Part shown: positions 1 to 64,000 of the stretch, piece by piece
How the letters are laid out: each line of letters opens with the position of its first letter
How positions within the stretch are numbered: position 1 is the stretch's first letter
Source: Dehalococcoidia bacterium
GTDB taxonomy: Bacteria; Chloroflexota; Dehalococcoidia; Lucifugimonadales; G963668185
DNA length: 64,000 bases
Assembly (NCBI GenBank): GCA_965261935.1
Contig: OZ253485.1
Span: 472,388-536,387 of the forward strand
Direction: 5' to 3'
The notes under the pieces: model-generated
What the model was told of the DNA's origin: nothing
What the model saw: only the letters and a program-made list of their open reading frames with translations
Database searches by the model: none
Made by a program: the position numbers and the translations under genes

Positions 1-464
1 AGGACCTGCGGGTCATGGACCAGCGTCGCCGCGAGCCTCATGCGCTGCCGCATGCCGCGTGAGTACTCGGAAAGCGAGCGGTGCTGCGCCTCGGCCATGT
101 CCACGTAGTCGATCGCCCGGTCGACGTGTTCGTCCAGATCGTCAATACGCATGAGGCGCGCGCAGGTCTTGACGAACGCCCTGCCGGACAGGAACTCGTA
201 GACGGCCTGGTGCTCAGACATGACCCCGATGTTCCGGTAGACGTCAGGATTCCCGCGAGCGTTCTGGCCCAGGACTGTGACTTCGCCTTCGGAAGGAGCG
301 GCGAGGCCGGTGATCATGCTCAGCAGCGTGGTCTTGCCCGCTCCGTTGGGTCCCAGCAGACCGGTGATGCCGGGATTGATTTCTAAAGATACGCCGTTGA
401 CGGCGACCACGTTTCCGAACCACTTGGAAACGTTGCTGACGACTATGGTGGCCCCGGCGTTCAT
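1..464 (-). CDS. ABC transporter ATP-binding protein (runs off the window edge)
   Basis: Manual translation from ATG at 464 gives MNAGATIVVSNVSKWFGNVVAVNGVSLEINPGITGLLGPNGAGKTTLL (Walker A). It starts 6 nt after the permease stop. Confidence 0.9.
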   Translation of the reverse strand, partial: MNAGATIVVSNVSKWFGNVVAVNGVSLEINPGITGLLGPNGAGKTTLLSMITGLAAPSEGEVTVLGQNARGNPDVYRNIGVMSEHQAVYEFLSGRAFVKTCARLMRIDDLDEHVDRAIDYVDMAEAQHRSLSEYSRGMRQRMRLAATLVHDPQV

Positions 465-469
465 GACGG

Positions 470-1387
470 TCAGCGTGCGAGCCCCCGGTAGCGCCACCAC
501 AGGAATGCACCCGCGCCGGCGGTCAGTAGCACGTACCAGGCCACGGGGACGGCGGGGTTCAAACTGGCTGCGGAGTTAACGACCGGGCTGTTGTTTGAGC
601 TTTCCTCGAAAATGTGCCGATTCACGTGGCTCGGGACCTGTCCGAGGTCGACGAGCGCGATCCAGTGTCCGGCGTCTCCGGAGGGTGTTTCGCATACTGC
701 GCTTTCTGCGCCTCCCTCGCAGCCTCCAAGCGGGTTGGCGACTGACGTGGAGATGATGTACAGGCCGATGATAATCGCGGCGGCGTAAGCCCTGCGCGTG
801 GTCAGCGCGGCGGCGGCCAGTGCAATTGTCGTAGTGAACAGGGCCAGAACGAGGCCCGCGCTCAAGAACCTTGGGGCGTCCAACCAGTTTTCGCGCAGGT
901 ACTCCGGCGTATCGTTCGAACCCATGGCGAACGATACGAACAGCACGATCTGTCCCAGATAGACCAGGGCAAGCGTCACAGAGAACAGAGCAAGCCAGCG
1001 ACCGGCAAGGTAGTCGGCCATGGTCAGCGGCCTGACGATGTAAAGGCTGATCACCATGTCTCGCCTATCGGGGCACAGCAACTCAGGTCCGATGACGGCC
1101 GTGAAGAACAGCATAAACGTGAGTACTATCTGCAGGTACGTGGAGTGGTCAACGATGTCAGCCTCTTGCAGACCGATCTGAACCGCAATTACGCCTATGA
1201 CAATGGCCGGCAGCGTTACGGCAACGATGAAGAGGCCGGGAATGATCTTTGCCCACGCGCTCCTGCCGATGCCCAATGAAGTGCGGATTCCCTCTAGCCA
1301 GAGCGCTCGTCGCGCGCGGCCTCGGCCCTCACGCGGGCCGTCGTACCGTTGATAGCCGAGATCGAACACCTCGCCGCGAGCTTCCAT
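470..1387 (-). CDS. ABC-2 type transporter permease
   Basis: Several hydrophobic segments and the motif GPELLCPDRRDMVISLYIVRPLT typical of ABC-2 permeases. Lies between two ABC ATPases. Confidence 0.85.
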   Translation of the reverse strand: MEARGEVFDLGYQRYDGPREGRGRARRALWLEGIRTSLGIGRSAWAKIIPGLFIVAVTLPAIVIGVIAVQIGLQEADIVDHSTYLQIVLTFMLFFTAVIGPELLCPDRRDMVISLYIVRPLTMADYLAGRWLALFSVTLALVYLGQIVLFVSFAMGSNDTPEYLRENWLDAPRFLSAGLVLALFTTTIALAAAALTTRRAYAAAIIIGLYIISTSVANPLGGCEGGAESAVCETPSGDAGHWIALVDLGQVPSHVNRHIFEESSNNSPVVNSAASLNPAVPVAWYVLLTAGAGAFLWWRYRGLAR

Positions 1388-2289
1388 CAGGAGGTCGGGC
1401 TCCTGAAGATGTCGGTCAAGGTGCCGCGCCTCGGGCCCATGCGGCGCAGTCTTGCGCCGGACTCAACGATGGCGTCACGGATGTGATCGTATCCGGTGTC
1501 GTCGCTCAGTTCGACCACTATTGCGCCGCCGTCCAGTGTGGCCTGGACGTCCAGGCCCTCGAGCACCGCCAAGAGCTCGTCCCGGTTCTCGTCGACTTCC
1601 ACGTAAACCGCCTCAGTCTCCTGGGTGAAGCCCGAAACGGTCCCCTGTTGGATGACTTCGCCTTCTTCGAGAACGATGAGCTTGTCGCAGGTGCGCTCGA
1701 CGTCATTCATGAGGTGCGAAGACAGCAACACGCTGATTCCGAAGTCCGTGCCGATGCGATGGACGAGGTCCAACATGTCTTCGCGGCTGGCGGGATCCAG
1801 GCCGGCAGTCGGCTCGTCCATCAGAATGATAACCGGATCGTGCACAAGGGCCTGTGCCAGCTTGACGCGCTGCTTCATTCCGGTCGAGTACTGGTCTATG
1901 GGCCGATAGCGTTCCTCGTGGAGGCCGACGTGCCGCAGTGTGTCCGCCGACCGGATGCGGGCGTCCTCGGCGGGCAGGCCGCTAATCTGTGCCATGTGAG
2001 CCAGAAACTCGGAGGCGTTCATGGCGCCCGGGAGGCAGTCGTGCTCGGGCATGTAACCGATTCGCTGCCTGGCATCGACCGAAACGTAGGGTTCCTGCCC
2101 GAGAATCAGGGCAGCGCCGGACGTGGGCCTGGTAAGGCCGAGGAACAGCTTGATCGCGGTCGACTTCCCGGCGCCGTTGGGGCCGAGGATGCCGGTTATG
2201 CCCTGCGACACCTCAAAGTCCACAGAGTTCAGGGCGGTGGTAGAGCCGTATACCTTGGTGAGGCTCTTCGCCTCAAGAAGTGGAGTCAC
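1387..2289 (-). CDS. ABC transporter ATP-binding protein
   Basis: Walker A GPNGAGKST, signature YSTGMKQR, Walker B ILMDEPTAGLD, H-loop SSH. Confidence 0.95.
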   Translation of the reverse strand: MTPLLEAKSLTKVYGSTTALNSVDFEVSQGITGILGPNGAGKSTAIKLFLGLTRPTSGAALILGQEPYVSVDARQRIGYMPEHDCLPGAMNASEFLAHMAQISGLPAEDARIRSADTLRHVGLHEERYRPIDQYSTGMKQRVKLAQALVHDPVIILMDEPTAGLDPASREDMLDLVHRIGTDFGISVLLSSHLMNDVERTCDKLIVLEEGEVIQQGTVSGFTQETEAVYVEVDENRDELLAVLEGLDVQATLDGGAIVVELSDDTGYDHIRDAIVESGARLRRMGPRRGTLTDIFRSPTS

Positions 2290-3392
2290 GAATGCTGCGC
2301 GGCCCGCTCAAGACGCGGTACAGATAGTTCGGCTGTAATGTCGTCGAACCAATCGATGACTTCGCGGTGTAGCGGAATGCCGTTGGCAAGCCTCTCCTGT
2401 GTCTCTTCGTGTTCGCTTAGGCCCGGATACAGAACGCGGTCGTAGCCGGGAGCGGGCTTTGTTGTCCTCAATGTCTCTAACATGCGGTCCATGGTGTTTT
2501 TGAAGTCGTGAAGGTCCGTGAAGGCCGCGATGTTGTAAGCGGAAAAGAATGTGCCGCTTGTGCCGCGGATGTCCGGCGCGTTCATGGCGGATGGAGATCC
2601 GCCGAGCAGGCGGGCCAGGATCTCGGACATCATCGCCAGACCGTAGCCCTTGTGGGAGCCATGCTCCCTGCTGCCGCCCAGCGGCAAAAGGAAGTATTCT
2701 CCCATATCTGTCGCAGGTGTCGGCTCGGTCTTGGGAAGGCCGTCCGGCCCCGCGATCCATCCGGGCAGGAGGTCGGCGTCGACCCGCTGCGCCAGGCGCA
2801 CCTTGTTGCCGGCGATCGTGGACGTGGCGGCATCGAACAGGAAGAAGGGCTCTGTGCTTGCCGGCGCCGCGATTGACACGGGATTGGTGCCGAACCTGGG
2901 TTCCGCGCCGAACGTGGGAGGGATGGCGGGCCCGCCGGCCGTCATGCACATGCCGATCATGTCCGCCTCGGCAGCGAGCATGGCGTGGTGGCCGACGGCT
3001 CCTGTATGGCCGCTGTTGTGCATCGAGACCGCGCCCACGCCCGTCTCCCTGGCCTTGCTGATGGCGATTCGCATGACCTTTGGAGCTATGATCACTCCCA
3101 GGCCTCGGTCCGCGTCCACAGCAGCGCCCGACGGAGATTCTTGTATGACTCGCCAGTTGGGCCGAGGATTGAGGCTGCCCTGCTGGTACGATGAGATGTA
3201 CGACCGCAGCATGTTGGACACGCCGTGGGTCTCTACGCCGCGAAGATCGGTCATGACGAGGGTGTTGGCGCCTTCCTGGGCATCGTCATCGGGAACGCCT
3301 ACTTTGACGAACAGCGCCTCGACCGTTCGACGCAACGACGCGGCCGGAACTCTGACCTCGTCCTCTTTCGGGACCTTGAATCGCTCTAGCAT
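2286..3392 (-). CDS. Ldh_2 family (malate/L-lactate/ureidoglycolate/sulfolactate-type) oxidoreductase
   Basis: Motifs DLRGVETHG, HNSGHTG, FGTNP, DAATS and GSHKGYGLA. GTGA overlap with the downstream ABC ATPase. Confidence 0.9.
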   Translation of the reverse strand: MLERFKVPKEDEVRVPAASLRRTVEALFVKVGVPDDDAQEGANTLVMTDLRGVETHGVSNMLRSYISSYQQGSLNPRPNWRVIQESPSGAAVDADRGLGVIIAPKVMRIAISKARETGVGAVSMHNSGHTGAVGHHAMLAAEADMIGMCMTAGGPAIPPTFGAEPRFGTNPVSIAAPASTEPFFLFDAATSTIAGNKVRLAQRVDADLLPGWIAGPDGLPKTEPTPATDMGEYFLLPLGGSREHGSHKGYGLAMMSEILARLLGGSPSAMNAPDIRGTSGTFFSAYNIAAFTDLHDFKNTMDRMLETLRTTKPAPGYDRVLYPGLSEHEETQERLANGIPLHREVIDWFDDITAELSVPRLERAAQHS

Positions 3393-3556
3393 TTTCTATC
3401 GATCCGGCCCAGCCTCTAGGAGCTTGGCAAATAGCGCGACAAGCGTACCATAACGGTTGGCCCTGGCAGAGGCGGTCAGCAACTGTGATTTGTCTGTGTC
3501 CTGCACGCCGCCACAGTCTCGGGCACTGATTTGCAGGCAGCAATACCGTAGTTACA

Positions 3557-3585
3557 TTGACGCTCCCGGAGGTCGCTGCTAGCAT
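3557..3585 (+). promoter_or_regulatory. Putative sigma70 promoter of the first cupredoxin gene
   Basis: TTGACG-N17-TAGCAT about 70 nt upstream of the start. Confidence 0.5.
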
Positions 3586-3654
3586 CGACAGCCGCAATTC
3601 AGGCAGATATGCGCCTGCTCGTGGAATGCTAATGCAGGAAAAGGGAGAAGATCC

Positions 3655-4104
3655 TTGAAGAGACTGGTGTTTACTGCAGTGGTGATGGTGTTGGGAGCGG
3701 CGGCTCTAGCCGCATGCGGCGGAGGCGGATCGGACAAACCGGCGCCAACGCCCGAACCGACGAAGGCGACGCCGCAAGCTACGGCCGCGCCAACAGAGGC
3801 CGCGTCTTCGACGTCGGCAGGCGACGACGTGGTTAAGGTTGTGAACCGGGACCCGGGCGGTAGCGGCAAGTACGAGTTCTCTCCGCCCGAACTGACCTTC
3901 TCGGTTGGCGAGACGGCTACTTTTCAGGTTTCGGCGGAGACCGAGTTCCACACTTTTGAAGTTGACGAACTGGACATTAGCCACGAGATGGAAGCGGGCC
4001 AGACCATCGAGTTCACGGTGACGTTTGACAAGGCTGGAACGTTCGAATTCTACTGCGTGCCGCACGAGGCGTTGGGGATGACGGGGACGATCACGGTTAA
4101 CTAA
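3655..4104 (+). CDS. Cupredoxin (plastocyanin/azurin-like) lipoprotein
   Basis: Lipobox LAAC, Pro/Thr/Ala linker, type-1 copper ligands FHTF ... YCVPHEALGM. Confidence 0.85.
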   Translation: MKRLVFTAVVMVLGAAALAACGGGGSDKPAPTPEPTKATPQATAAPTEAASSTSAGDDVVKVVNRDPGGSGKYEFSPPELTFSVGETATFQVSAETEFHTFEVDELDISHEMEAGQTIEFTVTFDKAGTFEFYCVPHEALGMTGTITVN

Positions 4105-4156
4105 GGTCGAGATCGTCCGCCGTCACAGTTTAGATGTCAGCCGCAACCTACCTTCG

Positions 4157-4780
4157 TCAAATCAGTTGTGGCGGTATCTCTGGCTCGGGTCGCGACTGCT
4201 TATGCTTCGCTCGTTCAGTCTGCACCCGTTGGTACTCGTCTCTGTAGTGCTGTTCGATTTTCCGGCGGATTTCGTTAACGTATCCTAACCACGCACGAGC
4301 ATATGCTTGGCGTGGCTTCTTGTGTGTGTCGACCTTTTCGCCGGTTACGAATTGAAGCTTGATTTTATGAGTGAACCACTCTCTGTGTTCGTCGTACAAG
4401 CGGTAATGAAGACCACAGTTCTCCCCCCGATGTGACCAGACATCGACCATGTCGGCTTCGTTACCCCCCTGCTTTCGAAGCGCATCGCTCTGATAGATGA
4501 ATTGTTCCCATTCCTCTGGGGTCACGGTACTTACCCAATGGGCAGCGTCTTCAAAACCCTGGGCATCCCAGTCCGGTTCGATCATGGGAGCATTTCCGGA
4601 TTCAACCAATCTTGCGACATGCTCATCGATGCCATCGAAAGCGGCTTGGGCCTTGGCTCTCTCGTCTGTGGCGACGAGGTCTTCGAGTGCCTCTCGACAA
4701 ACTTGGGAGACGTTAACTCGTGGTTCAATCTCCTTTACCCGCTCCATAAGTTGGGTGGGGACGTTGATTCCAATGCGCAT
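4157..4780 (-). CDS. Hypothetical protein with an N-terminal ribbon-helix-helix/CcdA-like segment
   Basis: 207-aa ORF with RBS GAGGAAA. MRIGINVPTQLMERVK..VNVSQVCREALE resembles RHH antitoxin/regulator N-termini. The rest is not recognised. Confidence 0.55.
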   Translation of the reverse strand: MRIGINVPTQLMERVKEIEPRVNVSQVCREALEDLVATDERAKAQAAFDGIDEHVARLVESGNAPMIEPDWDAQGFEDAAHWVSTVTPEEWEQFIYQSDALRKQGGNEADMVDVWSHRGENCGLHYRLYDEHREWFTHKIKLQFVTGEKVDTHKKPRQAYARAWLGYVNEIRRKIEQHYRDEYQRVQTERAKHKQSRPEPEIPPQLI

Positions 4781-4879
4781 TCATTTCCTCCCTCACGGGT
4801 ATGTCGTATGCGGCACGATAGCATACCCGGCCCCATATTGGTGGCAAGTCAATTCCCAGCTAATTGCTCTTCGACATGA

Positions 4880-4960
4880 ATGGGAGTGGCCACTTTGAGG
4901 TTCGGAAAGGCGGGCACATTCAAGTTGATGGGGATGACGGGAACGGTCACGGTTAACTAG
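4880..4960 (+). pseudogene. Cupredoxin C-terminal remnant lacking the Cys/His copper loop
   Basis: Translates MGVATLRFGKAGTFKLMGMTGTVTVN* versus FTVTFDKAGTFEFYCVPHEALGMTGTITVN* of 3655-4104. The DNA GGGATGACGGGxACGxTCACGGTTAACTA is shared. Confidence 0.7.
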
Positions 4961-5131
4961 TCTCAAAGTCGTCCCTCATTTGCTGGTAGCATCGCCTGCG
5001 TCACGGGCAGGGGGGGCAGTGGATGGGACCGTATCCGTTTGCTTGAGTCTGGGAAACACTGCCAGGCTCGTTGACCATTTCAGCGGGATGGTGCTAGGAT
5101 GTGAATCTCTTCACTAACGTAGCTAGCGGCC

Positions 5132-5668
5132 GTGGAAACGGTACCTGAGGAGCATAAGGGCATAGTGTTGAAAATCGCCTCTCGCGCCGCCTTGTCGGCC
5201 GTATGCCTGACGATTTTGCTGGGCTTACTTGCGGCATGCGGAGCAGATGAAGCGGTCACGCAGTACAGGGACTCGCCGCCGCCCCCCGAGGGTGCGCCGG
5301 CGGAGTTAGTCGCCAAGCTGGCCACGGATCCGATGTTTGGCGGCCCCGTAGAGCAGGCGCCCGTGGGCAACCCAGATATCACCGAGGGTACGCCCGTGGC
5401 CGTGAGGCTCCAGGACCCAGGTGGCAGCGGTGTCTACGGGTACAATCCGGGCCAACTGACTTTATCGGTTGGAGAGGCGGTCATCTTCACACTGGTTGCG
5501 GAGACGGAGTTTCACACGTTCACGATTTCAGAGTTGGGACTGGACGCGCAGGTGGAGGCGGGAGAGGCGCTGTCGTTCGGGTTCCAGTTCTCTGAGCCGG
5601 GCGTGTACAACCTGATTTGCATTCCTCACGAAGCTCTGGGGATGGTCGGCAGTATCGTAGTGCAGTAG
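5132..5668 (+). CDS. Second cupredoxin lipoprotein
   Basis: Lipobox LAAC; DPGGSG, AETEFHTF and ICIPHEALGM are shared with the first paralog. Confidence 0.85.
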   Translation: METVPEEHKGIVLKIASRAALSAVCLTILLGLLAACGADEAVTQYRDSPPPPEGAPAELVAKLATDPMFGGPVEQAPVGNPDITEGTPVAVRLQDPGGSGVYGYNPGQLTLSVGEAVIFTLVAETEFHTFTISELGLDAQVEAGEALSFGFQFSEPGVYNLICIPHEALGMVGSIVVQ

Positions 5669-5778
5669 GCTGCCCGAAGGCTCGCAGTCTTTTGGCGGCG
5701 TCAGCCGCACTTCCACCTTACGGATTTCGCCCTGTGTGGGCATCCTGACCCCTATGCGATGAGCCCCGGCTGGGTTCG

Positions 5779-5808
5779 TTGACGCTCCGGATTTAGCGGT
5801 TCTATACT
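5779..5808 (+). promoter_or_regulatory. Putative sigma70 promoter of dnaN
   Basis: TTGACG-N18-TATACT 30 nt upstream of the ATG. Confidence 0.55.
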
Positions 5809-5837
5809 AGCGCCACCAATTTCAAAGGGAGCGACGA

Positions 5838-6971
5838 ATGCAGCTTTCCTGCCTGCAAGAGAACCTTAGCCGCGGCCTAAATGTGGTCGGTAGAGCCGTG
5901 GCCACCAGAACTACACTTCCAATCACTGCAAACGTCCTTATCTCCACCGACCAGGGCAGGCTCAAGCTGGTTGCGACGAACCTAGAGGTGGCAATCACCA
6001 CCTGGATAGGCGCGGACGTCCAAGAAGAAGGCGAAATCACGGTCCCTGCGCGGATACTTACAGAGTTCGTAAACTCGCTGCCGCCGGAGCGGATTGATAT
6101 TAGTTCGAGCACTGAGCCGCTGGGCATTGGCCTTTCGTGCGGGCGCTTCTCAGCCAACGTCAATGGCATGGCGGCGGCAGATTTCCCGCCAGTACCCACG
6201 GTTGACTCGGGCGTGGCAGGCATCACGGACCCAGGAGAATTGGGCCGCGCCATCAACCACGTTGCGTTCGCGGCGGCGACCGACGACTCTCGGCCCGTGC
6301 TGGCCGGGATCAAGGTTGAGATAAAGGGGGAGGACTACACCTTCGCCGCAGCGGACGGGTTCAGGCTGGCCGTCTACAAAGGCAAGATGGAGGGGGCGGC
6401 GCCGGAGGACCTGGACTTCATAATTCCCGCCCGGACGTTGCAGGAAGTGAACCGGTTGCTTTCAGGCCAGGTCCATCCAATAGAGTTCACGGTCACTCCA
6501 AACAAGAACCAGGCAATGTTCAGACTGGACAACGTGGAAGTAGTCTCGCAGTTGATCCAAGGTACTTTCCCCAACTACAACCAACTTGTACCCACATCGT
6601 ATGGAACGCGCGCCGTTATGGGGCTGTCCGATGTGTCGATGGCCACACGTACCGCGGCCATTTTCGCCAGGGACGGCAGCGGAATCGTCAGGCTTCATGT
6701 CCATACGGGTGAGGAGGGAGATCCGGGCAAGCTTGTAATCTCCTCCAAGTCGGAAGAAGTGGGCGACAACGAGAGCGAGGTCGACGTAAACGTAGAAGGC
6801 GAGGAGTCCAAGATCGCCTTCAACTGCAAGTATCTGACCGATGTCCTGGATGTTCTGGAGTCGGATGAAGTTGCCCTGGAGACCACGACTCCATCCAGCC
6901 CAGGCGTCCTGCGGCCAGTGGATGACGACTCTTACGTGCACGTTGTTATGCCGATGTTCGTGCAGTGGTGA
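5838..6971 (+). CDS. dnaN: DNA polymerase III beta sliding clamp
   Basis: 377 aa; ATNLEVAI, SRPVLAG, AADGFRLA, LIQGTFPNY, IAFNCKYL and a C-terminal VVMPM. Confidence 0.97.
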   Translation: MQLSCLQENLSRGLNVVGRAVATRTTLPITANVLISTDQGRLKLVATNLEVAITTWIGADVQEEGEITVPARILTEFVNSLPPERIDISSSTEPLGIGLSCGRFSANVNGMAAADFPPVPTVDSGVAGITDPGELGRAINHVAFAAATDDSRPVLAGIKVEIKGEDYTFAAADGFRLAVYKGKMEGAAPEDLDFIIPARTLQEVNRLLSGQVHPIEFTVTPNKNQAMFRLDNVEVVSQLIQGTFPNYNQLVPTSYGTRAVMGLSDVSMATRTAAIFARDGSGIVRLHVHTGEEGDPGKLVISSKSEEVGDNESEVDVNVEGEESKIAFNCKYLTDVLDVLESDEVALETTTPSSPGVLRPVDDDSYVHVVMPMFVQW

Positions 6972-7038
6972 CACAGGCAGGGGGCAGGACGTGTAAGTGT
7001 TCAGAGTTTGTGAGATGTGCAGGAAACACCCGCCCTGC

Positions 7039-7166
7039 TGTCATTCTGAGGAGTGTAGCGACGAAGAATCTAAGTTCGTAGGCATGCGCCGGGCTGTTCA
7101 GAAGTAGGCTGCCCTCAATGGCCTGCTTAGATTTCTCACTCCGCCGGCGCTGCGTTCGGAATGACA
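7039..7166. repeat. Extragenic palindromic (REP/MITE-like) element
   Basis: TGTCATTCTGAG...CGACGAAGAATCTAAG ... CTTAGATTTCTC...GGAATGACA forms a long imperfect inverted repeat directly after dnaN. Confidence 0.7.
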
Positions 7167-7231
7167 ATCCGAGGAGCGCTGAAGATTCAACTCACGGAGA
7201 CTTAACAGTCACTAGGACTTTGGCCGGCGTG

Positions 7232-7260
7232 TTGACTTTTAAAGGCGGCGGCAATAGTAT
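7232..7260 (+). promoter_or_regulatory. Putative sigma70 promoter of the dehydrogenase/GlcG/cox region
   Basis: TTGACT-N17-TAGTAT. Confidence 0.6.
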
Positions 7261-7442
7261 CGGGGCGTTTCCGGCGCCCTCGGAGTGGTTTAGTCGGAAT
7301 CCCCGTTTTTGCCGGCTTGAGTCTAGTTGAAGGCCGTGCTGGCCGCTAGGGTTGAAATACGGCAGATCCTTCGAAATCGGGCCACGGTAAATTGTAGAAC
7401 GGATCTGCGTCTTTCGGTAAGTAAGAAGGAGGTGTTCTCTCT

Positions 7443-8591
7443 ATGAGGGCTGTCGTTTATAAGGAACCATTCAGCGTTGGGATCGAAGAAGTGCCCAGTC
7501 CCGAAATTCAGCATCCGAACGATGCCATCGTCAGAATCACCTCTTCATGCATATGCGGGTCTGACCTGCACATGTACGAGGGCCGCACGTCTGCGGAGCC
7601 CGGTATCGTGTTCGGGCACGAGAACATGGGCGTTATAGAGGAAGTCGGCTCCGGCGTAAAGGAGCGCAAGGTAGGGGACAGGGTGGTAATGCCCTTCAAC
7701 GTGGCCTGCGGATTCTGCAAGAACTGCCTTGGAGGATTCACTGGGTTTTGTACCACGGTCAATCCCGGCTTTGCCGGCGGCGCGTACGGCTATGTGGCGA
7801 TGGGTCCGTGGGTAGGAGGCCAGGCTGAGTACCTGCAGGTACCTTTCGTGGACTTCAACGGGCTTCCGCTACCGGAGGGAGACGAGCACGAGGCAGACTA
7901 CGCGCTACTCGCGGACATCTTCCCCACGGGCTATCACGGCGCGGAGATGGCCAGCGTAAGGCCCGGCGAGAGCGTGGCGGTTTACGGCGCCGGTCCGGTG
8001 GGCCTGATGGCCGCGTACAGCTGCCTGATCAGGGGGGCCGCGCGCGTGTTTGCAGTCGACCACGTACAGGAGCGGTTGGACATGGCCGAGTCGATCGGCG
8101 CCATTCCAGTCAACTACGACGATGTCGATCCGGTAGAGGCTATAGTTGACGCAACGGACGGCGGCACGGACAAGGGCATCGACGCGGTGGGCTATCAGGC
8201 CACCGCCCGCGGCTCCTCCGCGGCGGGCGGTGAACAGGACGAAATCCCGAACATCGTGCTGAACAACCTCATAGCGACGGTAAGGCCGACGGGCGCTATC
8301 GGGATTCCCGGCCTGTACGTCCCGTCGGACCCCGGCGGTGTCGATGAGGGGGCCAAGCGCGGCGCCCTATCGATCAACTTCGGGAAGCTGTTCGAGAAGG
8401 GGCTGAGGCTGGGCACCGGCCAATGCAACGTGAAGCAGTACAATGCCTACCTGCGCGACATGATCAGCGCCGGTAGAGCGGAACCGAGCTTCGTGGTATC
8501 ACACGAAATCGGCCTCGACGAGACGCCGGATGCCTACACGAAGTTCGATCAGCGCGTAGAGGGCTATACAAAGGTAATCATCCATCCGTAA
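7443..8591 (+). CDS. Glutathione-independent formaldehyde dehydrogenase-like zinc-dependent MDR enzyme
   Basis: CGSDLH, GHE, structural Zn motif CGFCKNC...C, LADIFPTGY, GAGPVG and DAVGYQA, typical of the FdhA-like subfamily. Confidence 0.88.
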   Translation: MRAVVYKEPFSVGIEEVPSPEIQHPNDAIVRITSSCICGSDLHMYEGRTSAEPGIVFGHENMGVIEEVGSGVKERKVGDRVVMPFNVACGFCKNCLGGFTGFCTTVNPGFAGGAYGYVAMGPWVGGQAEYLQVPFVDFNGLPLPEGDEHEADYALLADIFPTGYHGAEMASVRPGESVAVYGAGPVGLMAAYSCLIRGAARVFAVDHVQERLDMAESIGAIPVNYDDVDPVEAIVDATDGGTDKGIDAVGYQATARGSSAAGGEQDEIPNIVLNNLIATVRPTGAIGIPGLYVPSDPGGVDEGAKRGALSINFGKLFEKGLRLGTGQCNVKQYNAYLRDMISAGRAEPSFVVSHEIGLDETPDAYTKFDQRVEGYTKVIIHP

Positions 8592-8655
8592 CCGAGCGCC
8601 GCTATAAACCAACCGGCTCCATAGGTGCTCAACAAATAATTTAGGAGAACAAATC

Positions 8656-9060
8656 ATGGCAGACATTAGTCTCGATCAGGCAGTTGCAGCGGTTGAGGCC
8701 TCAATAGCAAAGTCCAACGAGATGGGCGTTAAGATGGACATCGCCGTCGTTGATGCAGGTGCGAACCTCAAGGCGTTCGCGCGCATGGACGGCGCGTGGC
8801 TCGGGTCGATCGACATCGCTCAGATCAAGGCGCGAACATCCCGATTCTTTGATATGCCGACCGGGGCAATCGGCGGGCTGTCTCAGCCGGGAGGACCCCT
8901 GTACAACATTGAGCACTCCAATGGAGGCTTGATTACGTTCCCCGGGGGCCTACCGATCACCAATGGGGATGATGAAGTCATCGGAGCCATCGGCGTATCC
9001 GGCAGCACCGTTGAGGATGACCACGCCGTCGCCGAGGCCGGTGTCGCCGCCGTTTCCTAG
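8656..9060 (+). CDS. GlcG/HbpS (DUF336) heme-binding protein, copy 1
   Basis: [32 protein letters not shown]. Confidence 0.9.
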
Positions 9061-9287
9061 ACCTGACCTGTAATAGGAGACCAAAAGCCCACAGTAAACT
9101 AAGTTGCTGAAGACCGGGTCCTCTTGCTTGGGGCCCGGTCATCGGTTTGTCTGCCGTCCGTGAAGATTGCCGGTGGATCTCGGACATCTGGACTGTTCGG
9201 AGCCTCAACACCTGCTAACCCGGCCTCGCTATGACTAGGTTGAGGGTCGTGAACCAAAGCGATACTTAGCGAAAAGGAATTGGGATC

Positions 9288-9806
9288 GTGTCACTCTGGT
9301 CAAGATTGAAGCAGATGGTGTTGGGGAATGGGGGCCGGACTGCCGAATCGGCCACGGAGTCTATGCCGGAAAACCAGCCGGCAGAGTCGTCCGAAGACGC
9401 CGCTAGCGATATCACGCTCGACCAGGCGCACGCCGCCGTCAAGGCAGCCATCCGAAAGTCGGAAGAGATGGGCGTCAAGATGGATATAGCCGTAGTTGAC
9501 ACTGGCGTCAGACTAAAGGCGTTCGCTCGAATGGACCGTGCGTGGCGTGGTTCGATCGACATCGCCCAGAGGAAAGCGAGGACGGCACGATACTTTGACA
9601 TGCCGACCGGTGCAATTGGAGAGCTATCTCAGCCTGGGGAGGCACTGTTCCGGATCGAACACTCGAACCGCGGGCTGATCTCATTCCCCGGTGGACTCCC
9701 CATCAGGAACAGCGCCGGTGAGATTGTCGGGGCCATCGGTGTTTCCGGAAGTACCGTCGAGGACGACCACGCAGTTGCGGAGGCTGGCGTAGCGGCTGTT
9801 TCCTAG
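9288..9806 (+). CDS. GlcG/HbpS heme-binding protein, copy 2, with an N-terminal extension of about 40 aa
   Basis: Same core motifs as copy 1 and the same final 20 aa; extra leader [13 protein letters not shown] plus an acidic linker. Confidence 0.88.
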
Positions 9807-9930
9807 CCAGCACGCTGGACCCGAACCCCCAGGTAGTGCCACAGGCACGCGGGAACAGTTCGTCTATAGAGCGATCGAGTGCCTATAACCATGCGTCAAT
9901 GAACGCATTCAATAGGAAGGTTCAGGTGTC

Positions 9931-10530
9931 ATGTCATTCTGGTCATCCGTCAGACGCATCCTTGTAGGTGAACAAAGTGTAGGTGAACAAAGTCCTGCTG
10001 CGGCCGAGGGACCGGCCGCAGTTGCCGCGCCACCTCCGGCGCCGCCGGCACAGAACGGCCGGTTACCGGTGACGATCTCGATCAACGGGTCGGGCGTGTC
10101 CGATTCCGTAGAGCCCAGGCTGCTTCTGGTCCATTTCATTCGCCAGAACGCAGCCCTTACCGGTACGAAGATCGGCTGCGACACCAGCCAGTGCGGACTG
10201 TGCGTTGTACTTGAGAACGGTGTGGCCGTGAAATCGTGCACGCGGCTGGCTGTGCAGGCTAACGGAGCCGAGATCACCACCATCGAGGGTTTGGGATCGG
10301 CCGGCGAGCTCCACCCACTCCAGGAAGCGTTCTGGAACCAGCATGGGCTCCAGTGCGGTTACTGCACGCCCGGCATGATTATGGCCGCAAGCGAATTACT
10401 GAAATCCAACCCAGACCCTTCCCCCGAGGAGATCAGGCACGGCCTGGAAGGCAACCTGTGCAGATGTACCGGGTATACGAACATCGTCCGCGCAGTGCGG
10501 GCGGCAGCAGAAGCGATGAAGGGGGGCTAG
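9931..10530 (+). CDS. coxS: CO dehydrogenase-like small subunit (2x[2Fe-2S]) with an N-terminal extension
   Basis: [19 protein letters not shown] and GNLCRCTGY. Contains a 15-bp tandem repeat GTAGGTGAACAAAGT at 9964-9993. Confidence 0.92.
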
Positions 10531-10531
10531 C

Positions 10532-12886
10532 ATGGCTACGGCAACCCGTATATTCGGTTCCGGCATCCGGCGCCGGGAAGACCCGAGGCTCATTACTGGA
10601 GGCTCCAAGTACACGGATGACCTCCAATTGCCGGGCATGCTATACGCGGCGATGCTCAGAAGCCCTCACGCCCATGCCAACATTCAAAGCATAGATACGA
10701 GCGCTGCCTCCGACTGCCAGGGAGTTGCGGCGGTGTTTACCGGCAACGACACGCAGGGCGTGCTAAAAGGCCTTCCATGCGCGTGGCTGGTCCCCAACTC
10801 TGACCTCAAGACGCCCGAGCATCCTCCAATTGCAGTCGACAGGGTGCGATACGTGGGCGATGCAGTTGCGGTAGTTGTCGCGGACTCGCGGTACCATGCG
10901 GAGGATGCGCTGCAGCATATTGACGTGGACTACGAGATCCTGCCGGCGGTGGTGAATCCTGAGGAGGCACTTCAGGACGGCGCCCCTCAGGTTCACGACG
11001 ACGTTCCGAACAACCAGGCGTTCAAGTGGGTAGCAGAAGGCGGCGACGTGGACGCGGCGTTCGATAACCCTGAAGTGCTGGTGAGCGAGCGTATTGTGCA
11101 CCAGCGTCTCGTCCCGAACGCGATGGAGCCGCGGTCAGCGCTCGCGCAGTGGACGGATGCGGCTGGCGACCTGACGCTATGGAGCACTACGCAGAATCCC
11201 CACATTGCAAGGTTCCTTACGTCGGTAGTCACAGGCGTTGGCGAGCACAAGATCAGGGTTATTGCGCCTGAGGTGGGCGGAGGCTTCGGCAGCAAAATTC
11301 CGTACTACGCGGACGAGGCGATAACGGCTTTCTGCTCCATGAAGCTCGGTGTGCCGGTCAAGTGGACGGAAACACGGTCTGAGAACTTCATTGCCACGAT
11401 CCACGGCAGGGACCATGTGCAAGATGTGGAGTTGGCCGCAACAAAGGATGGTATAGTCACCGGCCTTAGGGCAACGGTCTACGCCGGCATGGGCGGCTAC
11501 CTGTCCACAGCAGCGCCCGGCATTCCAACCATATTGCACGGCCTGATGTACTGTGGGCCTTACAATATGCCCGCGGCCCGCGCCGAAGTGTATGGCGTGT
11601 TTTCCAACACCACGCCCACCGATGCCTACCGCGGCGCTGGGAGGCCAGAAGCTACGTTCCTGGTGGAGCGCATGATAGAGAAGCTGGCCGGGGAGTTGGA
11701 CATGGACCCGGTCGAGGTCAGGCGCAAGAACCTTGTGGCCAAGTTCGATGACGGTCATGACATCGTGCTTGGCCTAACGTATGACAGTGGAGACTATGAG
11801 GCCCCGCTGGACAAGGCCCTTGAGGCAGTGTGCTATGCGGACTTAAGGGCTGAACAGAAACAGGCACGCGCCGAAGGCCGCTACATGGGAATCGGTGTTT
11901 CTACGTACGTCGAGATATGCGGCCTGGGCCCGTCCCAGGTTGCGGGAGCCGTGGGTTTCCAGGGCGGACTCTGGGAGGGCGCCACGATCAAGGTCACTCC
12001 TACCGGCAAGGTCAGTGTAGCGATTGGCTCGTCGCCTCATGGCCAGGGAGAGGAGACGACCTTCGCACAAGTGGTAGCAGACGAGATCGGTGTGGACGTG
12101 GACGATGTTGAAGTGCTGCATGGGGACACCGACAACACGCCGATGGGGTGGGGCACTTACGGAAGCAGGACGACTGCGGTGTCCGGCGCGGCGCTGACGC
12201 TGGCCGTGCGCAAGGTAAAGGACAAGGCGCGGACTCTCGCAGCTCACCTGCTGGAGGCCTCCGAGGAGGACATAGAGTACGGCGACGGACGCTTCTTCGT
12301 GCGCGGGTCGCCCGACAGCGCGAAGTCCATACAGGACATCGCTCTGATGGCAAACGTGGCCTGGAACATGCCGGAAGGGATGGAGCCGGGTCTGGAGGCG
12401 CAAGCATTCTACGACCCGCCGAACTTCAGCTATCCGTTCGGAGCTCACGTAGCCATCGTCGACGTCGACCCGGACACCGGGCATGTCTCTCTGCGCAGAT
12501 ACGTTGCCGTTGACGACTGCGGCATACAGATCAATCCTATGATAGTGGAAGGCCAGGTTAGTGGAGGCGTAGTGCAGGGGGCAGGTCCGGTGCTCTGGGA
12601 GGGGGCTGTTTACGATGAGAGCGGGCAGCTTCTCACTGGCTCGATGCTCGACTACGGCCTGCCGAGAGCCGACGTGGTACCGGACATCGAGTCCCTTAGC
12701 ACCGAGACTCCGTCGGGCCATCATCCTCTTGGGGTGAAGGGCGTAGGCGAGACCGGAACGATCGCGTCCACCATCACGATCTACAATGCAGTCATGGATG
12801 CGCTCAAGCCGTTTGGTGTGGAGAAGATTGACATGCCGCTTACCCCCGAGAAGGTGTGGACGGCGATGCGGGAAAGTGGAGGTTAG
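10532..12886 (+). CDS. coxL: Form II (putative) aerobic CO dehydrogenase / molybdenum hydroxylase large subunit
   Basis: VGGGFGSK, the form II active-site motif AYRGAGR (not the form I AYxCSFR), QGEET and KGVGE. Confidence 0.92.
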   Translation: MATATRIFGSGIRRREDPRLITGGSKYTDDLQLPGMLYAAMLRSPHAHANIQSIDTSAASDCQGVAAVFTGNDTQGVLKGLPCAWLVPNSDLKTPEHPPIAVDRVRYVGDAVAVVVADSRYHAEDALQHIDVDYEILPAVVNPEEALQDGAPQVHDDVPNNQAFKWVAEGGDVDAAFDNPEVLVSERIVHQRLVPNAMEPRSALAQWTDAAGDLTLWSTTQNPHIARFLTSVVTGVGEHKIRVIAPEVGGGFGSKIPYYADEAITAFCSMKLGVPVKWTETRSENFIATIHGRDHVQDVELAATKDGIVTGLRATVYAGMGGYLSTAAPGIPTILHGLMYCGPYNMPAARAEVYGVFSNTTPTDAYRGAGRPEATFLVERMIEKLAGELDMDPVEVRRKNLVAKFDDGHDIVLGLTYDSGDYEAPLDKALEAVCYADLRAEQKQARAEGRYMGIGVSTYVEICGLGPSQVAGAVGFQGGLWEGATIKVTPTGKVSVAIGSSPHGQGEETTFAQVVADEIGVDVDDVEVLHGDTDNTPMGWGTYGSRTTAVSGAALTLAVRKVKDKARTLAAHLLEASEEDIEYGDGRFFVRGSPDSAKSIQDIALMANVAWNMPEGMEPGLEAQAFYDPPNFSYPFGAHVAIVDVDPDTGHVSLRRYVAVDDCGIQINPMIVEGQVSGGVVQGAGPVLWEGAVYDESGQLLTGSMLDYGLPRADVVPDIESLSTETPSGHHPLGVKGVGETGTIASTITIYNAVMDALKPFGVEKIDMPLTPEKVWTAMRESGG

Positions 12887-12888
12887 GG

Positions 12889-13755
12889 ATGTTCCCAGCC
12901 AGTTTCGAATACTATCGTGCGGATAGCGTAGCCGGCGCGGTAAGCATGCTGGCCGGACACGGTGACGCCAAGCTACTCGCTGGAGGCCACAGCCTTTTGC
13001 CCGTGATGAAGCTGCGCCTGGCCAGTCCGGCCGCTCTCATAGACATCGGTGGAATCTCAGAGCTGAGGGGCGTGGATGCCGTCTCAGGGCATCTTCGGAT
13101 CGGTGCGCTGACGACTCACGCGCAGGTAGCCTCTTCGGAGGCAGTCGCCGAACACTGCCCTATGCTCGTTTCCGCGGCAAAGGACATCGGGGACCCGGCG
13201 GTTCGTAACTTCGGCACGATTGGCGGCAACCTTGCCCACTCCGACCCGGCGTCGGACCCGCCAACAGTGGTGACAGCGGTTGGGGGTACGATTCACGCGA
13301 CTGGCCCGAATGGGGAGCGCTCTATAGCCGCATCCGACTTCTTCGAGGACCTGATGACGACGGCATTGGCCGACGACGAGATCATTACCTCTGTGGAGAT
13401 TCCCGCCAGGCAAAGCGGACAGGTGATGGGTTATGCCAAGCTGAAGCATCCCGCATCCCGGTACGCCGTGATCAGCGCGGGCGCCATCCTGACAGTAGCC
13501 GGCGGAGTATGCTCCGGCGCAAGCGTTGCAGTGGGCGGCATAACGCCCTCCCCCTTCAGGGCCGGATCGGTGGAGGCAGCGCTCGAGGGAATCGATCTGT
13601 CTGAGGACGCGCTGGCTGGGGCTGCTGCTGCCGTGGCGGACGACATCGGAGACTATGTGCTGGATGACGTGTTCGCGTCTGCCGAATATCGGAGCGCGAT
13701 GGCGGTTGTGTTCGTCAAGAGGGCGCTGCTGGACGCAGCGGCCAGAGCAGGATAG
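12889..13755 (+). CDS. coxM: CO dehydrogenase-like medium FAD-binding subunit
   Basis: MFPASFEY start, AGGHSLLP, VRNFGTIGGN and SAEYR. Confidence 0.92.
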   Translation: MFPASFEYYRADSVAGAVSMLAGHGDAKLLAGGHSLLPVMKLRLASPAALIDIGGISELRGVDAVSGHLRIGALTTHAQVASSEAVAEHCPMLVSAAKDIGDPAVRNFGTIGGNLAHSDPASDPPTVVTAVGGTIHATGPNGERSIAASDFFEDLMTTALADDEIITSVEIPARQSGQVMGYAKLKHPASRYAVISAGAILTVAGGVCSGASVAVGGITPSPFRAGSVEAALEGIDLSEDALAGAAAAVADDIGDYVLDDVFASAEYRSAMAVVFVKRALLDAAARAG

Positions 13756-13863
13756 GCGTCTGTTTCAGACGACGACCGGCATGAAGCGTTCCGGTACGGT
13801 ACCTTTGGCAGCACCGCAATGTACTTCCTTGAGGTCAGGCTGGACTGATCGGGGGGGCGAGCA

Positions 13864-14799
13864 TTGACCGACGCCGCGCTGGCGCCTGCATCCATAGACG
13901 AACTTCAGGACAGGTTGCGTGACGCCCTGTACGTGGCCGACCGCGGCCTGGCGATCTCAATCTATCTGGCCCTGAAGCTCAACCGACCACTGTTCCTGGA
14001 AGGTGAGGCCGGTGTGGGTAAGACTGAAGTCGCGAAGGTGCTGGCTTCAATCTTGGATACGGACCTGATCCGGTTGCAGTGCTATGAAGGACTCGACGTA
14101 GCTCAAGCAGTGTACGAATGGAACTACGCGCGGCAGTTGCTGGAGATACGGTTACTGGAGGCCACCGACAGTCTGAACGATCGCGACGCCGCTGAGAGAG
14201 ATATATTCAGTGACCGGTTCCTCATCAAGCGGCCGCTGCTCCAGGCGATAGATCCCGGCCGAAGTAAACCCCCGGTGCTGCTAATCGATGAGATAGACCG
14301 TGCAGACGAAGAGTTCGAGGGATTCCTTCTTGAATTGCTGTCGGACTTTCAGATCACGATTCCCGAGTTGGGAACGTATCGGGCGGAGAACCGTCCGGTG
14401 GTCGTTGTGACGTCCAACCGCACGCGAGAGGTCCACGACGCACTGAAAAGAAGGTGCCTGTACTACTGGATTGACTATCCAGACTTCCGCAAGGAACTCC
14501 AGATTGTGAGAGCCAAGGTGCCCGAAGCGTCAAGGAAGCTGTCCGAAGAGGTGACCGCATTCGTGCAGGACCTGCGGGAAGGCGAGTTGTTCAAGATTTC
14601 GGGCGTTGCGGAGACGCTGGACTGGACCGCCGCACTGGTGGCGTTGGACCAGAATGAACTGGACGCATCTGTGATAGACGATACCCTTGGCATCGTTCTG
14701 AAGTACCGGGAAGACATCGAGGCGGTCCGCGGAGAGCCCGTGCGCCACATGCTGAACCGCGTGAGAAACCGCGAGGGACGTCGCGGCCGGCGGCGATAG
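13864..14799 (+). CDS. coxD: MoxR-family AAA+ ATPase
   Basis: LEGEAGVGKT, RLQCYEG, LLIDEIDRAD, TSNRTRE and LKRRC. Confidence 0.9.
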   Translation: MTDAALAPASIDELQDRLRDALYVADRGLAISIYLALKLNRPLFLEGEAGVGKTEVAKVLASILDTDLIRLQCYEGLDVAQAVYEWNYARQLLEIRLLEATDSLNDRDAAERDIFSDRFLIKRPLLQAIDPGRSKPPVLLIDEIDRADEEFEGFLLELLSDFQITIPELGTYRAENRPVVVVTSNRTREVHDALKRRCLYYWIDYPDFRKELQIVRAKVPEASRKLSEEVTAFVQDLREGELFKISGVAETLDWTAALVALDQNELDASVIDDTLGIVLKYREDIEAVRGEPVRHMLNRVRNREGRRGRRR

Positions 14800-14818
14800 T
14801 GCTTCTGCTGGGCTTCAA

Positions 14819-16153
14819 ATGACCGTGCAGACGTCCGGCACTGCCTCTTCCGGACACATTCTTCACAACATCGTCATGTTTGGCCGCGTACTGAGGCGGC
14901 TGGGGCTCGACGTGCACTCCGGTCGTATGCTCGATGTCGTGGACGTGCTGGGAGACGTCGGATTCAGAAGACGCCAGGACTTCGCCCTAGCGCTCCGGAC
15001 GCTTCTGGTCCACCGCCAACAGGACCTTCAACTGTTCGACGAGGCGTTCCGCGTCTTCTGGCGAGCGCCGAAGGACCGCAAATCTAGGCTGGACCTACGG
15101 AGCATAGGAGAACAGCGACGTTACAGACAGCCGCTGGTGGCACCACCCAGGGCGGATGAAGGTGTGAATGGCAAGGACGACGCCGACTCCGAAATCGAAG
15201 AAGCCGGAGACCTGATAACACTCACTCGCACTTACAGCGCGCGCGAAGTCCTGAGAGCCAAGGACTTCGCTGAGTACACCGCCTCAGAGATAGCCGAAGC
15301 CCGCCGAATCATGGAAGGTATGTCGTGGGACATGGGCACCCGCCGCACTCGCCGCTGGGAGCCTGGGAATGGGCGGGAGCAGGACATGAGGCGCATTGTC
15401 CGCCAAAACCTGAGGTTTGGCGGCGAAGTCCTAAAGTTACCCGAAAGACGGCGCAAGGTGAAGGAGAGACCGCTCGTTCTGATATGCGACATAAGCGGCT
15501 CCATGGAACGCTACACACGTATGCTGCTCCACTTCATACATACGCTCAAGGGTGGTATGAGAAACGTAGAGGCCTTCGTGTTCGCGACGAGGCTGACCAA
15601 CATTACGAACAAGTTGGCCTATCGCGGCGTGGATGACGCGGTCCGGGAGGTGTCCAAATCGGTGCCGGATTGGGCCGGCGGAACGCGAATCGGCGAAGCG
15701 CTGAAGGCTTTCAACTACCGATGGGCGAGGCGTGTTCTCGGTTGGGGCAGCGTGGCGATCGTCATTTCAGACGGCTGGGACCGCGGAGACCCGGTGTTGC
15801 TAGGAGAGGAGGCGGCACGGCTTCAACGAAGCTGTCACAGACTCGTTTGGCTGAACCCTCTGCTGGGTCCTCTGGAGTATGAACCGCTGACCAGGGGACT
15901 GCAGGCGGTGCTGCCATATGTAGACGATCACATGCCTGTTAGAAACTTGGGTAGCCTCGAGGACCTGGCCGAGCACCTGAGCAGTCTCGGGACGCGCCGC
16001 GGAGCGAGGTCACAGCAAAGGCCCGCGCCCTCCAGCATTGAACAGGGTAGTCAACAAGAAGAGGACGCTGGGACGCCGCACACGGCACTCCCGGATACAG
16101 CTCCGCCTCTGGCGTTCAGACATCCATTGTGGGGACGCCGGTCGAGGGGTTAG
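14819..16153 (+). CDS. coxE: VWA-domain CoxE-like protein
   Basis: MIDAS motif DISGSM, WAGGTRIG, ISDGWD and WLNPL, plus a low-complexity C-terminal tail. Confidence 0.9.
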   Translation: MTVQTSGTASSGHILHNIVMFGRVLRRLGLDVHSGRMLDVVDVLGDVGFRRRQDFALALRTLLVHRQQDLQLFDEAFRVFWRAPKDRKSRLDLRSIGEQRRYRQPLVAPPRADEGVNGKDDADSEIEEAGDLITLTRTYSAREVLRAKDFAEYTASEIAEARRIMEGMSWDMGTRRTRRWEPGNGREQDMRRIVRQNLRFGGEVLKLPERRRKVKERPLVLICDISGSMERYTRMLLHFIHTLKGGMRNVEAFVFATRLTNITNKLAYRGVDDAVREVSKSVPDWAGGTRIGEALKAFNYRWARRVLGWGSVAIVISDGWDRGDPVLLGEEAARLQRSCHRLVWLNPLLGPLEYEPLTRGLQAVLPYVDDHMPVRNLGSLEDLAEHLSSLGTRRGARSQQRPAPSSIEQGSQQEEDAGTPHTALPDTAPPLAFRHPLWGRRSRG

Positions 16154-16237
16154 CGTTTCGTGCACACATCGGATGTGCCATACAATGGGCGCGTTATCGC
16201 CTGTGCTTCACCGCAAGGTCTCGATTAGGAGTGGAAC

Positions 16238-16678
16238 TTGAAAATCAGCGGAAACTACAGCTTTAGCTCGGCCCCTGGAGTGGTCTGGGAACGGCTGCTC
16301 TCCCCGGAAGTGCTGCGCCACTGTATACCGGGATGCAAGGACTTCGTCGTCGTTGACGACTCACATTACCAGGTCTCAATGACCGTAGGGGTCGGGATGA
16401 TTCGGGGCGAGTACAGCGCCGATATAACGCTGGCAGACAGGGAGCACGAGACCTCGCTTCGAATGACCGTGGCGGGAAAGGGCTCGGCTGGCTCGATCCT
16501 GGGCGACAGCCAGCTCAGGTTGAGCGCCGCAAACGGCGGCACCTCCGTAGAACTCGACGGCAACGCGCAGGTCACCGGCGTGGTTGCCAGGGTCGGACAG
16601 CGGTTGCTGTCCTCCGTGTCCCGCAAGATGATGGACCAGTTTTTCACGTGTCTGAAGGGGCAGATTGACGGAGCGTAA
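16238..16678 (+). CDS. coxG: CoxG/SRPBCC family protein
   Basis: VWERLLSPEVLRHCIPGC and VARVGQRLL. Confidence 0.88.
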   Translation: MKISGNYSFSSAPGVVWERLLSPEVLRHCIPGCKDFVVVDDSHYQVSMTVGVGMIRGEYSADITLADREHETSLRMTVAGKGSAGSILGDSQLRLSAANGGTSVELDGNAQVTGVVARVGQRLLSSVSRKMMDQFFTCLKGQIDGA

Positions 16679-16681
16679 GAC

Positions 16682-16703
16682 GCGGATCCGCCGGTGGATC
16701 CGC
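16682..16703. other. Short hairpin between coxG and the next gene
   Basis: GCGGATCC-gccggt-GGATCCGC, an 8-bp perfect stem with no U tract. Confidence 0.4.
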
Positions 16704-16727
16704 CACGGTTAACGGAAGGGCCCAAGC

Positions 16728-18140
16728 ATGGAGCACACCCAGATTGCGGTCGTAGGTGGTGGAGTCGCCGGAACGACGGCCGCCAGGGTCGCCTCCGAGA
16801 TTGGCCTTGACGTGGTGCTCATCGACGAGCATCCTGCAGACGCCGATTCAATAGCGATGGACATCCCGCTGTACTTCGGACAGCGGGCACTAGCCACGAC
16901 CTCGGACCGAGGTCTGATGATGAGCAGGGTAGTGAACGCCAACGCTGGCCTGCAATCGGCCACCGAGGCGGGCGCGAATGTTCACGCAGGAGTTGTCGCT
17001 TGGGACAGTGCGGCCAACAACACGCTGACATTCGCGGACGAGAGCCGCTCGTGGCGGCTGCGATATGAACGCGCGATTTTCGCCTCCGGCGCGCGCGACC
17101 TCTGCCTGCCGTTCAGAGGCTGGGAGAAGGCGGGCGTGATGGGCGCCGCCGCGGCGCTAACGCTCATGAACAAGTACGGTGCATTCGCGGGACGCCGAAT
17201 CGCGATACTCGGCGGAGGCGGGCTGGCGAAAACCCTGGTTGAGAGCGCCCGAAGATCGGGCGTCCAAGTGGCTGGGGTTGTGGACATTCGCCGTCGAATG
17301 CCGAGAAAGTTGGGGGACACACCGTTGTTTCCCGGTCACGGGGTAATCGAGGCCCTCGGCGGAGAGCAAGTGGAAGGACTGGCGATAGCCGAGCTGGATG
17401 AGTCCGGATCGCCGTCCAAGTCCGCGAGGAAGGAACTCGAGTGCGATACGGTGTGCTTCGCATTCGACCTTGTATCCCAAGTGGACGTGCTCTACTGGAC
17501 CGGCTGTGAAATGGGCTACCGGCCCGGACAGGGAGAGTTAACGCCGAGAGTGGACTCGGATATGAGGACTACCCGTCGTGAGGTGTTCGCGGTGGGGGAC
17601 TGCGCGAGAGTTACTGGAGAGACTTTCGCGGTGCCGGAGACGGCCGAGGCGCAGGGCAGGACAGCCGCAATTGCCGCTGCGCGCGATCTGGGGGTTGAAG
17701 TGGACATGCCGCCGCTGCCTAAAGCGACGAGGCGGGCAAATGGGAGTGGCGTCTCCTCACGCCGAGCATGGTACCGAGCCCTATGCGGGGAAGACGCCGA
17801 CATCCCAGTCTGCCTTTGCGAGGGCGTAACGCGGGGCGATATCGTCGAGGCGGTGAATGCAGGGCCAAGAGTGCCCGACCATGTCAAGAGGCTGACGCGC
17901 GGGGGAATGGGCCACTGCCAGGGAAGGCGCTGCCGGGAAGGCATCCAGGCGCTTGTCTCTGAGTTAACCGGAGCGCCATTGGGCCAGGTGCCACCGGCGT
18001 CGTACCGTCCTCCATTCAGGCCAGTGTCGCTGGAAGTGGTGCGCAACAGAGACCTTACATCCGAGGAGCAGGAGTTCGTGAAGATACGATGGCATCGGCG
18101 AAGCCCCACATCCGGGGGCAGGTCAGTGGAGGCGAGTTAG
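16728..18140 (+). CDS. FAD/NAD(P)-dependent oxidoreductase with a C-terminal BFD-like [2Fe-2S] domain (HcnB/OoxA/sarcosine oxidase alpha-like)
   Basis: GGGVAG, ASGARD, PGW-like RGWEKAGVM, AVGDC, then CLCEGV...TRGGMGHCQGRRC and RPPFRPV. Confidence 0.85.
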   Translation: MEHTQIAVVGGGVAGTTAARVASEIGLDVVLIDEHPADADSIAMDIPLYFGQRALATTSDRGLMMSRVVNANAGLQSATEAGANVHAGVVAWDSAANNTLTFADESRSWRLRYERAIFASGARDLCLPFRGWEKAGVMGAAAALTLMNKYGAFAGRRIAILGGGGLAKTLVESARRSGVQVAGVVDIRRRMPRKLGDTPLFPGHGVIEALGGEQVEGLAIAELDESGSPSKSARKELECDTVCFAFDLVSQVDVLYWTGCEMGYRPGQGELTPRVDSDMRTTRREVFAVGDCARVTGETFAVPETAEAQGRTAAIAAARDLGVEVDMPPLPKATRRANGSGVSSRRAWYRALCGEDADIPVCLCEGVTRGDIVEAVNAGPRVPDHVKRLTRGGMGHCQGRRCREGIQALVSELTGAPLGQVPPASYRPPFRPVSLEVVRNRDLTSEEQEFVKIRWHRRSPTSGGRSVEAS

Positions 18141-18191
18141 CCTTGTGATGGAGGTCTACGCAACTGAGAAAGACGTGATGGTGGACGCGCG

Positions 18192-19340
18192 ATGAATCGG
18201 ACAGTCGACGAAGCCGAGGTAGTTGTCATAGGCGGCGGCGTGGTCGGCATGGCCACGGCTTACTACACCTCCATGCGAGGCAAGGATGTGGTGCTGGTCG
18301 ACAAGGGCGTACCGGGCTGGGAGGCGTCGGGGCGAAACGGCGGATGGGCAGGGGCCGGAGGTAAGGCAGGCGGCGCCGTGGCGGCGGAGAACTGCGCACT
18401 TTGGAGCGGACTCGAGGACGAACTCGGGCAGTCTATCGAGTTCGTACAGGGTGGATCCCTTCATATCGCGCTTACTGAAGAAGAGGCGACAAGGATCGAG
18501 GCCAACGCACAATCGTCCCGAGCCGCAGGGGGAGAAGTTCGCGTTGTGGACCTGCAAGAGATGCAGGACATCCTGCCCAGCGTCACCGAAAAGGCGCTGA
18601 GAGGTACGTTCAACCCTGGAGGAAGCCACGCGAATCCTCAGCTTACCTGCGAAGCGTGGCGCCGTGCGCTCGAAAGGCGCGGCGTTCGCGTTCGCGATCA
18701 CACCAAGGTGACCGGAGTTATGGCACGCGACGGGCAGATCAAAGGCGTCGAAACGGACCGGGGCGTCATTTCATCGCTGCACGTGGTGAACGCGGCCGGG
18801 CCTTGGGCGCATCTGATCAACGAGATGGTCGGGCTAAGCAGTCCGCCGAGACCCGTGCTAATCGAGATTCTCTGCACACTGCCGCTGCCGCCCGTTGCAA
18901 AGGCTACCTTTGGGGGTAACGCCCTTTACTGCCGGCAGGCGGTGAGCGGGCAGCTGCATTTCGGTGGATGGAACGCCGTGCACAAGGACGTCAGGGTAGA
19001 CGAGAGGCTGGAAACATCGTCCCTGGTAACCGGCGACATCGCCAGCCGATTCGTGGAGATGGTCCCAGGACTCCGCCACGCCAAGGTGCTGCGTACGTGG
19101 GCCGGGGTAATAGCGCGAACCCCGGACGATCTGCCGGTGATCGATGCGTTGGACTGTCCGAAGGGCTTCTACGTGAACATGGGATTTGGCGGCGGAGGGT
19201 TCGCGTTCAGCCCGGTCGCCGGCAAGATCGTTAGCGAGCTCATCGTTGACGGCCGATCCCGCTTCGACATTAGCGCGTTCAGCCTGTCAAGGATGCCCGG
19301 CATCTCCGACTTCGAAACTATGGCGATGGAGCCGGTCTAA
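18192..19340 (+). CDS. DAO-family FAD-dependent amino acid/amine oxidase subunit (HcnC/OoxB/SoxB-like)
   Basis: IGGGVVG, ASGRNGG, VNAAGPW, RTWAG, TPDDLPVI and GFAFSPVAG. Confidence 0.88.
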   Translation: MNRTVDEAEVVVIGGGVVGMATAYYTSMRGKDVVLVDKGVPGWEASGRNGGWAGAGGKAGGAVAAENCALWSGLEDELGQSIEFVQGGSLHIALTEEEATRIEANAQSSRAAGGEVRVVDLQEMQDILPSVTEKALRGTFNPGGSHANPQLTCEAWRRALERRGVRVRDHTKVTGVMARDGQIKGVETDRGVISSLHVVNAAGPWAHLINEMVGLSSPPRPVLIEILCTLPLPPVAKATFGGNALYCRQAVSGQLHFGGWNAVHKDVRVDERLETSSLVTGDIASRFVEMVPGLRHAKVLRTWAGVIARTPDDLPVIDALDCPKGFYVNMGFGGGGFAFSPVAGKIVSELIVDGRSRFDISAFSLSRMPGISDFETMAMEPV

Positions 19341-19347
19341 GCTTCCA

Positions 19348-20559
19348 CTACACCACGACCAGGTTCCGGGGTAGTGGCGAGAGCACCTCGAGCCGTTCCT
19401 CGGTCATCAGGAACGTGTCTATGTAGGCTGCGCCGCTTCCGCCCGGCCAGTCCTCCCAGACGTCGAACTGGTTCTCGAAGTTGAGCATCATACCCGCCTC
19501 GAAGGGCCGGTCCACGCCGTCCGCACCGGGCACGAAACGATGGGTGCCCACCCAGTCCGGCGGGATCGCTATGCCGGTCGCGTAGCCGCCGACGAACCAC
19601 ACGTACTTACGTATGCCGACGTCGTCAATGTACTCGTTGCCGACCTTCTGAACCTTGGAAAGTGGATCGCCGGGTTTGACCGCGTCCAATATGGCATCTA
19701 CGCAGCCGGCGGACTTGTCCATGAGGTCCACCCACCGCGGGTCCGGCTCGCCAAGCGAGAAGGTGCGGTTCACGTTCACGTGATAGCGATGGTAACAGCC
19801 GCTAAAGTCCACGAACACCAGGTCTCCCTGTTGCACCTGCCGTAAGGAGGGCGGGCTGTGGTGCGTTCCGGCGCGCGGCCCGGAGCCCAGCATTGTCCTG
19901 ATGCCGGGGTAGCCGCCGCCCTGGCTCATCATGGTGTGCATGATCACGGCCTCGATCTCCGTTTCGGTGACGCCCGGCCTGATGGCGTCCCGCGCGGCCT
20001 CCATTGCGGCGTCGCCTATCTCGGAGGCCTTCCTGACCACCTCGACTTCGAGAGGCGACTTAATGAACCTCAGGTCCTCCACGATCATCGAACCATCTAC
20101 CACGGTGGCGCCGCCCTGCTTCAGGCGGTCTCCAAGGGCTTCGAGGACCGTTGCGTGAGGCGAGTAGCTCCAACTCTGCAAGGCGATGGTCCCGCCAGCG
20201 ATGCCCCTGTCTTTTAGGGCCCCCGCGATGGCCTCAATGTTGTCTTGAAAGCTGCCGCGTTCGAACCAAACGATCTCTCTTATTTCAGGCGTCGTCGAGA
20301 TGATCGTGGTGTGGCCTTTGCCGTCGAAGAAGACCGTGCCTTCCTTGTCCGCAATCACGAGGACGCCGGTCAGGCACCTGAGGTGGTACCAGATCATGTC
20401 GTAGGCGGTGAGGTATGTGATGTCCTCGGGAATCGTAACGTAGATAGCGTCTATTCCCTGGTCTGAGAGCGATTGACGGACGTTGTCCACTCGGGTCTTG
20501 TACTCTTCGGGCGGGAACGCTTGGGGCCAATCGACTTGCTTGCGGAGATACTCTTGCAT
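19348..20559 (-). CDS. M24 family pita-bread hydrolase, creatinase/ectoine hydrolase-like
   Basis: Creatinase N-domain plus LRFIKSPLEV. The catalytic region DFSGCYHRYHVNVNRT / GYATG lacks the canonical metal-binding Asp and His. Confidence 0.8.
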   Translation of the reverse strand: MQEYLRKQVDWPQAFPPEEYKTRVDNVRQSLSDQGIDAIYVTIPEDITYLTAYDMIWYHLRCLTGVLVIADKEGTVFFDGKGHTTIISTTPEIREIVWFERGSFQDNIEAIAGALKDRGIAGGTIALQSWSYSPHATVLEALGDRLKQGGATVVDGSMIVEDLRFIKSPLEVEVVRKASEIGDAAMEAARDAIRPGVTETEIEAVIMHTMMSQGGGYPGIRTMLGSGPRAGTHHSPPSLRQVQQGDLVFVDFSGCYHRYHVNVNRTFSLGEPDPRWVDLMDKSAGCVDAILDAVKPGDPLSKVQKVGNEYIDDVGIRKYVWFVGGYATGIAIPPDWVGTHRFVPGADGVDRPFEAGMMLNFENQFDVWEDWPGGSGAAYIDTFLMTEERLEVLSPLPRNLVVV

Positions 20560-21373
20560 TTGCTCTTCCCTCCTAGCGGTTTGGTTGCGGTGGGGCGTCT
20601 GAGTGAGTTAGACGACTTGCCTGTGTTAAAGGCCATGATATGCCAACGGCCTGTGACTCAACAACACAGGATTGAATGCCGCCAACTGTTCAGAACTAAT
20701 GGGATTCGGCCTGTCCGCGGCGAGCCTGTCGGAACCCAGCGGGCGTCGACTGACAGCTAGCGCTGAGTCCCTCGAAGGGACAGTACCTCCCACAAGGCTC
20801 TATTGAGCTTGCCGAACAGCTTAGAGTGAACAAATCTACAACGCCTGGCGTCTGAACAAGTACGGTAGCTCCTGACTGGGTAGAGAGGGTCGATGTGGTT
20901 GCCCTACTAAACTGGCGTCACACATTACCTTCAGCGAACGCGTGTGCTACCATGGTTGTGTGTACACCGAAACGCACTACAACGCTGAAAGCGCGCCATC
21001 CCATGGGGGATGCATGGATGAGCCATGGTATGTGTCTTCGACCACGCCCCGGCGGCCGCCTTTGGCCACTAATGGCCGCCTGTGGAAGACCTAATGCCGT
21101 TCCTCAGGTTTGAATTGGCCGCATGTGGCAGGATTCGGCGGCCACGCGTTGCCGGCTCGGACTCCGAAGCAGCAGATGCCCGCTATCGTCTCTATTAGGA
21201 TTCGAACCGCCTCGATGCAGGTTCGTTCCCGCTCAAAGGGTGCCTGGGGACGGTCTAGTGATTCATGCGCTCCTGGCTACGAATCAACGCAACAATGGAC
21301 AAAATGAGATAGATGTCCCTATTGAACGGCCTGCCGCAGGAAGCTGGAACGTCTTTCAGCGCACCTACGGACC

Positions 21374-21416
21374 CGTATCCTTTCGGACTTCCTGTCAGCA
21401 ACTCCGAAAGGATACG
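21374..21416. other. Perfect 14-bp inverted repeat upstream of the SelA-like gene
   Basis: CGTATCCTTTCGGA-N15-TCCGAAAGGATACG. Confidence 0.7.
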
Positions 21417-21510
21417 AATGCCGCCAACTCGATGAAATGGGCGGGCAGCGGGTGTAAACTACCCGCGGCGACAGGCAGATAAATGGGACTAAACAGCTAA
21501 GGAGTTAACC

Positions 21511-22629
21511 ATGGCGTCAGCAGGCGAGAATGTCTACTCGAGGATCGGCGCTCGCCCGGTTATCAACGCGGCCGGCAACACAACCGTATGGGGAGGCTCA
21601 ACGCCTTCGAGCACTGTTCAGCAGGCGATGGAACAGGCTAACGCGAGCTTCGTCGAAATGGAGGAGCTGCTGAAGAAGTCAGGCGACTACATTGCGAACT
21701 GCCTTGGTGTGGAGGGCGCGTACGTGGCGTCGGGCTGTTATGCGGCTCTGGCCCTCAGCACTGCAGCGTGCATGACCGGCTCCGATCCGGAATTGAGCGC
21801 CCGGCTACCGGACACCGAGGGAATGAAGAATGAAGTCGTGCTGGCCAAGCCACAGGAGTACACGTACGACCGCAGCTACACTGTGTCCGGCGCCAAGCTG
21901 GTCTGGGCAGGCGACGACGAGGGGGCCAGCCTGGAAGCGTTCGAGCAGGCGATCGGGCCCAACACCGCAGCAGTGGCCTACCTCGTGCGAGGTGAGCCGG
22001 ACTCTAATGTTGCGAGCCTGGCGGAGGTAGTGGAGCTAGCCCGCAGCCAAGGTGTGCCCGTTATTGCAGACGCTGCTGCGCAGATCTATCCGACCGACTA
22101 CTTCGTCAGAAACGCTCAGGCGGCCGATCTTGTCTGCTTCGGAGGCAAGTACATGGGCGGACCGCAGTCGTCCGGGTTCGTCTGCGGACGCGGTGACCTC
22201 ATCGACGCCGTGACGCACCATGGTTTCATCTCCCACAAGTCCGTGGGCAGGGGCATGAAGTTGGACAGGCAGGAGATTCTGGGCCTGGTTGCCGCCCTTG
22301 ACGAGTGGTTCACGATGGACCACGAAGAGCGTCTGATCGGGTACGGTGCGAGGTTCACAGCGATCGAAGATGGACTTCGGGGCGTCTCAGCCATCAAGTC
22401 TATCGACACGGTCAGCACGACCTCCTACTGGGGGGTGGGCCTTACCGTTTCGCTTGACACGGGGACGCTCGGAAAGTCGGCGCCGGACGTGGCGGCCGGA
22501 CTCCTGGCCGGGTCGCCCCGCGTGCGAATGGATGCCGTAGACGACAACACGCTGCGGGTGTGCGTACACAACCTCAGCGAGGGAGACGAGCACATAGTGG
22601 CGGAGCAGCTGAGGTCTGCTCTGACCTAG
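21511..22629 (+). CDS. SelA-like PLP-dependent enzyme (DgaE/D-glucosaminate-6-phosphate ammonia-lyase-like)
   Basis: RPVINAAG, IADAAAQ, PLP-lysine motif FGGKYMGGPQSSG and VGRGMK. Lacks the long N-terminal domain of true SelA. Confidence 0.82.
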   Translation: MASAGENVYSRIGARPVINAAGNTTVWGGSTPSSTVQQAMEQANASFVEMEELLKKSGDYIANCLGVEGAYVASGCYAALALSTAACMTGSDPELSARLPDTEGMKNEVVLAKPQEYTYDRSYTVSGAKLVWAGDDEGASLEAFEQAIGPNTAAVAYLVRGEPDSNVASLAEVVELARSQGVPVIADAAAQIYPTDYFVRNAQAADLVCFGGKYMGGPQSSGFVCGRGDLIDAVTHHGFISHKSVGRGMKLDRQEILGLVAALDEWFTMDHEERLIGYGARFTAIEDGLRGVSAIKSIDTVSTTSYWGVGLTVSLDTGTLGKSAPDVAAGLLAGSPRVRMDAVDDNTLRVCVHNLSEGDEHIVAEQLRSALT

Positions 22630-22639
22630 GTTCTGCGAT

Positions 22640-22660
22640 CAGCAACGCCAGAAGTTGCTG
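22640..22660 (+). terminator. Possible terminator hairpin
   Basis: CAGCAAC-N7-GTTGCTG 11 nt after the stop; the U tract is weak. Confidence 0.35.
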
Positions 22661-22769
22661 GACTTCACATTGAACGCGCGCGAGTGACAGTCGGCGCCGC
22701 GAATGGCGGGACGGCACTGCCTTCCGCAACGAGCGACGCCGATGTTACTATGTCGACTGTCCGCCTAGT

Positions 22770-22842
22770 GGGGCTGTAGCTCATCTGGGAGAGCGCTTCA
22801 ATGGCATTGAAGAGGTAGGGGGTTCGAGTCCCCCCAGCTCCA
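22770..22842 (+). tRNA. tRNA-Ala(GGC)
   Basis: Acceptor stem GGGGCTG/CAGCTCC, anticodon arm CTTCA-ATGGCAT-TGAAG, T loop GTTCGAGTC and discriminator A. CCA is not encoded. Confidence 0.97.
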
Positions 22843-22969
22843 CTCTCACCCCTTTTCACGCGTCTTCACGGGGGTCCATGCTGTCTCAATAAAAGCCTTT
22901 ATCTTATCTGTAAGGTGTCTCAGTAAGCCCCAGCGGGCCTCACGTAGAGTCATGGCATCGCACGCCTCG

Positions 22970-22989
22970 TGTGGTACAGTATGTGGTAC
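22970..22989 (+). promoter_or_regulatory. Paired integrase arm-type sites
   Basis: TGTGGTAC direct repeats at 22970 and 22982 (12-bp period) just upstream of the integrase. Confidence 0.65.
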
Positions 22990-23021
22990 ACATATTGGCA
23001 CACGACAGGAAGGGGGACGCC

Positions 23022-24176
23022 ATGGCCAAGCTATCCCATGCCCGGGTGAAGGCGCTCAGGGAGCCGGGACGTTACGGCGACGGAGACGGTCTCTACCTCA
23101 CCGTCAGGGCCGGCGGGTCAAAGTCATGGATACTCCGGGCCGTCATCGACGGACGGCGCACCGACATCGGCCTTGGTGGTTACCCCGCAACGGGACTCGC
23201 ACAGGCCCGCGTGAAGGCGCAGGAACTCAAGTCCTCCATAGCCGGCGGCATGGATCCGGTTTCAAACGGTGAATCGTCCTCGATACCCACGTTTGCAGAG
23301 GCGACGATGGCGGTGCTGGAGATGAACCGTCCAAGGTGGAAGTCGGACAAGCACTCCACCGTGTGGCTGCAGTCGCTGGAGCGACATGCGATGCTCAAGA
23401 TTGGGGATAGGCGCATCGATCGGATAGACCAGGCGGACGTGCTGGATGTGCTGAAGCCAATCTGGACAGAGATACCGGAGACCGCTCGGCGTGTCAGGCA
23501 GCGGATGCGTACGGTGTTCCGGTGGGCTATGTCCCACAAGTACATCGAACATAACCCGGCTGGGGAGACGATAGACGGTGCGCTGCCCAGGATGCCGAAG
23601 GTGAAGAACCACCTTCGTTCGCTGCCTTACGCGGAGGTGTCCAATGCGCTGAGGCTCGTTGAAGAGTCTCCGGCATCGTTGTCGTCGAAGCTGTGCTTTC
23701 GGTTCTTGGTGCTGACGGCTGCTCGTAGCGGCGAGGCCAGGGGAGCGGTGTGGGACGAGATCGACCTTGACGGAGGAGTGTGGGAGATTCCCGCTGAGAG
23801 GATAAAGGGAGGCGAGTTGCACCGTGTGCCGCTGAGCCGTCAGGCGGTGGAGGCGCTCAGGGAGGCCCGCGTCCTACGCGACGGCTCCGGTCTGGCGTTC
23901 CCGTCGCCGATGCTGGCTGGCCGTGCGCTGTCCAACGTGACGCTCACGAAGATACTGAGAGCGATCAAGCTGGCCGAAAGATCTACGTGCCACGGGTTCA
24001 GGACGTCGTTCAGGACATGGACGCTGGAGCAGACGGATGCTCCGTGGGCCGTGGCTGAGGCTGCGCTTGCGCACGGGTTGGGGAACCAGGTCGAGAAGTC
24101 ATACGCCCGGTCCGACCTGTTCGACAGGAGACGGGATCTGATGCAGGCATGGGCCGACTACATCCTGCCGACGTAG
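23022..24176 (+). CDS. P4-like tyrosine integrase with an arm-DNA-binding domain
   Basis: YGDGDGLYL..GSKSW..IGLG.YP N-domain; catalytic LTAARSGE, HRVPL, HGFR, LAH and YARS. The start is placed at MAKLSH after an AGGGGG RBS. Confidence 0.95.
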   Translation: MAKLSHARVKALREPGRYGDGDGLYLTVRAGGSKSWILRAVIDGRRTDIGLGGYPATGLAQARVKAQELKSSIAGGMDPVSNGESSSIPTFAEATMAVLEMNRPRWKSDKHSTVWLQSLERHAMLKIGDRRIDRIDQADVLDVLKPIWTEIPETARRVRQRMRTVFRWAMSHKYIEHNPAGETIDGALPRMPKVKNHLRSLPYAEVSNALRLVEESPASLSSKLCFRFLVLTAARSGEARGAVWDEIDLDGGVWEIPAERIKGGELHRVPLSRQAVEALREARVLRDGSGLAFPSPMLAGRALSNVTLTKILRAIKLAERSTCHGFRTSFRTWTLEQTDAPWAVAEAALAHGLGNQVEKSYARSDLFDRRRDLMQAWADYILPT

Positions 24177-24688
24177 GGGCTGGGAGGACAGGAGGCGCCC
24201 GGCGGGCGACCGAAGACATATTTCGCGGGGTGTACGGTCTCACATCGTGCGTTTGCGCTGTCCTCATTGGCTGGAGGAAGACTGGCAATCCATGCCATGA
24301 TATCGCTCTCTCGCCATGCGACCGAGTTGGGTCCTATCCTCACCGACTGAGGGAACAGGCCCTCTTTCATGAGCCTGTAGATAGTCTTATCGGTGATCCC
24401 CACGATTTGCACGACCTCCCACATTCGCAGCAGCCGGTCCTTGCCGATCTTGTCGTCCCCTCCGCCATAGCGGGGTGGCCTCGATAGAACAGCGACTGGA
24501 AAAGCGGCTATCGTCTTGAACAATCCCTTGTTCGACGCTAGCCCCGACCGACGTACGAGTAATCCACCGGACTGAGAGATGTTCCTCTGAGCGGCCTCTA
24601 CCGCGGCTCCGCGGTAGCATCGACCTGTTTCACCTTCGAGACCGGAGGCTGGGCCGTCTGACTCAAGGCGGTCTGTGATGTTTCTCAT
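24158..24688 (-). CDS. AlpA-family phage regulator/excisionase (domain in the C-terminal half)
   Basis: LLRMWEVVQIVGITDKTIYRLMKEGLFPQSVRIGPNSVAWRESDIMAWI; AGGAGG RBS before the ATG at 24688. Confidence 0.75.
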   Translation of the reverse strand: MRNITDRLESDGPASGLEGETGRCYRGAAVEAAQRNISQSGGLLVRRSGLASNKGLFKTIAAFPVAVLSRPPRYGGGDDKIGKDRLLRMWEVVQIVGITDKTIYRLMKEGLFPQSVRIGPNSVAWRESDIMAWIASLPPANEDSANARCETVHPAKYVFGRPPGASCPPSPYVGRM

Positions 24689-25209
24689 GTTGTTCCTCCT
24701 GGTCGTTGTCGGCGCCTTGGCGCTGCCCATGCTCGAAGTCTCAATTGCGATCCGTTGCTAAAGTCGTCAGGGAAATGTTGCGCAGCGCACTCCAGGTCTG
24801 TTCTGTTGGCGCGCCAGCGTTAGGTGATGGCTGCCTTTATGAGACATGAAAGCCCCGGGAGAGTTGGCGTCCATCTCGAAAGGACTCGATGCCAGAAACA
24901 CGTCATCGACTTGAGGCACAACCCCGGTTACATGGTGCGTCCACGTCAGCGGCGGCGATTTGCCATCCGTAAGCCGCCGGCGCGTCGTCGATCGATTTGC
25001 GCCGAGGGCATGGTTACAACTGTCCGCCGTCAGCGGGCGTTCCATTGGCGCACTGCCTCCAGCCCATGCAGGGTTAGCGGCATCGCGCAGCGAACGCCAG
25101 CCGCATCTGCGTGATTCTCGAGCTAGCGTTCGAATCGCCTTGGGTCTTACTGCAGCACCTTCGATACAACGATACCACCGCAACAAGCAGATTTGTTGAA
25201 ACTGCTGTC

Positions 25210-25333
25210 TAGGGTGGGGCGATCTTGTGCCGTGGGGCGGAAACTTGCCTTCATCAATCAGTTTGTAGATTGAAGCGCGGCTCAGTCTGGTAATCTCCTC
25301 AACCTCTCGACGTCGTAACAGTTTCTCTCGCAT
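25210..25333 (-). pseudogene. Second AlpA-family regulator, truncated
   Basis: MREKLLRRREVEEITRLSRASIYKLIDEGKFPP, after which similarity is lost. Confidence 0.65.
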
Positions 25334-25559
25334 TGCCATCACCTTTTCGCACGACTGGGGACTCAACAATGTCCCTGTGCGAGAAGTCTAGAACGACGCG
25401 ACGACCCATATTGGGTCATTAAGTAAGGAGTTTTCCAAGAAGTCGTGTCGGGAGTGGCCCATGTGCGTGAGCCTATGGCCTCCGCCGGACGGCCCCCTGC
25501 TTCCACCAGGACACGAATGCGTGCGTGCACACTGGTTTCGGAGTACTGAGGGAGGCGGC

Positions 25560-26273
25560 CTACTTCTGGCCTGAAAGGGGACCTGGTGGAAGCAGCGGGC
25601 CAACCTTCGCTCGGGCCTCGATGTCATACACCAGACCGGTGCGCTCGGACATGGCCTCCAGGTGCCTGCGCAACACGGGCTCCAGGGGAATTTCCCATAT
25701 GCGCTTTTTCCATATGCGAGTCACGTTGTATTCTTTGAGACCCGGTGCCTTCGCTACGATTCGACATCCGGAGACCTCGTCGCCTTGCGGCGCCACTCCG
25801 ACCCTGTGTAGGACCTCAATGGCGAAGTTAATCTCGACGTCACGCAAGAAGTTTGCCGAGTTGACCGGCCGATGTGCCGACAAGGTCTTCCGGGCGGGAT
25901 AAGACCTGCGACCGCACGCAATCTCGACCCACCACTTCAAGAGCAGATCAGGGAAGCCTTTGTCTCCGGCAACAAGGATATGCGAAATGCGGTACAGGGC
26001 GCCGAAGTAGTCTGGATTGGTCTCGGAGAGCTCAATATAGGCTTTTAGGACGCGAGTCTTGCTCCCCTTGGAGTCGTACAGCCAGTGGAGTACCAGGGCT
26101 TCTGTGACCTCCAAGGACTCATATACAGGGTCGAACGGGCGTGTGCTCCGGGCTCTGGCCAGCAGACGCCTCGCAACACAGAGGCCCTCCCGGTGGGAGG
26201 GACGACGTCTGCTGTAGGTGGATTCAAATCGCTTCTTACGCCTCTTACGCCGATCCGCCCGTCGGTACAGCAC
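25560..26273 (-). CDS. Hypothetical protein with a possible C-terminal HTH
   Basis: Protein-like composition; SGCRIVAKAPGLKEYNVTRIWK is HTH-like. The start is uncertain. Confidence 0.45.
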   Translation of the reverse strand: MLYRRADRRKRRKKRFESTYSRRRPSHREGLCVARRLLARARSTRPFDPVYESLEVTEALVLHWLYDSKGSKTRVLKAYIELSETNPDYFGALYRISHILVAGDKGFPDLLLKWWVEIACGRRSYPARKTLSAHRPVNSANFLRDVEINFAIEVLHRVGVAPQGDEVSGCRIVAKAPGLKEYNVTRIWKKRIWEIPLEPVLRRHLEAMSERTGLVYDIEARAKVGPLLPPGPLSGQK

Positions 26274-26275
26274 AG

Positions 26276-26617
26276 TCAGGTGTCAAACGCCAGGCACTTA
26301 AGTTCGCGAGTGCCCGACCACAGATCTCTGGTCTCGGCTCTGATGTGGTCCACGACGGCCTCGCGCTCAGCTTCTCTATCTCCCCGCAAAGAGGCCCGGT
26401 GTAGGCGTGTCTTCGCATCCTTGATTTCGGGACCGCCGGTCCCGAATCCCTGAGGGTCCAGGGCGAACTCCTCAATGGCCTGCAGGCGCTTATCGACGAC
26501 CCACCGTAGGTAGGAAGCCGCCTCGGCCTCTCCTGTCTGTAACAAGCCCACTCCCCGTTCCCTCCTGTAGATGGTCCTTCCTTTGCCTCGCTCGACACCT
26601 GGGTCCTGGAAGGTCAA
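26276..26617 (-). CDS. Hypothetical protein
   Basis: 113-aa ORF directly upstream of 25560-26273 on the same strand. Confidence 0.35.
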   Translation of the reverse strand: MTFQDPGVERGKGRTIYRRERGVGLLQTGEAEAASYLRWVVDKRLQAIEEFALDPQGFGTGGPEIKDAKTRLHRASLRGDREAEREAVVDHIRAETRDLWSGTRELKCLAFDT

Positions 26618-28339
26618 TTGGCACGTTTTACGCCCTAACGGACGTACCTCAGGTCGACTGCAATGCCCGCGCGGGCCTCCGACGGTGCCCGGTCTGCGGT
26701 ATGCTCAACCCAGCCACGGCGGTTCGAAAGCCCACACATTGAGATTGGTCATGTTGCCGGTTCAGCCGCCCCCGCTTTCAAGCGCTCGGATGGCTCCCTG
26801 GGGAAACCCTTCCAATCGTAGCACGGCGTCTGCGCGATTCGGTCTTGGCGCGCAAGCCGGCGGGGCCTGCAAAGTGAAGGGTCACGAGAACGCCCGTAGA
26901 GCGCCTCGAATGCGGCGAGATGTACCCGACCTGAATGCCCCTTGGAACGGCGGAATAGAGGCTCCAGCGGCCAATGCGCGGAGTTGCGGGCCTCCAACTA
27001 ACCCCGCTGGGTGTCCGGATGCGTGACAGCTGACCGGAGCCATGCGGATGAGCACGGCGTCCATGACCTCGAGGAACAGTAGGATCGACAGGGAAGATGC
27101 CGCCTCCGGCCAAGATCTTGAGTAGACGGTTAACTGCTCGGACCAGCGCAGTTCCTGGGCGACAGTGTTGAACGTGCCATGGTCTGAACGTTCTGTATGA
27201 CTGTGCGTATGACCCTGGAGTGACTGTTCGCAATGTCAGGCATCTCGAGAGGTCGGCGCTCCGATCCGCCGAACTATGTCGGTAGATTGGCCCCGGCCTT
27301 TTCTCAAGACATCTGGACACAGATGCCGGTTGTTGAGCCTCTCGGTGGTTGTCATGTCAATCCAGGGTCTTGCGGAACTCGTCTTGGAGTAGTTCGGCGC
27401 CGGCCAAGCGAATGGTGTTCGAGTCGGAACGAATGCCCCAAGCGACTTGATCACAACGCCCGGCGCGTGCCAACGAAATCAGACGGCGAAGTGCGGGGCT
27501 TCATTACCAATCGCCACTAGCGTCGCGCCACCCTGCCACGTTCCCGCTGCTGTAGTTGGCCATGCAGCGCGCGGGCCTGCCTGCAATCGCGACAAGAGCC
27601 CGCCTGCCCGCGGAGAGATTGCTCACCCTGGTGAGTGACGAGTGCCTGCTCGCATCCGTCATGAAGACCCGTATGCGTACGAAGAGAAGGCGGAGCTGGT
27701 GGTTTCGCGGGCCCGGTCGCACAACCCAAGAGAATCATGCAGGGTAGGCGCCGGGCCGGTGCTGCATGTTGCCGCGTATGGCCAATGTCCTACCTGAAAC
27801 CCTTATAAATAAATATATATTCAGTGGCTCTGTCTTTTTTTCAGGCTTGTTTTCGTGCTTGTCTACGCCTGTGCCTCAGGCATTGACAGTCCATCAGTTG
27901 GGCTGCTGAGAGACGAGAGCGCAACGCTCTCAGAGTGCACGTTAGACGCTTGGCCAAGAGCTAGCGCCGAATGGGATTCGAGCTTCTCGCAAGCAATACG
28001 CCGCCGGTTCCGGCACCGTTATGGTGACCGGGCCTGTAGGCGGGCTGATACTTCCACATCGCGGGGCGTACATGGGCGCGCGCAGCCCCGTGTCTTTGAG
28101 GTTGCCAGCATGTGGCTGCTGTCGAGTGCTCGGCTCGTTCTACGTTGGCCAGGCAGTAGTCGCTGGCCTTTTCCACAGTTTTTTTCGCGTCTCACAAGGA
28201 GGCTACTGTAGCCAGTCTATTGAAATGCAGCTGAAGTTTCGCCTGCCACCCGGGCAACCGGCGCAGCGGCCACAGTCACACCCTCAGACGCAACTGCCCT
28301 TCGTCGACTTTGGCCGGGACGTTTTTTCTACGGTCTGGC

Positions 28340-29979
28340 TGTTGTTGCTCAGCGATTAAGTCCTCGCTAACTGTCAAGCGAAAATGTCCGCATGAAGGAG
28401 CATGTGACATTGACACAGAAAGAGCAGACGAGGCTTCAGGTTCTCAACAGTTTGGTGGCGGACCATATGACCACGGAGCAGGCAGCCACGTTGATGGGAG
28501 TGAGCGCGCGCCACACCAGGCGTATTCTGGCGGCTTACAGAAGGGACGGCGCAGCCGCACTCGCTCACGGCAATCGAGGTCGCAGACCGGCCAACGCTAC
28601 ACCGGACCCGTTGGCGACCGACGTGGTGGTCCTGGCGCGGACCCGATACGCGGGAGTCAACCACACGCATTTGAGCGAACTGCTGAGGGAGCGAGAGGGC
28701 ATAGACATCGGACGTAACACATTGCGCAAGATACTGACCGACGCCGGTGTGAGCAGCCCCCGCCGTCGAAGGCCGCCGAAGCATCGTGTTCGACGGCAGC
28801 GGATGGCCCGCGAGGGGATGCTGATACAGATCGACGGCAGCTACCACAGATGGCTGGGAGAAGATGGCCCCCAGTTCACGTTGCTGCTGGCGGTCGACGA
28901 CGCTACCGGCTGTGTCGTCAACGCCCTGTTCTGCGAGTTGGAGAACACCCGCAGCTACTTACTGCTGATGCGGATTCTGATACGGAGCTACGGCATACCT
29001 CTCGCACTCTATTCAGACCGCCATGGCGTCTTCAAGCACACGCCGCCGTCAGAGACCGCCTCCACCCCCACCCAGTTCTCTCGCGCGATGGGTGAGATCG
29101 GCGTACAGCTGATATTCGCACGGTCGCCGCAGGCCAAAGGCCGAGTGGAACGCGCCGCGGGCACACTTCAGGACAGGTTGGTCACGGAGCTGAGGCTCGC
29201 AGGCTCGACCACCATCGATGACGCCAACCGCGTGCTCAACGACTTCCTTCCCCGCTTCAATGAACGTTTTGGTGTGCCGTCGCAACACGCAGACACCGCG
29301 TATCGGGTCCTGGATCCGGGGACGTGCCTGGACACAGTCCTATGCCTGAAGTACAGGCGCCGGGTTGGCCGGGACAACACTGTGAAGTACCGCTGGCGCA
29401 CCCTGCAGTTGCTTCCCGATCAGGCTCGACCGAGCTTTGCCGGGTCGGCGGTGGAAGTGCTCGAAGCACTGGACGGCCGGCTGTCAGTGCAACACGAAGG
29501 GCGTATCGTCGCCTCCCAGGAAGCGCCTCCGCGACCAGGTATCCTGCGCAGCTTCGGCACGCGGACCGTACACACGACCGGTCCCAGCCGCTACACCAAC
29601 GGTGTCATCAGGAGGCCGGAGGACGAAGTGGAGTCAATGGGCACAATGCTCGAAGCGGACAGACTCCGCGACGATGCCGACCGCAACGGCGCCGCAAGAG
29701 TTCGCAGGACTGTGACTCCGCGACCCAGAAAGCCCACCCCACTACAGACGGCGAGATGGAAGGCGGTGCAGAAGGCGAAACGCAAGGGCCTGTCCATCCG
29801 TGGGATCGCCCGGGAAGTGGGCATCCACCGGGACACTGCAAGGAAGTACATGAATGCCGAAACCCCACCCATGGCGCGCTCGCGCAACGTCGGAAGTACC
29901 GTAATCAGCTAGCATGGCAATCTACTCAGAGGACATTTTCCCTTGGCACTTAGGCGGACATAATCGCTGAGCGTCGACA
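28340..29979 (+). mobile_element. IS481-like (TGT...ACA) insertion sequence, intact copy
   Basis: Imperfect inverted repeats TGTTGTTGCTCAGCGATTAAGTCC / TGTCGACGCTCAGCGATTATGTCC. 7-bp target duplication GTCTGGC at 28333-28339 and 29980-29986. Confidence 0.85.
28392..29912 (+). CDS. DDE (rve) transposase with N- and C-terminal HTH
   Basis: QIDGSYH, LAVDDATG, YSDRHGVF and PQAKGRVER; the C-terminal GLSIRGIAREVGIHRDTARKY is an HTH. Confidence 0.92.
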   Translation: MKEHVTLTQKEQTRLQVLNSLVADHMTTEQAATLMGVSARHTRRILAAYRRDGAAALAHGNRGRRPANATPDPLATDVVVLARTRYAGVNHTHLSELLREREGIDIGRNTLRKILTDAGVSSPRRRRPPKHRVRRQRMAREGMLIQIDGSYHRWLGEDGPQFTLLLAVDDATGCVVNALFCELENTRSYLLLMRILIRSYGIPLALYSDRHGVFKHTPPSETASTPTQFSRAMGEIGVQLIFARSPQAKGRVERAAGTLQDRLVTELRLAGSTTIDDANRVLNDFLPRFNERFGVPSQHADTAYRVLDPGTCLDTVLCLKYRRRVGRDNTVKYRWRTLQLLPDQARPSFAGSAVEVLEALDGRLSVQHEGRIVASQEAPPRPGILRSFGTRTVHTTGPSRYTNGVIRRPEDEVESMGTMLEADRLRDDADRNGAARVRRTVTPRPRKPTPLQTARWKAVQKAKRKGLSIRGIAREVGIHRDTARKYMNAETPPMARSRNVGSTVIS

Positions 29980-30187
29980 GTCTGGCGGATGCGGGCGCCT
30001 ACGTTCGCGCCCGCGTCCTGCGGTGTTTTCATACACCCCTTGCGCGTCTACCACCAACCTTGGAACAATTATCTGCCTCAAGTCCCTCTCATACACACAT
30101 GGGAATCCAAGTGGCCTGACCCTTCTCAAGCTTTCCGATTCCCTGCTGGGACGGGCCGTTTCTGTCGGGTCGATTCCAATGCTGAGA

Positions 30188-30262
30188 GTTCGAGTCCAGT
30201 CTGGTGAGCCTATTTTGACAGTAGCCAGAACTATCTTCGAGATGTGGCTAGGGGCAGTGTGA
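30188..30262 (+). other. att-like junction: tRNA 3'-end-like sequence followed by a conserved motif
   Basis: GTTCGAGTCCAGTCTGGTGAGCC followed by a 31-nt motif (30217-30247) that matches the reverse complement of 60003-60033 at 28/31 positions. Confidence 0.5.
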
Positions 30263-30377
30263 ACTACCGGGGCCCTCGGCCTTAGAAGTATTCCGTGACA
30301 GGCTGGAGGAACGAAAGAGGGATACGGTGGCCCCGCCGCCCTCTTCGGCTCTGTTATGCTTCTTCCTGTTCCGGCGC

Positions 30378-30490
30378 TTCGCCCTATCCATCCGGTGGCC
30401 GACGCGGGGCTCTGCAAAGAAGTAGGTGAGGGTGCTCGTGTCCTCGCCCAGGTTGCGGCGCAGCCTCCTCACAATGGCTCGCACGGGACC
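30378..30490 (-). pseudogene. C-terminal fragment of an OmpR/KdpE-type winged-helix response regulator
   Basis: VRAIVRRLRRNLGEDTSTLTYFFAEPRVGHRM resembles the KdpE-type IRRLRRKLGED...IxTEPRVGYRM tail. Confidence 0.6.
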
Positions 30491-30542
30491 CGAGCCGGTT
30501 GATAATCTTGGCCCCAGACCCGTCGCAGCTATTGGTCGTGGG

Positions 30543-31244
30543 TCACTGCCCCTCCGGCACTGGCTGGGAGTCAACACCCACCACCACGTCGTCCACCAGG
30601 CCGTTCCGCACTGCCCAGATCACGAGTTCCTGCTTCGTCCCGATGCCCAGCTTGTCCTGTATGCGGTAGAGGGTGTTCCGGACGGTCACAGTACTGTTGC
30701 CCCTCGCCTCGGCGATCTCGACGTAAGACCGGCCGCGGGCGAACAGCGTCAGAACCTCCCGCTCCAGCGCCGTCAGCTTGGCCGAAGGCTGACGGGAGAC
30801 GAGCTTACGCTCGCCGCGGATCATCGCGAAGACCCGCCTCACTGCCTCGTCCGGAACTTGTAGCCGACCTTCGGCCACACCCAGAACGGCTTCCACCAAC
30901 TCCTCCGGTCGTGAATACTTCTGAAGGTAGCCCGTCGCCCCGGCGGCAACCGCCTCAATCACCGCATGCTCTTCAGTCGAAGCCGTCAGCATCATGACCC
31001 GTTTGTCGGGCAGAAGCTCCATGATCTCCCGGCAGGCATCACTGCCGTCCTTGCCCGGCATGATCACATCCATGACGAAGACCTCCGGTTTCACCTCTTC
31101 GACGGTCCTCAATGCCTCCTCTCCATCTCCAGCCTGTCCCACCACCTCGAAGCGGCCCGATGCTTCCAGCACGTCCCGCAGGCCACTCCTCATGACGGGA
31201 TGGTCATCCACCACCATCACCCGTATCCGACCTGCTGTTGACAT
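30543..31244 (-). CDS. NarL/FixJ-family response regulator
   Basis: VVDDHPVMR, MDVIMP, MLTAS, GYLQK and a LuxR HTH (LTALEREVL...TVRNTL). Confidence 0.92.
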   Translation of the reverse strand: MSTAGRIRVMVVDDHPVMRSGLRDVLEASGRFEVVGQAGDGEEALRTVEEVKPEVFVMDVIMPGKDGSDACREIMELLPDKRVMMLTASTEEHAVIEAVAAGATGYLQKYSRPEELVEAVLGVAEGRLQVPDEAVRRVFAMIRGERKLVSRQPSAKLTALEREVLTLFARGRSYVEIAEARGNSTVTVRNTLYRIQDKLGIGTKQELVIWAVRNGLVDDVVVGVDSQPVPEGQ

Positions 31245-31245
31245 C

Positions 31246-32466
31246 TCAGCCTCCTCTTTGGTCCGCCACATAGGGGATCACACAAGAAATGGTCGTTCCG
31301 CCTGCCTCTTCGCCGATCTCCACGATGAGCGCTCCGCCCATCTGCTCAGCGTCCGACCTCATCCCGTTGAAGCCCCGGCCGCGTTCGGCGTAGCCGTCGG
31401 GAAGACCCATTCCGTCGTCCGAGACGGCGAGCCTGATCTGGTCGGCCTCGAAGCTCAACCTGACCTCGACTCTCCCAGGCCGGGCGTGCAGGAAGGCGTT
31501 GGTCAGGGCATTGTGCGCGATGGAGAAGAGACGAGTTCGGGTCTCCGTGGTGAGAGGGGGCTCAGCTCCCGACTGCGACATTTCGGCATGGACGCCCATG
31601 ATCTTCTCAAATGTCGCACAGTGCGACCACAAGACTCGTCCCAGTTCCCGGCCCTCCAGGATGTGTCCCACGTCGATGGGGCCCCTCACCTCCCACATAG
31701 CCGACCTTGTCAGCGCAGACGTTGCATCCAGGGCAGCCACCAGGTCCTCGTTCGATTCGCCAGCCAGCTCCCGAGCCCTGTGAATGCCCAGGCCAATCAT
31801 GTAGGCGGTCTGAGCCGTCGTGTCGTGAATCGTCTGGGAGAGATCGATGCGTTCCCGCAGCAACTGCCGCTCCCTGGACACCGCAGTCTGCCACCTGACG
31901 CGCTCGAACCGGGTGATGAAGCTGATGCCCAGTACCATGAGGTACATCACCGCCAGCCTGCCCACCAGAACCTTCTCGTCGCCCGAATCCAGATCGAGAC
32001 CGGAGCCCACCATTAGGCACACGACGGCGTAGGCAAGGGCGGCCGTCGTCGTCCAGGCGAAACTCAGTAAGGAGGACGAGAAGACCACGGCAAAAACGGC
32101 GAGAGTTGGGTAGTAGGCCAGGAAGACGAAGCTCTTGAACCCCCCGCCGATGACTACGCCGACCATGATCAGCGCAACGTCCACGGTGCTGAGGAGAAGC
32201 ATCCATCGCCATGTCACCGGCCTGTTCGTCAGGAGCCGGTAGTGGACCAGGCCGTTGAACACTGCCAGCAGCAGGGGAAGGGGCAAGTATTCGAGGTCAT
32301 CGGGAAACCAGAAACCAGGCCGGTAGGCCATCTGGAAGATGCTGACTAGCCAGAAGAACCAGCGACCCCAGACCGAAACCCTTGCGGCATGCAGGACTAC
32401 GTCCGGGTCGGCTAGGTTGCCCGGCATCACCCACTTCTGTATGGCTTCTATGCCGGCCTTCAGCAA
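31246..32466 (-). CDS. Membrane sensor histidine kinase (HisKA_3/NarX-like)
   Basis: About 5-6 TM segments, H-box IHDTTAQ, N-box EALTNAFLH-like NALTNAFLH, DDGMG and GFNGMR. The start may be at 32427. Confidence 0.88.
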   Translation of the reverse strand: MLKAGIEAIQKWVMPGNLADPDVVLHAARVSVWGRWFFWLVSIFQMAYRPGFWFPDDLEYLPLPLLLAVFNGLVHYRLLTNRPVTWRWMLLLSTVDVALIMVGVVIGGGFKSFVFLAYYPTLAVFAVVFSSSLLSFAWTTTAALAYAVVCLMVGSGLDLDSGDEKVLVGRLAVMYLMVLGISFITRFERVRWQTAVSRERQLLRERIDLSQTIHDTTAQTAYMIGLGIHRARELAGESNEDLVAALDATSALTRSAMWEVRGPIDVGHILEGRELGRVLWSHCATFEKIMGVHAEMSQSGAEPPLTTETRTRLFSIAHNALTNAFLHARPGRVEVRLSFEADQIRLAVSDDGMGLPDGYAERGRGFNGMRSDAEQMGGALIVEIGEEAGGTTISCVIPYVADQRGG

Positions 32467-32842
32467 GCCAAGGCCCCCGGTCCCGAGTCACCTACTTGGA
32501 TGCGCTTTGACATTACAGATCGAATATCCCCCATATGGCCGCGCAATCTCGCTGCGCTACCCACTGACAACTTACATCTGTTGCTCAGGGGCTGCCAGAG
32601 CACATTGCACCAATTGGACTAGGCAAAACGATGGATAAGAGTGAGCAAAAGGCAAAGGCAACATTTTCCATTGTCACCTATCGCAGCGCCGAGGAATGAT
32701 GAGAGACTCTCGCGGCAACGCCGAAGGGCTGGGACCGGCTTAGTTCGCCCTTGACGGATGAAATGTCCTTCGTCGGGACGTTGGCCGATGGTGCGGCATC
32801 GCGAATGTCGAGACAGCAACCGCATGAAATGAGAAGTTCTGA

Positions 32843-35336
32843 ATGAAGACAGCAACCATGGGTAACCGGGTTCGTGTAGGTGTTCTCTTAACAATGCTTG
32901 TTGTGGCTACGCTCATGCTCGTTATGAGCCACGCCACCCCTGCGCTTGCGGCTGGCTCTACTGCCCCGTCATTTGAAGCGAATTCCTACGAGTTCTCAGT
33001 CGACGAAAACACCGCCCCCGACACTTTGGTACAGTCGGTGGCCGCCACCGATCTCGATGGCGATTCCCTCACCTACTCTGTCGGCGGAACCGACGCGGCG
33101 AAGTTCAATGAGGTGTTCGCCATGAGCACAAGCACTGGCGAGATCACCGTCAAGCCGGGCGCTTCCATCAACTACGAGTCAGCCGAGCCGACTTCCTACC
33201 GGGTCAATGTCATGGTGACCGACGGGGAGGACGACTCCGGCGCCACGCAAACCGTACCAACGACCGACGCGACCGTCCCCATGATCATCGAGATCGTCAA
33301 CATCGACGAACCGGGAACAGTCACGCTGTCAACATCCTCACCCCAGTTAGGAGTGGGGTTGAGCGCCACTTTATCCGATCCCGACGGCCGTAAAGGGGGG
33401 ATCTACAACTCATGGTGGTCCAGGGCCAACAACGCTGATGGCCCGTTCTTCCTCACAGCCGGCGACTACTACGAAAATTATCGCAGTACGACCTATACAC
33501 CGAAGGAAGCAGACAAGTACATGTACATTAAGTTCACCGTACAATACTTTGATCGCACTTGTACTAGAGTGTCCACCAGACCCGAAATCACAAACCGATG
33601 CATCAAGACCGCGGAGCGGGTGAGCGCCAGCCGCGTGGCAGACGAGGAAGGCTTGATCATTTAACAGCAGGTATCCAACACCCCAGCAACGGGACAGGTT
33701 ACTGTCACACCCACTAGTGACCTGCAGGTTGGCTATCATCTCAACGCTAAGGCGCGCAACATACGGGACGAAGACGGCACCGAATCTCTACGCAATCACC
33801 TAACCTTTTTGACGTGGCGGTGGTTTCGCATTGACCCCGTGACCGCAGTGGAGTCGCAGGTTCCCTCATGGGTGCACGGCGGTTGGTATACGTGGGTCTA
33901 CGTGATCAAGGACGCCGATAGGGGCAAGGGCATTCAGGCGCGGGTCTTCTTTCTCGATGATCACGGCAATACCGAGACGCTGAGGGGCCCGCTCCTCCCG
34001 ATACCGGCCCCACCCAACAACGTGGCCACCGGTACCCCTGTCATCACGGGCACAGCGCAGGTGGGGGAGACACTTTCCGTAGACCTGTCCGGCGTCAGCG
34101 ACGATGACGACATCGCCACCAGCACGCTCACCTACCTGTGGTATGCAAACGACGGCGCAGATGACACGGCTATCGAAGGCGCAACGGGTTCTACCTACAC
34201 ACCTGTGGCCGATGATGAGGGCAAAACTATCACGGTGCAGGTCATCTTCACTGACGGATTTGGTTACAACGAGGTCGTGACCAGCGCGCCCAAGGCGGCG
34301 GTAACGGGCGCAACTGAAAACACGGACAGAGGCGCGCACACGGAGACGGTAGGGGGCGAAACTATCAAGGTCGACTCCAACACTCCGGCCACGGGATTGC
34401 CCACCATCACCGGTGCCGCCCAGGTGGGTGAGACCCTCACTGCCGGCATCACCGGCATATCCGACGGCGACGGCCTCTACAACGCTACCTTCACATACCA
34501 GTGGCTCGCCGACGACGCTGAGATCAATGGTGCAACCGACAGCAGCTACACCCTAGTTGCCGCCGACGCGGGCAAGGCCATCAAGGTTAAGGTGTCCTTC
34601 ACCGACGACGCAGGCAATGACGAGCAGCTAACCAGCGCCGCAACGGGCGCGGTGGCGGCGGCTCCACCTCCTCCCAACAGCCCGGCCACGGGGTTGCCCA
34701 GTATCACCGGCACGGCCCAGGGCGGTGAGACCCTAACCGCCGGCGTCACCGGCATATCCGACGGCGACGGTCTCAACAACGCTGCCTTCGCCTACCAGTG
34801 GCTCGCCGCCGACGCTGAGATCAACGGGGCAACCGCCAGTAGCTACACCCTTGTTGCCGCCGACGCGGGCAAGGTCATCAAGGTTAAGGTGTCCTTTACC
34901 GACGACGCAGGCAACGACGAGGAACTGACCAGCGCCGCAACGGGCGCGGTGGCGGCGGCAGTGGCGGCAGTCGTTAACCCGCCGCTGACGGCCAGCGCCC
35001 AGAACGTGCCTTCGTCCCATGACGGGAGCGCCACGTTCATCTTCGAGCTGCGCTTCAGCGAGGAGTTGGTGTCGGACTTCAGCTACGTGACTATGCGGGA
35101 TCATGTGTTAACCGTGACCGGGGGGGGGGGGGGGGGGCTCGGTGACCTATGTGCGTCGGCTGGGGCCGCCCAGCAATATCGGGTGGGAGATCCACGTTAC
35201 GCCGGACTCAGACGACTCCTTGATCATCGTACTGCCCGTGACCGAGGACTGCGACGCCCAGGGCGCCATGTGCACCGAGGACGGCAGGATGCTGTCCAAC
35301 TCGATGGAGCTCACGGTCAACGGGCCCGGCCAGTAG
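32843..35336 (+). pseudogene. Secreted cadherin plus Ig-like repeat adhesin, split by an in-frame TAA (33662-33664) and a poly-G frameshift (35120-35137)
   Basis: Signal peptide, cadherin-like APSFEANSYEFSVDEN...ATDLDGD. The frame continues after TAA (QQVSNTPATG...) into ORF 33809. It contains NTPATGxPTITGxAQVGETL repeats, with a 297-nt tandem pair from 34379 and 34676. The C-terminal domain continues in another frame (35142-35336). Confidence 0.8.
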
Positions 35337-35487
35337 CGGGGAACAAGAAGAAGTAGGCAAGTATGAACGGGCGAGGCGGGCGCTCCGACCGGGACCGGGA
35401 CCTCCCGCGGTATGAGCGATACAGGAATGGGATCTCTGCGCCCGCATAATAGAAGGCCTACGGCTGTGCTCTGGGAGCGCTTGCGCC

Positions 35488-35706
35488 ATGCCTCGACAGC
35501 GCCCACATCACAGCAGAAGAACCTACGTCTTCCCCGCCAACTTCCCGCAGCGGCTCAAGCGGTTCCAGGAAGACTCGGGCCTGTCGTGGTCTGAGATCGC
35601 CCGCCGCTTGGAGACTTATCGCCACACCGTATGGCGTTGGGCTGATGGCGGGGTCCCGCCCAACCATCAATCACAGGCGCTCTTGCTCCCCATTTCGTTG
35701 GAATAG
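35488..35706 (+). CDS. Small XRE-like HTH protein (possibly truncated)
   Basis: FPQRLKRFQEDSGLSWSEIARRLETYRHTVWRW. Confidence 0.55.
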   Translation: MPRQRPHHSRRTYVFPANFPQRLKRFQEDSGLSWSEIARRLETYRHTVWRWADGGVPPNHQSQALLLPISLE

Positions 35707-35791
35707 ACTGGAATTCCCAGGAGAATCTGAACCTGCCGCCAGTAGATTAATCCGGAACTTTTCATTCGATAGAGGAAGGGGAATACGCTCT

Positions 35792-36952
35792 ATGTTGTGG
35801 AAAATGATTGCCCTGCTTTGCTTGCCTGTGCTTCTAGTTCTTGCCTGTGGTTCAGACTCCGACGAGCCTTTCACAATCGGCGCAATGGATGCGCTTACCG
35901 GTGTCGCCGAGTCCTATGGCAATCCTCTACATCAGGCCAAGTTGCTTGCCGTGGAGGAGATCAACGCAGCCGGAGGTATCAACGGCCGTGAGTTGAAGCT
36001 CGTCGTCGAGGACTCCAAGTGCGGGGCCCAGGATGCCATCACCGCCTACAAGAAGCTTACCGATGTAGACGGTGTCAAAATAATCCTGGGCACGACATGC
36101 AGCGGCTCAATGCTCGGAGCCGCCCCACTCGCCGAAAAAGACGGTGTCGTCCTTCTTTCCGCTTCCGCCACAAGCCCTGACATCGCCTCCGCGGGCGACT
36201 ACATCTTCCGAACTGCTATCAACGACCTTCAGCTGGGCATCGACATGGGCAACACCCTCTGGGTTGACGGAAGGCGCAGTATCGCCACTATCACCGAGTC
36301 GACCGACTATGCTGAAGGTACGCGCCGCACCGCCGTCGAGCAGTTCGAGAAGCTGGGAGGCTCCGTGGTGGCCGCGGAAGGCTACTCCTCCGACGTTATC
36401 GACTTCCGTAGCCAGTTGACAAAGCTGTTCGTCAAGAACCCTGACGCGCTCCTCTTGGCCGCCCAGGGCGAGGCCTCCGGTGGCACCATCATCAAGCAGG
36501 CCCGCGAGCTGGGTTACGACGGCCCGATCTACTCCGAGATCGTACCAACGGCCCCCGTGGCCCTCGGTATCGCCGGTGACGCCGCCACAGGCCTGAAGGC
36601 CGTTATTCCTAACCCCGATCTAGCCAGCCCCGCCGGCAAGGAGTTTCTGGCAAACTTCAAGGATCGCTATGGTAAAGTCGCTTCACTGCCTTGGTTCCAG
36701 GCTTCCGCCTACGACGATGTATACATCGCCGCCGAATGCCTGAAAAAGACCGACGACGACCAGGACGCCGACGGATTCCGAGACTGTCTGAACAACATCA
36801 CCTGGACCGGGGCCATCGGTGACGACTACAGCTTCGACGAGAATGGGGATGTGGTTGGGCTGTCCAACGTAGTCGTCGAGGTTCTCCCGACCGCCGAGCG
36901 TACTGATGACAACCTCGGCTACCGCGTTCTGGGCCCGGCCCCCACACCGTAA
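35792..36952 (+). CDS. Branched-chain amino acid ABC substrate-binding lipoprotein (orphan)
   Basis: Lipobox VLAC, AVEEINAAGGINGRELKLVVEDSKC and YIFRT. No permease genes nearby. Confidence 0.88.
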   Translation: MLWKMIALLCLPVLLVLACGSDSDEPFTIGAMDALTGVAESYGNPLHQAKLLAVEEINAAGGINGRELKLVVEDSKCGAQDAITAYKKLTDVDGVKIILGTTCSGSMLGAAPLAEKDGVVLLSASATSPDIASAGDYIFRTAINDLQLGIDMGNTLWVDGRRSIATITESTDYAEGTRRTAVEQFEKLGGSVVAAEGYSSDVIDFRSQLTKLFVKNPDALLLAAQGEASGGTIIKQARELGYDGPIYSEIVPTAPVALGIAGDAATGLKAVIPNPDLASPAGKEFLANFKDRYGKVASLPWFQASAYDDVYIAAECLKKTDDDQDADGFRDCLNNITWTGAIGDDYSFDENGDVVGLSNVVVEVLPTAERTDDNLGYRVLGPAPTP

Positions 36953-37091
36953 CCTCTTCGACACCGCAGCTGCAAAGAGCGTGGCCGCTCTTTCGCATCG
37001 ACTGGCAGGCCGAACACACCGGCAATGGAAGAGCCTCCGCCCTGTGGCATACGATTGCTCCGCCCTTGTATCTTGGTAACGGTTCCCAATA

Positions 37092-38780
37092 GAGCCTGTC
37101 TCAAAAGTCTGATCTGGCAACAGGTATGTCTTCCGATGTACCTTTGATGCGACATTAGTTAGGGAGATTCTGAGATGCCGCTTCGACCGATGAACAGAGA
37201 GCAGATGTGGATGTTGCCGCCAAGGCTTGACGAGCTGTTGCCGTTGGATCATCCTGCGCGATTCGTGGCCGAGTTCGTCGACGTTTTGGACAGGGGTGCG
37301 TGGGCGGAGCTTGGCGTGGCGATAGAGAGTGATTCACTGGGAGCGCCAGCCTACCACCCCCGTGCACTGTTGAGTGTGTGGCTGTACGGCTTCATGACCG
37401 GGGTGCGCTCGTGCCGGAAGCTGGAGGCGGCCTGCCGGGACCAGATACCATACCTGTGGCTGACCGGGTGGCAGCATCCGGACCACAACACCCTGTGGAG
37501 GTTCTACAAAGGGCATCGGCAAGCCATGAGGAAGCTGTTCGAGCAGACGGTGCGCACGGCGGTGGCCATGAAGCTGGTGGACCTGGCGGTCCAGGCGGTG
37601 GATGGTACAAAGGTGGCCGCCAACGCCTCAGTGAACAGAAGCTACGATGCCGAGGGACTGAGTGGGCTGCTGGGTCGGTTGGACAAGGCGATAGACGACC
37701 TTGAGGCTCAGAACGAAGCAGGAGGAGACGCTGCCGTTGCCCATCTGCCTGGTGAGTTGGCCGACAAGGAGGTCTTGAGAGAGAAGGTGAGGCAGGCGAT
37801 GGCCGACCTTGGGAGTCAGAAGCGCCATAAGCGTATCAATCTGACCGACATGGACGCCCGGCTTATGAAGGGCAGGCAGGGCATCGTGGCTGGCTACAAC
37901 GCCCAGGCTATGGTCTCGCCCACGGACACGAAAGAGGGAGCGTCCGGCATGTTGGTCACCGCTGTGGACGTGGTGGAGCAGGCCAACGACAATGCCCTGC
38001 TGGCGCCGATGGTTGAGCAGGCCGAAGAGACGACGGGGACGAGGGCGCCGATGACGTTGGCTGACGCCGGATATTTCGCCGCGAGTCACCTGGCAGAGTG
38101 CGACCGTCGAGGTCAGCAGGTGGTGGTGTCAGAGGCAAGACAACGGTTCCTCAAAGACCCGTATCACAAGGACAGATTCACCTATGACGGGCACAGCGAC
38201 AGCTTTACGTGTCCACAGGGGCAGACGCTCGAGTTCGTCCGGATACAGCATGCGAACAGAGTCCCGTTGCGCCTGTACCGGGCTTCCGGGGCCGTTTGTC
38301 AGGCATGCCCAGTCTTCAGGGTCTGTACCAAGGCCAAGGAGATTGGGCGAAGTCTGGCCATAGGGCCGCACGACGCAGTGCTACGTCGCCATCGCGCCTG
38401 GATGTCCACCGCAGCAGCCAAAGAGGCTTACGGGCTGAGAAAGCAGCTGGTCGAGCCGGTCTTCGGAATCATCAAGGAGCAACAGGGAGCACGGAGATTC
38501 CTGCTGCGTGGCCTCGCCAACGTGGCGGCCGAGTGGACCGTATTGGCCACCGCTTTCAACCTGCGCACCCTGTGGCGGGCCTGGCGCTCCCGCTCCTTCA
38601 TCCAGCTACCCCACGGGCCGAATCTCCATCCCACTTCCTGATCCCAACTGGGCCGGCAATCACCCTTCGCCAATCCATCGCCACCTTCAACTCTCCCGGC
38701 AAGGGTTGTTCAATAAATCCCACCGGCTTAATCCAACTGCTCCTACCTCCCACCCTCTACATCACTTTTGGGACAGGCTC
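37092..38780 (+). mobile_element. IS1182-family insertion sequence
   Basis: 17-bp inverted repeats GAGCCTGTCTCAAAAGT / GAGCCTGTCCCAAAAGT and a 4-bp target duplication AATA (37088-37091, 38781-38784). Confidence 0.9.
37175..38641 (+). CDS. IS1182-family transposase
   Basis: AYHPRALL, PDHNTLWRF, AVDGTKV, NLTDMDARLM, GYNAQ, LADAGY and EPVFGIIK. Confidence 0.95.
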   Translation: MPLRPMNREQMWMLPPRLDELLPLDHPARFVAEFVDVLDRGAWAELGVAIESDSLGAPAYHPRALLSVWLYGFMTGVRSCRKLEAACRDQIPYLWLTGWQHPDHNTLWRFYKGHRQAMRKLFEQTVRTAVAMKLVDLAVQAVDGTKVAANASVNRSYDAEGLSGLLGRLDKAIDDLEAQNEAGGDAAVAHLPGELADKEVLREKVRQAMADLGSQKRHKRINLTDMDARLMKGRQGIVAGYNAQAMVSPTDTKEGASGMLVTAVDVVEQANDNALLAPMVEQAEETTGTRAPMTLADAGYFAASHLAECDRRGQQVVVSEARQRFLKDPYHKDRFTYDGHSDSFTCPQGQTLEFVRIQHANRVPLRLYRASGAVCQACPVFRVCTKAKEIGRSLAIGPHDAVLRRHRAWMSTAAAKEAYGLRKQLVEPVFGIIKEQQGARRFLLRGLANVAAEWTVLATAFNLRTLWRAWRSRSFIQLPHGPNLHPTS

Positions 38781-39035
38781 AATAGTGACTTCACAGACGT
38801 GGAGTGAGGTGTGGCAGACCGATCCGCCCCTGGTCGTCAAAGACCGTTGTCAAGCAAGGGTCGCCGCACCATCCCCAAGCAGAGCCCGAACGGTTGCCCG
38901 GGCCGATTGAGCCCGCATCTCGCAAGGAAGGGCCAATGCTCTACACAGGAGTGGTCTGCTGTCGGCGTTCAGCATGAGTGTCACGCTGCGGTGGGCGTCA
39001 GCGGAGGGTCTTAGCGGGATCGAGCGGGGAGCGGT

Positions 39036-39819
39036 CTAGGCGTCAGTGGGGCTGCCGGCAGGCCGTAGGACGACGCCCGTCTTGCTCTGCCTGAGGCGGT
39101 AGCTCTCTCCGTTCATCTCCAGGATGTGGACTCTGTGAGTGAGGCGGTCCAGCAGGGCGCCGGTCAGCCTCTCCGAGCCAAGGACCTCCGTCCATTCGTC
39201 GAAGGGCAGGTTGGTGGTAACCAGGATAGACCCTCGCTCGTAGCGCTGGCTGAAGACTTCGAAGAGCAGCTCCGCTCCTGTTCTGGACAGCGGTACGAAG
39301 CCCAACTCGTCAACGATGAGCAGCTTGAGCCGGGCCAGCTTCTTCTGAAGGTTGAGCAGTCGCCGCTCGTCCCCGGCCTCGATCAGCTCGTGTACCAGCG
39401 AGGCGGCGGTGGTGAAGCCGACCGACAGTCCCCTCTGGCAGGCGGCCAGTCCCAGGCCGAGCGCGACATGGGTCTTGCCGGTCCCGCTGTTGCCGACGGC
39501 GATCACGTTCTCGCGCCGGTCGACGTACTCGCAGCGGGCAAGCTGCATGACCAGATGCTTGTTCACAGACGGCATGGCGAGGAAGTCGAAGGTGTCGAGG
39601 CTCTTGACCGCGGGGAAGCGCGCGGCCCTGATCCGACGGTCCACCATGCGGTGATGGCGGTCTATGAGCTCGAGCTCGGCCAGCCTCAGCAGGTAGCCTG
39701 GATGGTCGACGCCCTTCGGCGGCGCAGACGCCGGCAACCTTGCCGTACTCCCTCAGGAAGGTCGGCAGCTTCAACTCCCTGAGGTGGTGCTCCAACAGCA
39801 CCGTGGCCTTCTCGCTCAT
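39036..39819 (-). pseudogene. istB: IS21 helper ATPase IstB, frameshifted near codon 36
   Basis: The N-terminus MSEKATVLLEHHLRELKLPTFLREY (39819 frame) joins GNSGTGKTH, IVDELG and TTNLPF in another frame. Confidence 0.85.
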
Positions 39820-40915
39820 CGCCCACCCGCCGGCAGCAGCGCCATGTAGTCGCCTGCCGATGTCGTTGTCACGTTCACCCTGGGCAGGTGGGGGTACAGT
39901 TCCAGGTCGAGTCTCTCAGGGCGTCCCTCGATCCTGCACAGCACCAGGTGCTTGACCGCGTCGAAGCTTATGGCCCCGAGCCTGAGGGCGTCGCGCACAC
40001 CCTCGTGCACCTCCTCCTTGCGGAAGTTCTCCATCAGCCGCAACACCTGCACGAACTCCCGCTTGCCTCGCCTGTCCATCCGCGACTCAAGCAGCCGGCG
40101 CAGCACTCCGAACTCCTCCGGCAACTCCCATCCGGCAAGCGGAGCGGCCTGGTCAAGGGCTCCCACCTTACGCTCCAGCAGCGGCAGGTAGTGGACGGGG
40201 TCGAACACGAAGTCGTCTCGTTCGTATGAGCGGGCATGCCGGGCTATCACCTCAGACCCGCAGCTGATCACCACCCTGTCCACATAGCCTCTCACCAACA
40301 CTTCCCTGTGGCCGTAGGCCACGGGCACCGAGTAGTCGTTGGTCCTGTACTTCACCAGGGACAGCGAGCTGACTCTACTCACGTGCCTGTCGCCGGCGTC
40401 GTAGTGTGTGGCCGGAAGCGGAAGGAGGGCATCGAGGTCTCGCTCCATCCGCTGACCTATCATCTCGTCGTGCCGGCGCAGCCGTCTGCCCAGCCGTTCC
40501 AGGCACCGCTCCACCTGGTGGGTATTGAGCGCATCGAAGCTCGGATACGACGGCGCCGGCAGCAGGAAGTTGCGGCGCACATAGCCCACCAACCCCTCCA
40601 CCTTCCCCTTGTCGTTGCCCTTGCCGGGACGGCCGAACCGGTCATCGAACAGGTAGTGTGACACCAGCTCAGAGAACACGCGGTTACGCCTGCGCCGGCC
40701 GCCTCCCATGATCCTGGCCACGGCCAGCTTCGTGTTGTCGTACACGATGCTCCGCGGCACACCGCCGAGGAAGGAGAATGCCGAGACGTGACCGTCGCAG
40801 AACGCCTCGGTGGTCTCCGCTGGGTACGCCTTGATGAAGCACCCTTCGCTGTGGAGAAGGTCGAGCACGAAATAGTGGACGGTCCGCTCCACTCCGCCGA
40901 TCACCGCCTTGGCCT
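39816..40915 (-). pseudogene. istA: IS21 transposase IstA lacking its N-terminal third
   Basis: FGQAKAVIGG, IVYDN, KGNDKGKVEG and YSVP; overlaps the istB start. Confidence 0.85.
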
Positions 40916-41040
40916 GGCCGAAGGCGACCTGCTCCGGACTGTATCGGGACCTCTTCACGGGACGATCCTCCTTTCCAATCAGTTTAGATCATCCCGAAAG
41001 ACTCGCACTATTACTCGCTCAGTTCTTGGAGGGCAGACCA
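40916..41040 (-). mobile_element. IS3-family left end with the first codons of OrfA, fused to istA
   Basis: TGGTCTGCCCTCC terminus, RBS GGAGGA and MKRSRYSPEQVAFG resembling IS3 OrfA starts. Confidence 0.6.
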
Positions 41041-41274
41041 GATGCCTTCACTGCATCGTGGTGGTATCCTATTCCACCCAAGTGCTTTTCCGTAGCTTGT
41101 TACCGAATGTGGCGTATCCCAGACACATCCAACCGCTTCTTGAACCAGAGGTCTTCTGGGATGGTCTGTGACACCTGAGTGGGGAAATTGTCCGCCTTGA
41201 TTCGAGTTCGCCTAGGCAAATCTCGACGTCAGTGGCTGCTGCGTCGGTAATTCGATTTAGGAGGAATTATCCAA

Positions 41275-42087
41275 GTGGAAGTCTTGGGCTACATCACTGT
41301 TGCCCTGTCTGGCGTCGCCGCCCTTACAGGTGTCATTGGAGTAGTGTTCGCATGGAAGCACTCAGAACATCTACGTCTCCCCGCCTACAGAAGTCTGGAC
41401 TCAGACGAACGCGATCTTCTCAAGGCCATGCGCGAGACGGGGACGTTCGTTGTTGCCTCGTTCAACGCAGGTGAACTGATGCCCTTCATTGTGCATCGAG
41501 CCAAGATTGACACGGATGGGCTTGCCCATCCTGCTGGTCTAATGGTCTCCCATCACTATTACGAATCCTGTCTAAGGCTTAATGATAGGGGTATCGTCCG
41601 GAAGCCGGCGAGCAACATAAACAAGAACGTTGAGTATGAACTAACTCCCAAGGGCGTCCGCCTATTGAGCCGACGTGGAAAGAAGCTGGACAAACATAGC
41701 AATCACGAAAGATTTAAGGATGAGGTCGGAATTGAAGAGCAGCACCGCATTAGGTCCAATACGATCTATGGCACGGCATACGATTGTTTAGGCGGCGAAC
41801 CTCTTGGCAACAATTCAGAGGCATCATGGCTTGCCCAGGTCATCGAGTATCCACTCATTGGCAGAAAGAGCGACAAAATATGTGACGTGATACTTCCAAA
41901 GCACGTCAATCATGTCAAGATGGGAGATAATATCTATCTTCGATTAAATGGAGTACCACTCTTCCTTGACAATCGCGATTGGTTGCAAGTCACTGTCACA
42001 CAGATCAACGAAGATGGAGACCATAAGATCTTCCTCTGCGGGGAAGACTCTTCGTGGACGGCCGATTCCACAAGCCGACCCGCATGA
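41275..42087 (+). CDS. Hypothetical membrane-anchored protein
   Basis: 270-aa ORF with an N-terminal TM segment (YITVALSGVAALTGVIGVVFAW). Visibly more AT-rich than its neighbours. Confidence 0.65.
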   Translation: MEVLGYITVALSGVAALTGVIGVVFAWKHSEHLRLPAYRSLDSDERDLLKAMRETGTFVVASFNAGELMPFIVHRAKIDTDGLAHPAGLMVSHHYYESCLRLNDRGIVRKPASNINKNVEYELTPKGVRLLSRRGKKLDKHSNHERFKDEVGIEEQHRIRSNTIYGTAYDCLGGEPLGNNSEASWLAQVIEYPLIGRKSDKICDVILPKHVNHVKMGDNIYLRLNGVPLFLDNRDWLQVTVTQINEDGDHKIFLCGEDSSWTADSTSRPA

Positions 42088-42159
42088 CGACTTGAGAACT
42101 GACATCCACTCTCTGCAATCCAATGTCATTAGCACACCGGTCGAATTGACGTGGTCCTC

Positions 42160-43595
42160 TGTCGACGCTCAGCGATTATGTCCGCCCAAGTGTCAAGGGA
42201 AAATGTCATCCGAGTAGATTGCCATGCTAGCTGATTACGATACTTCCGACGTTGCGCGGGCGCGCGCCATGGGTGGGCTTTCAGCATGCATGTACTTCCT
42301 CACGGTGTCTCTGTGTATGCTCAGTTCCCGGGCGATCCCATGGATGGACAGGTCCTTGCGTTTCGCCTTCTGCACCGCCTTCCATCTCGCCGTCTGAAGT
42401 GGGGTGGGCTTTCTGGATCGCGGAGTCGCAGTCCTGCGAACTCTTGCGGCGCCGTTGCGGTCAGAATCGTCGCGGAGTCTGTCTTCGTGTTGCACTGACA
42501 GTCGTCCGTCCAGCGCTTCGAGTACATCCACCACAGATCCGGCATAGCTCGGGCGAGCCCTGTCGGGAAGCAACTGCATGGTGCGCCAGCGGTACTTCAC
42601 CGTGTTGTCCCTGCCAACCCTGCGCCTGTACTTCAGGCATAGGACTGCGTCCAGGCACGGGTCAGGGACCCGATACGCGGTGTCTGCGTGTTGCGACGGC
42701 ACACCAAAGCGTTCATTGAAGCGGGGAAGGAAGTCGTTGAGCACGCGGTTAGCGTCATCGATGGTGGTCGCGCTTGCGAGTCTCAACTCCGTGACCAATC
42801 TGTCCTGGAGCGTGCCCGCGGTGCGTTCCACGCGGCCCTTGGCTTGTGGAGATGGTGCGAATATCAGCTGTACGCCAAGCTCACCCATCGCGCGCGAGAA
42901 CTGGGTGGGAGCGGCGGCGGTCTCCGACGGCGGCGTGTGCTTGAAGACACCATGGCGGTCTGAATAGAGTGCGAGCGGTATGCCGTAGCTCCGTATCAGA
43001 CCCCGCATCAACAGTAAATAGCTGCGGGTGTTCTCCCGCTCGCAGAACAGGGCATAGACGACACAACCCGTAGCATCGTCGACCGCCAGCGGTAACGTGA
43101 ACTGGGGGCCTTCTTCACCCAGCCATCTGTGGTAGCTGCCGTCGAACACGATGCTTCGGCGGCCTGCGCCGGCGAGGGCTGTTCACACCGGCGTCAGTCA
43201 GTATCTTGCGCAACGTGTTACGATCGATGTCTATGCCCTCCCGATCCCTGAGCAACTCGCTCAGGTGCGTGTGGTTGACTCCCGCGTATCGGGACCGCGC
43301 CAGGACCACCACATCGGTCGCCAACGGGTCCGTCGTAGCGTTGGCCGGTCTGCGACCTCGATTGCCGTGAGCGATTGCGGCTGCGCCGTCCCTTCTGTAA
43401 GCCGCCAGAACACGCCTGGTGTGGCGCGCGCTCACTCCCATCAATGTCGCTGCCTGCTCCGTGGTCATATGGTCCGCCATCAAACTGTTGAGAACCTGAA
43501 TCCTAGCCTGCTCTTTCTGCGTCAATGTCACATGCTCCTTCATGCGGACATTTTCGCTTGACAGTTAGCGAGGACTTAATCGCTGAGCAACAACA
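42160..43595 (-). mobile_element. Second, degraded copy of the IS481-like element in inverted orientation
   Basis: Same termini as copy 1. A 41-bp deletion between TCGACGGCAGC repeats causes a frameshift, and there is a 159-bp in-frame deletion. No flanking target duplication. Confidence 0.85.
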
Positions 43596-43949
43596 AGAAG
43601 TGCGGCGTATGATTGTGCCAGTGAATGATTCCCCTGGCTGAGGCCAAATTCGGGAACAGGCTCGTCTCCCTCGAGGTTGCAGTGGTGGTAGTCAAAGCGG
43701 GCATCGTCAGCTAGGGAACAGGGCCACCTCAAGGTTTCCTCAGTAGTCCGAAGGTCGACCACGGTTCGCACGCCACAAATAAGACAGCGTCTCTCGCGCC
43801 TCATCCGTGACACTGGATAGAAGATCGGACCGGATGAAACGGCCCCTCTTGGTCTTCCGACAGTCCGTGGCGGGCAAACCTCCCAAGTCGCGGACGTTGA
43901 AGGCGCTAGGGAGAACAATGCGACGTTCAGGCAGGGAAGAGAGTTTCAT
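43596..43949 (-). pseudogene. Tyrosine/serine protein phosphatase (Y_phosphatase3-like) N-terminal fragment
   Basis: LPSAFNVRDLGG...FIRSD, then a frameshift to GVRTVVDLRTTEE; cut off by IS copy 2 before the HCxxGKDR loop. Confidence 0.75.
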
Positions 43950-44270
43950 CCGGCAACGTAGATGCTGGTAATACAGACAAGTCTGCGATCGGATCTGGAC
44001 TGCTGAGGACGTGATTCCAACGACCGTAAGTACCGGCCGACTGGCAGTGAGAATCTCACGCTGCCCAGGGGCAACTTGTCTAGGTCCCGAATCAGTCGCA
44101 GACCACCTGTGGAGACTACAACCGAACCTGCGGGAAACGCGTACTGTGAATAGTTGAACCGGTTGGGCTTGTGCAGTGTCGTATCTTGTAAACGATGTCT
44201 ATATCTCTGACCCGTGAAAAGTCGATAGTCTCAGAAAGCCCCATGGAGTTGCAGGACATCTCTGCGTCTC

Positions 44271-44491
44271 TGTGGTACTAAATGTGGTACAGAGCCCAAA
44301 GGAGGTCGTATATCATAGCTATTCCGAGTCTCCCTATCTCCACTCCCACGCCTTTCCACATGCCCTCAATCGTGCCCGTGTTGTTTCAGAAAGGTGCGTC
44401 TCGGTATTCACTGAAAGTCTCGGTAGGTCTGCATTGGATACGGCGTGAAATGCACTGAATCCCGCCCTCTTTGTGGTACGAACTGTGGGAC
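44271..44491 (+). other. Right att junction with arm repeats on both sides
   Basis: TGTGGTAC at 44271 and 44283, degenerate core from 44325, then TGTGGTAC at 44472 and TGTGGGAC at 44484. Confidence 0.7.
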
Positions 44492-45195
44492 GCCATTGAG
44501 CCACATGACAGGCCGAATGCTACTTTAAGGCTGTTCGCTGTCTAAGTGAAGGCCACTCAAGGGTAGTCACGCGCTTCGCCTAGGGCGGAGTCTAACCCCA
44601 AGGCATTTGGCGTTTCGCAGGTCACTCCAGGCTGCGCGGATTTCTTTTGGGGTCAGTTGGTGTTTCAGGTCGACGTGAAGACGTGCGAGGGCGATGGAGA
44701 AGTCTGGCCTGCTTGCGATCGATGGACCTCTCTCACTTCATGGCGTGAAGTAGTTGCGCTTCCCCCAATGCAGCCGTCGGCTGGACGCGGGCAGGGTTGC
44801 GAGGAAGGTACGCCTAAGTGCAAAGTGGCGCAGAGTCGGGAACGAAATGTTGCATTGCTACGGGTACATACTCACTAGCAGAGACGTCCACTCAAATGGG
44901 TACAAAGTGATCTAGGCGAGCTCACAAGCGGGATGTAGCTTTTGCCAGTGTGACTGGACGTCAAGGCATCCGAAACTCCCATGGGGACAGATCGTCGATT
45001 CTGTGGCGGCTCGTCCACGCAACGGTTCGCGGTGTTCACTATCGGGGAACTTCGAGACGGGCCGCATGAGACCGCGGGACTTCGCTAGTGAGCTGTCCAT
45101 AGACCGTCCGGCTGGCGAGCAGAGTTCATCGCGCTTCGCCTGTCGGCGGCAGTGCAATTGTCCGTAAAGATTCGCTGCGACTGTTTGACGCGGCG

Positions 45196-48100
45196 ATGAC
45201 AATCGGGTCCTTGGCCGGGACCGATGTTCCCCCAAACACCTGCGGGCTCACTTGGCCTGCCCTGCTGCTCCTTTTGTCGGCGTCGGTCGCAATCATCTTG
45301 TCCGCTGCCTTACCCTCCTTCCATGTGGAGTCAGAGAAGTCGAACGTCGACCTCTCCCTTGCAACCGACTCATCAGACCAAGCGACAGTTAGTGAAGGCC
45401 CAGTCGGCTTCAAAGCAAGCGTTTCGCAGATCATCGGAAGATTGCCGGACGGTGATGCCACTTCGTGGCACGACGATCTTGACAAAGCCCACGTGACGGC
45501 GAGCCTGCGGGTGGTCTTCGAGCATGGGTCGGAACTGCTTGCCCGGAGATACGACGATGTCCGAGGCTCTGAGCATGATGAGGCCAAGCCCGTCAAGACA
45601 ACCGACGAGTGTCGGTCGACTCGCGACGGCTATGCGTTCGCACCTGGCGGAGACGCCCTGGAAGGCGGGCGCGAGGATAAGGCAGGTGCCGTCGCTTCTG
45701 CGAAAGGCGCCAGAGTCAACACCGGTAACGAAGTGAAGCCTTGCTTCGGGAAGCCCGCTCCCACAGAGGTGAATCCCAAGAAGAATGGCGAAGTCACCGA
45801 AGTCGTGGTATCCAAGCCGTCGCCTCTCGTGTCCAGCCTGAGCGTAATCGGGTTTGCACCCCTTGCAGCCGTTGAAGTTGAGCATGTGCGGCGCCCGAAT
45901 ACCGCCAAGAATGGAACACGCTACACGGCCCGCAACGTCGAACAGACCTGTCCCACTCATTCAGACAACATCGCGTCCCACAGATACGTGGGCGGCCCCG
46001 AGTGTAGCTTCTCCTTCTCGGCGGCCATGCTTTCCCGGAGCGGCGGCCAGTTGGCGGGGTTGAGCTTGGGCAGACGGCCTGATGAATCTCCGGAGGGCGT
46101 GCTCGAGCAACCCAAAGTGTCGAACTCGAACGGCGATGTTCCGATGGTCACCGTCAGCTTCGAGAGTGGAACGTACACCGTGGCAGAGGGTAACACTACC
46201 ACCATCAGAGTCATCCTCGACGAGGATCCCGAACACTCCGTCACCATAGCACTGGACAGGTCGCCACAGCGCGGAATCTCCTTGGCTAACTACTCAGGCG
46301 TGCCGAGCAGCATTACCTTAAATTCGGGTGACACGGAGAGGAGCTTCACTTTTTCGGCGACCAAGGAAGCGATGGGCGACGATGGCGAAGGCGTCAGAAT
46401 TTCGATCGGATCGACCTTACCCGCAGGCGTCACTGCTACAGCACCGATCCAGACAACGGTCCACATCGCCGACGACGACACTGCGGGGGTGACGTTTGAC
46501 CCAGAGACGGTGACAGTAACGGAAGGCACCTCATCCTCATACGCGGTGGTCTTGGACAGCCAGCCGACTCATGAAGTGACGGTGACGATCAACTCGCCCG
46601 CCGGAACGGAGATACTGACGCTTCAGCCTCGTCTCACATTCACGACCGATAACTGGGACATAGAGCAGACGGTGACGGTGATCGCCAACCCGGACAGAGA
46701 CTCCGTCAATGACACTGGTTCGATAACACACACGATCGATTCCTTGGACGACGACTACGACAGAATCATACCGGGTGCTGTTGAGGTGACAGTGATCGAC
46801 GACGACGTTCCAGCGGTCGTGGTGAGCTTTGCTCAGAGTTCCTACACCGTGTCTGAAGGGGGCACTACTACGGTCAAAGTGGTCATGGACGCGGACCCAG
46901 AACGTACCGTCAACATCCGCATCTTTGGGACGCTTTTGGAAGGGGCCACTAGTACCGACTACTCGGGCGTGCCCGCCGAGGTGACCTTCAACGCAGGGGA
47001 GACCGAACAGAGCTTCATATTCTCGGCTACGCAGGATGAGATAGACGACGATGGCGAAGGAGTAAGACTGAACTTAGGGACACTGCCCTTCAAGGTGTCT
47101 CTTGGAGGCACGGATGAGACGGTGGTGTCGATCACGGACGACGACGATTCAGCGGTCACGGTGAGCTTCGATATGGCCTCCTACAGCGTTGCTGAAGGCG
47201 ACGATGTGATGATCGGAGTCACCCTAAGCGCCGCCCTTGAACTCGCGGTGACGATTCCCATCGTAGTTGCACTTCAGGACGGGGCCACCAGTATCGACTA
47301 CTCAGGTGTGCCGGCCAACGTGATGTTCGCTTCGGGAGAAACCGAGCGTAGCTTCACCTTCACCGCGACACAGGATACGGAGGAGGACGACGGAGAGTCG
47401 GTAAAGTTGACCTTCGGGGAGTTGTCCGAGGCCGTATCCGAGGGGTTGAACAGCGAGGCGACGGTCACGATCGCAGACGACGATGTGCCGGACGTCGCCG
47501 TCAGCTTCGAGCAGGCATTCTACGCCGTCGAAGAGGGCGGCACGACGACTATCAGGATCATCCTGAGCTCCGACCTTCATCCTACCGTCAACGTACCGAT
47601 CACTGTGACCGAGCATGGCGGCGCGGCAAGTGCTGACTACTCAGGCGTGCCTGCCAGCGTGACCTTTGATTCAGGGGAGACGGAGCATAGGTTCACGATC
47701 ACCGCAGTCCAGGACTCACTTGATGACGACGGAGAGTCGGTGAAGCTCACTTTCGGGGAGCTGCCCAACCAGGTGACATCAGGCCCAACCGATGAGGCGA
47801 TGGTAACGGTCATTGATGACGACGTGCCGAGTGTGGCCGTCAGCTTCGAAGAGGCAAGTTACACCGTTGCAGAGGGCAGAACTACCACCATCAAGATCAC
47901 GCTGAGCGCTGACCCAGAGCGGACCGTCACAATACCGATCATCAAGACCGAGCAGGGCGGAGCCACCAGCGCCGACTACACAGGCGTGCCCGCCAGCGTG
48001 ACTTTCGATGCAGAGGAGACCGAAGAAGCCTTCACGTTCTCCGCTACCCAGGATGCATTCGACGAAGATGGCGGAGGCGTCAGGCTTTCGTTTGGCTCGA

Positions 48101-51100
48101 GTCTGCCGACAGGCGTGATCGCTGCGACTCCGAGCCAGACAACGGTCCAAATCATCGACGACGACACGGCAAGAGTGACGGTTGATCCGACGATGCTGAG
48201 AATAGCCGAGCACGCCACATCCTCGTACACCATGGTTCTGGACAGCCAGCCGACACACGAGGTGACGGTGACGATCAACTCTCCCACCGGGACGGAGATC
48301 GTAACGGTTCAACCTCGCCTCACATTCACGACGGATAACTGGGACAAAGAGCAGAGTGTGACGGTGATAGCGAACCCTGACAGAGATACTTCCGATGACT
48401 ACGGCGTGATCACACACACTGTCGATTCACTTGACGATGATTACGACAGAGTCACGCCGAGCGGTGTCGCCGTCACGGTCATTGATGACGACGTGCCGAG
48501 TGTGGCCGTCAGCTTCGAGGAGGCAAGTTACACCGTTGCAGAGGGCAGAACTACCACCATCAAGATCACGCTGAGCGCTGACCCAGAGCGGACCGTCACA
48601 ATACCGATCATCAAGACCGAGCACGGCGGTGCCACCAGCGCCGACTACACAGGCGTGCCCGCCAGCGTGACTTTCGATGCAGGGGAGGCCGAAGAAGCCT
48701 TCACGTTCTCCGCTACCCAGGATGCATTCGACGAAGACGGCGGAGGCGTCAGACTTTCGTTTGGCTCGAGTCTGCCGACAGGCGTGATCGCTGCGACTCC
48801 GAGCCAGACAACGGTCCAAATCATCGACGACGACACGGCAAGAGTGACGGTTGATCCGACGATGCTGAGAATAGCCGAGCACGCCACATCCTCGTACACC
48901 ATGGTCCTAGACAGCCAGCCAGCACACGAAGTGATAGTGACGATCAACTCACCCGTCGGGACGGAGATCGTAACGGTTCAACCTCGCCTCACCTTCACAA
49001 CTGAAGACTGGGACGAAATGCAGAGTGTGACGGTGATAGCGAACCCAGACAGAGATACCTCCGATGACTACGGCGTGATCACACACACAGTCGATTCACT
49101 TGACGACGACTACGACAGAGTCACGCCGAGCGGTGTCGCCGTCACGGTCATTGATGACGACGTGCCGGATGTGGCCGTCAGCTTCGAAGAGGGGACCTAC
49201 TCCGTCGATGAGGGTGGCACCACCACCATCAAGATCACGCTCAGCGCCGACCCAGATCGGACCGTCACTGTACCGATCACCAAGACCGACCAGGGTGGTG
49301 CCACCAGCGCCGACTACACAGGCGTGCCTGCCAGCGTCACATTTGACTCAGGGGAAACACAACACAGGTTCACCTTCACCGCAGTCCAGGACTCAGTTGA
49401 TGACGATGGAGAGTCGGTGGCGTTGAATTTCGGGATACTTCCCGGGGCCATTTCCAAGGGGATGAACAGCGAGGCAACGGTAACCATATCCGACGACGAT
49501 GTGCCAGGAGTCACCGTCAGCTTCGAGCAGCGGACCTACACCGTACAGGAGGGCAGTACCACCACGATCAAGGTGATCCTCAGCGCCGACCCCGAGCGTA
49601 TCGCCATCATACCGATCAGCAGGACCGACCAAGGCGGGGCTACCAGCGCTGATTACTCAGGTGTGCCCGCCCGCGTAACCTTCGATGCAGGCCACACCGA
49701 GCGTAGCTTCACCTTTACGGCAGCGCAGGATCTTGTGAACGACGATGGAGAGTCGGTGAAGTTGACCTTCGGGACGCTGCCCAGCCAGGTGACGGTAGGC
49801 CCTACTGATGAGGCGACGGTCACGATATCCGACGATGATGTGCCAAGCGTAACTGTTAGCTTCGAGCAGGCGACCTACGTCGTGGCCGAGGGCGGGACTA
49901 CCACCATCAAGATCACGCTCAGCGCAGACTCAGAGCGGACTGTGACAATACCGATCACTAAGACCGAGCACGGCGGTGCCACCAGCGCCGACTACACAGG
50001 CGTGCCCGCCAGCGTGACTTTCGATGCAGGGGAGGCCGAAGAAGCCTTCACGTTCTCCGCTACCCAGGATGCATTCGACGAAGACGGCGGAGGCGTCAGA
50101 CTTTCGTTTGGCTCGAGTCTGCCGACAGGCGTGATCGCTGCGACTCCGAGCCAGACAACGGTCCAAATCATCGACGACGACACGGCAAGAGTGACGGTTG
50201 ATCCGACGATGCTGAGAATAGCCGAGCACGCCACATCCTCGTACACCATGGTCCTAGACAGCCAGCCAGCACACGAAGTGATAGTGACGATCAACTCACC
50301 CGTCGGGACGGAGATCGTAACGGTTCAACCTCGCCTCACCTTCACAACTGAAGACTGGGACGAAATGCAGAGTGTGACGGTGATAGCGAACCCAGACAGA
50401 GATACCTCCGATGACTACGGCGTGATCACACACACAGTCGATTCACTTGACGACGACTACGACAGAGTCACGCCGAGCGGTGTCGCCGTCACGGTCATTG
50501 ATGACGACGTGCCGGATGTGGCCGTCAGCTTCGAAGAGGGGACCTACTCCGTCGATGAGGGTGGCACCACCACCATCAAGATCACGCTCAGCGCCGACCC
50601 AGATCGGACCGTCACTGTACCGATCACCGCAACCGACCAGGGTGGAGCCACCAGCGCCGACTACTCGGACGTGCCCGGCAGCGTGACCTTCCAAGCAGGT
50701 GACATGGAGAAGAGCTTCACCTTCACCGCAATCCAAGACTCAATCGATGACGATGGAGAGTCGGTGAGGCTGACCTTCGGGGGGCTGCCCAGCCAGGTGA
50801 CATCAGGCCCTATAGATGAGGCAACGGTAACGATATCCGACGACGATGTGCCCGGAGTCACCGTAAACTTCGAGCAGGCGACCTACGTAGTGGCAGAGGG
50901 CGGCACTACCACCATTGTGATCACGCTGAGCACTGACCCAGAGCGGACCGTCACGATACCGATCACCAAGACCGATCAGGGCGGTGCCACAAGTGCTGAC
51001 TACACAAGTGTGCCCGCCAGCCTGACTTTCGATTCAGGCCACACCGAGCACAGTTTCATCTTCACCGCAGTCCAAGACCCAGTCGATGACGACGGAGAGT

Positions 51101-54100
51101 CGGTGAAGTTGACCTTCGGGGCGCTGCCCAGCCAGGTAACATCAGGCCCGACCGATGAGGCAATGGTAACGATATCCGACGACGATGTGCCCGAAGTCAC
51201 CGTCAGCTTCGGTCAGGCAGCCTACGTCGTGTCCGAAGGCAGCACTACCACCGTCAAGATTACCTTGAGCGCCGACCCAGAGCGGACCGTCACGATACCG
51301 ATCACCAAGACCGATCAGGGCGGTGCCACAAGTGCTGACTACTCAGGAGTGCCTGGCAGCATCACATTTAACTCAGGGGAAACACAACATAGCTTCACCT
51401 TTACGGCAGCCCAGGACTCAGCGGATGACGATGGAGAGTCGGTGGCGTTGGCCTTCGGGGAGTTGCCCGAGGCCATTTCCGAGGGGATGAACAGCGAGGC
51501 AACGGTAACGATGTCCGACGACGATGTACCGGAGGTCACTATCAGCTTCGGTCAGTCAGCCTACTTCGTGGCCGAGGGCAGCACTTCTACCGTTAAGATC
51601 ACCCTCAGCGCCGACCCTGAGCGGGCCGTCCACATACCGATCACTAAGACCGAGCAGGGCGGAGCCACCAGCGCCGACTTCATAGGCGTGCCTGCCAGCG
51701 TGACCTTCGATGCGGGGGAGACCGAAGAAACCTTCACGTTCTCCGCCACAGATGACGCGATGGACGATGACGGCGAAGGCGTCAGGCTTTCGATTGGCTC
51801 GAGTCTGCCCACAGGCGTTACCGCTGCGACACCGACCCAAACGACGGTACATATCATCGACGAAGACACGGCGGGAGTGACGGTTGATCCGACGATGCTG
51901 AGAATAGCCGAGCACGCCACATCCTCGTACACCATGGTCTTGGACAGCCAGCCGACACACGAGGTGACGGTGACGATCAACTCGCCCGCCGGCACTGAGA
52001 TCTTGACGCTTCGACCTCGCCTCACATTCACGACGGATAACTGGGACATAGAGCAGAGTGTGACGGTGATAGCGAACCCAGACAGAGACACGACTGATGA
52101 CAACGGGGTCATCACACACACAGTCGATACTTTGGATGATGATTACGACAGAGTCACGCCCAGCAGTGTCGCCGTCACGGTCATTGATGACGACGTGCCA
52201 GATGTGGCCGTCAGCTTCCAAGAGGGGACCTACTCCGTCGACGAGGGCACCACCACCACCATCAAGATCACGCTGAGCGCCGACCCAGATCGGACCGTCA
52301 CTATACCGATCACCGCAACCGACCAGGGTGGAGCCACAAGTGCCGACTACACAGGCGTGCCCGCCAGCGTGACCTTCGATTCGGGTGAGACCGAAGAGGC
52401 CTTCACCTTCACCGCAATCCAGGACTCAGTTGATGACGATGGAGAGTCGGTGGCGTTGAATTTCGGGACACTTCCCGAGGCCATTTCCGAGGGGATGAAC
52501 AGCGTGGCAACGGTAACGATATCCGACGACGATGTGCCAATCGTCACCGTCCGCTTCGAGCAGCGGACCTACACCGTGGAGGAGGGCAACACCACCACGA
52601 TCAAGGTGATCCTCAGCGAAGACCCAGAGCGGACCGTCACTATACCGATCACGGCAACCGACCTTGGTGGAGCCACCAGCGCCGACTACTCGGGTTTGCC
52701 CGCCAGCATAACCATCGATGCAGGCCACACCGAGCATAGCTTCAGCTTTACGGCAACGCAGGATTCTGTGAACGACGATGGAGAGTCGGTGAAGCTGAAC
52801 TTCGGGGCGCTGCCCAGCCAGGTGACATCAGGCCCTACAGATGAAACGACGGTGACGATATCCGACGACGATGTGCCGGTCGTCACCGTAAACTTCGAGC
52901 AGGCAACCTACGCAGTAGCAGAGGGCGGCACTACCACCATTGTGATCACCCTCAGCCCCGACCCTGAGCGGACTGTCAACATACCTATCACCGCAACTGA
53001 GCAAGGCAGTGCCACCAACGCCGACTACTCAGGCGTGCCCGCCAGCGTGACGTTCGACTCAGGGGAAACACAGCGTAGCTTCACCTTCACCGCAATCCAA
53101 GACTCAATGGATGACGATGGAGAGTCGGTGGCGTTGAACTTCGGGGCACTTCCCGAGGCCATTTCCGAGGGGATGAACAGCGAGGCAACGGTCACGATAG
53201 CCGACGACGATGTACCGGAGGTCACCGTCAGCTTCGAGTATGGGACCTACGTTGTGGCCGAGGGCAGCACTACTACCGTCAAGATCACCCTCAGCCCCGA
53301 CCCTGAGCGGACTGTCAACATACCTATCACCGCAACTGAGCAAGGCAGTGCCACCAACGCCGACTACTCAGGCGTGCCCGCCAGCGTGACGTTCGACTCA
53401 GGGGAAACACAGCGTAGCTTCACCTTCACCGCAATCCAAGACTCAGTGGATGACGATGGAGAGTCGGTGGCGTTGAACTTCGGGGCACTTCCCGAGGCCA
53501 TTTCCGAGGGGATGAACAGCGAGGCAACGGTCACGATAGCCGACGACGATGTACCGGAGGTCACCGTCAGCTTCGAGTATGGGACCTACGTTGTGGCCGA
53601 GGGCAGCACTACTACCGTCAAGATCACGCTCAGCGTCGACCCGGAGCGGACCGTCACCATACCGATCACTGCGACCGAGCAAGGCGGTGCCACCAGCGCC
53701 GATTACTCAGGCGTTCCCACCAGCGTGACCTTCCAAGCAGGTGACATGGAGAATAGCTTCACCTTCACCGCGGTCCAGGACTCAGTCGATGACGACAGAG
53801 AGATCGTGAGGCTGACCTTCGGGGAGCTACCCAGCCAGGTGACATCAGGCCCTACAGATGAGGCGACGGTCACGATATCCGACGACGATGTGCCGAGCGT
53901 CACCGTAAACTTCGAGCAGGCGACCTACGCAGTGGCAGAGGGCAGCACTACCACCATCAAGATCTCGCTGAGCGCCGACCCAGAGCGGACTGTCACTATA
54001 CCGATCACCAAGACCGAGCACGGCGGTGCGGTAAGCGCCGACTACTCAGGTGTGCCTGGCAGCGTCACATTTAACTCAGGGGAAACACAACACAGTTTCA

Positions 54101-57100
54101 CCTTCACCGCAGTCCAGGACTCAGTTGATGACGATGGAGAGTCGGTGAGACTGACATTCGGGACGCTGCCCAGCCAGGTGACAACAGGCCCAACCGATGA
54201 GGCGACAGTGACGATAGCCGACGACGACGTGCCAGGAGTCACCGTCAGCTTCGAGAATGGGGCCTACGCAGTGGCAGAGGGCGGCACTACCACGATCAAG
54301 GTGATCCTCAGCGCAGACCCAGAGCGGACCGTCACTATACCGATTACGGCAACCGACCTTGGTGGAGCCACCAGCGCCGACTACTCGGGTGTGCCCACAA
54401 GCGTGACCTTCGATGCAGGGGAGACAGAAGAAACCTTCACGTTCTCCGCCACAAATGACGCGATGGACGATGATGGCGAACGCGTCAGGCTATCGTTTGG
54501 CTCGAGTCCGCCCACAGGCGTTACCACTGCGATACCGACCCAAACGACGGTACATATCATCGACGACGACACGGCGGGAGTGACGGTTAACCCCACGATG
54601 CTGGACATAGCCGAACACGCCACATCCTCGTACACCATGGTCCTGGACAGCCAGCCGACACACGAGGTGACGGTGACGATCAACTCGCCCGCCGGCACGG
54701 AGATCTTGACGCTTCAACCTCGCCTCACATTCACGACGGATAACTGGGACATAGAGCAGAGTGTGACGGTGATAGCGAACCCAGACAGAGACACGGCCGA
54801 TGACAACGGCGTGATCACACACTCTTTCGATTCACTTGATGATGATTACGACAGAGTCACGCCGAGCGGTGTTGTTGTAACGGTCATTGATGACGACGTG
54901 CCGGATGTGGCCGTCAGCTTCGAAGAAGGGACCTACTCCGTCGCCGAGGGTGGCACCACCACCATCAAGATCACGCTGAGCGCAGATCCAGAGCGGACCG
55001 TCACTATACCGATCACCGAAACCGAGCAGGGCGGGGCCACCAGCGCTGATTACTCGGATGTGCCCTCCAGCCTGACTTTCCATCCAGGTGAGACAGAGAA
55101 GAGCTTCACCTTTGTGGCAGTCCAGGACTCAGTTGATGATGACAACGAGTTGGTGAAGCTAACGTTTGGTGAGTTGCCTAGCCAAGTGACGTTAGGCCCA
55201 ACCGATGAGGCAGTGGTAGCGATATCCGACGACGATGTGCCAAGCGTCACCCTTAACTTCGAGCAGGCGACCTATGCAGTGGCAGAGGGCGGCACTACCA
55301 CGATCAAGGTGATCCTCAGCGCAGACCCAGAGCGGACCGTCAACATACCGATCACCGCAACCGAGCAGGGCGGAGCCACCAGCGCCGAATACTCGGGCGT
55401 GCCCGCCGATGTGACCTTCCAAGCAGGTGACACTGAGAAAGACTTCATCTTCACCGCGGTCCAGGACTCAGTTGATGACGATGGAGAGTCGGTGAAGCTG
55501 ACCTTCGGGACGCTGCCCAGCCAGGTGACGTCAGGCCCAACTGATGAAGCAACGGTAACGATAGCCGACGACGATGTGCCCGGAGTCACTGTCAGCTTCG
55601 AGCAGGCGACCTACGCAGTGGCAGAGGGCGGCACTACCACCATTGTGATCACGCTGAGCGCCAACCCAGAGAGGGCCATCAACATACCGGTTACCGCAAC
55701 CAACCAGGGTGGAGCCACCAGCGCTGACTACTCCGGCGTGCCCGCCGAAGTGACCTTCCAAGCAGGTGACACGGAGAAGGGCTTCACCTTCACCGCGGTC
55801 CAGGACTCAGTTGATGACGATGAAGAGTCGGTGAAGCTGGCCTTCGGGACGCTGCCCAGCCATGTGACATCAGGCCCGACTGATGAGGCAACGGTGACGA
55901 TATCCGACGACGATGTGCCTGGAGTCACCGTCAGCTTCGATCATTCAGCCTACGTCGTGTCAGAGGGGAGCACTACCACCGTCAAGATTACCTTGAGCGC
56001 CGATCCTGAGCGGACGGTCAACATACCGATCACCGCAACCGACCAGGGCGGGGCCACCAGCGCCGACTACTCAGGCGTGCCCGCCAGCGTAACCTTGAAT
56101 TCAGGCGACACCGTGCAAGAGTTCACTTTCATGGCTGTCCGGGACAATTTGGATGACGACGGAGAGTTGGTGAGGCTAACGTTTGGTGAACTGCCCAGCC
56201 AGGTGACGTCAGGCCCGACTGATGAGGCAACGGTAACGATCGCAGATGACGACGTGCCGAGGGTTGCCGTCAGCTTTGAACATGCGGCCTACTCCGTCGA
56301 CGAGGGAAATACCACCACGATCAAGGTGATACTCAGCGCCGACCCTGAGCGGACCATCACAATACCGATCACTGCGACCGAGCAAGGCGGTGGCACCAGT
56401 GCTGACTACTCAGGTGTTCCCACAAGCATGACGTTCGATTCGGGGGAGACCGAGCACAGTTTCATCTTCACCGCAATCCAAGATTCAGTCGATGACGACG
56501 GAGAGTCAGTGAAGCTGACTTTCGGGGAGCTGCCTAGCCAGGTGACATCAGGCCCGACTGATGAGGCAACGGTAACGATCGCAGATTACGACGTGCCGAG
56601 GGTTGCCGTCAGCTTTGAGCATGCGGCCTACTCCGTCGACGAGGGAAATACCACCACGATCAAGGTGATACTCAGCGCCGACCCAGAGCGGACGATCACA
56701 ATACCGATCACTGCGACCGAGCAAGGCGGTGCCACCAGCGCTGACTACTCAGGTGTTCCCACAAGTGTGCCCTTCGATGCTGGGGAGACTGAAGAAGCCT
56801 TCGCCTTCGTGGCGGTTCAGGACAATGTGAATGACGACGGAGAGTCGGTGAAGCTGACCTTAGGGACGCTGCCCAGCTATGTGACGTCAGTCCCGGCCGA
56901 TGAGGCAACGGTGACGATATCCGACGACGATATCCCTATGGTGTCTATCAGCTTCGATCAAACAACCTACGTCGTGTCCGAGAACAGTACTACCACCGTG
57001 AAGATTACCTTGAGCGCCGACCCAGAGCGGACTGTGACCGTACCGATCATCAGTACCGAGCAGGGCGGAGCTAGCAGCGCCGACTACTCGGGTGTTCCCG

Positions 57101-59595
57101 CCAGTGTGACTTTCGATATTGGGGAGACCGAAGAAGCCTTCACGTTCTTCGCCACACATGACGCGATGGACGATGACGGCGAACGCATCAGGCTATCGTT
57201 TGGCTTCAGTCTACCCACAGGCGTGACCGCCGCGATTCCGACCCAGACTACGGTCCAAATCACCGACGATGACACGGCAGGGGTGACGGTTAACCCCACG
57301 ATGCTGGAAATAGCCGAACATGCCACATCCTCTTACACGGTGGTCCTGGACAGTCAGCCGACACACGAGGTGACGGTGACGATCAACTCGCCCGCCGGCA
57401 CTGAGATCTTGACGATTCAACCTCGCCTCACATTCACGACTGAAAACTGGGACATAGAGCAGAGTGTGACGGTGATAGCGAACCCAGACAGAGATACTTC
57501 CGATGACAATGGCTTAATCACGCACACAGTCGATTCCTTGGACGACGACTATGGGGGAGTCACGCCTAGCGGGGTCGCCGTCACGGTCATCGACGACGAC
57601 GTGCCTGGAGTCACCGTCAGCTTCGTGCAGGAGACATACACCGTAGCAGAGGGCGGTACAACCTCCATCAAAGTCACGCTGAACACTGACCCTGAGCGTA
57701 TCGTCACCATACCGATCACCAGGACTGAGCAAGGCGGGGCAACCAACACCGACTACACAGGCGTGCCTGCCAGCGTGATCTTCAATTCAGGGGAGTTCGA
57801 GCATAGCTTCGCCTTCGAGGCAACCCAGGACTCAGTCGATGACGACGGAGAGTCGGTAAGGCTGACCTTCGGGATGCTGCCCAGCCAGGTGACTGCCGGC
57901 CCAACCGATGAGGCGACGGTAACGATATTCGATGACGATGTGCCGAGTGTGACCGTCAGCTTCGTGCAGGAGACATACACCGTAGCAGAGGGCGGTACAA
58001 CCTCCATCAAAGTCACGCTGAACACTGACCCTGAGCGTATCGTCACCATACCGATCACCAGGACCGAGCAAGGCGGAGCCACCAGCGCCGACTACTCAGG
58101 CGTTCCCACCAACGTGACCTTCGACTCAGGGGAGATTGAGCTTAACTTCACCTTCTTCGCAATCCAAGACTCCTCGGACGACGACAACGAGTCAGTCAGT
58201 CTCTCTTTCGGGGCGCTGCCCAGCCAGGTGATGTCAGGCCCAACTGATGTGGCGACGGTCGCGATCGCAGACGACGATGTACCGGAGGTCACCGTCAGCT
58301 TCGGCCAGGCAGCCTACGCCGTGGCAGAAGGAAGCACTACCACCGTAAAGGTCATCTTGGACAGGGACCCAAAACGCGCAGTGAGCCTCCTCATAGAAAA
58401 GGTCGAAGAAGGCGGGGCCACCAGTGCCGACTACACAGGCGTTCCCACAAGCGTGACCTTCGACTCAGGTGAGACGGTGCGTAGCTTCACCTTCTCGGCG
58501 GCTCAAGATGCAATCGTCGACGACGGCGAGAAGGTGCTCCTGTCTTTCAGCTCGACGATGCCCGCGGGCATTACAGCGTTGGCTCCGACACAGACGACCA
58601 TCCTGATTGCCGACGATGACTCCGCCGGAGTGACAGTGGATCCTACCGTGCTGACCATAGCGGAGCGCGCTACATCCTCTTACTCCGTCGCCTTGGAAAG
58701 CGAACCAACACATGATGTGACGGTCACGATTAACTCGCCTAACGAAACAGCAATCGCAACGGACAAATCTCTTCTCAATTTCACTGCCAGCAACTGGCAC
58801 ATGATTCAGTCCGTGGTCGTGTTGGCTAATGCGGATGAAGACACACACGATTACCACGGATCGATCACCCACACTATCGAATCTTTGGATGATGAGTATG
58901 TTGGAGCCACTTCTAGTGATGTCATTGTCAGAGTTATCGACGATGATGTGCCGCAAGTGACGATTAGCTTCGGGAAGGCCACGTACCACGTTGACGAGGG
59001 TGGCGATGTCTCGGTTGAGGTCATTCTGGACAGTCACCCAGGACGTAACCTCACCATCCCTGTCGAGAAGACCGATCAAGGCGGCATAACCGGCGCCGAC
59101 TACTTCGGCGTGCCATCCAGTGTGAGCTTCAACCCGGGGGACACTGTGAAGTCCTTCACCGTCTACACCACCCAGGACTCTCTGAATGACGACAACGAGC
59201 TAGTCAAGTTCTCATTCGGCGTTCTTCCCGATGGTGTTTCTGTAGGAACCTTAAAGGAGTCGGCGGTCTCCATCACAGATGACGACGTGCCCAAAATAAC
59301 CGTAACCTTTGAGAGGGCGAATTACTTCGTGTCCGAAGGACAATCAACTACGATCAAAGTATTTCTGAACAGGGACCCAGAACGCACCCTAATCATTCCC
59401 ATTGAAATTACCAAGCGAGGTAGGGCAACAAATGCTGATTACTTCGGGGTGCCCAATAGCTTAACCTTCGGCTATGGAGAAACCGAAGAGTCCTTCACGT
59501 TTTCCGCCACCCCAGACTCCGTGGACGATGACAGCGAGTCTGTCGAGCTGTCATTCGGCGACCTCTCCAACGCGGTCATGCTTGGGAAGCAATAG
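45196..59595 (+). CDS. Giant Calx-beta repeat surface protein/adhesin (4799 aa, about 40 domains)
   Basis: Units of about 113 aa (VSFxxxxYxVxEG...ATSADY...QDSVDDDGESV.LTFG...VTIxDDD) with a 339-nt period, interspersed with a second unit type of about 112 aa. Hydrophobic N-terminal segment. Confidence 0.92.
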   Translation: MTIGSLAGTDVPPNTCGLTWPALLLLLSASVAIILSAALPSFHVESEKSNVDLSLATDSSDQATVSEGPVGFKASVSQIIGRLPDGDATSWHDDLDKAHVTASLRVVFEHGSELLARRYDDVRGSEHDEAKPVKTTDECRSTRDGYAFAPGGDALEGGREDKAGAVASAKGARVNTGNEVKPCFGKPAPTEVNPKKNGEVTEVVVSKPSPLVSSLSVIGFAPLAAVEVEHVRRPNTAKNGTRYTARNVEQTCPTHSDNIASHRYVGGPECSFSFSAAMLSRSGGQLAGLSLGRRPDESPEGVLEQPKVSNSNGDVPMVTVSFESGTYTVAEGNTTTIRVILDEDPEHSVTIALDRSPQRGISLANYSGVPSSITLNSGDTERSFTFSATKEAMGDDGEGVRISIGSTLPAGVTATAPIQTTVHIADDDTAGVTFDPETVTVTEGTSSSYAVVLDSQPTHEVTVTINSPAGTEILTLQPRLTFTTDNWDIEQTVTVIANPDRDSVNDTGSITHTIDSLDDDYDRIIPGAVEVTVIDDDVPAVVVSFAQSSYTVSEGGTTTVKVVMDADPERTVNIRIFGTLLEGATSTDYSGVPAEVTFNAGETEQSFIFSATQDEIDDDGEGVRLNLGTLPFKVSLGGTDETVVSITDDDDSAVTVSFDMASYSVAEGDDVMIGVTLSAALELAVTIPIVVALQDGATSIDYSGVPANVMFASGETERSFTFTATQDTEEDDGESVKLTFGELSEAVSEGLNSEATVTIADDDVPDVAVSFEQAFYAVEEGGTTTIRIILSSDLHPTVNVPITVTEHGGAASADYSGVPASVTFDSGETEHRFTITAVQDSLDDDGESVKLTFGELPNQVTSGPTDEAMVTVIDDDVPSVAVSFEEASYTVAEGRTTTIKITLSADPERTVTIPIIKTEQGGATSADYTGVPASVTFDAEETEEAFTFSATQDAFDEDGGGVRLSFGSSLPTGVIAATPSQTTVQIIDDDTARVTVDPTMLRIAEHATSSYTMVLDSQPTHEVTVTINSPTGTEIVTVQPRLTFTTDNWDKEQSVTVIANPDRDTSDDYGVITHTVDSLDDDYDRVTPSGVAVTVIDDDVPSVAVSFEEASYTVAEGRTTTIKITLSADPERTVTIPIIKTEHGGATSADYTGVPASVTFDAGEAEEAFTFSATQDAFDEDGGGVRLSFGSSLPTGVIAATPSQTTVQIIDDDTARVTVDPTMLRIAEHATSSYTMVLDSQPAHEVIVTINSPVGTEIVTVQPRLTFTTEDWDEMQSVTVIANPDRDTSDDYGVITHTVDSLDDDYDRVTPSGVAVTVIDDDVPDVAVSFEEGTYSVDEGGTTTIKITLSADPDRTVTVPITKTDQGGATSADYTGVPASVTFDSGETQHRFTFTAVQDSVDDDGESVALNFGILPGAISKGMNSEATVTISDDDVPGVTVSFEQRTYTVQEGSTTTIKVILSADPERIAIIPISRTDQGGATSADYSGVPARVTFDAGHTERSFTFTAAQDLVNDDGESVKLTFGTLPSQVTVGPTDEATVTISDDDVPSVTVSFEQATYVVAEGGTTTIKITLSADSERTVTIPITKTEHGGATSADYTGVPASVTFDAGEAEEAFTFSATQDAFDEDGGGVRLSFGSSLPTGVIAATPSQTTVQIIDDDTARVTVDPTMLRIAEHATSSYTMVLDSQPAHEVIVTINSPVGTEIVTVQPRLTFTTEDWDEMQSVTVIANPDRDTSDDYGVITHTVDSLDDDYDRVTPSGVAVTVIDDDVPDVAVSFEEGTYSVDEGGTTTIKITLSADPDRTVTVPITATDQGGATSADYSDVPGSVTFQAGDMEKSFTFTAIQDSIDDDGESVRLTFGGLPSQVTSGPIDEATVTISDDDVPGVTVNFEQATYVVAEGGTTTIVITLSTDPERTVTIPITKTDQGGATSADYTSVPASLTFDSGHTEHSFIFTAVQDPVDDDGESVKLTFGALPSQVTSGPTDEAMVTISDDDVPEVTVSFGQAAYVVSEGSTTTVKITLSADPERTVTIPITKTDQGGATSADYSGVPGSITFNSGETQHSFTFTAAQDSADDDGESVALAFGELPEAISEGMNSEATVTMSDDDVPEVTISFGQSAYFVAEGSTSTVKITLSADPERAVHIPITKTEQGGATSADFIGVPASVTFDAGETEETFTFSATDDAMDDDGEGVRLSIGSSLPTGVTAATPTQTTVHIIDEDTAGVTVDPTMLRIAEHATSSYTMVLDSQPTHEVTVTINSPAGTEILTLRPRLTFTTDNWDIEQSVTVIANPDRDTTDDNGVITHTVDTLDDDYDRVTPSSVAVTVIDDDVPDVAVSFQEGTYSVDEGTTTTIKITLSADPDRTVTIPITATDQGGATSADYTGVPASVTFDSGETEEAFTFTAIQDSVDDDGESVALNFGTLPEAISEGMNSVATVTISDDDVPIVTVRFEQRTYTVEEGNTTTIKVILSEDPERTVTIPITATDLGGATSADYSGLPASITIDAGHTEHSFSFTATQDSVNDDGESVKLNFGALPSQVTSGPTDETTVTISDDDVPVVTVNFEQATYAVAEGGTTTIVITLSPDPERTVNIPITATEQGSATNADYSGVPASVTFDSGETQRSFTFTAIQDSMDDDGESVALNFGALPEAISEGMNSEATVTIADDDVPEVTVSFEYGTYVVAEGSTTTVKITLSPDPERTVNIPITATEQGSATNADYSGVPASVTFDSGETQRSFTFTAIQDSVDDDGESVALNFGALPEAISEGMNSEATVTIADDDVPEVTVSFEYGTYVVAEGSTTTVKITLSVDPERTVTIPITATEQGGATSADYSGVPTSVTFQAGDMENSFTFTAVQDSVDDDREIVRLTFGELPSQVTSGPTDEATVTISDDDVPSVTVNFEQATYAVAEGSTTTIKISLSADPERTVTIPITKTEHGGAVSADYSGVPGSVTFNSGETQHSFTFTAVQDSVDDDGESVRLTFGTLPSQVTTGPTDEATVTIADDDVPGVTVSFENGAYAVAEGGTTTIKVILSADPERTVTIPITATDLGGATSADYSGVPTSVTFDAGETEETFTFSATNDAMDDDGERVRLSFGSSPPTGVTTAIPTQTTVHIIDDDTAGVTVNPTMLDIAEHATSSYTMVLDSQPTHEVTVTINSPAGTEILTLQPRLTFTTDNWDIEQSVTVIANPDRDTADDNGVITHSFDSLDDDYDRVTPSGVVVTVIDDDVPDVAVSFEEGTYSVAEGGTTTIKITLSADPERTVTIPITETEQGGATSADYSDVPSSLTFHPGETEKSFTFVAVQDSVDDDNELVKLTFGELPSQVTLGPTDEAVVAISDDDVPSVTLNFEQATYAVAEGGTTTIKVILSADPERTVNIPITATEQGGATSAEYSGVPADVTFQAGDTEKDFIFTAVQDSVDDDGESVKLTFGTLPSQVTSGPTDEATVTIADDDVPGVTVSFEQATYAVAEGGTTTIVITLSANPERAINIPVTATNQGGATSADYSGVPAEVTFQAGDTEKGFTFTAVQDSVDDDEESVKLAFGTLPSHVTSGPTDEATVTISDDDVPGVTVSFDHSAYVVSEGSTTTVKITLSADPERTVNIPITATDQGGATSADYSGVPASVTLNSGDTVQEFTFMAVRDNLDDDGELVRLTFGELPSQVTSGPTDEATVTIADDDVPRVAVSFEHAAYSVDEGNTTTIKVILSADPERTITIPITATEQGGGTSADYSGVPTSMTFDSGETEHSFIFTAIQDSVDDDGESVKLTFGELPSQVTSGPTDEATVTIADYDVPRVAVSFEHAAYSVDEGNTTTIKVILSADPERTITIPITATEQGGATSADYSGVPTSVPFDAGETEEAFAFVAVQDNVNDDGESVKLTLGTLPSYVTSVPADEATVTISDDDIPMVSISFDQTTYVVSENSTTTVKITLSADPERTVTVPIISTEQGGASSADYSGVPASVTFDIGETEEAFTFFATHDAMDDDGERIRLSFGFSLPTGVTAAIPTQTTVQITDDDTAGVTVNPTMLEIAEHATSSYTVVLDSQPTHEVTVTINSPAGTEILTIQPRLTFTTENWDIEQSVTVIANPDRDTSDDNGLITHTVDSLDDDYGGVTPSGVAVTVIDDDVPGVTVSFVQETYTVAEGGTTSIKVTLNTDPERIVTIPITRTEQGGATNTDYTGVPASVIFNSGEFEHSFAFEATQDSVDDDGESVRLTFGMLPSQVTAGPTDEATVTIFDDDVPSVTVSFVQETYTVAEGGTTSIKVTLNTDPERIVTIPITRTEQGGATSADYSGVPTNVTFDSGEIELNFTFFAIQDSSDDDNESVSLSFGALPSQVMSGPTDVATVAIADDDVPEVTVSFGQAAYAVAEGSTTTVKVILDRDPKRAVSLLIEKVEEGGATSADYTGVPTSVTFDSGETVRSFTFSAAQDAIVDDGEKVLLSFSSTMPAGITALAPTQTTILIADDDSAGVTVDPTVLTIAERATSSYSVALESEPTHDVTVTINSPNETAIATDKSLLNFTASNWHMIQSVVVLANADEDTHDYHGSITHTIESLDDEYVGATSSDVIVRVIDDDVPQVTISFGKATYHVDEGGDVSVEVILDSHPGRNLTIPVEKTDQGGITGADYFGVPSSVSFNPGDTVKSFTVYTTQDSLNDDNELVKFSFGVLPDGVSVGTLKESAVSITDDDVPKITVTFERANYFVSEGQSTTIKVFLNRDPERTLIIPIEITKRGRATNADYFGVPNSLTFGYGETEESFTFSATPDSVDDDSESVELSFGDLSNAVMLGKQ

Positions 59596-60002
59596 CAACG
59601 AAACGCTGCGTTATTCGTGGGTGGTGGATCTGTAAACTTGCTGAAGCTGGATCAGCCGATTGGTCGTAGTTCGAGTCCATGCCGGTGGGCCGGAGCGTAC
59701 CGTATTGCGAACTTTTCGGTGGGAGGTCCTGCTGTAAGGAGTCCAGTTTGGTGGTCCACACCCACTGGCGGAGCCATTCAACGCGCTGAGGACGTTCAGG
59801 AATCGATCTTGCGCAGTATGTAGAAGGAGCTGAATCTATGGCAACCCATAGAGCGAGTCAGGTAGCCGACGAGAACGGCGTTCTTCCCCGACGTGGTGAC
59901 CATCAATCGGTAGAGGGCTATTCGGCGGATGACCGTGATGTCTTAAAGTTCCTCTCCGCGTTGCCATTGCCGAAGCAGACCCCAAGAGGGCTAAAGGCCC
60001 AT

Positions 60003-60058
60003 CCACATCTCGAAGATGGTTCTGCCTACCGTCCACTCTGGCCCATGTGGCAGGACCA
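60003..60058 (-). other. Second copy of the att-like junction motif
   Basis: Minus strand GGGCCAGAGTGGACGGTAGGCAGAACCATCTTCGAGATGTGG matches 30217-30247 at 28/31 positions. Confidence 0.5.
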
Positions 60059-60094
60059 ATACCGGTCGCTTGCGCGCACGGGTGATCGCCACGT

Positions 60095-60157
60095 TCAAGA
60101 GACGGCAAGGACAATGCCCAGCAAGGCAAGCCATCTTGTCGTTCCTGCACTCGGCCT
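60095..60157 (-). pseudogene. Remnant 5' end of a third LRR lipoprotein gene
   Basis: Same upstream spacer and signal-peptide DNA as the two intact genes; the start codon is altered to AGG, with TGA after 20 codons. Confidence 0.75.
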
Positions 60158-60248
60158 TATCGTGACCTCCTATCTTTGCTTCGCGCAGAGCGTCCGGGGA
60201 AGAAGGCGCGCCATGACGCCATTTGCCGCCTGCTGAGGCGCCGGGGCC

Positions 60249-62279
60249 TCAGCAGGACGGCAGGTCGCCAAGGTTAGAAGAATAAGATCCTCTCAACTGG
60301 TCTTCCAGGCTGCGTGGCACGCACCCGCTCAACTCGTTCCCGCCGAGGTTCAGATGTGTCAGGCGGGAGAGGCTGCCCAGCTCCGGCGGTATCCCGCTCA
60401 AGGCGTTGGCGCTGAGGTCCAGCCATCCCAGGTTGGAGAGGCTACCCAGCTCCGCCGGTATCTCCCCGCTCAAGGCGTTGGCGCTGAGGTTCAGCCATGC
60501 CAGGTTGGAGAGGCTGCCCAGCTCCGCCGGTATCTCCCCGCTCAAGGCGTTGGCGCTGAGGTTCAGCCATGCCAGGTTGGAGAGGCTGCCCAGCTCCGCC
60601 GGTATCTCCCCGCTCAAGGCGTTGGCGCTGAGGTTCAGCCATCCCAGGTTGGAGAGGCTGCCCAACTCCGCCGGTATCTCCCCGCTCAACTGATTGTCGC
60701 TGAGGTTCAGCCGCCAACTCAGGTTGGAGAGGCTGCCCAACTCCGGCGGTATCTCCCCGCTCAACTGGTTGTCTTGGAGGTGCAGTTCTGTCAGGTTGGA
60801 GAGGTTGCCCAGCTCCGCCGGTATCTCCCCGCTCAAGTCGTTGGCGCTGAGGTTCAGCTGTGGCAGGTTGGCGAGGCTGCCCAACTCCGCCGGTATCTCC
60901 CCGCTCAACTGATTGTCGCTGAGGTTCAGCCGCCAACTCAGGTTGGAGAGGCTGCCCAACTCCGGCGGTATCTCCCCGCTCAACTGGTTGTCTTGGAGGT
61001 GCAGTTCTGTCAGGTTGGAGAGGTTGCCCAGCTCCGCCGGTATCTCCCCGCTCAAGTCGTTGGCGCTGAGGTTCAGCTGTGGCAGGTTGGCGAGGCTGCC
61101 CAACTCCGCCGGTATCTCCCCGCTCAACTGATTGTCGCTGAGGTTCAGCCGCCAACTCAGGTTGGCGAGGCTGCCCAACTCCGGCGGTATCTCCCCGCTC
61201 AACTGGTTCCCGCCGAGGGACAGCCGTATCAGGTTGGCGAGGCTGCCCAACTCCGGCGGTATCTCCCCGCTCAACTGGTTCCCGCCGAGGGACAGCCCTA
61301 TCAGGTTGGCGAGGCTGCCCAGCTCCGGCGGTATCTCCCCGCTCAACTGGTTCCCGCCGAGGGACAGCCCTGTCAGGTTGGCGAGGCTGCCCAGCTCCGC
61401 CGGTATCTCCCCGCTCAACTGGTTCCAGCCGAGGGACAGCGATTCCAGGTTGGAGAGGCTGCCCAGCTCCGGCGGCAGCTCTCCGCTCAACTCATTGCTG
61501 CTGAGGGACAGCGTTTTCAGGTTGGAAAGGCTGCCCAACTCCGGCGGCAGCTCCCCGCTCAACTCGTTGTTGTTGAGGCGCAGCCCTTTCAGGTTGGCGA
61601 GGCTGCCCAGCTCCGGCGGTATCTCCCCGCTCAACTCGTTGTCGCTGAGGTCCAGCTCTGTCAGGTTGGAGAGGTTGCCCAGCTCCGGCGGCAGCTCCCC
61701 GCTCAAGTCGTTTTGGCTGAGGTCCAGCTCTGTCAGGTTGGAGAGGTTGCCCAGCTCCGGCGGCAGCTCCCCGCTCAAATCGTTGTGGTTGAGGTTCAGC
61801 AGTATCAGGTTGGCGAGGCTGCCCAGCTCCGGCGGTATCTCCCCGCTCAACTCGTTCCAGTCGAGGTCCAGCTCTGTAACGCGCCCATTGTCGTCAGTTT
61901 CGACGCGGGGCCATTCGCCCAGGGGCGCGTCACTCAGCCAGTTTTTATTGTGCTCCCAGTTCTCACCGTCCGTTGCGTTGTAGAGGGCAACCAGCGCCTC
62001 CCGGTCCGTTGCCGCCGAGGTCCGCCCAATGGTGAGCAGCGGCGCTTTGGTAGCCGTCGGTCGCGGCGCAGAGGTGGCCGTGGGCGCGTCTCCCGGCATG
62101 GGGGTGGAAGCTGCCGCTTCCGTCGCGGGCGTGGACGCGGCCTCCGTCCGGGGCGTCACGGTCCGCTCTCCGTCGGCGTCCGGCGAATCGCCGCCGCAGG
62201 CCATGAGGACTACCGGCAGCGCCAGGGCAAGGACAATGCCCAGCAAAGTAAGCCGTCTCGTCGTTCCTGTACTCGTCAT
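60249..62279 (-). CDS. Leucine-rich repeat lipoprotein (plant/RLK-type LRR, 22 repeats)
   Basis: Lipobox LMAC, PTA linker, N-cap DREALVALYNATDGENW, LxxLxLxxNxLSGEIPxELGSLxN repeats and C-cap SGCVPRS...GDLPSC. Confidence 0.92.
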   Translation of the reverse strand: MTSTGTTRRLTLLGIVLALALPVVLMACGGDSPDADGERTVTPRTEAASTPATEAAASTPMPGDAPTATSAPRPTATKAPLLTIGRTSAATDREALVALYNATDGENWEHNKNWLSDAPLGEWPRVETDDNGRVTELDLDWNELSGEIPPELGSLANLILLNLNHNDLSGELPPELGNLSNLTELDLSQNDLSGELPPELGNLSNLTELDLSDNELSGEIPPELGSLANLKGLRLNNNELSGELPPELGSLSNLKTLSLSSNELSGELPPELGSLSNLESLSLGWNQLSGEIPAELGSLANLTGLSLGGNQLSGEIPPELGSLANLIGLSLGGNQLSGEIPPELGSLANLIRLSLGGNQLSGEIPPELGSLANLSWRLNLSDNQLSGEIPAELGSLANLPQLNLSANDLSGEIPAELGNLSNLTELHLQDNQLSGEIPPELGSLSNLSWRLNLSDNQLSGEIPAELGSLANLPQLNLSANDLSGEIPAELGNLSNLTELHLQDNQLSGEIPPELGSLSNLSWRLNLSDNQLSGEIPAELGSLSNLGWLNLSANALSGEIPAELGSLSNLAWLNLSANALSGEIPAELGSLSNLAWLNLSANALSGEIPAELGSLSNLGWLDLSANALSGIPPELGSLSRLTHLNLGGNELSGCVPRSLEDQLRGSYSSNLGDLPSC

Positions 62280-62370
62280 TATCGTGACCTCCTATCTTTG
62301 CTTCGCGCGGAGCGTCCGGGGAAGAAGGCGCGCCCCTGGCGCCGTTTCCGCCAGCTGAGGGCGCGTGGCT

Positions 62371-63747
62371 TCAGCAGGACGGCAGGTCGCCAAGGTCAGA
62401 AGAATAAGATCCTCTAAACCGGGCTTCCATGCTGCGTGGCACGCACCCGCTCAAGTCGTTTTGGCTGAGGTACAGCTCTTTCAGGTTGGCGAGGCTGCCC
62501 AGCTCCGGCGGTATCTCCCCGCTCAAGTCGTTTTGGCTGAGGTACAGCTTTTGCAGGTTGGCGAGGCTGCCCAGCTCCGGCGGTATCTCCCCGCTCAACT
62601 CGTTGCCGCTGAGGTACAGCTCTTTCAGGTTGGCGAGGCTGCCCAGCTCCGGCGGTATCTCCCCGCTCAACTCGTTGCCGCTGAGGTACAGCTCTTTCAG
62701 GTTGGCGAGGCTGCCCAGCTCCGGCGGTATCTCCCCGCTCAACTGGTTCCCGCCGAGGGACAGCGTGTACAGGTTGGCGAGGCTGCCCAGCCAGGGCGGT
62801 ATCTCCCCGCTCAACTCGTTGCCAAAGAGGTACAGCTTCCTCAGGCTAGAGAGGCTGCCCAGCTCCGGCGGTATCTCCCCACTCAACTGATTGCTGCGGA
62901 GGGTCAGCCTTGTCAGGTTGGCGAGGCTGCCCAGCTCCGGCGGTATCTCCCCACTCAACTGATTGCTGCCGAGATCCAGCTCTGTCAGGCTGGAGAGGCT
63001 GCCCAGCTCCGGCGGTATCTCCCCACTCAACTCGTTGCGGCTGAGGCCCAGCCGTTCCAGGTTGGAGAGGCTGCCCAGCTCCGGCGGTATCTCCCCGCTC
63101 AAATCGTTGACGCCGAGGGACAGCCGTATCAGGTTGGCGAAGCTGCCCAGCTCCGGCGGTATCTCCCCGCTCAACTCGTTGCCGAAGAGGTCCAGCTCTT
63201 GCAGGTTGGCGAGGCTGCCCAGCTCCGGCGGTATCTCCCCGCTCAAATCGTTGTCGTAGAGGTACAGCCGTGTCAGGTTGGCGAGGCTGCCCAGCTCCGG
63301 CGGTATCTCCCCGCTCAAATCGCTCCAGTCGAGGTCCAGCTCTGTGACTCGACCGTTGACGTCAGTGTCGACGCCGTACCATTCGCCCAGGGGCGCGTCA
63401 CTCAGCCAGTTTGTATTGTGTTTCCAGTTCTCACCGTCCGTTGCGTTGTAGAGGGCAACCAGGGCTTCCCGGTCCGTTGCCGCCGAGGTCCGCCCAATGG
63501 TGAGCAGCGGCGCTTTGGTAGCCGTCGGCCGCGGCGCAGCGGTGGCCGTGGGCGCGTCCCCCGGCATTGTGGTGGAAGCTGCCGCTTCCGTCGCGGGCGT
63601 GGATGCGGCCTCCGTCCGGGGCGTCGTAGCCCGCTCTCCGTCGGCGTCCGGCGCATCGCCGCCGCAGGCTATGAGGACTGCCGACAGCGCCAGGGCAAGG
63701 ACGATGCCCAGCAAGGTAAGCCATCTCGTCGTTCCTGAACTCGTCAT
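62371..63747 (-). CDS. Leucine-rich repeat lipoprotein paralog (13 repeats)
   Basis: Same architecture; near-identical N-terminal region and C-cap, different repeat set. Confidence 0.92.
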   Translation of the reverse strand: MTSSGTTRWLTLLGIVLALALSAVLIACGGDAPDADGERATTPRTEAASTPATEAAASTTMPGDAPTATAAPRPTATKAPLLTIGRTSAATDREALVALYNATDGENWKHNTNWLSDAPLGEWYGVDTDVNGRVTELDLDWSDLSGEIPPELGSLANLTRLYLYDNDLSGEIPPELGSLANLQELDLFGNELSGEIPPELGSFANLIRLSLGVNDLSGEIPPELGSLSNLERLGLSRNELSGEIPPELGSLSSLTELDLGSNQLSGEIPPELGSLANLTRLTLRSNQLSGEIPPELGSLSSLRKLYLFGNELSGEIPPWLGSLANLYTLSLGGNQLSGEIPPELGSLANLKELYLSGNELSGEIPPELGSLANLKELYLSGNELSGEIPPELGSLANLQKLYLSQNDLSGEIPPELGSLANLKELYLSQNDLSGCVPRSMEARFRGSYSSDLGDLPSC

Positions 63748-64000
63748 TATCGTGACCTCCTATCTTTGCTTCGCGCAGAGCGTCCGGGGAAGAAGGAGCG
63801 CCTTCTCCTGTAAGACGGGCTGGAGCCGGTGAGAGAACTCTAAGCTTAGGGTTGTAACGGACAAGAGGCATAGTTGCCCTATCCGTTATCCTGCACACTG
63901 AACTCCCCTATCCAGCGCAGGTTTTCAACGCCTGGGCCTGCCGCTCGGTAAAACCTCTGGTCGGCGGTCCACAGCTCGCAATCGAGACTCTCAGCCAGCG

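Follow-up and report, generated by a model that had tools for sequence, protein, structure and literature searches.

Why do two adjacent, unrelated genes of an uncultured Dehalococcoidia bacterium, glcG2 and coxS, encode proteins that begin with the same short peptide, and what might this peptide do? A sequence-only reading of the 64,000-nt stretch of DNA analysed here (the window) had noticed an amphipathic leader on both proteins and had suggested a membrane-targeting helix, or an encapsulation or co-assembly peptide, that would bring a heme protein together with the Cox complex. Reading both N-termini in their open reading frames, GlcG2 (9288-9806, + strand, GTG start, 172 aa) and CoxS (9931-10530, + strand, ATG start, 199 aa), confirms the shared leader. 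The features of the two 5' regions and products are:

9273-9279, + strand: SD-like AAAGGAA, 8 nt ahead of the GlcG2 GTG, assigned from sequence
9288-9326, + strand: GlcG2 leader, residues 1-13, predicted amphipathic cationic helix
9327-9407, + strand: GlcG2 linker, residues 14-40, acidic, Ser/Ala/Glu-rich, predicted disordered
9408-9806, + strand: GlcG2 EfgA-like domain (residues 41-172) and stop codon; PF03928 over residues 42-169
9914-9920, + strand: SD-like AGGAAGG, 10 nt ahead of the CoxS ATG, assigned from sequence
9931-9969, + strand: CoxS leader, residues 1-13, predicted amphipathic cationic helix
9964-9993, + strand: perfect 2 x 15-bp tandem duplication at the helix/linker junction of CoxS
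9970-10065, + strand: CoxS linker, residues 14-45 (32 aa), Pro/Ala/Glu-rich, predicted disordered
10066-10530, + strand: CoxS folded part, two [2Fe-2S] domains; PF00111/PF01799

Both leaders occupy the extreme N-terminus, as terminal membrane-targeting sequences do. Residues F/L3, W4, V/L7, I/M10 and L/V11 form the hydrophobic face; the basic residues (R8 R9; R6 K8), which had been described as flanks, sit within the helix, on its polar face. Each leader continues, as had been stated, into a low-complexity linker that precedes the folded domain, of 27 aa in GlcG2 (net charge -5; 43 aa, in frame, in the related locus L087) and 32 aa in CoxS; across leader-bearing proteins the linker varies from 27 to 61 aa and is acidic or Pro/Ala-rich. 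PF03928 begins at GlcG2 residue 42 and the Fer2/Fer2_2 domains at CoxS residue ~46-50 (Pfam). The statement that a typical CoxS starts at the ferredoxin domain agrees with the solved homologues (PDB 4zoh_C, 1ffu, 1n5w, 8uem), which align to CoxS only from query residue 43-51, that is, from the region of position 10066 onward. AF2 models, from which the secondary-structure call alone was used, place a helix at residues 4-11 followed by coil in both proteins; confidence is low because the alignments are shallow (pLDDT 41-52 for the leaders, about 41-49 for the GlcG2 linker, 32-38 for the CoxS linker). The 15-bp duplication in coxS is found in this genome only.

The first question is whether the similarity resides in a peptide or in the nucleic acid. 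Between bases -2 and +15 the two genes hardly differ across all 12 sequences, even at the synonymous sites of codons 2, 3 and 5, as would suit an RNA or DNA element at the start codons, for example one for translational control. The true starts might also lie downstream: the GTG at 10066 could initiate a leaderless CoxS with a canonical N-terminus, an ATG stands at codon 10 and at codon 26 of GlcG2, and one database entry (P0123) is called from an internal Met. No start codon earlier than those assigned is possible, since an in-frame stop lies 6 codons (GlcG2) or 5 codons (CoxS) upstream. Against both proposals, past +15 the DNA diverges while residue classes are kept, with conservative replacements and a third-position bias: among eight CoxS orthologues, variable sites in codons 2-14 are distributed 4/1/9 over the three codon positions, and L11 alone is written with four synonymous codons. 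CoxS linkers have six lengths in the orthologues (offsets of 129-222 nt), all in frame and stop-free, so that an open frame has been maintained over six independent linker lengths. In CoxS and GlcG2 alike, conservation of the leader roughly equals that of the folded core, whereas the linker is unalignable.

The leaders and their initiation signals are also retained in relatives. The CoxS leader is nearly invariant across 12 orthologue clusters and its SD motif (cAGGAAGG) is conserved in 8/8 orthologous loci; the GlcG2 leader is conserved in P0121, P0122 and P0124/L087, and its SD region is kept as GAAAAGGAG/A in L002, L090 and L087. No copy of either gene departs from S2, W4, S5 and G13. The sequence-only reading would have been undone by true starts lying downstream or by leaders lost from orthologues; the codon-position pattern and the conserved SD motifs indicate that the leaders are translated, and the orthologues keep them. 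We conclude from these comparisons that the leader is a translated, selected peptide module, and we consider a nucleic-acid element or a downstream start very improbable.

The two leaders start from closely similar DNA, GTGTCACTCTGGTCA in one gene and ATGTCATTCTGGTCA in the other (identity 13/15), in agreement with the common DNA start that had been reported. Alignment of the 5' ends of the two genes beats alignments of shuffled sequences (p about 0.003 in the window); in L087, 0/2000 shuffles align as well, and the similarity covers 48 nt, from AAAGGA through codon 10. In a protein tree, the leader-bearing GlcG2 proteins form a single clade (support 96/94), and GlcG1, the leaderless neighbour, groups with leaderless homologues. 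The alignments and the tree lead us to conclude that the two leaders are homologous, not convergent. The module arose once and was copied between coxS and a duplicated efgA/glcG paralogue, and the bases adjoining the ribosome-binding site travelled with it.

The leader has a narrow distribution. A six-frame scan of the whole genome (3.23 Mb, single contig, near-complete at 96%) finds the motif in just two open reading frames, GlcG2 and CoxS, which answers the proteome search that the sequence-only reading had proposed. A 16-column leader profile gives 40 bits for CoxS (E 2e-9) and 31 bits for GlcG2 (E 1e-6), with the next match at E about 1-5. A leader-plus-linker profile run against 1.84 billion representative sequences, a search of limited sensitivity because each cluster is represented by one member, revealed no further protein family with the leader; it otherwise returned truncated copies of GlcG2 and CoxS and spurious open reading frames from a translated DNA repeat array (FSILKRIVVGET). 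A word-index search of 5.8 billion proteins with five joined leader variants gave no match at E <= 10, the true orthologues included, and carries no weight either way. A DNA pattern scan of 60 relatives gave matches confined to the same genus, and in all the leader occurs in one genus and one more distant lineage. Outside this lineage, solved and close database homologues of CoxS lack an N-terminal helix-linker extension, and a literature search for CoxS N-terminal extensions found nothing relevant. In four related genomes or contigs the CoxS leader is kept and the GlcG gene is absent at the locus; no other copy of the leader is present in the two that were searched as whole genomes. Because the CoxS leader persists in relatives that have neither GlcG gene, GlcG2 is not its target, and uniting a heme protein with Cox, as the sequence-only reading had it, is not supported as the primary purpose.

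What the two carriers are bears on what the leader might do. The other genes of the cluster are:

7443-8591, + strand: Zn-dependent alcohol dehydrogenase, like glutathione-independent formaldehyde dehydrogenase; PF08240/PF00107
8656-9060, + strand: GlcG1, leaderless EfgA-like DUF336 protein, 134 aa; PF03928 over residues 4-131
10532-12886, + strand: CoxL-like molybdopterin subunit, form-II type; AYRGAGR loop, Pfam
12889-13755, + strand: CoxM-like FAD subunit; PF00941/PF03450
13864-14799, + strand: CoxD-like MoxR AAA+ ATPase; Pfam
14819-16153, + strand: CoxE-like VWA protein; Pfam
16238-16678, + strand: CoxG-like SRPBCC protein, 146 aa; PF06240 covers residues 10-143

GlcG1, in which the absence of a leader is confirmed, and GlcG2 match EfgA (PDB 6bws) over the whole domain (E 1e-49 and E 4.7e-46, respectively), and the EfgA pocket residues R42/K57/S114/D121 correspond to R43/K58/S115/D122 in GlcG1 and to R81/K96/S153/D160, invariant, in GlcG2. 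By these matches, GlcG1 and GlcG2 are closely related to EfgA, a formaldehyde sensor, and the earlier label "heme protein" is therefore doubtful. The first gene of the cluster, at 7443-8591, lies directly upstream of GlcG1 or CoxS in all relatives; the best NCBIfam match of its product is TIGR02819 (fdhA_non_GSH), at 341 bits, under the 637-bit cut-off. Sarcosine-oxidase-like genes also occur in the neighbourhood of GlcG2.

The "Cox complex" of the sequence-only reading likewise changes its meaning. The form-I CO dehydrogenase pattern is absent: the loop is AYRGAGR and not AYxCSFR, and the gene order is S-L-M and not M-S-L. CoxL falls below the cut-offs of both the CO_dehy_Mo_lg (TIGR02416) and the glyceraldehyde-dehydrogenase alpha models. 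By loop and gene order, we classify the enzyme as a molybdenum hydroxylase of form II (AYRGAGR); it is not proven to be a CO dehydrogenase. The probable start of CoxM is an ATG that follows the coxL stop by 3 nt; its orthologue in L087 (287 aa) also begins 3 nt past coxL. CoxG is here a bare SRPBCC domain with no C-terminal membrane anchor. An anchor swap, in which the CoxS leader would replace a CoxG transmembrane helix, was considered and rejected for want of co-occurrence: in CoxG C-terminal tails from 23 genomes (minus-strand loci were not usable), leaderless CoxS is accompanied by an anchored CoxG in some and by an anchorless one in others, so that no correlation backs the swap. Many leaderless cox clusters have an anchorless CoxG too, and the closest leaderless clusters lack a neighbouring CoxG altogether.

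Two of the functions that such a leader might have receive hardly any credit. The first, also put forward in the sequence-only reading, is encapsulation in a bacterial microcompartment or an encapsulin nanocompartment. A terminal amphipathic helix on a poorly conserved linker is how microcompartment peptides are built, and some DUF336 proteins, such as PduO, sit in aldehyde-handling microcompartments (PMC8153426). However, microcompartment shell proteins (PF00936) and family-1 encapsulins (PF04454) have no match in this genome, in searches in which the positive controls responded; the helix has ~11 residues, against ~18 in typical encapsulation peptides, and only two proteins bear the leader. 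Encapsulation thus appears exceedingly improbable.

The second is a Tat or Sec export signal, possibly of a hitch-hiker, or a transmembrane anchor, by comparison with PaoA. PaoA is a periplasmic aldehyde oxidoreductase subunit. The CoxS N-terminus includes SVRRIL, and the PaoA model and structure align slightly into the extension; but the twin arginine is not conserved, being KQ or KR in 5/12 sequences (KQ in GlcG2, KR in both L087 proteins). There is no hydrophobic core, the maximal Kyte-Doolittle 19-residue mean reaching <=0.78 in the first 75 residues, an acidic stretch (Glu/Asp) directly follows the helix, and the accessory proteins carry no signals. With neither a hydrophobic core nor a conserved RR, we reject the Tat, Sec and transmembrane readings on sequence, and regard them as barely conceivable.

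The reading that we favour, tentatively and at a little short of an even chance, is that the leader is an in-plane membrane anchor of the MinD/FtsA/SepF/Noc type on a flexible tether; helix formation, membrane binding, avidity and physiological purpose are all parts of it that we infer. Residues 2-12 would form a short amphipathic helix of net charge +2, capped by G13, that would rest in-plane on the cytoplasmic side of the membrane, with the linker (27-60 residues) as a leash. Because one helix binds weakly, attachment would depend on avidity, each (CoxSLM)2 supplying two helices and each EfgA-like tetramer four if the oligomeric states are those of the relatives: Mo-CODH forms a dimer of CoxSML units (PMC12202499) and EfgA is a tetramer (PMC8153426). 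The tether would keep the form-II molybdenum hydroxylase near the quinone pool; electrons leave this enzyme through the CoxM FAD, which adjoins the N-terminal domain of CoxS. The formaldehyde- or aldehyde-sensor-like paralogue would sit at the same surface. Mo-CODH must reach membrane quinone and is membrane-associated, though it has no membrane-binding region of its own (PMC12202499). EfgA reportedly resides in the cytoplasm and acts on translation (PMC8153426), so that a membrane-held paralogue would have no known role.

The physical properties of the leaders are consistent with such an anchor. Mean hydrophobicity, hydrophobic moment and net charge are 0.67, 0.40 and +2 for GlcG2 and 0.70, 0.45 and +2 for CoxS; over all leaders, hydrophobicity is 0.67-0.76, the moment 0.40-0.47 and the HeliQuest-type D 1.04-1.10 (above 0.68). 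The membrane-targeting helix of the sequence-only reading is compatible with all tests run; its amphipathic character is less secure, the moment being moderate and not significantly above that of same-residue shuffles (p 0.07, 0.16). The leader's confinement to two proteins and to a narrow lineage and the survival of the CoxS leader where GlcG has been lost are points that we count as favouring a generic target.

The main rival is that the leader is a docking peptide, a short linear motif for a protein partner shared by the two carriers, or a self-associating one; we hold this to be possible but, on balance, unlikely. The helix would fit a hydrophobic groove of the partner, with the lipid-type cavity of CoxG, the surface of CoxL/CoxM and the MoxR/VWA pair CoxD/CoxE as candidate sites, the last as a maturation chaperone recognising the tag; in the self-associating variant, helices would bundle and join the enzyme and the EfgA-like tetramer in one assembly. 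The invariance of S2, W4, S5 and G13 is stricter than purely physico-chemical conservation and would also suit a specific docking motif. A mostly hydrophobic peptide whose amphipathicity does not exceed that of shuffles, and the presence of CoxD, CoxE and CoxG in every leader-bearing cluster visible far enough downstream, point the same way, and co-assembly is what one would predict of the same tag copied onto a second protein of the cluster. Yet the conserved cluster shows no lineage-specific partner gene; in many lineages, CoxS proteins with no leader are served by CoxD, CoxE and CoxG too, and GlcG2 is excluded as target by the CoxS leaders found where it is missing. Moreover, a partner-specific motif borne by just two proteins of a narrow lineage would require that a receptor had co-evolved with it, and there is no sign of one.

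A further proposal, which we think quite improbable, combines these elements: the tag would be a new, lineage-specific co-localisation module that unites an aldehyde-oxidising Mo enzyme and a formaldehyde-sensor paralogue in a formaldehyde-handling metabolon, at a membrane patch or on an unrecognised protein scaffold. The tethered EfgA-like protein would sense or buffer aldehyde where it is made or used, and the tag would be a targeting module capable of transfer, which evolution has already carried from one gene to another along with its translation-initiation region.

If the membrane-anchor reading is correct, it bears on several questions. Electron transfer from CoxSLM to quinone has been explained only recently, via membrane-anchored CoxG, and a CoxS that carries a membrane leash itself would reach quinone by another, independent route, and would open a way into the physiology of the unexplained form-II enzymes. 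An EfgA-type sensor paralogue would stand at the membrane, beside formaldehyde-dehydrogenase-like and sarcosine-oxidase-like genes, which hints at spatially organised formaldehyde handling in marine-type Dehalococcoidia. A targeting peptide would have been copied between unrelated genes along with the ribosome-binding region. The reach of these proposals is one genus-level lineage and one relative, for an inferred function; the 13-mer with its linker is small, directly testable and reusable as a tag.

Terminal membrane-targeting sequences occur in MinD and FtsA (C-terminal) and in SepF, Noc and Gram-negative MreB (N-terminal); they have an aromatic/aliphatic face and a Lys/Arg face, often a final Gly, and their oligomeric carriers bind by avidity. 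The leader resembles them as a short terminal helix on a flexible, often acidic linker. It has no sequence homology to them, is more hydrophobic, and its ~3 turns are less cationic (+2) than classic membrane-targeting sequences (+3 to +4), by comparison with reference peptides from other species; its carriers are a redox subunit and a small-molecule-sensor-like protein, whereas the known tags are on division and segregation proteins. SepF and MinD were not found in this genome, and its own FtsA was therefore taken as the yardstick. The FtsA C-terminus has a Ser/Gly/Asn linker followed by GLISGVVGQIKRLLPTS, and the best 13-mer of this tail (hydrophobicity 0.68, moment 0.68, charge +2) matches the leaders in hydrophobicity and charge.

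Microcompartment peptides (PduP, PduD, EutC) likewise consist of an N-terminal amphipathic helix and a linker common to unrelated enzymes of one pathway; in contrast, the leader has a shorter helix and two cargo proteins only, in a genome with no shell genes. With form-II CoxSLM-like hydroxylases the enzyme shares the S-L-M order, the AYRGAGR loop and the CoxD/CoxE/CoxG accessory genes, and the closest solved small subunit to CoxS is 4zoh_C, of a Sulfolobus-type glyceraldehyde oxidoreductase (PDB 4zoh). EfgA of Methylorubrum extorquens (PDB 6bws/6c0z; PMC8153426) shares its proposed formaldehyde pocket with GlcG1 and GlcG2, but is leaderless and cytoplasmic, whereas GlcG2 is a faster-evolving paralogue with a leader. 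The nearest functional parallel is M. smegmatis CoxG, which consists of a soluble SRPBCC domain, a flexible linker and a C-terminal transmembrane helix (PMC12202499): there, the same enzyme family meets the same quinone-linking problem with a membrane element on a flexible linker, but the element is a transmembrane helix of CoxG, whereas the element proposed here would be the in-plane helix with which CoxS begins.

The genome is a single contig (3.23 Mb, 60.6% G+C), and its closest named relatives are the Dehalococcoidia MAG chromosomes OZ220745.1 and OZ250142.1. The features that bear on the leader, a 13-residue N-terminal helix peptide common to GlcG2 and CoxS, are:

8656-9060, GlcG1, paralogue of GlcG2 without leader
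9273-9279, Shine-Dalgarno-like (SD) motif AAAGGAA of GlcG2, 8-10 nt 5' of the start
9288-9806, + strand, GlcG2 ORF, GTG start, 172 aa
9914-9920, SD-like motif AGGAAGG of CoxS, 8-10 nt 5' of the start
9931-10530, + strand, CoxS ORF, ATG start, 199 aa

Each of the two starts is the earliest possible in its ORF, and an in-frame stop precedes it by 6 (GlcG2) or 5 (CoxS) codons. Because the Pfam domains begin only at residue 42 of GlcG2 (DUF336/HbpS-like domain, residues 42-169) and at approximately residue 46-50 of CoxS (two [2Fe-2S] domains), linkers of 27 and 32 residues, respectively, follow the leaders. Solved small subunits of the CoxS enzyme family all align only from CoxS query residue 43-51, and typical CoxS database homologues (155-160 aa) have their first residue at the ferredoxin strand; the sequence-only reading, that ordinary CoxS starts at this strand and that GlcG1 carries no leader, is borne out on both points. 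The coxM ORF is listed with a GTG start at 12856, overlapping coxL; its true start is likely ATG 12889, 3 nt past the coxL stop, as in the related contig L087. Elsewhere in the window, 37175-38641 (TTG ~37370) holds a 423-aa ORF, LSVWLYGFMTGVRSCRKLEAACRDQIPYLW..., that has six identical copies across the genome and is probably an active IS transposase, and 45196-59595 (+ strand) is occupied by one 4,799-aa open reading frame.

A regular-expression scan of six frames of the 3.23-Mb genome found the leader motif in two ORFs only, GlcG2 and CoxS, and relaxed patterns gave no further credible match across the genome. A 16-column leader profile scored CoxS at 40 bits (E 2e-9 per genome) and GlcG2 at 31 bits (E 1e-6), with next-best genome matches at E 0.8-5. 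The 5'-end DNA of the two genes in the window aligns above shuffles (p ~0.003) over TC[G/A]TGTCA[C/T]TCTGGTCA, and the 5' ends in L087, one metagenomic contig of a more distant lineage, give a 48-nt alignment, from SD (AAAGGA) to codon 10, with a score reached by 0 of 2000 shuffles. The profile scores and the DNA alignments above shuffles indicate that the two leaders are homologous, not convergent.

Because an in-frame GTG at 10066 would yield a canonical CoxS N-terminus, translation of the CoxS leader was put to the test. Across codons 2-14 of the eight loci with DNA, 4, 1, and 9 sites vary at codon positions 1, 2, and 3; four synonymous codons encode L11; the SD, cAGGAAGG, is kept. The leader ATG and the conserved I-x-I-N-G strand are separated by six different spacings (129, 132, 135, 144, 150, and 222 nt), all multiples of three and stop-free. 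The peptide MSFWS[ST][VL][RK][RK][IM]L[VIL]G[ED] is present in 12 CoxS orthologue clusters, and the GlcG2 leader, GTG start, and SD are also kept in P0121, P0122, L002, L090, and L087. Between the window and L087 (~67-69% overall protein identity), leader conservation equals that of the folded cores, and the linkers are unalignable; judged from sequence comparison, this pattern marks a functional peptide carried on a spacer. We conclude that the leaders are translated, given the third-position bias, the conserved SD, and the six in-frame linker lengths, and that they are kept in orthologues, so that the two objections the sequence-only reading had foreseen, downstream starts and non-conservation, both fail. 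At the CoxS helix/linker junction, 9964-9993 is a perfect 2 x 15 bp tandem duplication, GTAGGTGAACAAAGT, a recent in-frame slippage event, since no orthologue has it.

Bases -2 to +15, TC[G/A]TGTCA[C/T]TCTGGTCA, are nearly invariant in 12 sequences (window 9286-9302 and 9929-9945, and the same sites in L002, L090, L001, L079, L088, L089, and L087), even at the synonymous sites of Ser2 (TCA), Phe3 (TTC), and Ser5 (TCA); codons 6-13 show synonymous variation. This invariance may reflect a further constraint, at the nucleotide level, on the translation-initiation region. An RNA-level reading of these strongly conserved bases is possible as an added constraint, but leaves unexplained why conservation of the peptide extends downstream of them.

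Among 60 relatives scanned for the DNA pattern, only four genomes, all of the same genus, gave matches; on L087 the genes stand in the same order and both leaders, MSFWSSLKRMLLGEDQ and MSFWSTLKRILMGEQS, are present. Across 1.84 billion representative proteins, an exhaustive profile search returned only fragments of GlcG2/CoxS and spurious translated repeat arrays. Three database proteins outside the window (P0244, P0245, and P0247) have FSILKRIVVGET repeats with variable spacers of ~8 to 30 or more residues, and resemble CRISPR-like DNA repeat arrays that were translated and annotated as genes. In one related genome (G001; OZ250142.1) the whole GlcG2-CoxS locus occurs twice, at ~46.7 kb and 2,928.6 kb, with identical leader DNA, a spacing that fits a ~96 kb terminal overlap of a circular assembly better than it fits a genuine duplication. 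In a DUF336-core tree, every leader-bearing GlcG2 falls in one clade (support 96/94) with longer branches, GlcG1 falls among leaderless homologues, and leader-bearing GlcG2 is faster-evolving than leaderless GlcG1. This topology indicates one duplication and one leader acquisition, both older than the divergence of the window lineage from that of L087.

The Cox enzyme, with CoxL loop AYRGAGR and gene order S-L-M, scores below the curated cut-offs of both the aerobic CO dehydrogenase (CODH) and glyceraldehyde dehydrogenase models, and is by these sequence features a form-II molybdenum hydroxylase. GlcG1 (E 1e-49) and GlcG2 (E 5e-46) match the Methylorubrum formaldehyde sensor EfgA, a tetramer (PDB 6bws), and both have R/K/S/D aligned with R42/K57/S114/D121, the formaldehyde pocket proposed for EfgA. 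These matches mark GlcG1 and GlcG2 as close EfgA relatives, and the earlier label 'heme protein' is therefore weak. The pair (8656-9806) lies between the molybdenum hydroxylase and a gene, upstream of GlcG1, that resembles glutathione-independent formaldehyde dehydrogenase with a score below cut-off; sarcosine-oxidase-like genes come after the cluster. A role of the cluster in handling formaldehyde or other aldehydes is plausible.

As to function, the sequence-only reading had proposed membrane targeting or encapsulation. The encapsulation option largely falls: the 96%-complete genome has no bacterial microcompartment shell domain and no family-1 encapsulin in searches whose positive controls responded, which makes a microcompartment/encapsulin tag very unlikely. 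An export signal or transmembrane anchor is rejected on three grounds: the maximum 19-residue Kyte-Doolittle mean in the first 75 residues does not exceed 0.78, KQ or KR stands in place of the twin arginine in 5/12 sequences, and Glu/Asp-rich sequence directly follows the helix.

The predicted three-turn leader helix places residues 3, 4, 7, 10, and 11 on a hydrophobic face and Arg and Lys opposite, and G13 terminates it. The leaders have a mean hydrophobicity of 0.67-0.76, a hydrophobic moment of 0.40-0.47, a net charge of +2, and a HeliQuest-type discriminant of 1.04-1.10. AF2 gives, at low confidence, helix 4-11 then coil in both proteins. In this enzyme family the small subunit has its N-terminal ferredoxin-like domain beside the FAD subunit, the electron exit. 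Mo-CODH must reach membrane quinone, and is membrane-associated without a membrane-binding region of its own (PMC12202499). Whereas M. smegmatis CoxG has a flexible linker and transmembrane helix (PMC12202499), CoxG of the window (16238-16678, TTG start) is a bare 146-aa SRPBCC domain without C-terminal anchor. From helix physics, AF2 helix, linker type, likeness to FtsA, quinone need, and bare CoxG, our preferred explanation, tentatively and at a little short of an even chance, is an in-plane membrane anchor on a leash. Such an anchor would act by avidity, each (CoxSLM)2 carrying two helices and each EfgA-like tetramer four.

Against an anchor count the short helix, the charge of only +2, and the invariance of S2, W4, S5, and G13, and shuffled leaders do not have a significantly lower hydrophobic moment. 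A serious rival, which we consider rather unlikely, is that the leader is a docking motif for a partner protein or that the helices self-associate. The leader's binding target is not GlcG2, because leader-bearing coxS occurs without GlcG genes: in genomes G002 (L001) and G003 (L079), both of the genus, and contigs L088 and L089, an alcohol dehydrogenase gene directly precedes it, and whole genomes G002 and G003 have no other leader copies. The idea that the CoxS leader replaces a CoxG anchor finds no co-occurrence support, because anchorless CoxG is common beside leaderless CoxS. Beside cox clusters of other lineages, CoxG carries either a linker and transmembrane helix (Anaerolineae/Ardenticatenaceae loci L096, L103, and L117) or, in Latescibacterota loci L104, L105, and L107, a short basic tail, HGILRDYLRGKK.

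The shared leader is a genuine and conserved feature, and its copies on the two unrelated proteins are homologous; because its distribution is narrow and the membrane role is inferred, we give the finding moderate weight. Among known systems, the proposed in-plane anchor most resembles tethered division proteins, whose linkers are likewise acidic or Pro/Ala-rich (leader linkers, net -2 to -11 or Pro/Ala-rich). In FtsA of this organism, a Ser/Gly/Asn linker leads into a C-terminal GLISGVVGQIKRLLPTS, at the position of the FtsA membrane-targeting helix, with a best 13-mer of hydrophobicity 0.68, moment 0.68, and charge +2. The leader is best filed as a candidate terminal amphipathic membrane-targeting helix, a known kind, new here in being carried by a molybdenum-hydroxylase subunit and an EfgA-like protein.

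Follow-up and report, generated by a model that had tools for sequence, protein, structure and literature searches.

A tandem array of LRR lipoprotein genes from a Dehalococcoidia bacterium combines recombining repeat frames with a diversified repeat face

How does a bacterium come to carry neighboring genes for LRR proteins in which the repeat DNA is almost invariant while the codons of the putative binding face vary widely, and is this the work of a programmed system comparable to the VLR of lampreys? A preliminary description raised this question for one end of a 64,000-nucleotide stretch of Dehalococcoidia DNA (the window), in which it reported two intact genes and the remnant of a third. 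That layout was confirmed. On the minus strand, gene B (62371-63747, 458 aa) comes first and is followed by gene A (60249-62279, 676 aa), both defined by ORF listing, repeat parsing and Pfam, with an AlphaFold model in addition for gene B. The stub (60104-60248, minus strand) is what remains of a third, dead copy of the 5' module: a spacer, an RBS and 18 signal-peptide codons, with AGG in place of the ATG start codon (60157-60155) and a truncation at 60104. Because the same truncated stub also closes the arrays of the relatives L002 (12798-12902), L004 and L005 (11705-11818), it must be old and conserved. The conserved upstream boundary is the 3' end of a vapC-like PIN toxin gene (63879..64000, minus strand, ending with …LAESLDCELWTADQRFYRAAGPGVENLRWIGEFSVQDNG and a stop), which is 96-100% identical to its counterparts in L001, L002, L004 and L005, and whose full-length homologue in L001 matches Pfam PIN; the vapBC flank is also present in L083. 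The downstream flank (59684..60103, no strand assigned) is 98.3-99.5% identical in L001, L002, L004 and L005, synteny with these loci ends at 59684, and no Rfam, Pfam, NCBIfam or PADLOC match was obtained for it. The leader of gene B (63748..63803, minus strand, …CCTTCTTCCCCGGACGCTCTGCGCGAAGCAAAGATAGGAGGTCACGATA), delimited by a three-copy alignment, has an AGGAGG RBS 8 nt ahead of the ATG, and scanning it for a promoter gave no sigma-70-like match. In the same alignment, the 91-nt spacer with RBS between B and A (62280..62370, minus strand) is nearly identical to the one ahead of the stub, so that the common spacer of about 90 bp described earlier applies to gene A and to the stub (~91 nt), whereas in gene B the shared part is limited to the ~55 nt next to the ATG. 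No phase-variation switch (for example, a homopolymer tract or an invertible promoter) was seen.

The two complete proteins have a lipobox (LMAC in gene A and LIAC in gene B, with Cys28 in both), a Pro/Thr-rich stalk, a Cys-free N-cap and a two-Cys C-cap. Identity over the first 143 aa is ~90%, and the C-cap (LSGCVPRS...LGDLPSC) is similar in the two, in agreement with the common signal peptide and caps noted before. In gene B, the signal peptide is followed by the Pro/Thr/Ala-rich stalk (aa 29-~88), the N-cap (aa ~89-143), 12 LRRs that are each 24 aa long (aa 144-431, nt 62455-63318) and the C-cap with Cys435 and Cys458. Gene A has 21 LRRs (aa 144-649, nt 60333-61850), with a length of 24 aa for 17 of the 21 units, 25 aa for three and 23 aa for one. 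The earlier count of 22 versus 13 is correct for LSG motifs, C-cap included, but not for full repeats; both proteins have an N-cap half-repeat in addition to these. All belong to the plant-type 24-residue subtype, and a profile search placed Pfam LRR_1/4/8/14 above cut-offs for the array proteins, the N-cap falling below the LRRNT_2 threshold. The AlphaFold model of gene B is a solenoid whose pLDDT exceeds 85 across most of the LRR part and stays below 50 in the stalk. The top PDB matches of gene B are ectodomains of plant LRR receptors, and the best relatives with a solved structure are FLS2 (E 3e-174), GSO1, RGFR1, PEPR1 and MIK2.

Each 72-nt repeat contains 45 nt of framework, 93-96% identical with synonymous sites included, and six variable codons (16, 17, 19, 21, 22 and 24), which are exactly the x positions of LxxLxLxxNx; the contrast between invariant DNA and variable x positions pointed out earlier is thus real, and all eight variable motifs then quoted are present. 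Mean repeat identity is 72-76% at the amino-acid level, TRF finds a period of 72 with 41 copies (score 1788), and a framework 30-mer has 32 matches at ≤3 mismatches, all within genes A and B, against 0 in shuffled sequence. The first two positions of the variable codons are nearly saturated (entropy of 1.0-1.9 bits) but the third is not (0.24-0.48 bits at codons 16, 17, 19 and 21; 22 and 24 reach 1.2-1.3 bits), whereas the entropy of the framework codons is near zero at all three positions. Leu codons 18 and 20, flanked by hypervariable codons, do not vary at all in 25 unique repeats, and E4, P/A7, E8, S/N11, A/S13 and N14, which are just as exposed in the other half of the repeat, stay fixed. 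This invariance is not due to codon bias, since the framework uses non-preferred codons (TTG, GGG and ATA, respectively 9%, 15% and 19% of their families). The per-position dN/dS and entropy analysis proposed as a check gave, in the window, a dN of 0.92 and a dS of 0.29 for the variable codons and a dN of 0.050 and a dS of 0.094 for the framework, i.e., a variable-codon dN ~10 times the framework dS and an omega of ~3, which is a rough value because NG86 was run on short, near-saturated, recombining segments. No identical repeats are common to A and B, and gene A contains an exact tandem duplication of a three-repeat, 219-bp block (60694..61131, minus strand; TRF period-219 row), whose copies, 60694-60912 and 60913-61131, show 0 differences. 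This duplication is a very recent event of unequal recombination or slippage.

Relatives with 96-100% identical flanks showed how the array changes: at this locus, repeats have been replaced, re-ordered, duplicated or deleted. All four kinds of change are found between L004 and L005 behind 100% identical 5' halves. Their first genes are 100% identical over 650 nt, then identity falls sharply to 79-90%, and the replaced block carries synonymous framework changes (11 in the diverged part) past a sharp breakpoint, which points to recombination; a donor was searched for and not found. In their second genes, blocks that are 100% identical form a mosaic with diverged ones and with indels of whole repeats. 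L081 has both a chimera of two adjacent L001 paralogs and a one-repeat deletion, between flanks 98.6-99.6% identical. The array comprises one gene in L083, two in the window, L002, L004 and L005, four in L003 and at least five in L001, the vapC flank being established for all of these except L003, which is not tied to the array locus. Pooling 13 orthologue pairs, we obtained a pN of 0.141 and a pS of 0.090 for the variable codons, and a pS of 0.069 for the framework versus 0.195 for the N-terminal region; gaps in these alignments are whole repeats. At synonymous sites, the framework thus changes ~3 times more slowly than the N-terminal part of these genes, a difference for which plain concerted evolution accounts only loosely. 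Together with the replacement excess at the x positions, the L004/L005 shuffling and the L081 chimera argue for the diversifying family, presumably of surface-recognition proteins, and show that the 72-nt frames do serve in repeat shuffling, as first suggested.

Counting genes with 6-8 or more repeat units, some 40-50 in Dehalococcoidia MAGs have the same contrast between framework and variable codons, and their 45-nt consensus sequences differ from that of the window at 0-3 positions; in large LRR proteins of other phyla, synonymous sites are saturated and pN/pS is ~1. Family members also occur in MAGs of Caldilineaceae, Longimicrobiales, Gemmatimonadota and Bryobacterales, and a conserved 5' module is common to all copies and to RCC1-repeat lipoproteins. 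The exact 45-mer was found in MKWU01, an Aplysina aerophoba sponge metagenome, and sponge MAGs are enriched in LRR repeat proteins (PMC8163846, PMC6306507). Judging from its relatives, the host bacterium is probably sponge-associated. Cadherin and Calx-beta proteins are also encoded in the window.

We propose, with a probability of roughly 0.7, that A, B and the stub belong to an LRR family of "eukaryote-like proteins" which evolves by unequal recombination or gene conversion and by diversifying selection on the binding face. By sequence, they are paralogues in a large, putatively Sec/lipoprotein-exported Dehalococcoidia family, itself most likely sponge-associated. The protein would be lipid-anchored, probably at Cys28, and kept off the membrane by its disordered Pro/Thr-rich stalk, so that the concave beta-sheet face of the plant-type solenoid could bind an extracellular ligand, for which host matrix, host cell-surface molecules and other microbes are candidates. 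Kept in register by the shared 45-nt frame, the 72-nt units would undergo RecA-type unequal crossing-over, slippage and gene conversion within one gene, between adjacent paralogues or between alleles, changing repeat number and order, creating chimeric genes and adding or removing whole genes. The same recombination would maintain framework homogeneity (concerted evolution), positive selection would then fix replacements at the six x positions, and the repertoire could diversify with no dedicated machinery. The lack of any repeat identical between A and B, the L004/L005 block for which no donor turned up and the slow synonymous change of the framework count against this reading.

Could the variation instead be programmed, the array and its paralogues elsewhere producing many receptor variants per population, as in VLR or antigenic variation? 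The in-register 45-nt frames and the exact 219-bp duplication, the chimeras and the gain or loss of repeats that separate strains with 98.6-99.6% identity, the framework DNA more conserved than the N-terminal region across many genomes, and the 5' module shared with RCC1-repeat lipoproteins, which recalls expression-site architectures, would all fit. We nevertheless judge it improbable: both genes are complete with their own RBS and signal peptide, and the window contains no silent LRR cassettes, no incomplete acceptor gene and, in any ORF scanned, no reverse transcriptase or AID/APOBEC-like deaminase. The earlier statement that neither a dedicated recombinase nor an RT is visible stands for the RT and needs correction for recombinases, as the window encodes a tyrosine integrase (22971-24176) adjoining tRNA-Ala and several IS transposases; none of them adjoins the array, near which no dedicated recombinase was found. 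Moreover, many members of the family retain repeat types across species (L009/L051, L019/L025, L003/L004/L005), which speaks for evolutionary rather than somatic time scales, and every variant seen comes from a different genome or sample, so the variation observed is evolutionary, in the germline, rather than arising inside one clone. Targeted hypermutation by a DGR or a similar system has a negligible probability. Its superficial likeness lies in the variable codons, where nt1 and nt2 change and nt3 is kept (NNC, NNG, NNA) as in AAC-to-NNC mutagenesis, but it is contradicted by the lack of an RT in the scanned ORFs and of a template repeat, by the L004/L005 breakpoint with its synonymous framework changes, and by the adenines: no adenine-targeted pattern was seen, the eight framework adenines are retained in 86-100% of repeats, no diversification is seen at the invariant Asn codon (AAC/AAT) and codon 16 keeps A at nt3.

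Two further explanations concern what selection, if any, acts on. A recombining family that avoids recognition, as a phage receptor or as the target of a host or competitor, would also show a replacement excess on its exposed face, many defence systems and mobile elements are reported for sponge symbionts (PMC8163846), and the array sits in an IS-rich region opened by the tRNA-linked integrase. Escape should, however, change any exposed surface, whereas variation is limited to the canonical ligand-binding strand and the other exposed half is fixed; PADLOC gave no match, and we regard escape as unlikely, selection probably acting on binding. That the pattern is not adaptive at all, and reflects either loosened constraint at the loop positions of repeats amplified recently or mis-assembly, is very unlikely. 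Several family members are indeed frameshifted (the L001 genes at 4538 and 10001, L081 and L083) and repetitive regions are hard to assemble, but relaxed constraint predicts an omega approaching 1 and as much change at nt3 as at nt1 and nt2, against the computed omega >1 and the low nt3 entropy; the window genes are intact across 458 and 676 codons, and the same architecture is met again in many closed chromosomes that were assembled independently from long reads.

Among known systems, the VLR have, like the array, constant caps and LRR modules of 24 residues that vary in number; they concentrate their diversity on the concave strand, carry a Thr/Pro-rich stalk and a lipid anchor (predicted in the array) and use short shared frames as recombination homology. 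VLR are, however, assembled somatically in each lymphocyte from an incomplete germline gene and banks of silent cassettes by AID-like deaminases; incomplete gene, cassettes and deaminase are all absent from the 64-kb window, and VLR-like somatic assembly is unsupported. In Mycoplasma Vlp/Vsa, a repeat region whose length varies follows a conserved 5' leader and lipoprotein signal, and the array genes likewise share a leader and a lipoprotein signal ahead of their repeats. The Leptospira LIC LRR proteins, Listeria internalins and Xanthomonas XopAC/XopL are also surface or host-directed LRR proteins but have a different repeat subtype, and NCBIfam matches of the array all fall far below curated cut-offs (e.g., XopAC 221 versus 450 bits, internalin A 106 versus 1600). 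The eukaryote-like LRR proteins of sponge symbionts are similarly LRR-only and multi-copy in Chloroflexota and other sponge-associated phyla; they are reported to be enriched in sponge MAGs and laterally transferred, their export route is called unclear (PMC8163846), and they were noted in SAR202 and Caldilineae symbionts (PMC6306507). The sponge-symbiont literature we examined gives domain counts and leaves undescribed lipoprotein export, tandem arrays, a near-invariant frame, diversifying selection and shuffling.

The plant LRR receptors (FLS2, PGIP, Cf-4/Cf-9, Xa21), the best sequence and fold matches, have the same plant-specific repeat, LxxLxLxxNxLSGxIPxxLGxLxx. Work by Parniske in 1997 and Wang in 1998 reportedly described plant clusters of tandem paralogues with Ka/Ks >1 at exposed x positions and repeat numbers altered by unequal crossing-over. 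Unlike these receptors, the array proteins are bacterial, have neither kinase nor transmembrane helix, a Cys-free N-cap and, in place of a C-terminal membrane anchor, a predicted N-terminal lipid anchor and stalk; their repeat DNA identity is also much higher. Fungal NLR (HET-E/NWD with WD40, ANK or TPR) follow the same evolutionary regime as the array: their near-identical repeats evolve in concert, are polymorphic in number, are shuffled inside paralogues and from one to another, and are under positive selection at a few positions of the binding surface (PMC4986451, PMC1805685). They differ in having no LRRs but another repeat fold, in being intracellular NOD receptors with effector domains rather than predicted secreted lipoproteins without a signalling domain, and in their criterion of 85% repeat identity, above the value for the array. 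Clusters of the plant Cf-9/Xa21 type and fungal NLR repeats are thus closer analogues of the array than VLR; with its repeats reshuffled by ordinary recombination, it resembles plant resistance-gene clusters rather than the programmed receptors of lampreys.

Genes A and B, the two neighbouring minus-strand genes of the array, are complete open reading frames that run from a ribosome-binding site and an ATG through to the C-cap. Gene B (62371-63747, minus strand) encodes 458 aa with 12 leucine-rich repeats (LRRs) and gene A (60249-62279, minus strand) encodes 676 aa with 21 LRRs. In both of them the signal peptide is closed by a lipobox of the form [LVI][ASTVI][GAS]C (…LALALSAVLIAC28GG in B and …LALALPVVLMAC28GG in A), and through this rule match they encode bacterial lipoproteins with predicted lipidation at Cys28. 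The stalk, a Pro-, Thr- and Ala-rich stretch of about 60 residues, is disordered in the structure model (pLDDT <50). The N-cap (DREALVALYNATDGENW…NWLSDAPLGEWYGV…GRVTELDLD) resembles by eye the plant LRRNT motif but has no cysteines, and a search of it with the Cys-paired Pfam cap LRRNT_2 gave no match at E<=0.01; the C-cap carries two cysteines (LSGCVPRS…LGDLPSC). Downstream of gene A lies a third copy (60104-60248, minus strand) reduced to the spacer, the ribosome-binding site and the first 18 codons, in which AGG has replaced the ATG start codon. The spacer of about 91 nt is common to gene A and this stub, and gene B, the first of the array, shares only its last 55 nt or so.

The 33 units parsed from A and B have the consensus LSGEIPPELGSLANLxxLxLxxNx and belong to the plant-specific (PS) 24-residue LRR subtype, LxxLxLxxNxLSGxIPxxLGxLxx. 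The Pfam models LRR_1, LRR_4, LRR_8 and LRR_14 score well above their cut-offs on the LRR proteins of the window. The AlphaFold model is a curved solenoid with pLDDT >85 across most of the repeat region, for which the best Foldseek matches were RGFR1, PEPR1, FLS2 and MIK2, and phmmer against the PDB likewise retrieved plant receptor ectodomains, with FLS2 at 3e-174 followed by GSO1 and BRI1-like proteins. Among the NCBIfam models similarity was sub-threshold only (Xop effectors, internalins and LIC_11051); the best of them, XopAC, reached 221 bits for a curated cut-off of 450 and the rest were lower relative to their own cut-offs. PADLOC gave no matches. A 25-residue variant of the repeat, with one extra residue, is found in gene A in the units at aa 360, 433 and 506 (…NLSWRLNLSDNQ) and also in unit 5 of gene 1 of L004, a family locus from another genome (…NLGWRLDLRANE). 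It thus recurs across different genes and genomes, and its extra residue should form a local bulge in the binding strand.

The preliminary description had credited the genes with 22 versus 13 repeats, combining a constant framework with hypervariable x positions. This count holds for the LSG motif with the cap included and not for full repeats, and the division into two parts was confirmed when the repeats were aligned in register, each unit beginning at LSG: the first 45 nt of the unit (TTGAGCGGGGAGATACCGCCGGAGCTGGGCAGCCTCGCCAACCTG), here called the frame, show 93-96% identity among repeats, against 68-69% for the last 27 nt. Compared pairwise over their whole length, the repeats agree on average at 72-76% of amino acids and 84-86% of nucleotides. 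Searching the window with a 30-mer of the frame gave 32 matches, all within genes A and B, and shuffled sequence gave none, which places the repeats far beyond chance. The entropy of the frame codons is near zero at all three codon positions. Codons 16, 17, 19, 21, 22 and 24 show 1.0-1.9 bits at codon positions 1 and 2, with just 0.24-0.48 bits at position 3 of codons 16, 17, 19 and 21, and the Leu codons 18 (CTG) and 20 (CTC) are invariant though flanked by hypervariable ones. By Nei-Gojobori estimates, the six variable codons of the window have a dN of 0.92 and a dS of 0.29 (omega about 3) and the frame codons a dS of 0.094 and a dN of 0.050, so that the dN of the variable codons is about ten times the dS of the frame; these values, like the pN/pS values below, are rough NG86 counts made without a recombination-aware model. 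The variable positions are exactly the x of LxxLxLxxNx and fall in the beta-strand segment of the AlphaFold model. In LRR geometry, this strand segment forms the concave ligand-binding face, and the mapping of the variable sites onto this face relies on that canonical geometry together with the strand assignment of the model. The x positions of the other half of the repeat, which vary in ordinary LRR proteins, are frozen in A and B (E, P/A, E, S/N, A/S, N). By these rough counts, positive selection acts at a few positions of the predicted binding surface of the two proteins.

The same organization was found in many other genomes. A query with the N-terminal 167 aa matched more than 1500 proteins, of which those named are Chloroflexi MAG proteins, and a genome scan yielded 76 loci, nearly all in Dehalococcoidia MAGs and a few in Caldilineaceae, Longimicrobiales, Gemmatimonadota and Bryobacterales. 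The usual arrangement is a tandem array of 2-4 LRR genes with 5-17 repeats each. In about 40-50 Dehalococcoidia genes with at least 6-8 units the frame is invariant within the gene and the variable codons change at their first and second nucleotides; the 45-nt consensus of these genes differs from that of the window at 0-3 positions and, across dozens of genes, the consensus frame is without synonymous change. In the large multidomain LRR proteins of other phyla synonymous sites are saturated and pN/pS at the x positions is about 1. The 1114 repeats gathered from the loci contain 999 distinct 9-residue variable segments. Thirteen pairs of orthologues from different species, in which the alignment gaps are whole repeats, gave when pooled a pS of 0.090 and a pN of 0.141 for the variable codons (pN/pS 1.56), 0.069 and 0.032 for the frame, and 0.195 and 0.117 for the N-terminal region.

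How the arrays change can be followed in relatives with an orthologous locus (the L numbers designate family loci in other genomes, mostly Dehalococcoidia MAGs). On the upstream side, the window matches L001, L002, L004 and L005 at 96-100% identity over 252 nt from the end of a vapC PIN gene, and on the downstream side at 98.3-99.5% over 417 nt (59684-60100), but the arrays in between reach only 82-88%: with flanks this similar on either side, the locus is a hot spot for recombination. Its size ranges from one LRR gene in L083 and two in the window, L002, L004 and L005 to at least five in L001, where two RCC1-repeat lipoproteins that share the 5' module of the LRR genes are also present; L003, the flanks of which were not compared with those of the window, has four. 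The truncated stub also ends the array in L002, L004 and L005. L004 and L005 are 96.5% identical over the whole locus. In gene 1 they agree at every position (100% identity) for 650 nt, after which identity falls abruptly to 79-90%; in this diverged part nearly all the x residues differ and the frame has 11 synonymous and 13 non-synonymous changes, and the boundary is a recombination breakpoint, not the product of site-directed mutation. A search of 77 loci for a donor of the replaced block found no locus exceeding the 82-86% that is the family baseline. Their gene 2 combines identical with diverged blocks in a mosaic that also includes indels of whole repeats, and the same repeat types are re-ordered, duplicated or lost in it. 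In L081, with flanks 98.6-99.6% identical to those of L001, one gene is a chimera that joins the 5' part of L001 gene 3, through two other repeats, to the 3' part of L001 gene 4, including the frameshift of gene 4, and the last gene of L081 is shorter than that of L001 by exactly one repeat. In gene A itself, an exact tandem duplication of 219 bp corresponds to three repeats. Repeat number is thus polymorphic, and repeats are shuffled within and between paralogues.

Several other features of these loci deserve mention. Frameshifted family members occur in L001 (4538-5471 and 10001-10926), L081 (1229-2334) and L083 (10001-11000), and because L001 and the L081 chimera have the frameshift …LSGKYRRSWAASPTWNG in common, pseudogenes persist and continue to recombine. 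A vapBC-like toxin-antitoxin pair with a PIN toxin is the conserved upstream neighbour in the window (63879-64000, the last 40 toxin codons only), L001 (3658-4406), L083 (9121-9869), L002, L004 and L005. RCC1-repeat proteins (Pfam RCC1_2) lie inside the LRR array in L001 (5562-6700 and 8190-9092) and L081 (26-1216), and since one of those of L001 begins with the leader, signal peptide and stalk module of the LRR genes, the 5' module looks like a portable export cassette for varied repeat cargos.

The invariance of the frame could have several origins. Codon bias was rejected, because the frame uses minority codons (TTG, GGG and ATA account for 9%, 15% and 19% of their codon families) and its exact codon series has a probability of 1e-7 under the codon usage of the window. 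Invariance across genomes is only partly a property of the repeats: codon identity is 92-100% in the frame, and the conserved N-cap codons are also 75-92% identical, which indicates that the family as a whole either is young or has been exchanged, conservation going somewhat further in the frame. Between orthologues, synonymous divergence in the frame is about one third of that in the N-terminal region of these genes (pS 0.069 vs 0.195); homogenisation over hundreds of copies may be the cause, though it explains this difference only loosely, and selection at the DNA level on the frame could be the cause instead. It is conceivable, though in our opinion improbable, that the frame is maintained as a substrate for recombination and that dozens of paralogues per genome swap repeats often, producing a combinatorial repertoire of surface receptors in the population; such a repertoire, if it existed, would be a functional analogue of VLR and antigenic-variation systems operating on general recombination alone.

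As for the source of diversity, the locus had been proposed to be a VLR-like receptor repertoire, with no reverse transcriptase or dedicated recombinase in sight. A diversifying and recombining repertoire is supported by the shuffling of repeats between L004 and L005, the L081 chimera and the omega of about 3 at the x positions. Programmed assembly of the VLR type found no support in the window: there is no silent LRR cassette in its 64 kb, as 32 of 32 frame matches lie inside genes A and B, no incomplete acceptor gene, the sole incomplete copy being the 18-codon stub with its destroyed start codon, and no AID/APOBEC-like cytidine deaminase among 42 ORFs scanned against Pfam. The same scan agreed with the first impression regarding reverse transcriptase, of which none was found. 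Adenine-targeted mutagenesis by a diversity-generating retroelement (DGR) was rejected on this ground and because no adenine bias exists: 86-100% of repeats retain the frame adenines, and the Asn codon AAC is invariant. The best reading of these sequences is a surface-displayed LRR lipoprotein family evolving by recombination and positive selection. Unequal recombination, slippage and gene conversion would act on the in-register 72-nt units, homogenising the frame and reshuffling repeats, genes and alleles, and positive selection would fix replacements on the binding face.

The genomic surroundings were also described. The flank downstream of the array (59684-60103) is more conserved than the adjoining genes and begins at 59684, where synteny ends abruptly; small ORFs lie on both of its strands, and one of them has a good ribosome-binding site at 59838. 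The flank had no match in Pfam, NCBIfam or PADLOC, and Rfam, at gathering and E-value thresholds, had none over 59550-60300. An exact-protein look-up found no protein identical to A, B or two small ORFs of this flank, and a 28-nt anchor from the flank had no match in JGI metagenomes. Ending 90 nt short of the synteny break, an ORF of 4799 aa (45196-59595, plus strand) shows a strong positive AT skew, contains internal repeats of about 339 bp and encodes 31 Calx-beta domains (Pfam E 2e-295). Its product is probably a giant adhesin; the ORF is missing at the corresponding position of L001, L002, L004 and L005. Farther away, the segment 22770-26273 contains a tRNA-Ala (22770-22843) directly followed by a tyrosine integrase (22971-24176), 36 kb from the LRR array, and two AlpA-like regulators (24158-25369). 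This segment probably forms the left boundary of a genomic island; the island may extend over an IS-rich region to the LRR array, although no att repeat of the 3' end of the tRNA-Ala was found in the window. Its contents would include IS elements, a two-component system (LuxR-type response regulator and histidine kinase, 30543-32466), an adjoining cadherin-domain protein (32843-33664) and the Calx-beta protein; the cadherin-domain gene and that of an Ig-like-domain protein (33809-35356) are further candidate adhesion genes of this putative island. The IS-type genes (28339-29979, 37082-38604, 39034-40826 and 42160-43602) comprise an HTH transposase-like gene, a DDE_Tnp_1_6 transposase and an IS21-like IstB with a Mu-type transposase, and copies 80-94% identical to them stand beside the LRR-family loci L007, L010, L030, L032, L043 and L048.

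Among the candidate mediators of sponge-microbe symbiosis, LRR and other "eukaryote-like" proteins are those most often cited, and they have mostly been counted as domains. The exact 45-mer of the frame was found in three contigs of the JGI metagenome collection, two of them from MKWU01, a metagenome of the sponge Aplysina aerophoba, and relatives of the family occur in MAG lineages typical of sponges. LRR repeat proteins are reported to be enriched in sponge MAGs and to be laterally transferred (PMC8163846), and to occur in sponge SAR202 and Caldilineae (PMC6306507). From the 45-mer in MKWU01, the relatives and these reports, we infer that the window is likely of sponge origin. The products of genes A and B probably fall within the LRR repeat proteins of sponge symbionts, a class already known; the open-access literature searched contained no account of diversifying arrays of this kind in such symbionts, nor of the export route, array architecture and evolutionary regime of the family. 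The locus gives sponge-type LRR proteins an anatomy, with predicted export by the lipoprotein pathway, a stalk and a defined hypervariable binding face, and it offers a demonstrable evolutionary engine in repeat shuffling and diversifying selection. It also opens experiments on the host or microbial ligands of the variable faces and on whether variants track host species or individuals.

Compared with known systems, the likeness to VLRs is one of design (caps, 24-residue modules, a stalk, a lipid anchor, predicted here, and diversity of the concave face) and does not extend to the mechanism of assembly, which is unsupported for genes A and B. The regime of repeat recombination combined with positive selection on the binding face is that of plant clusters of the Cf-9/Xa21 type. 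The same regime applies to the fungal NLR repeats with high internal conservation (PMC4986451, PMC1805685); with 72-76% amino acid identity genes A and B fall below the threshold used for these repeats (at least 85% identity over at least 100 aa), but share with them repeat-number polymorphism and shuffling and selection on a few binding-surface positions. Frequent switching within populations, if it were proved, would make this a new kind of bacterial receptor diversification. The locus also shows that the evolutionary mode of plant resistance-gene clusters and fungal NLRs operates in a bacterial family of surface proteins.
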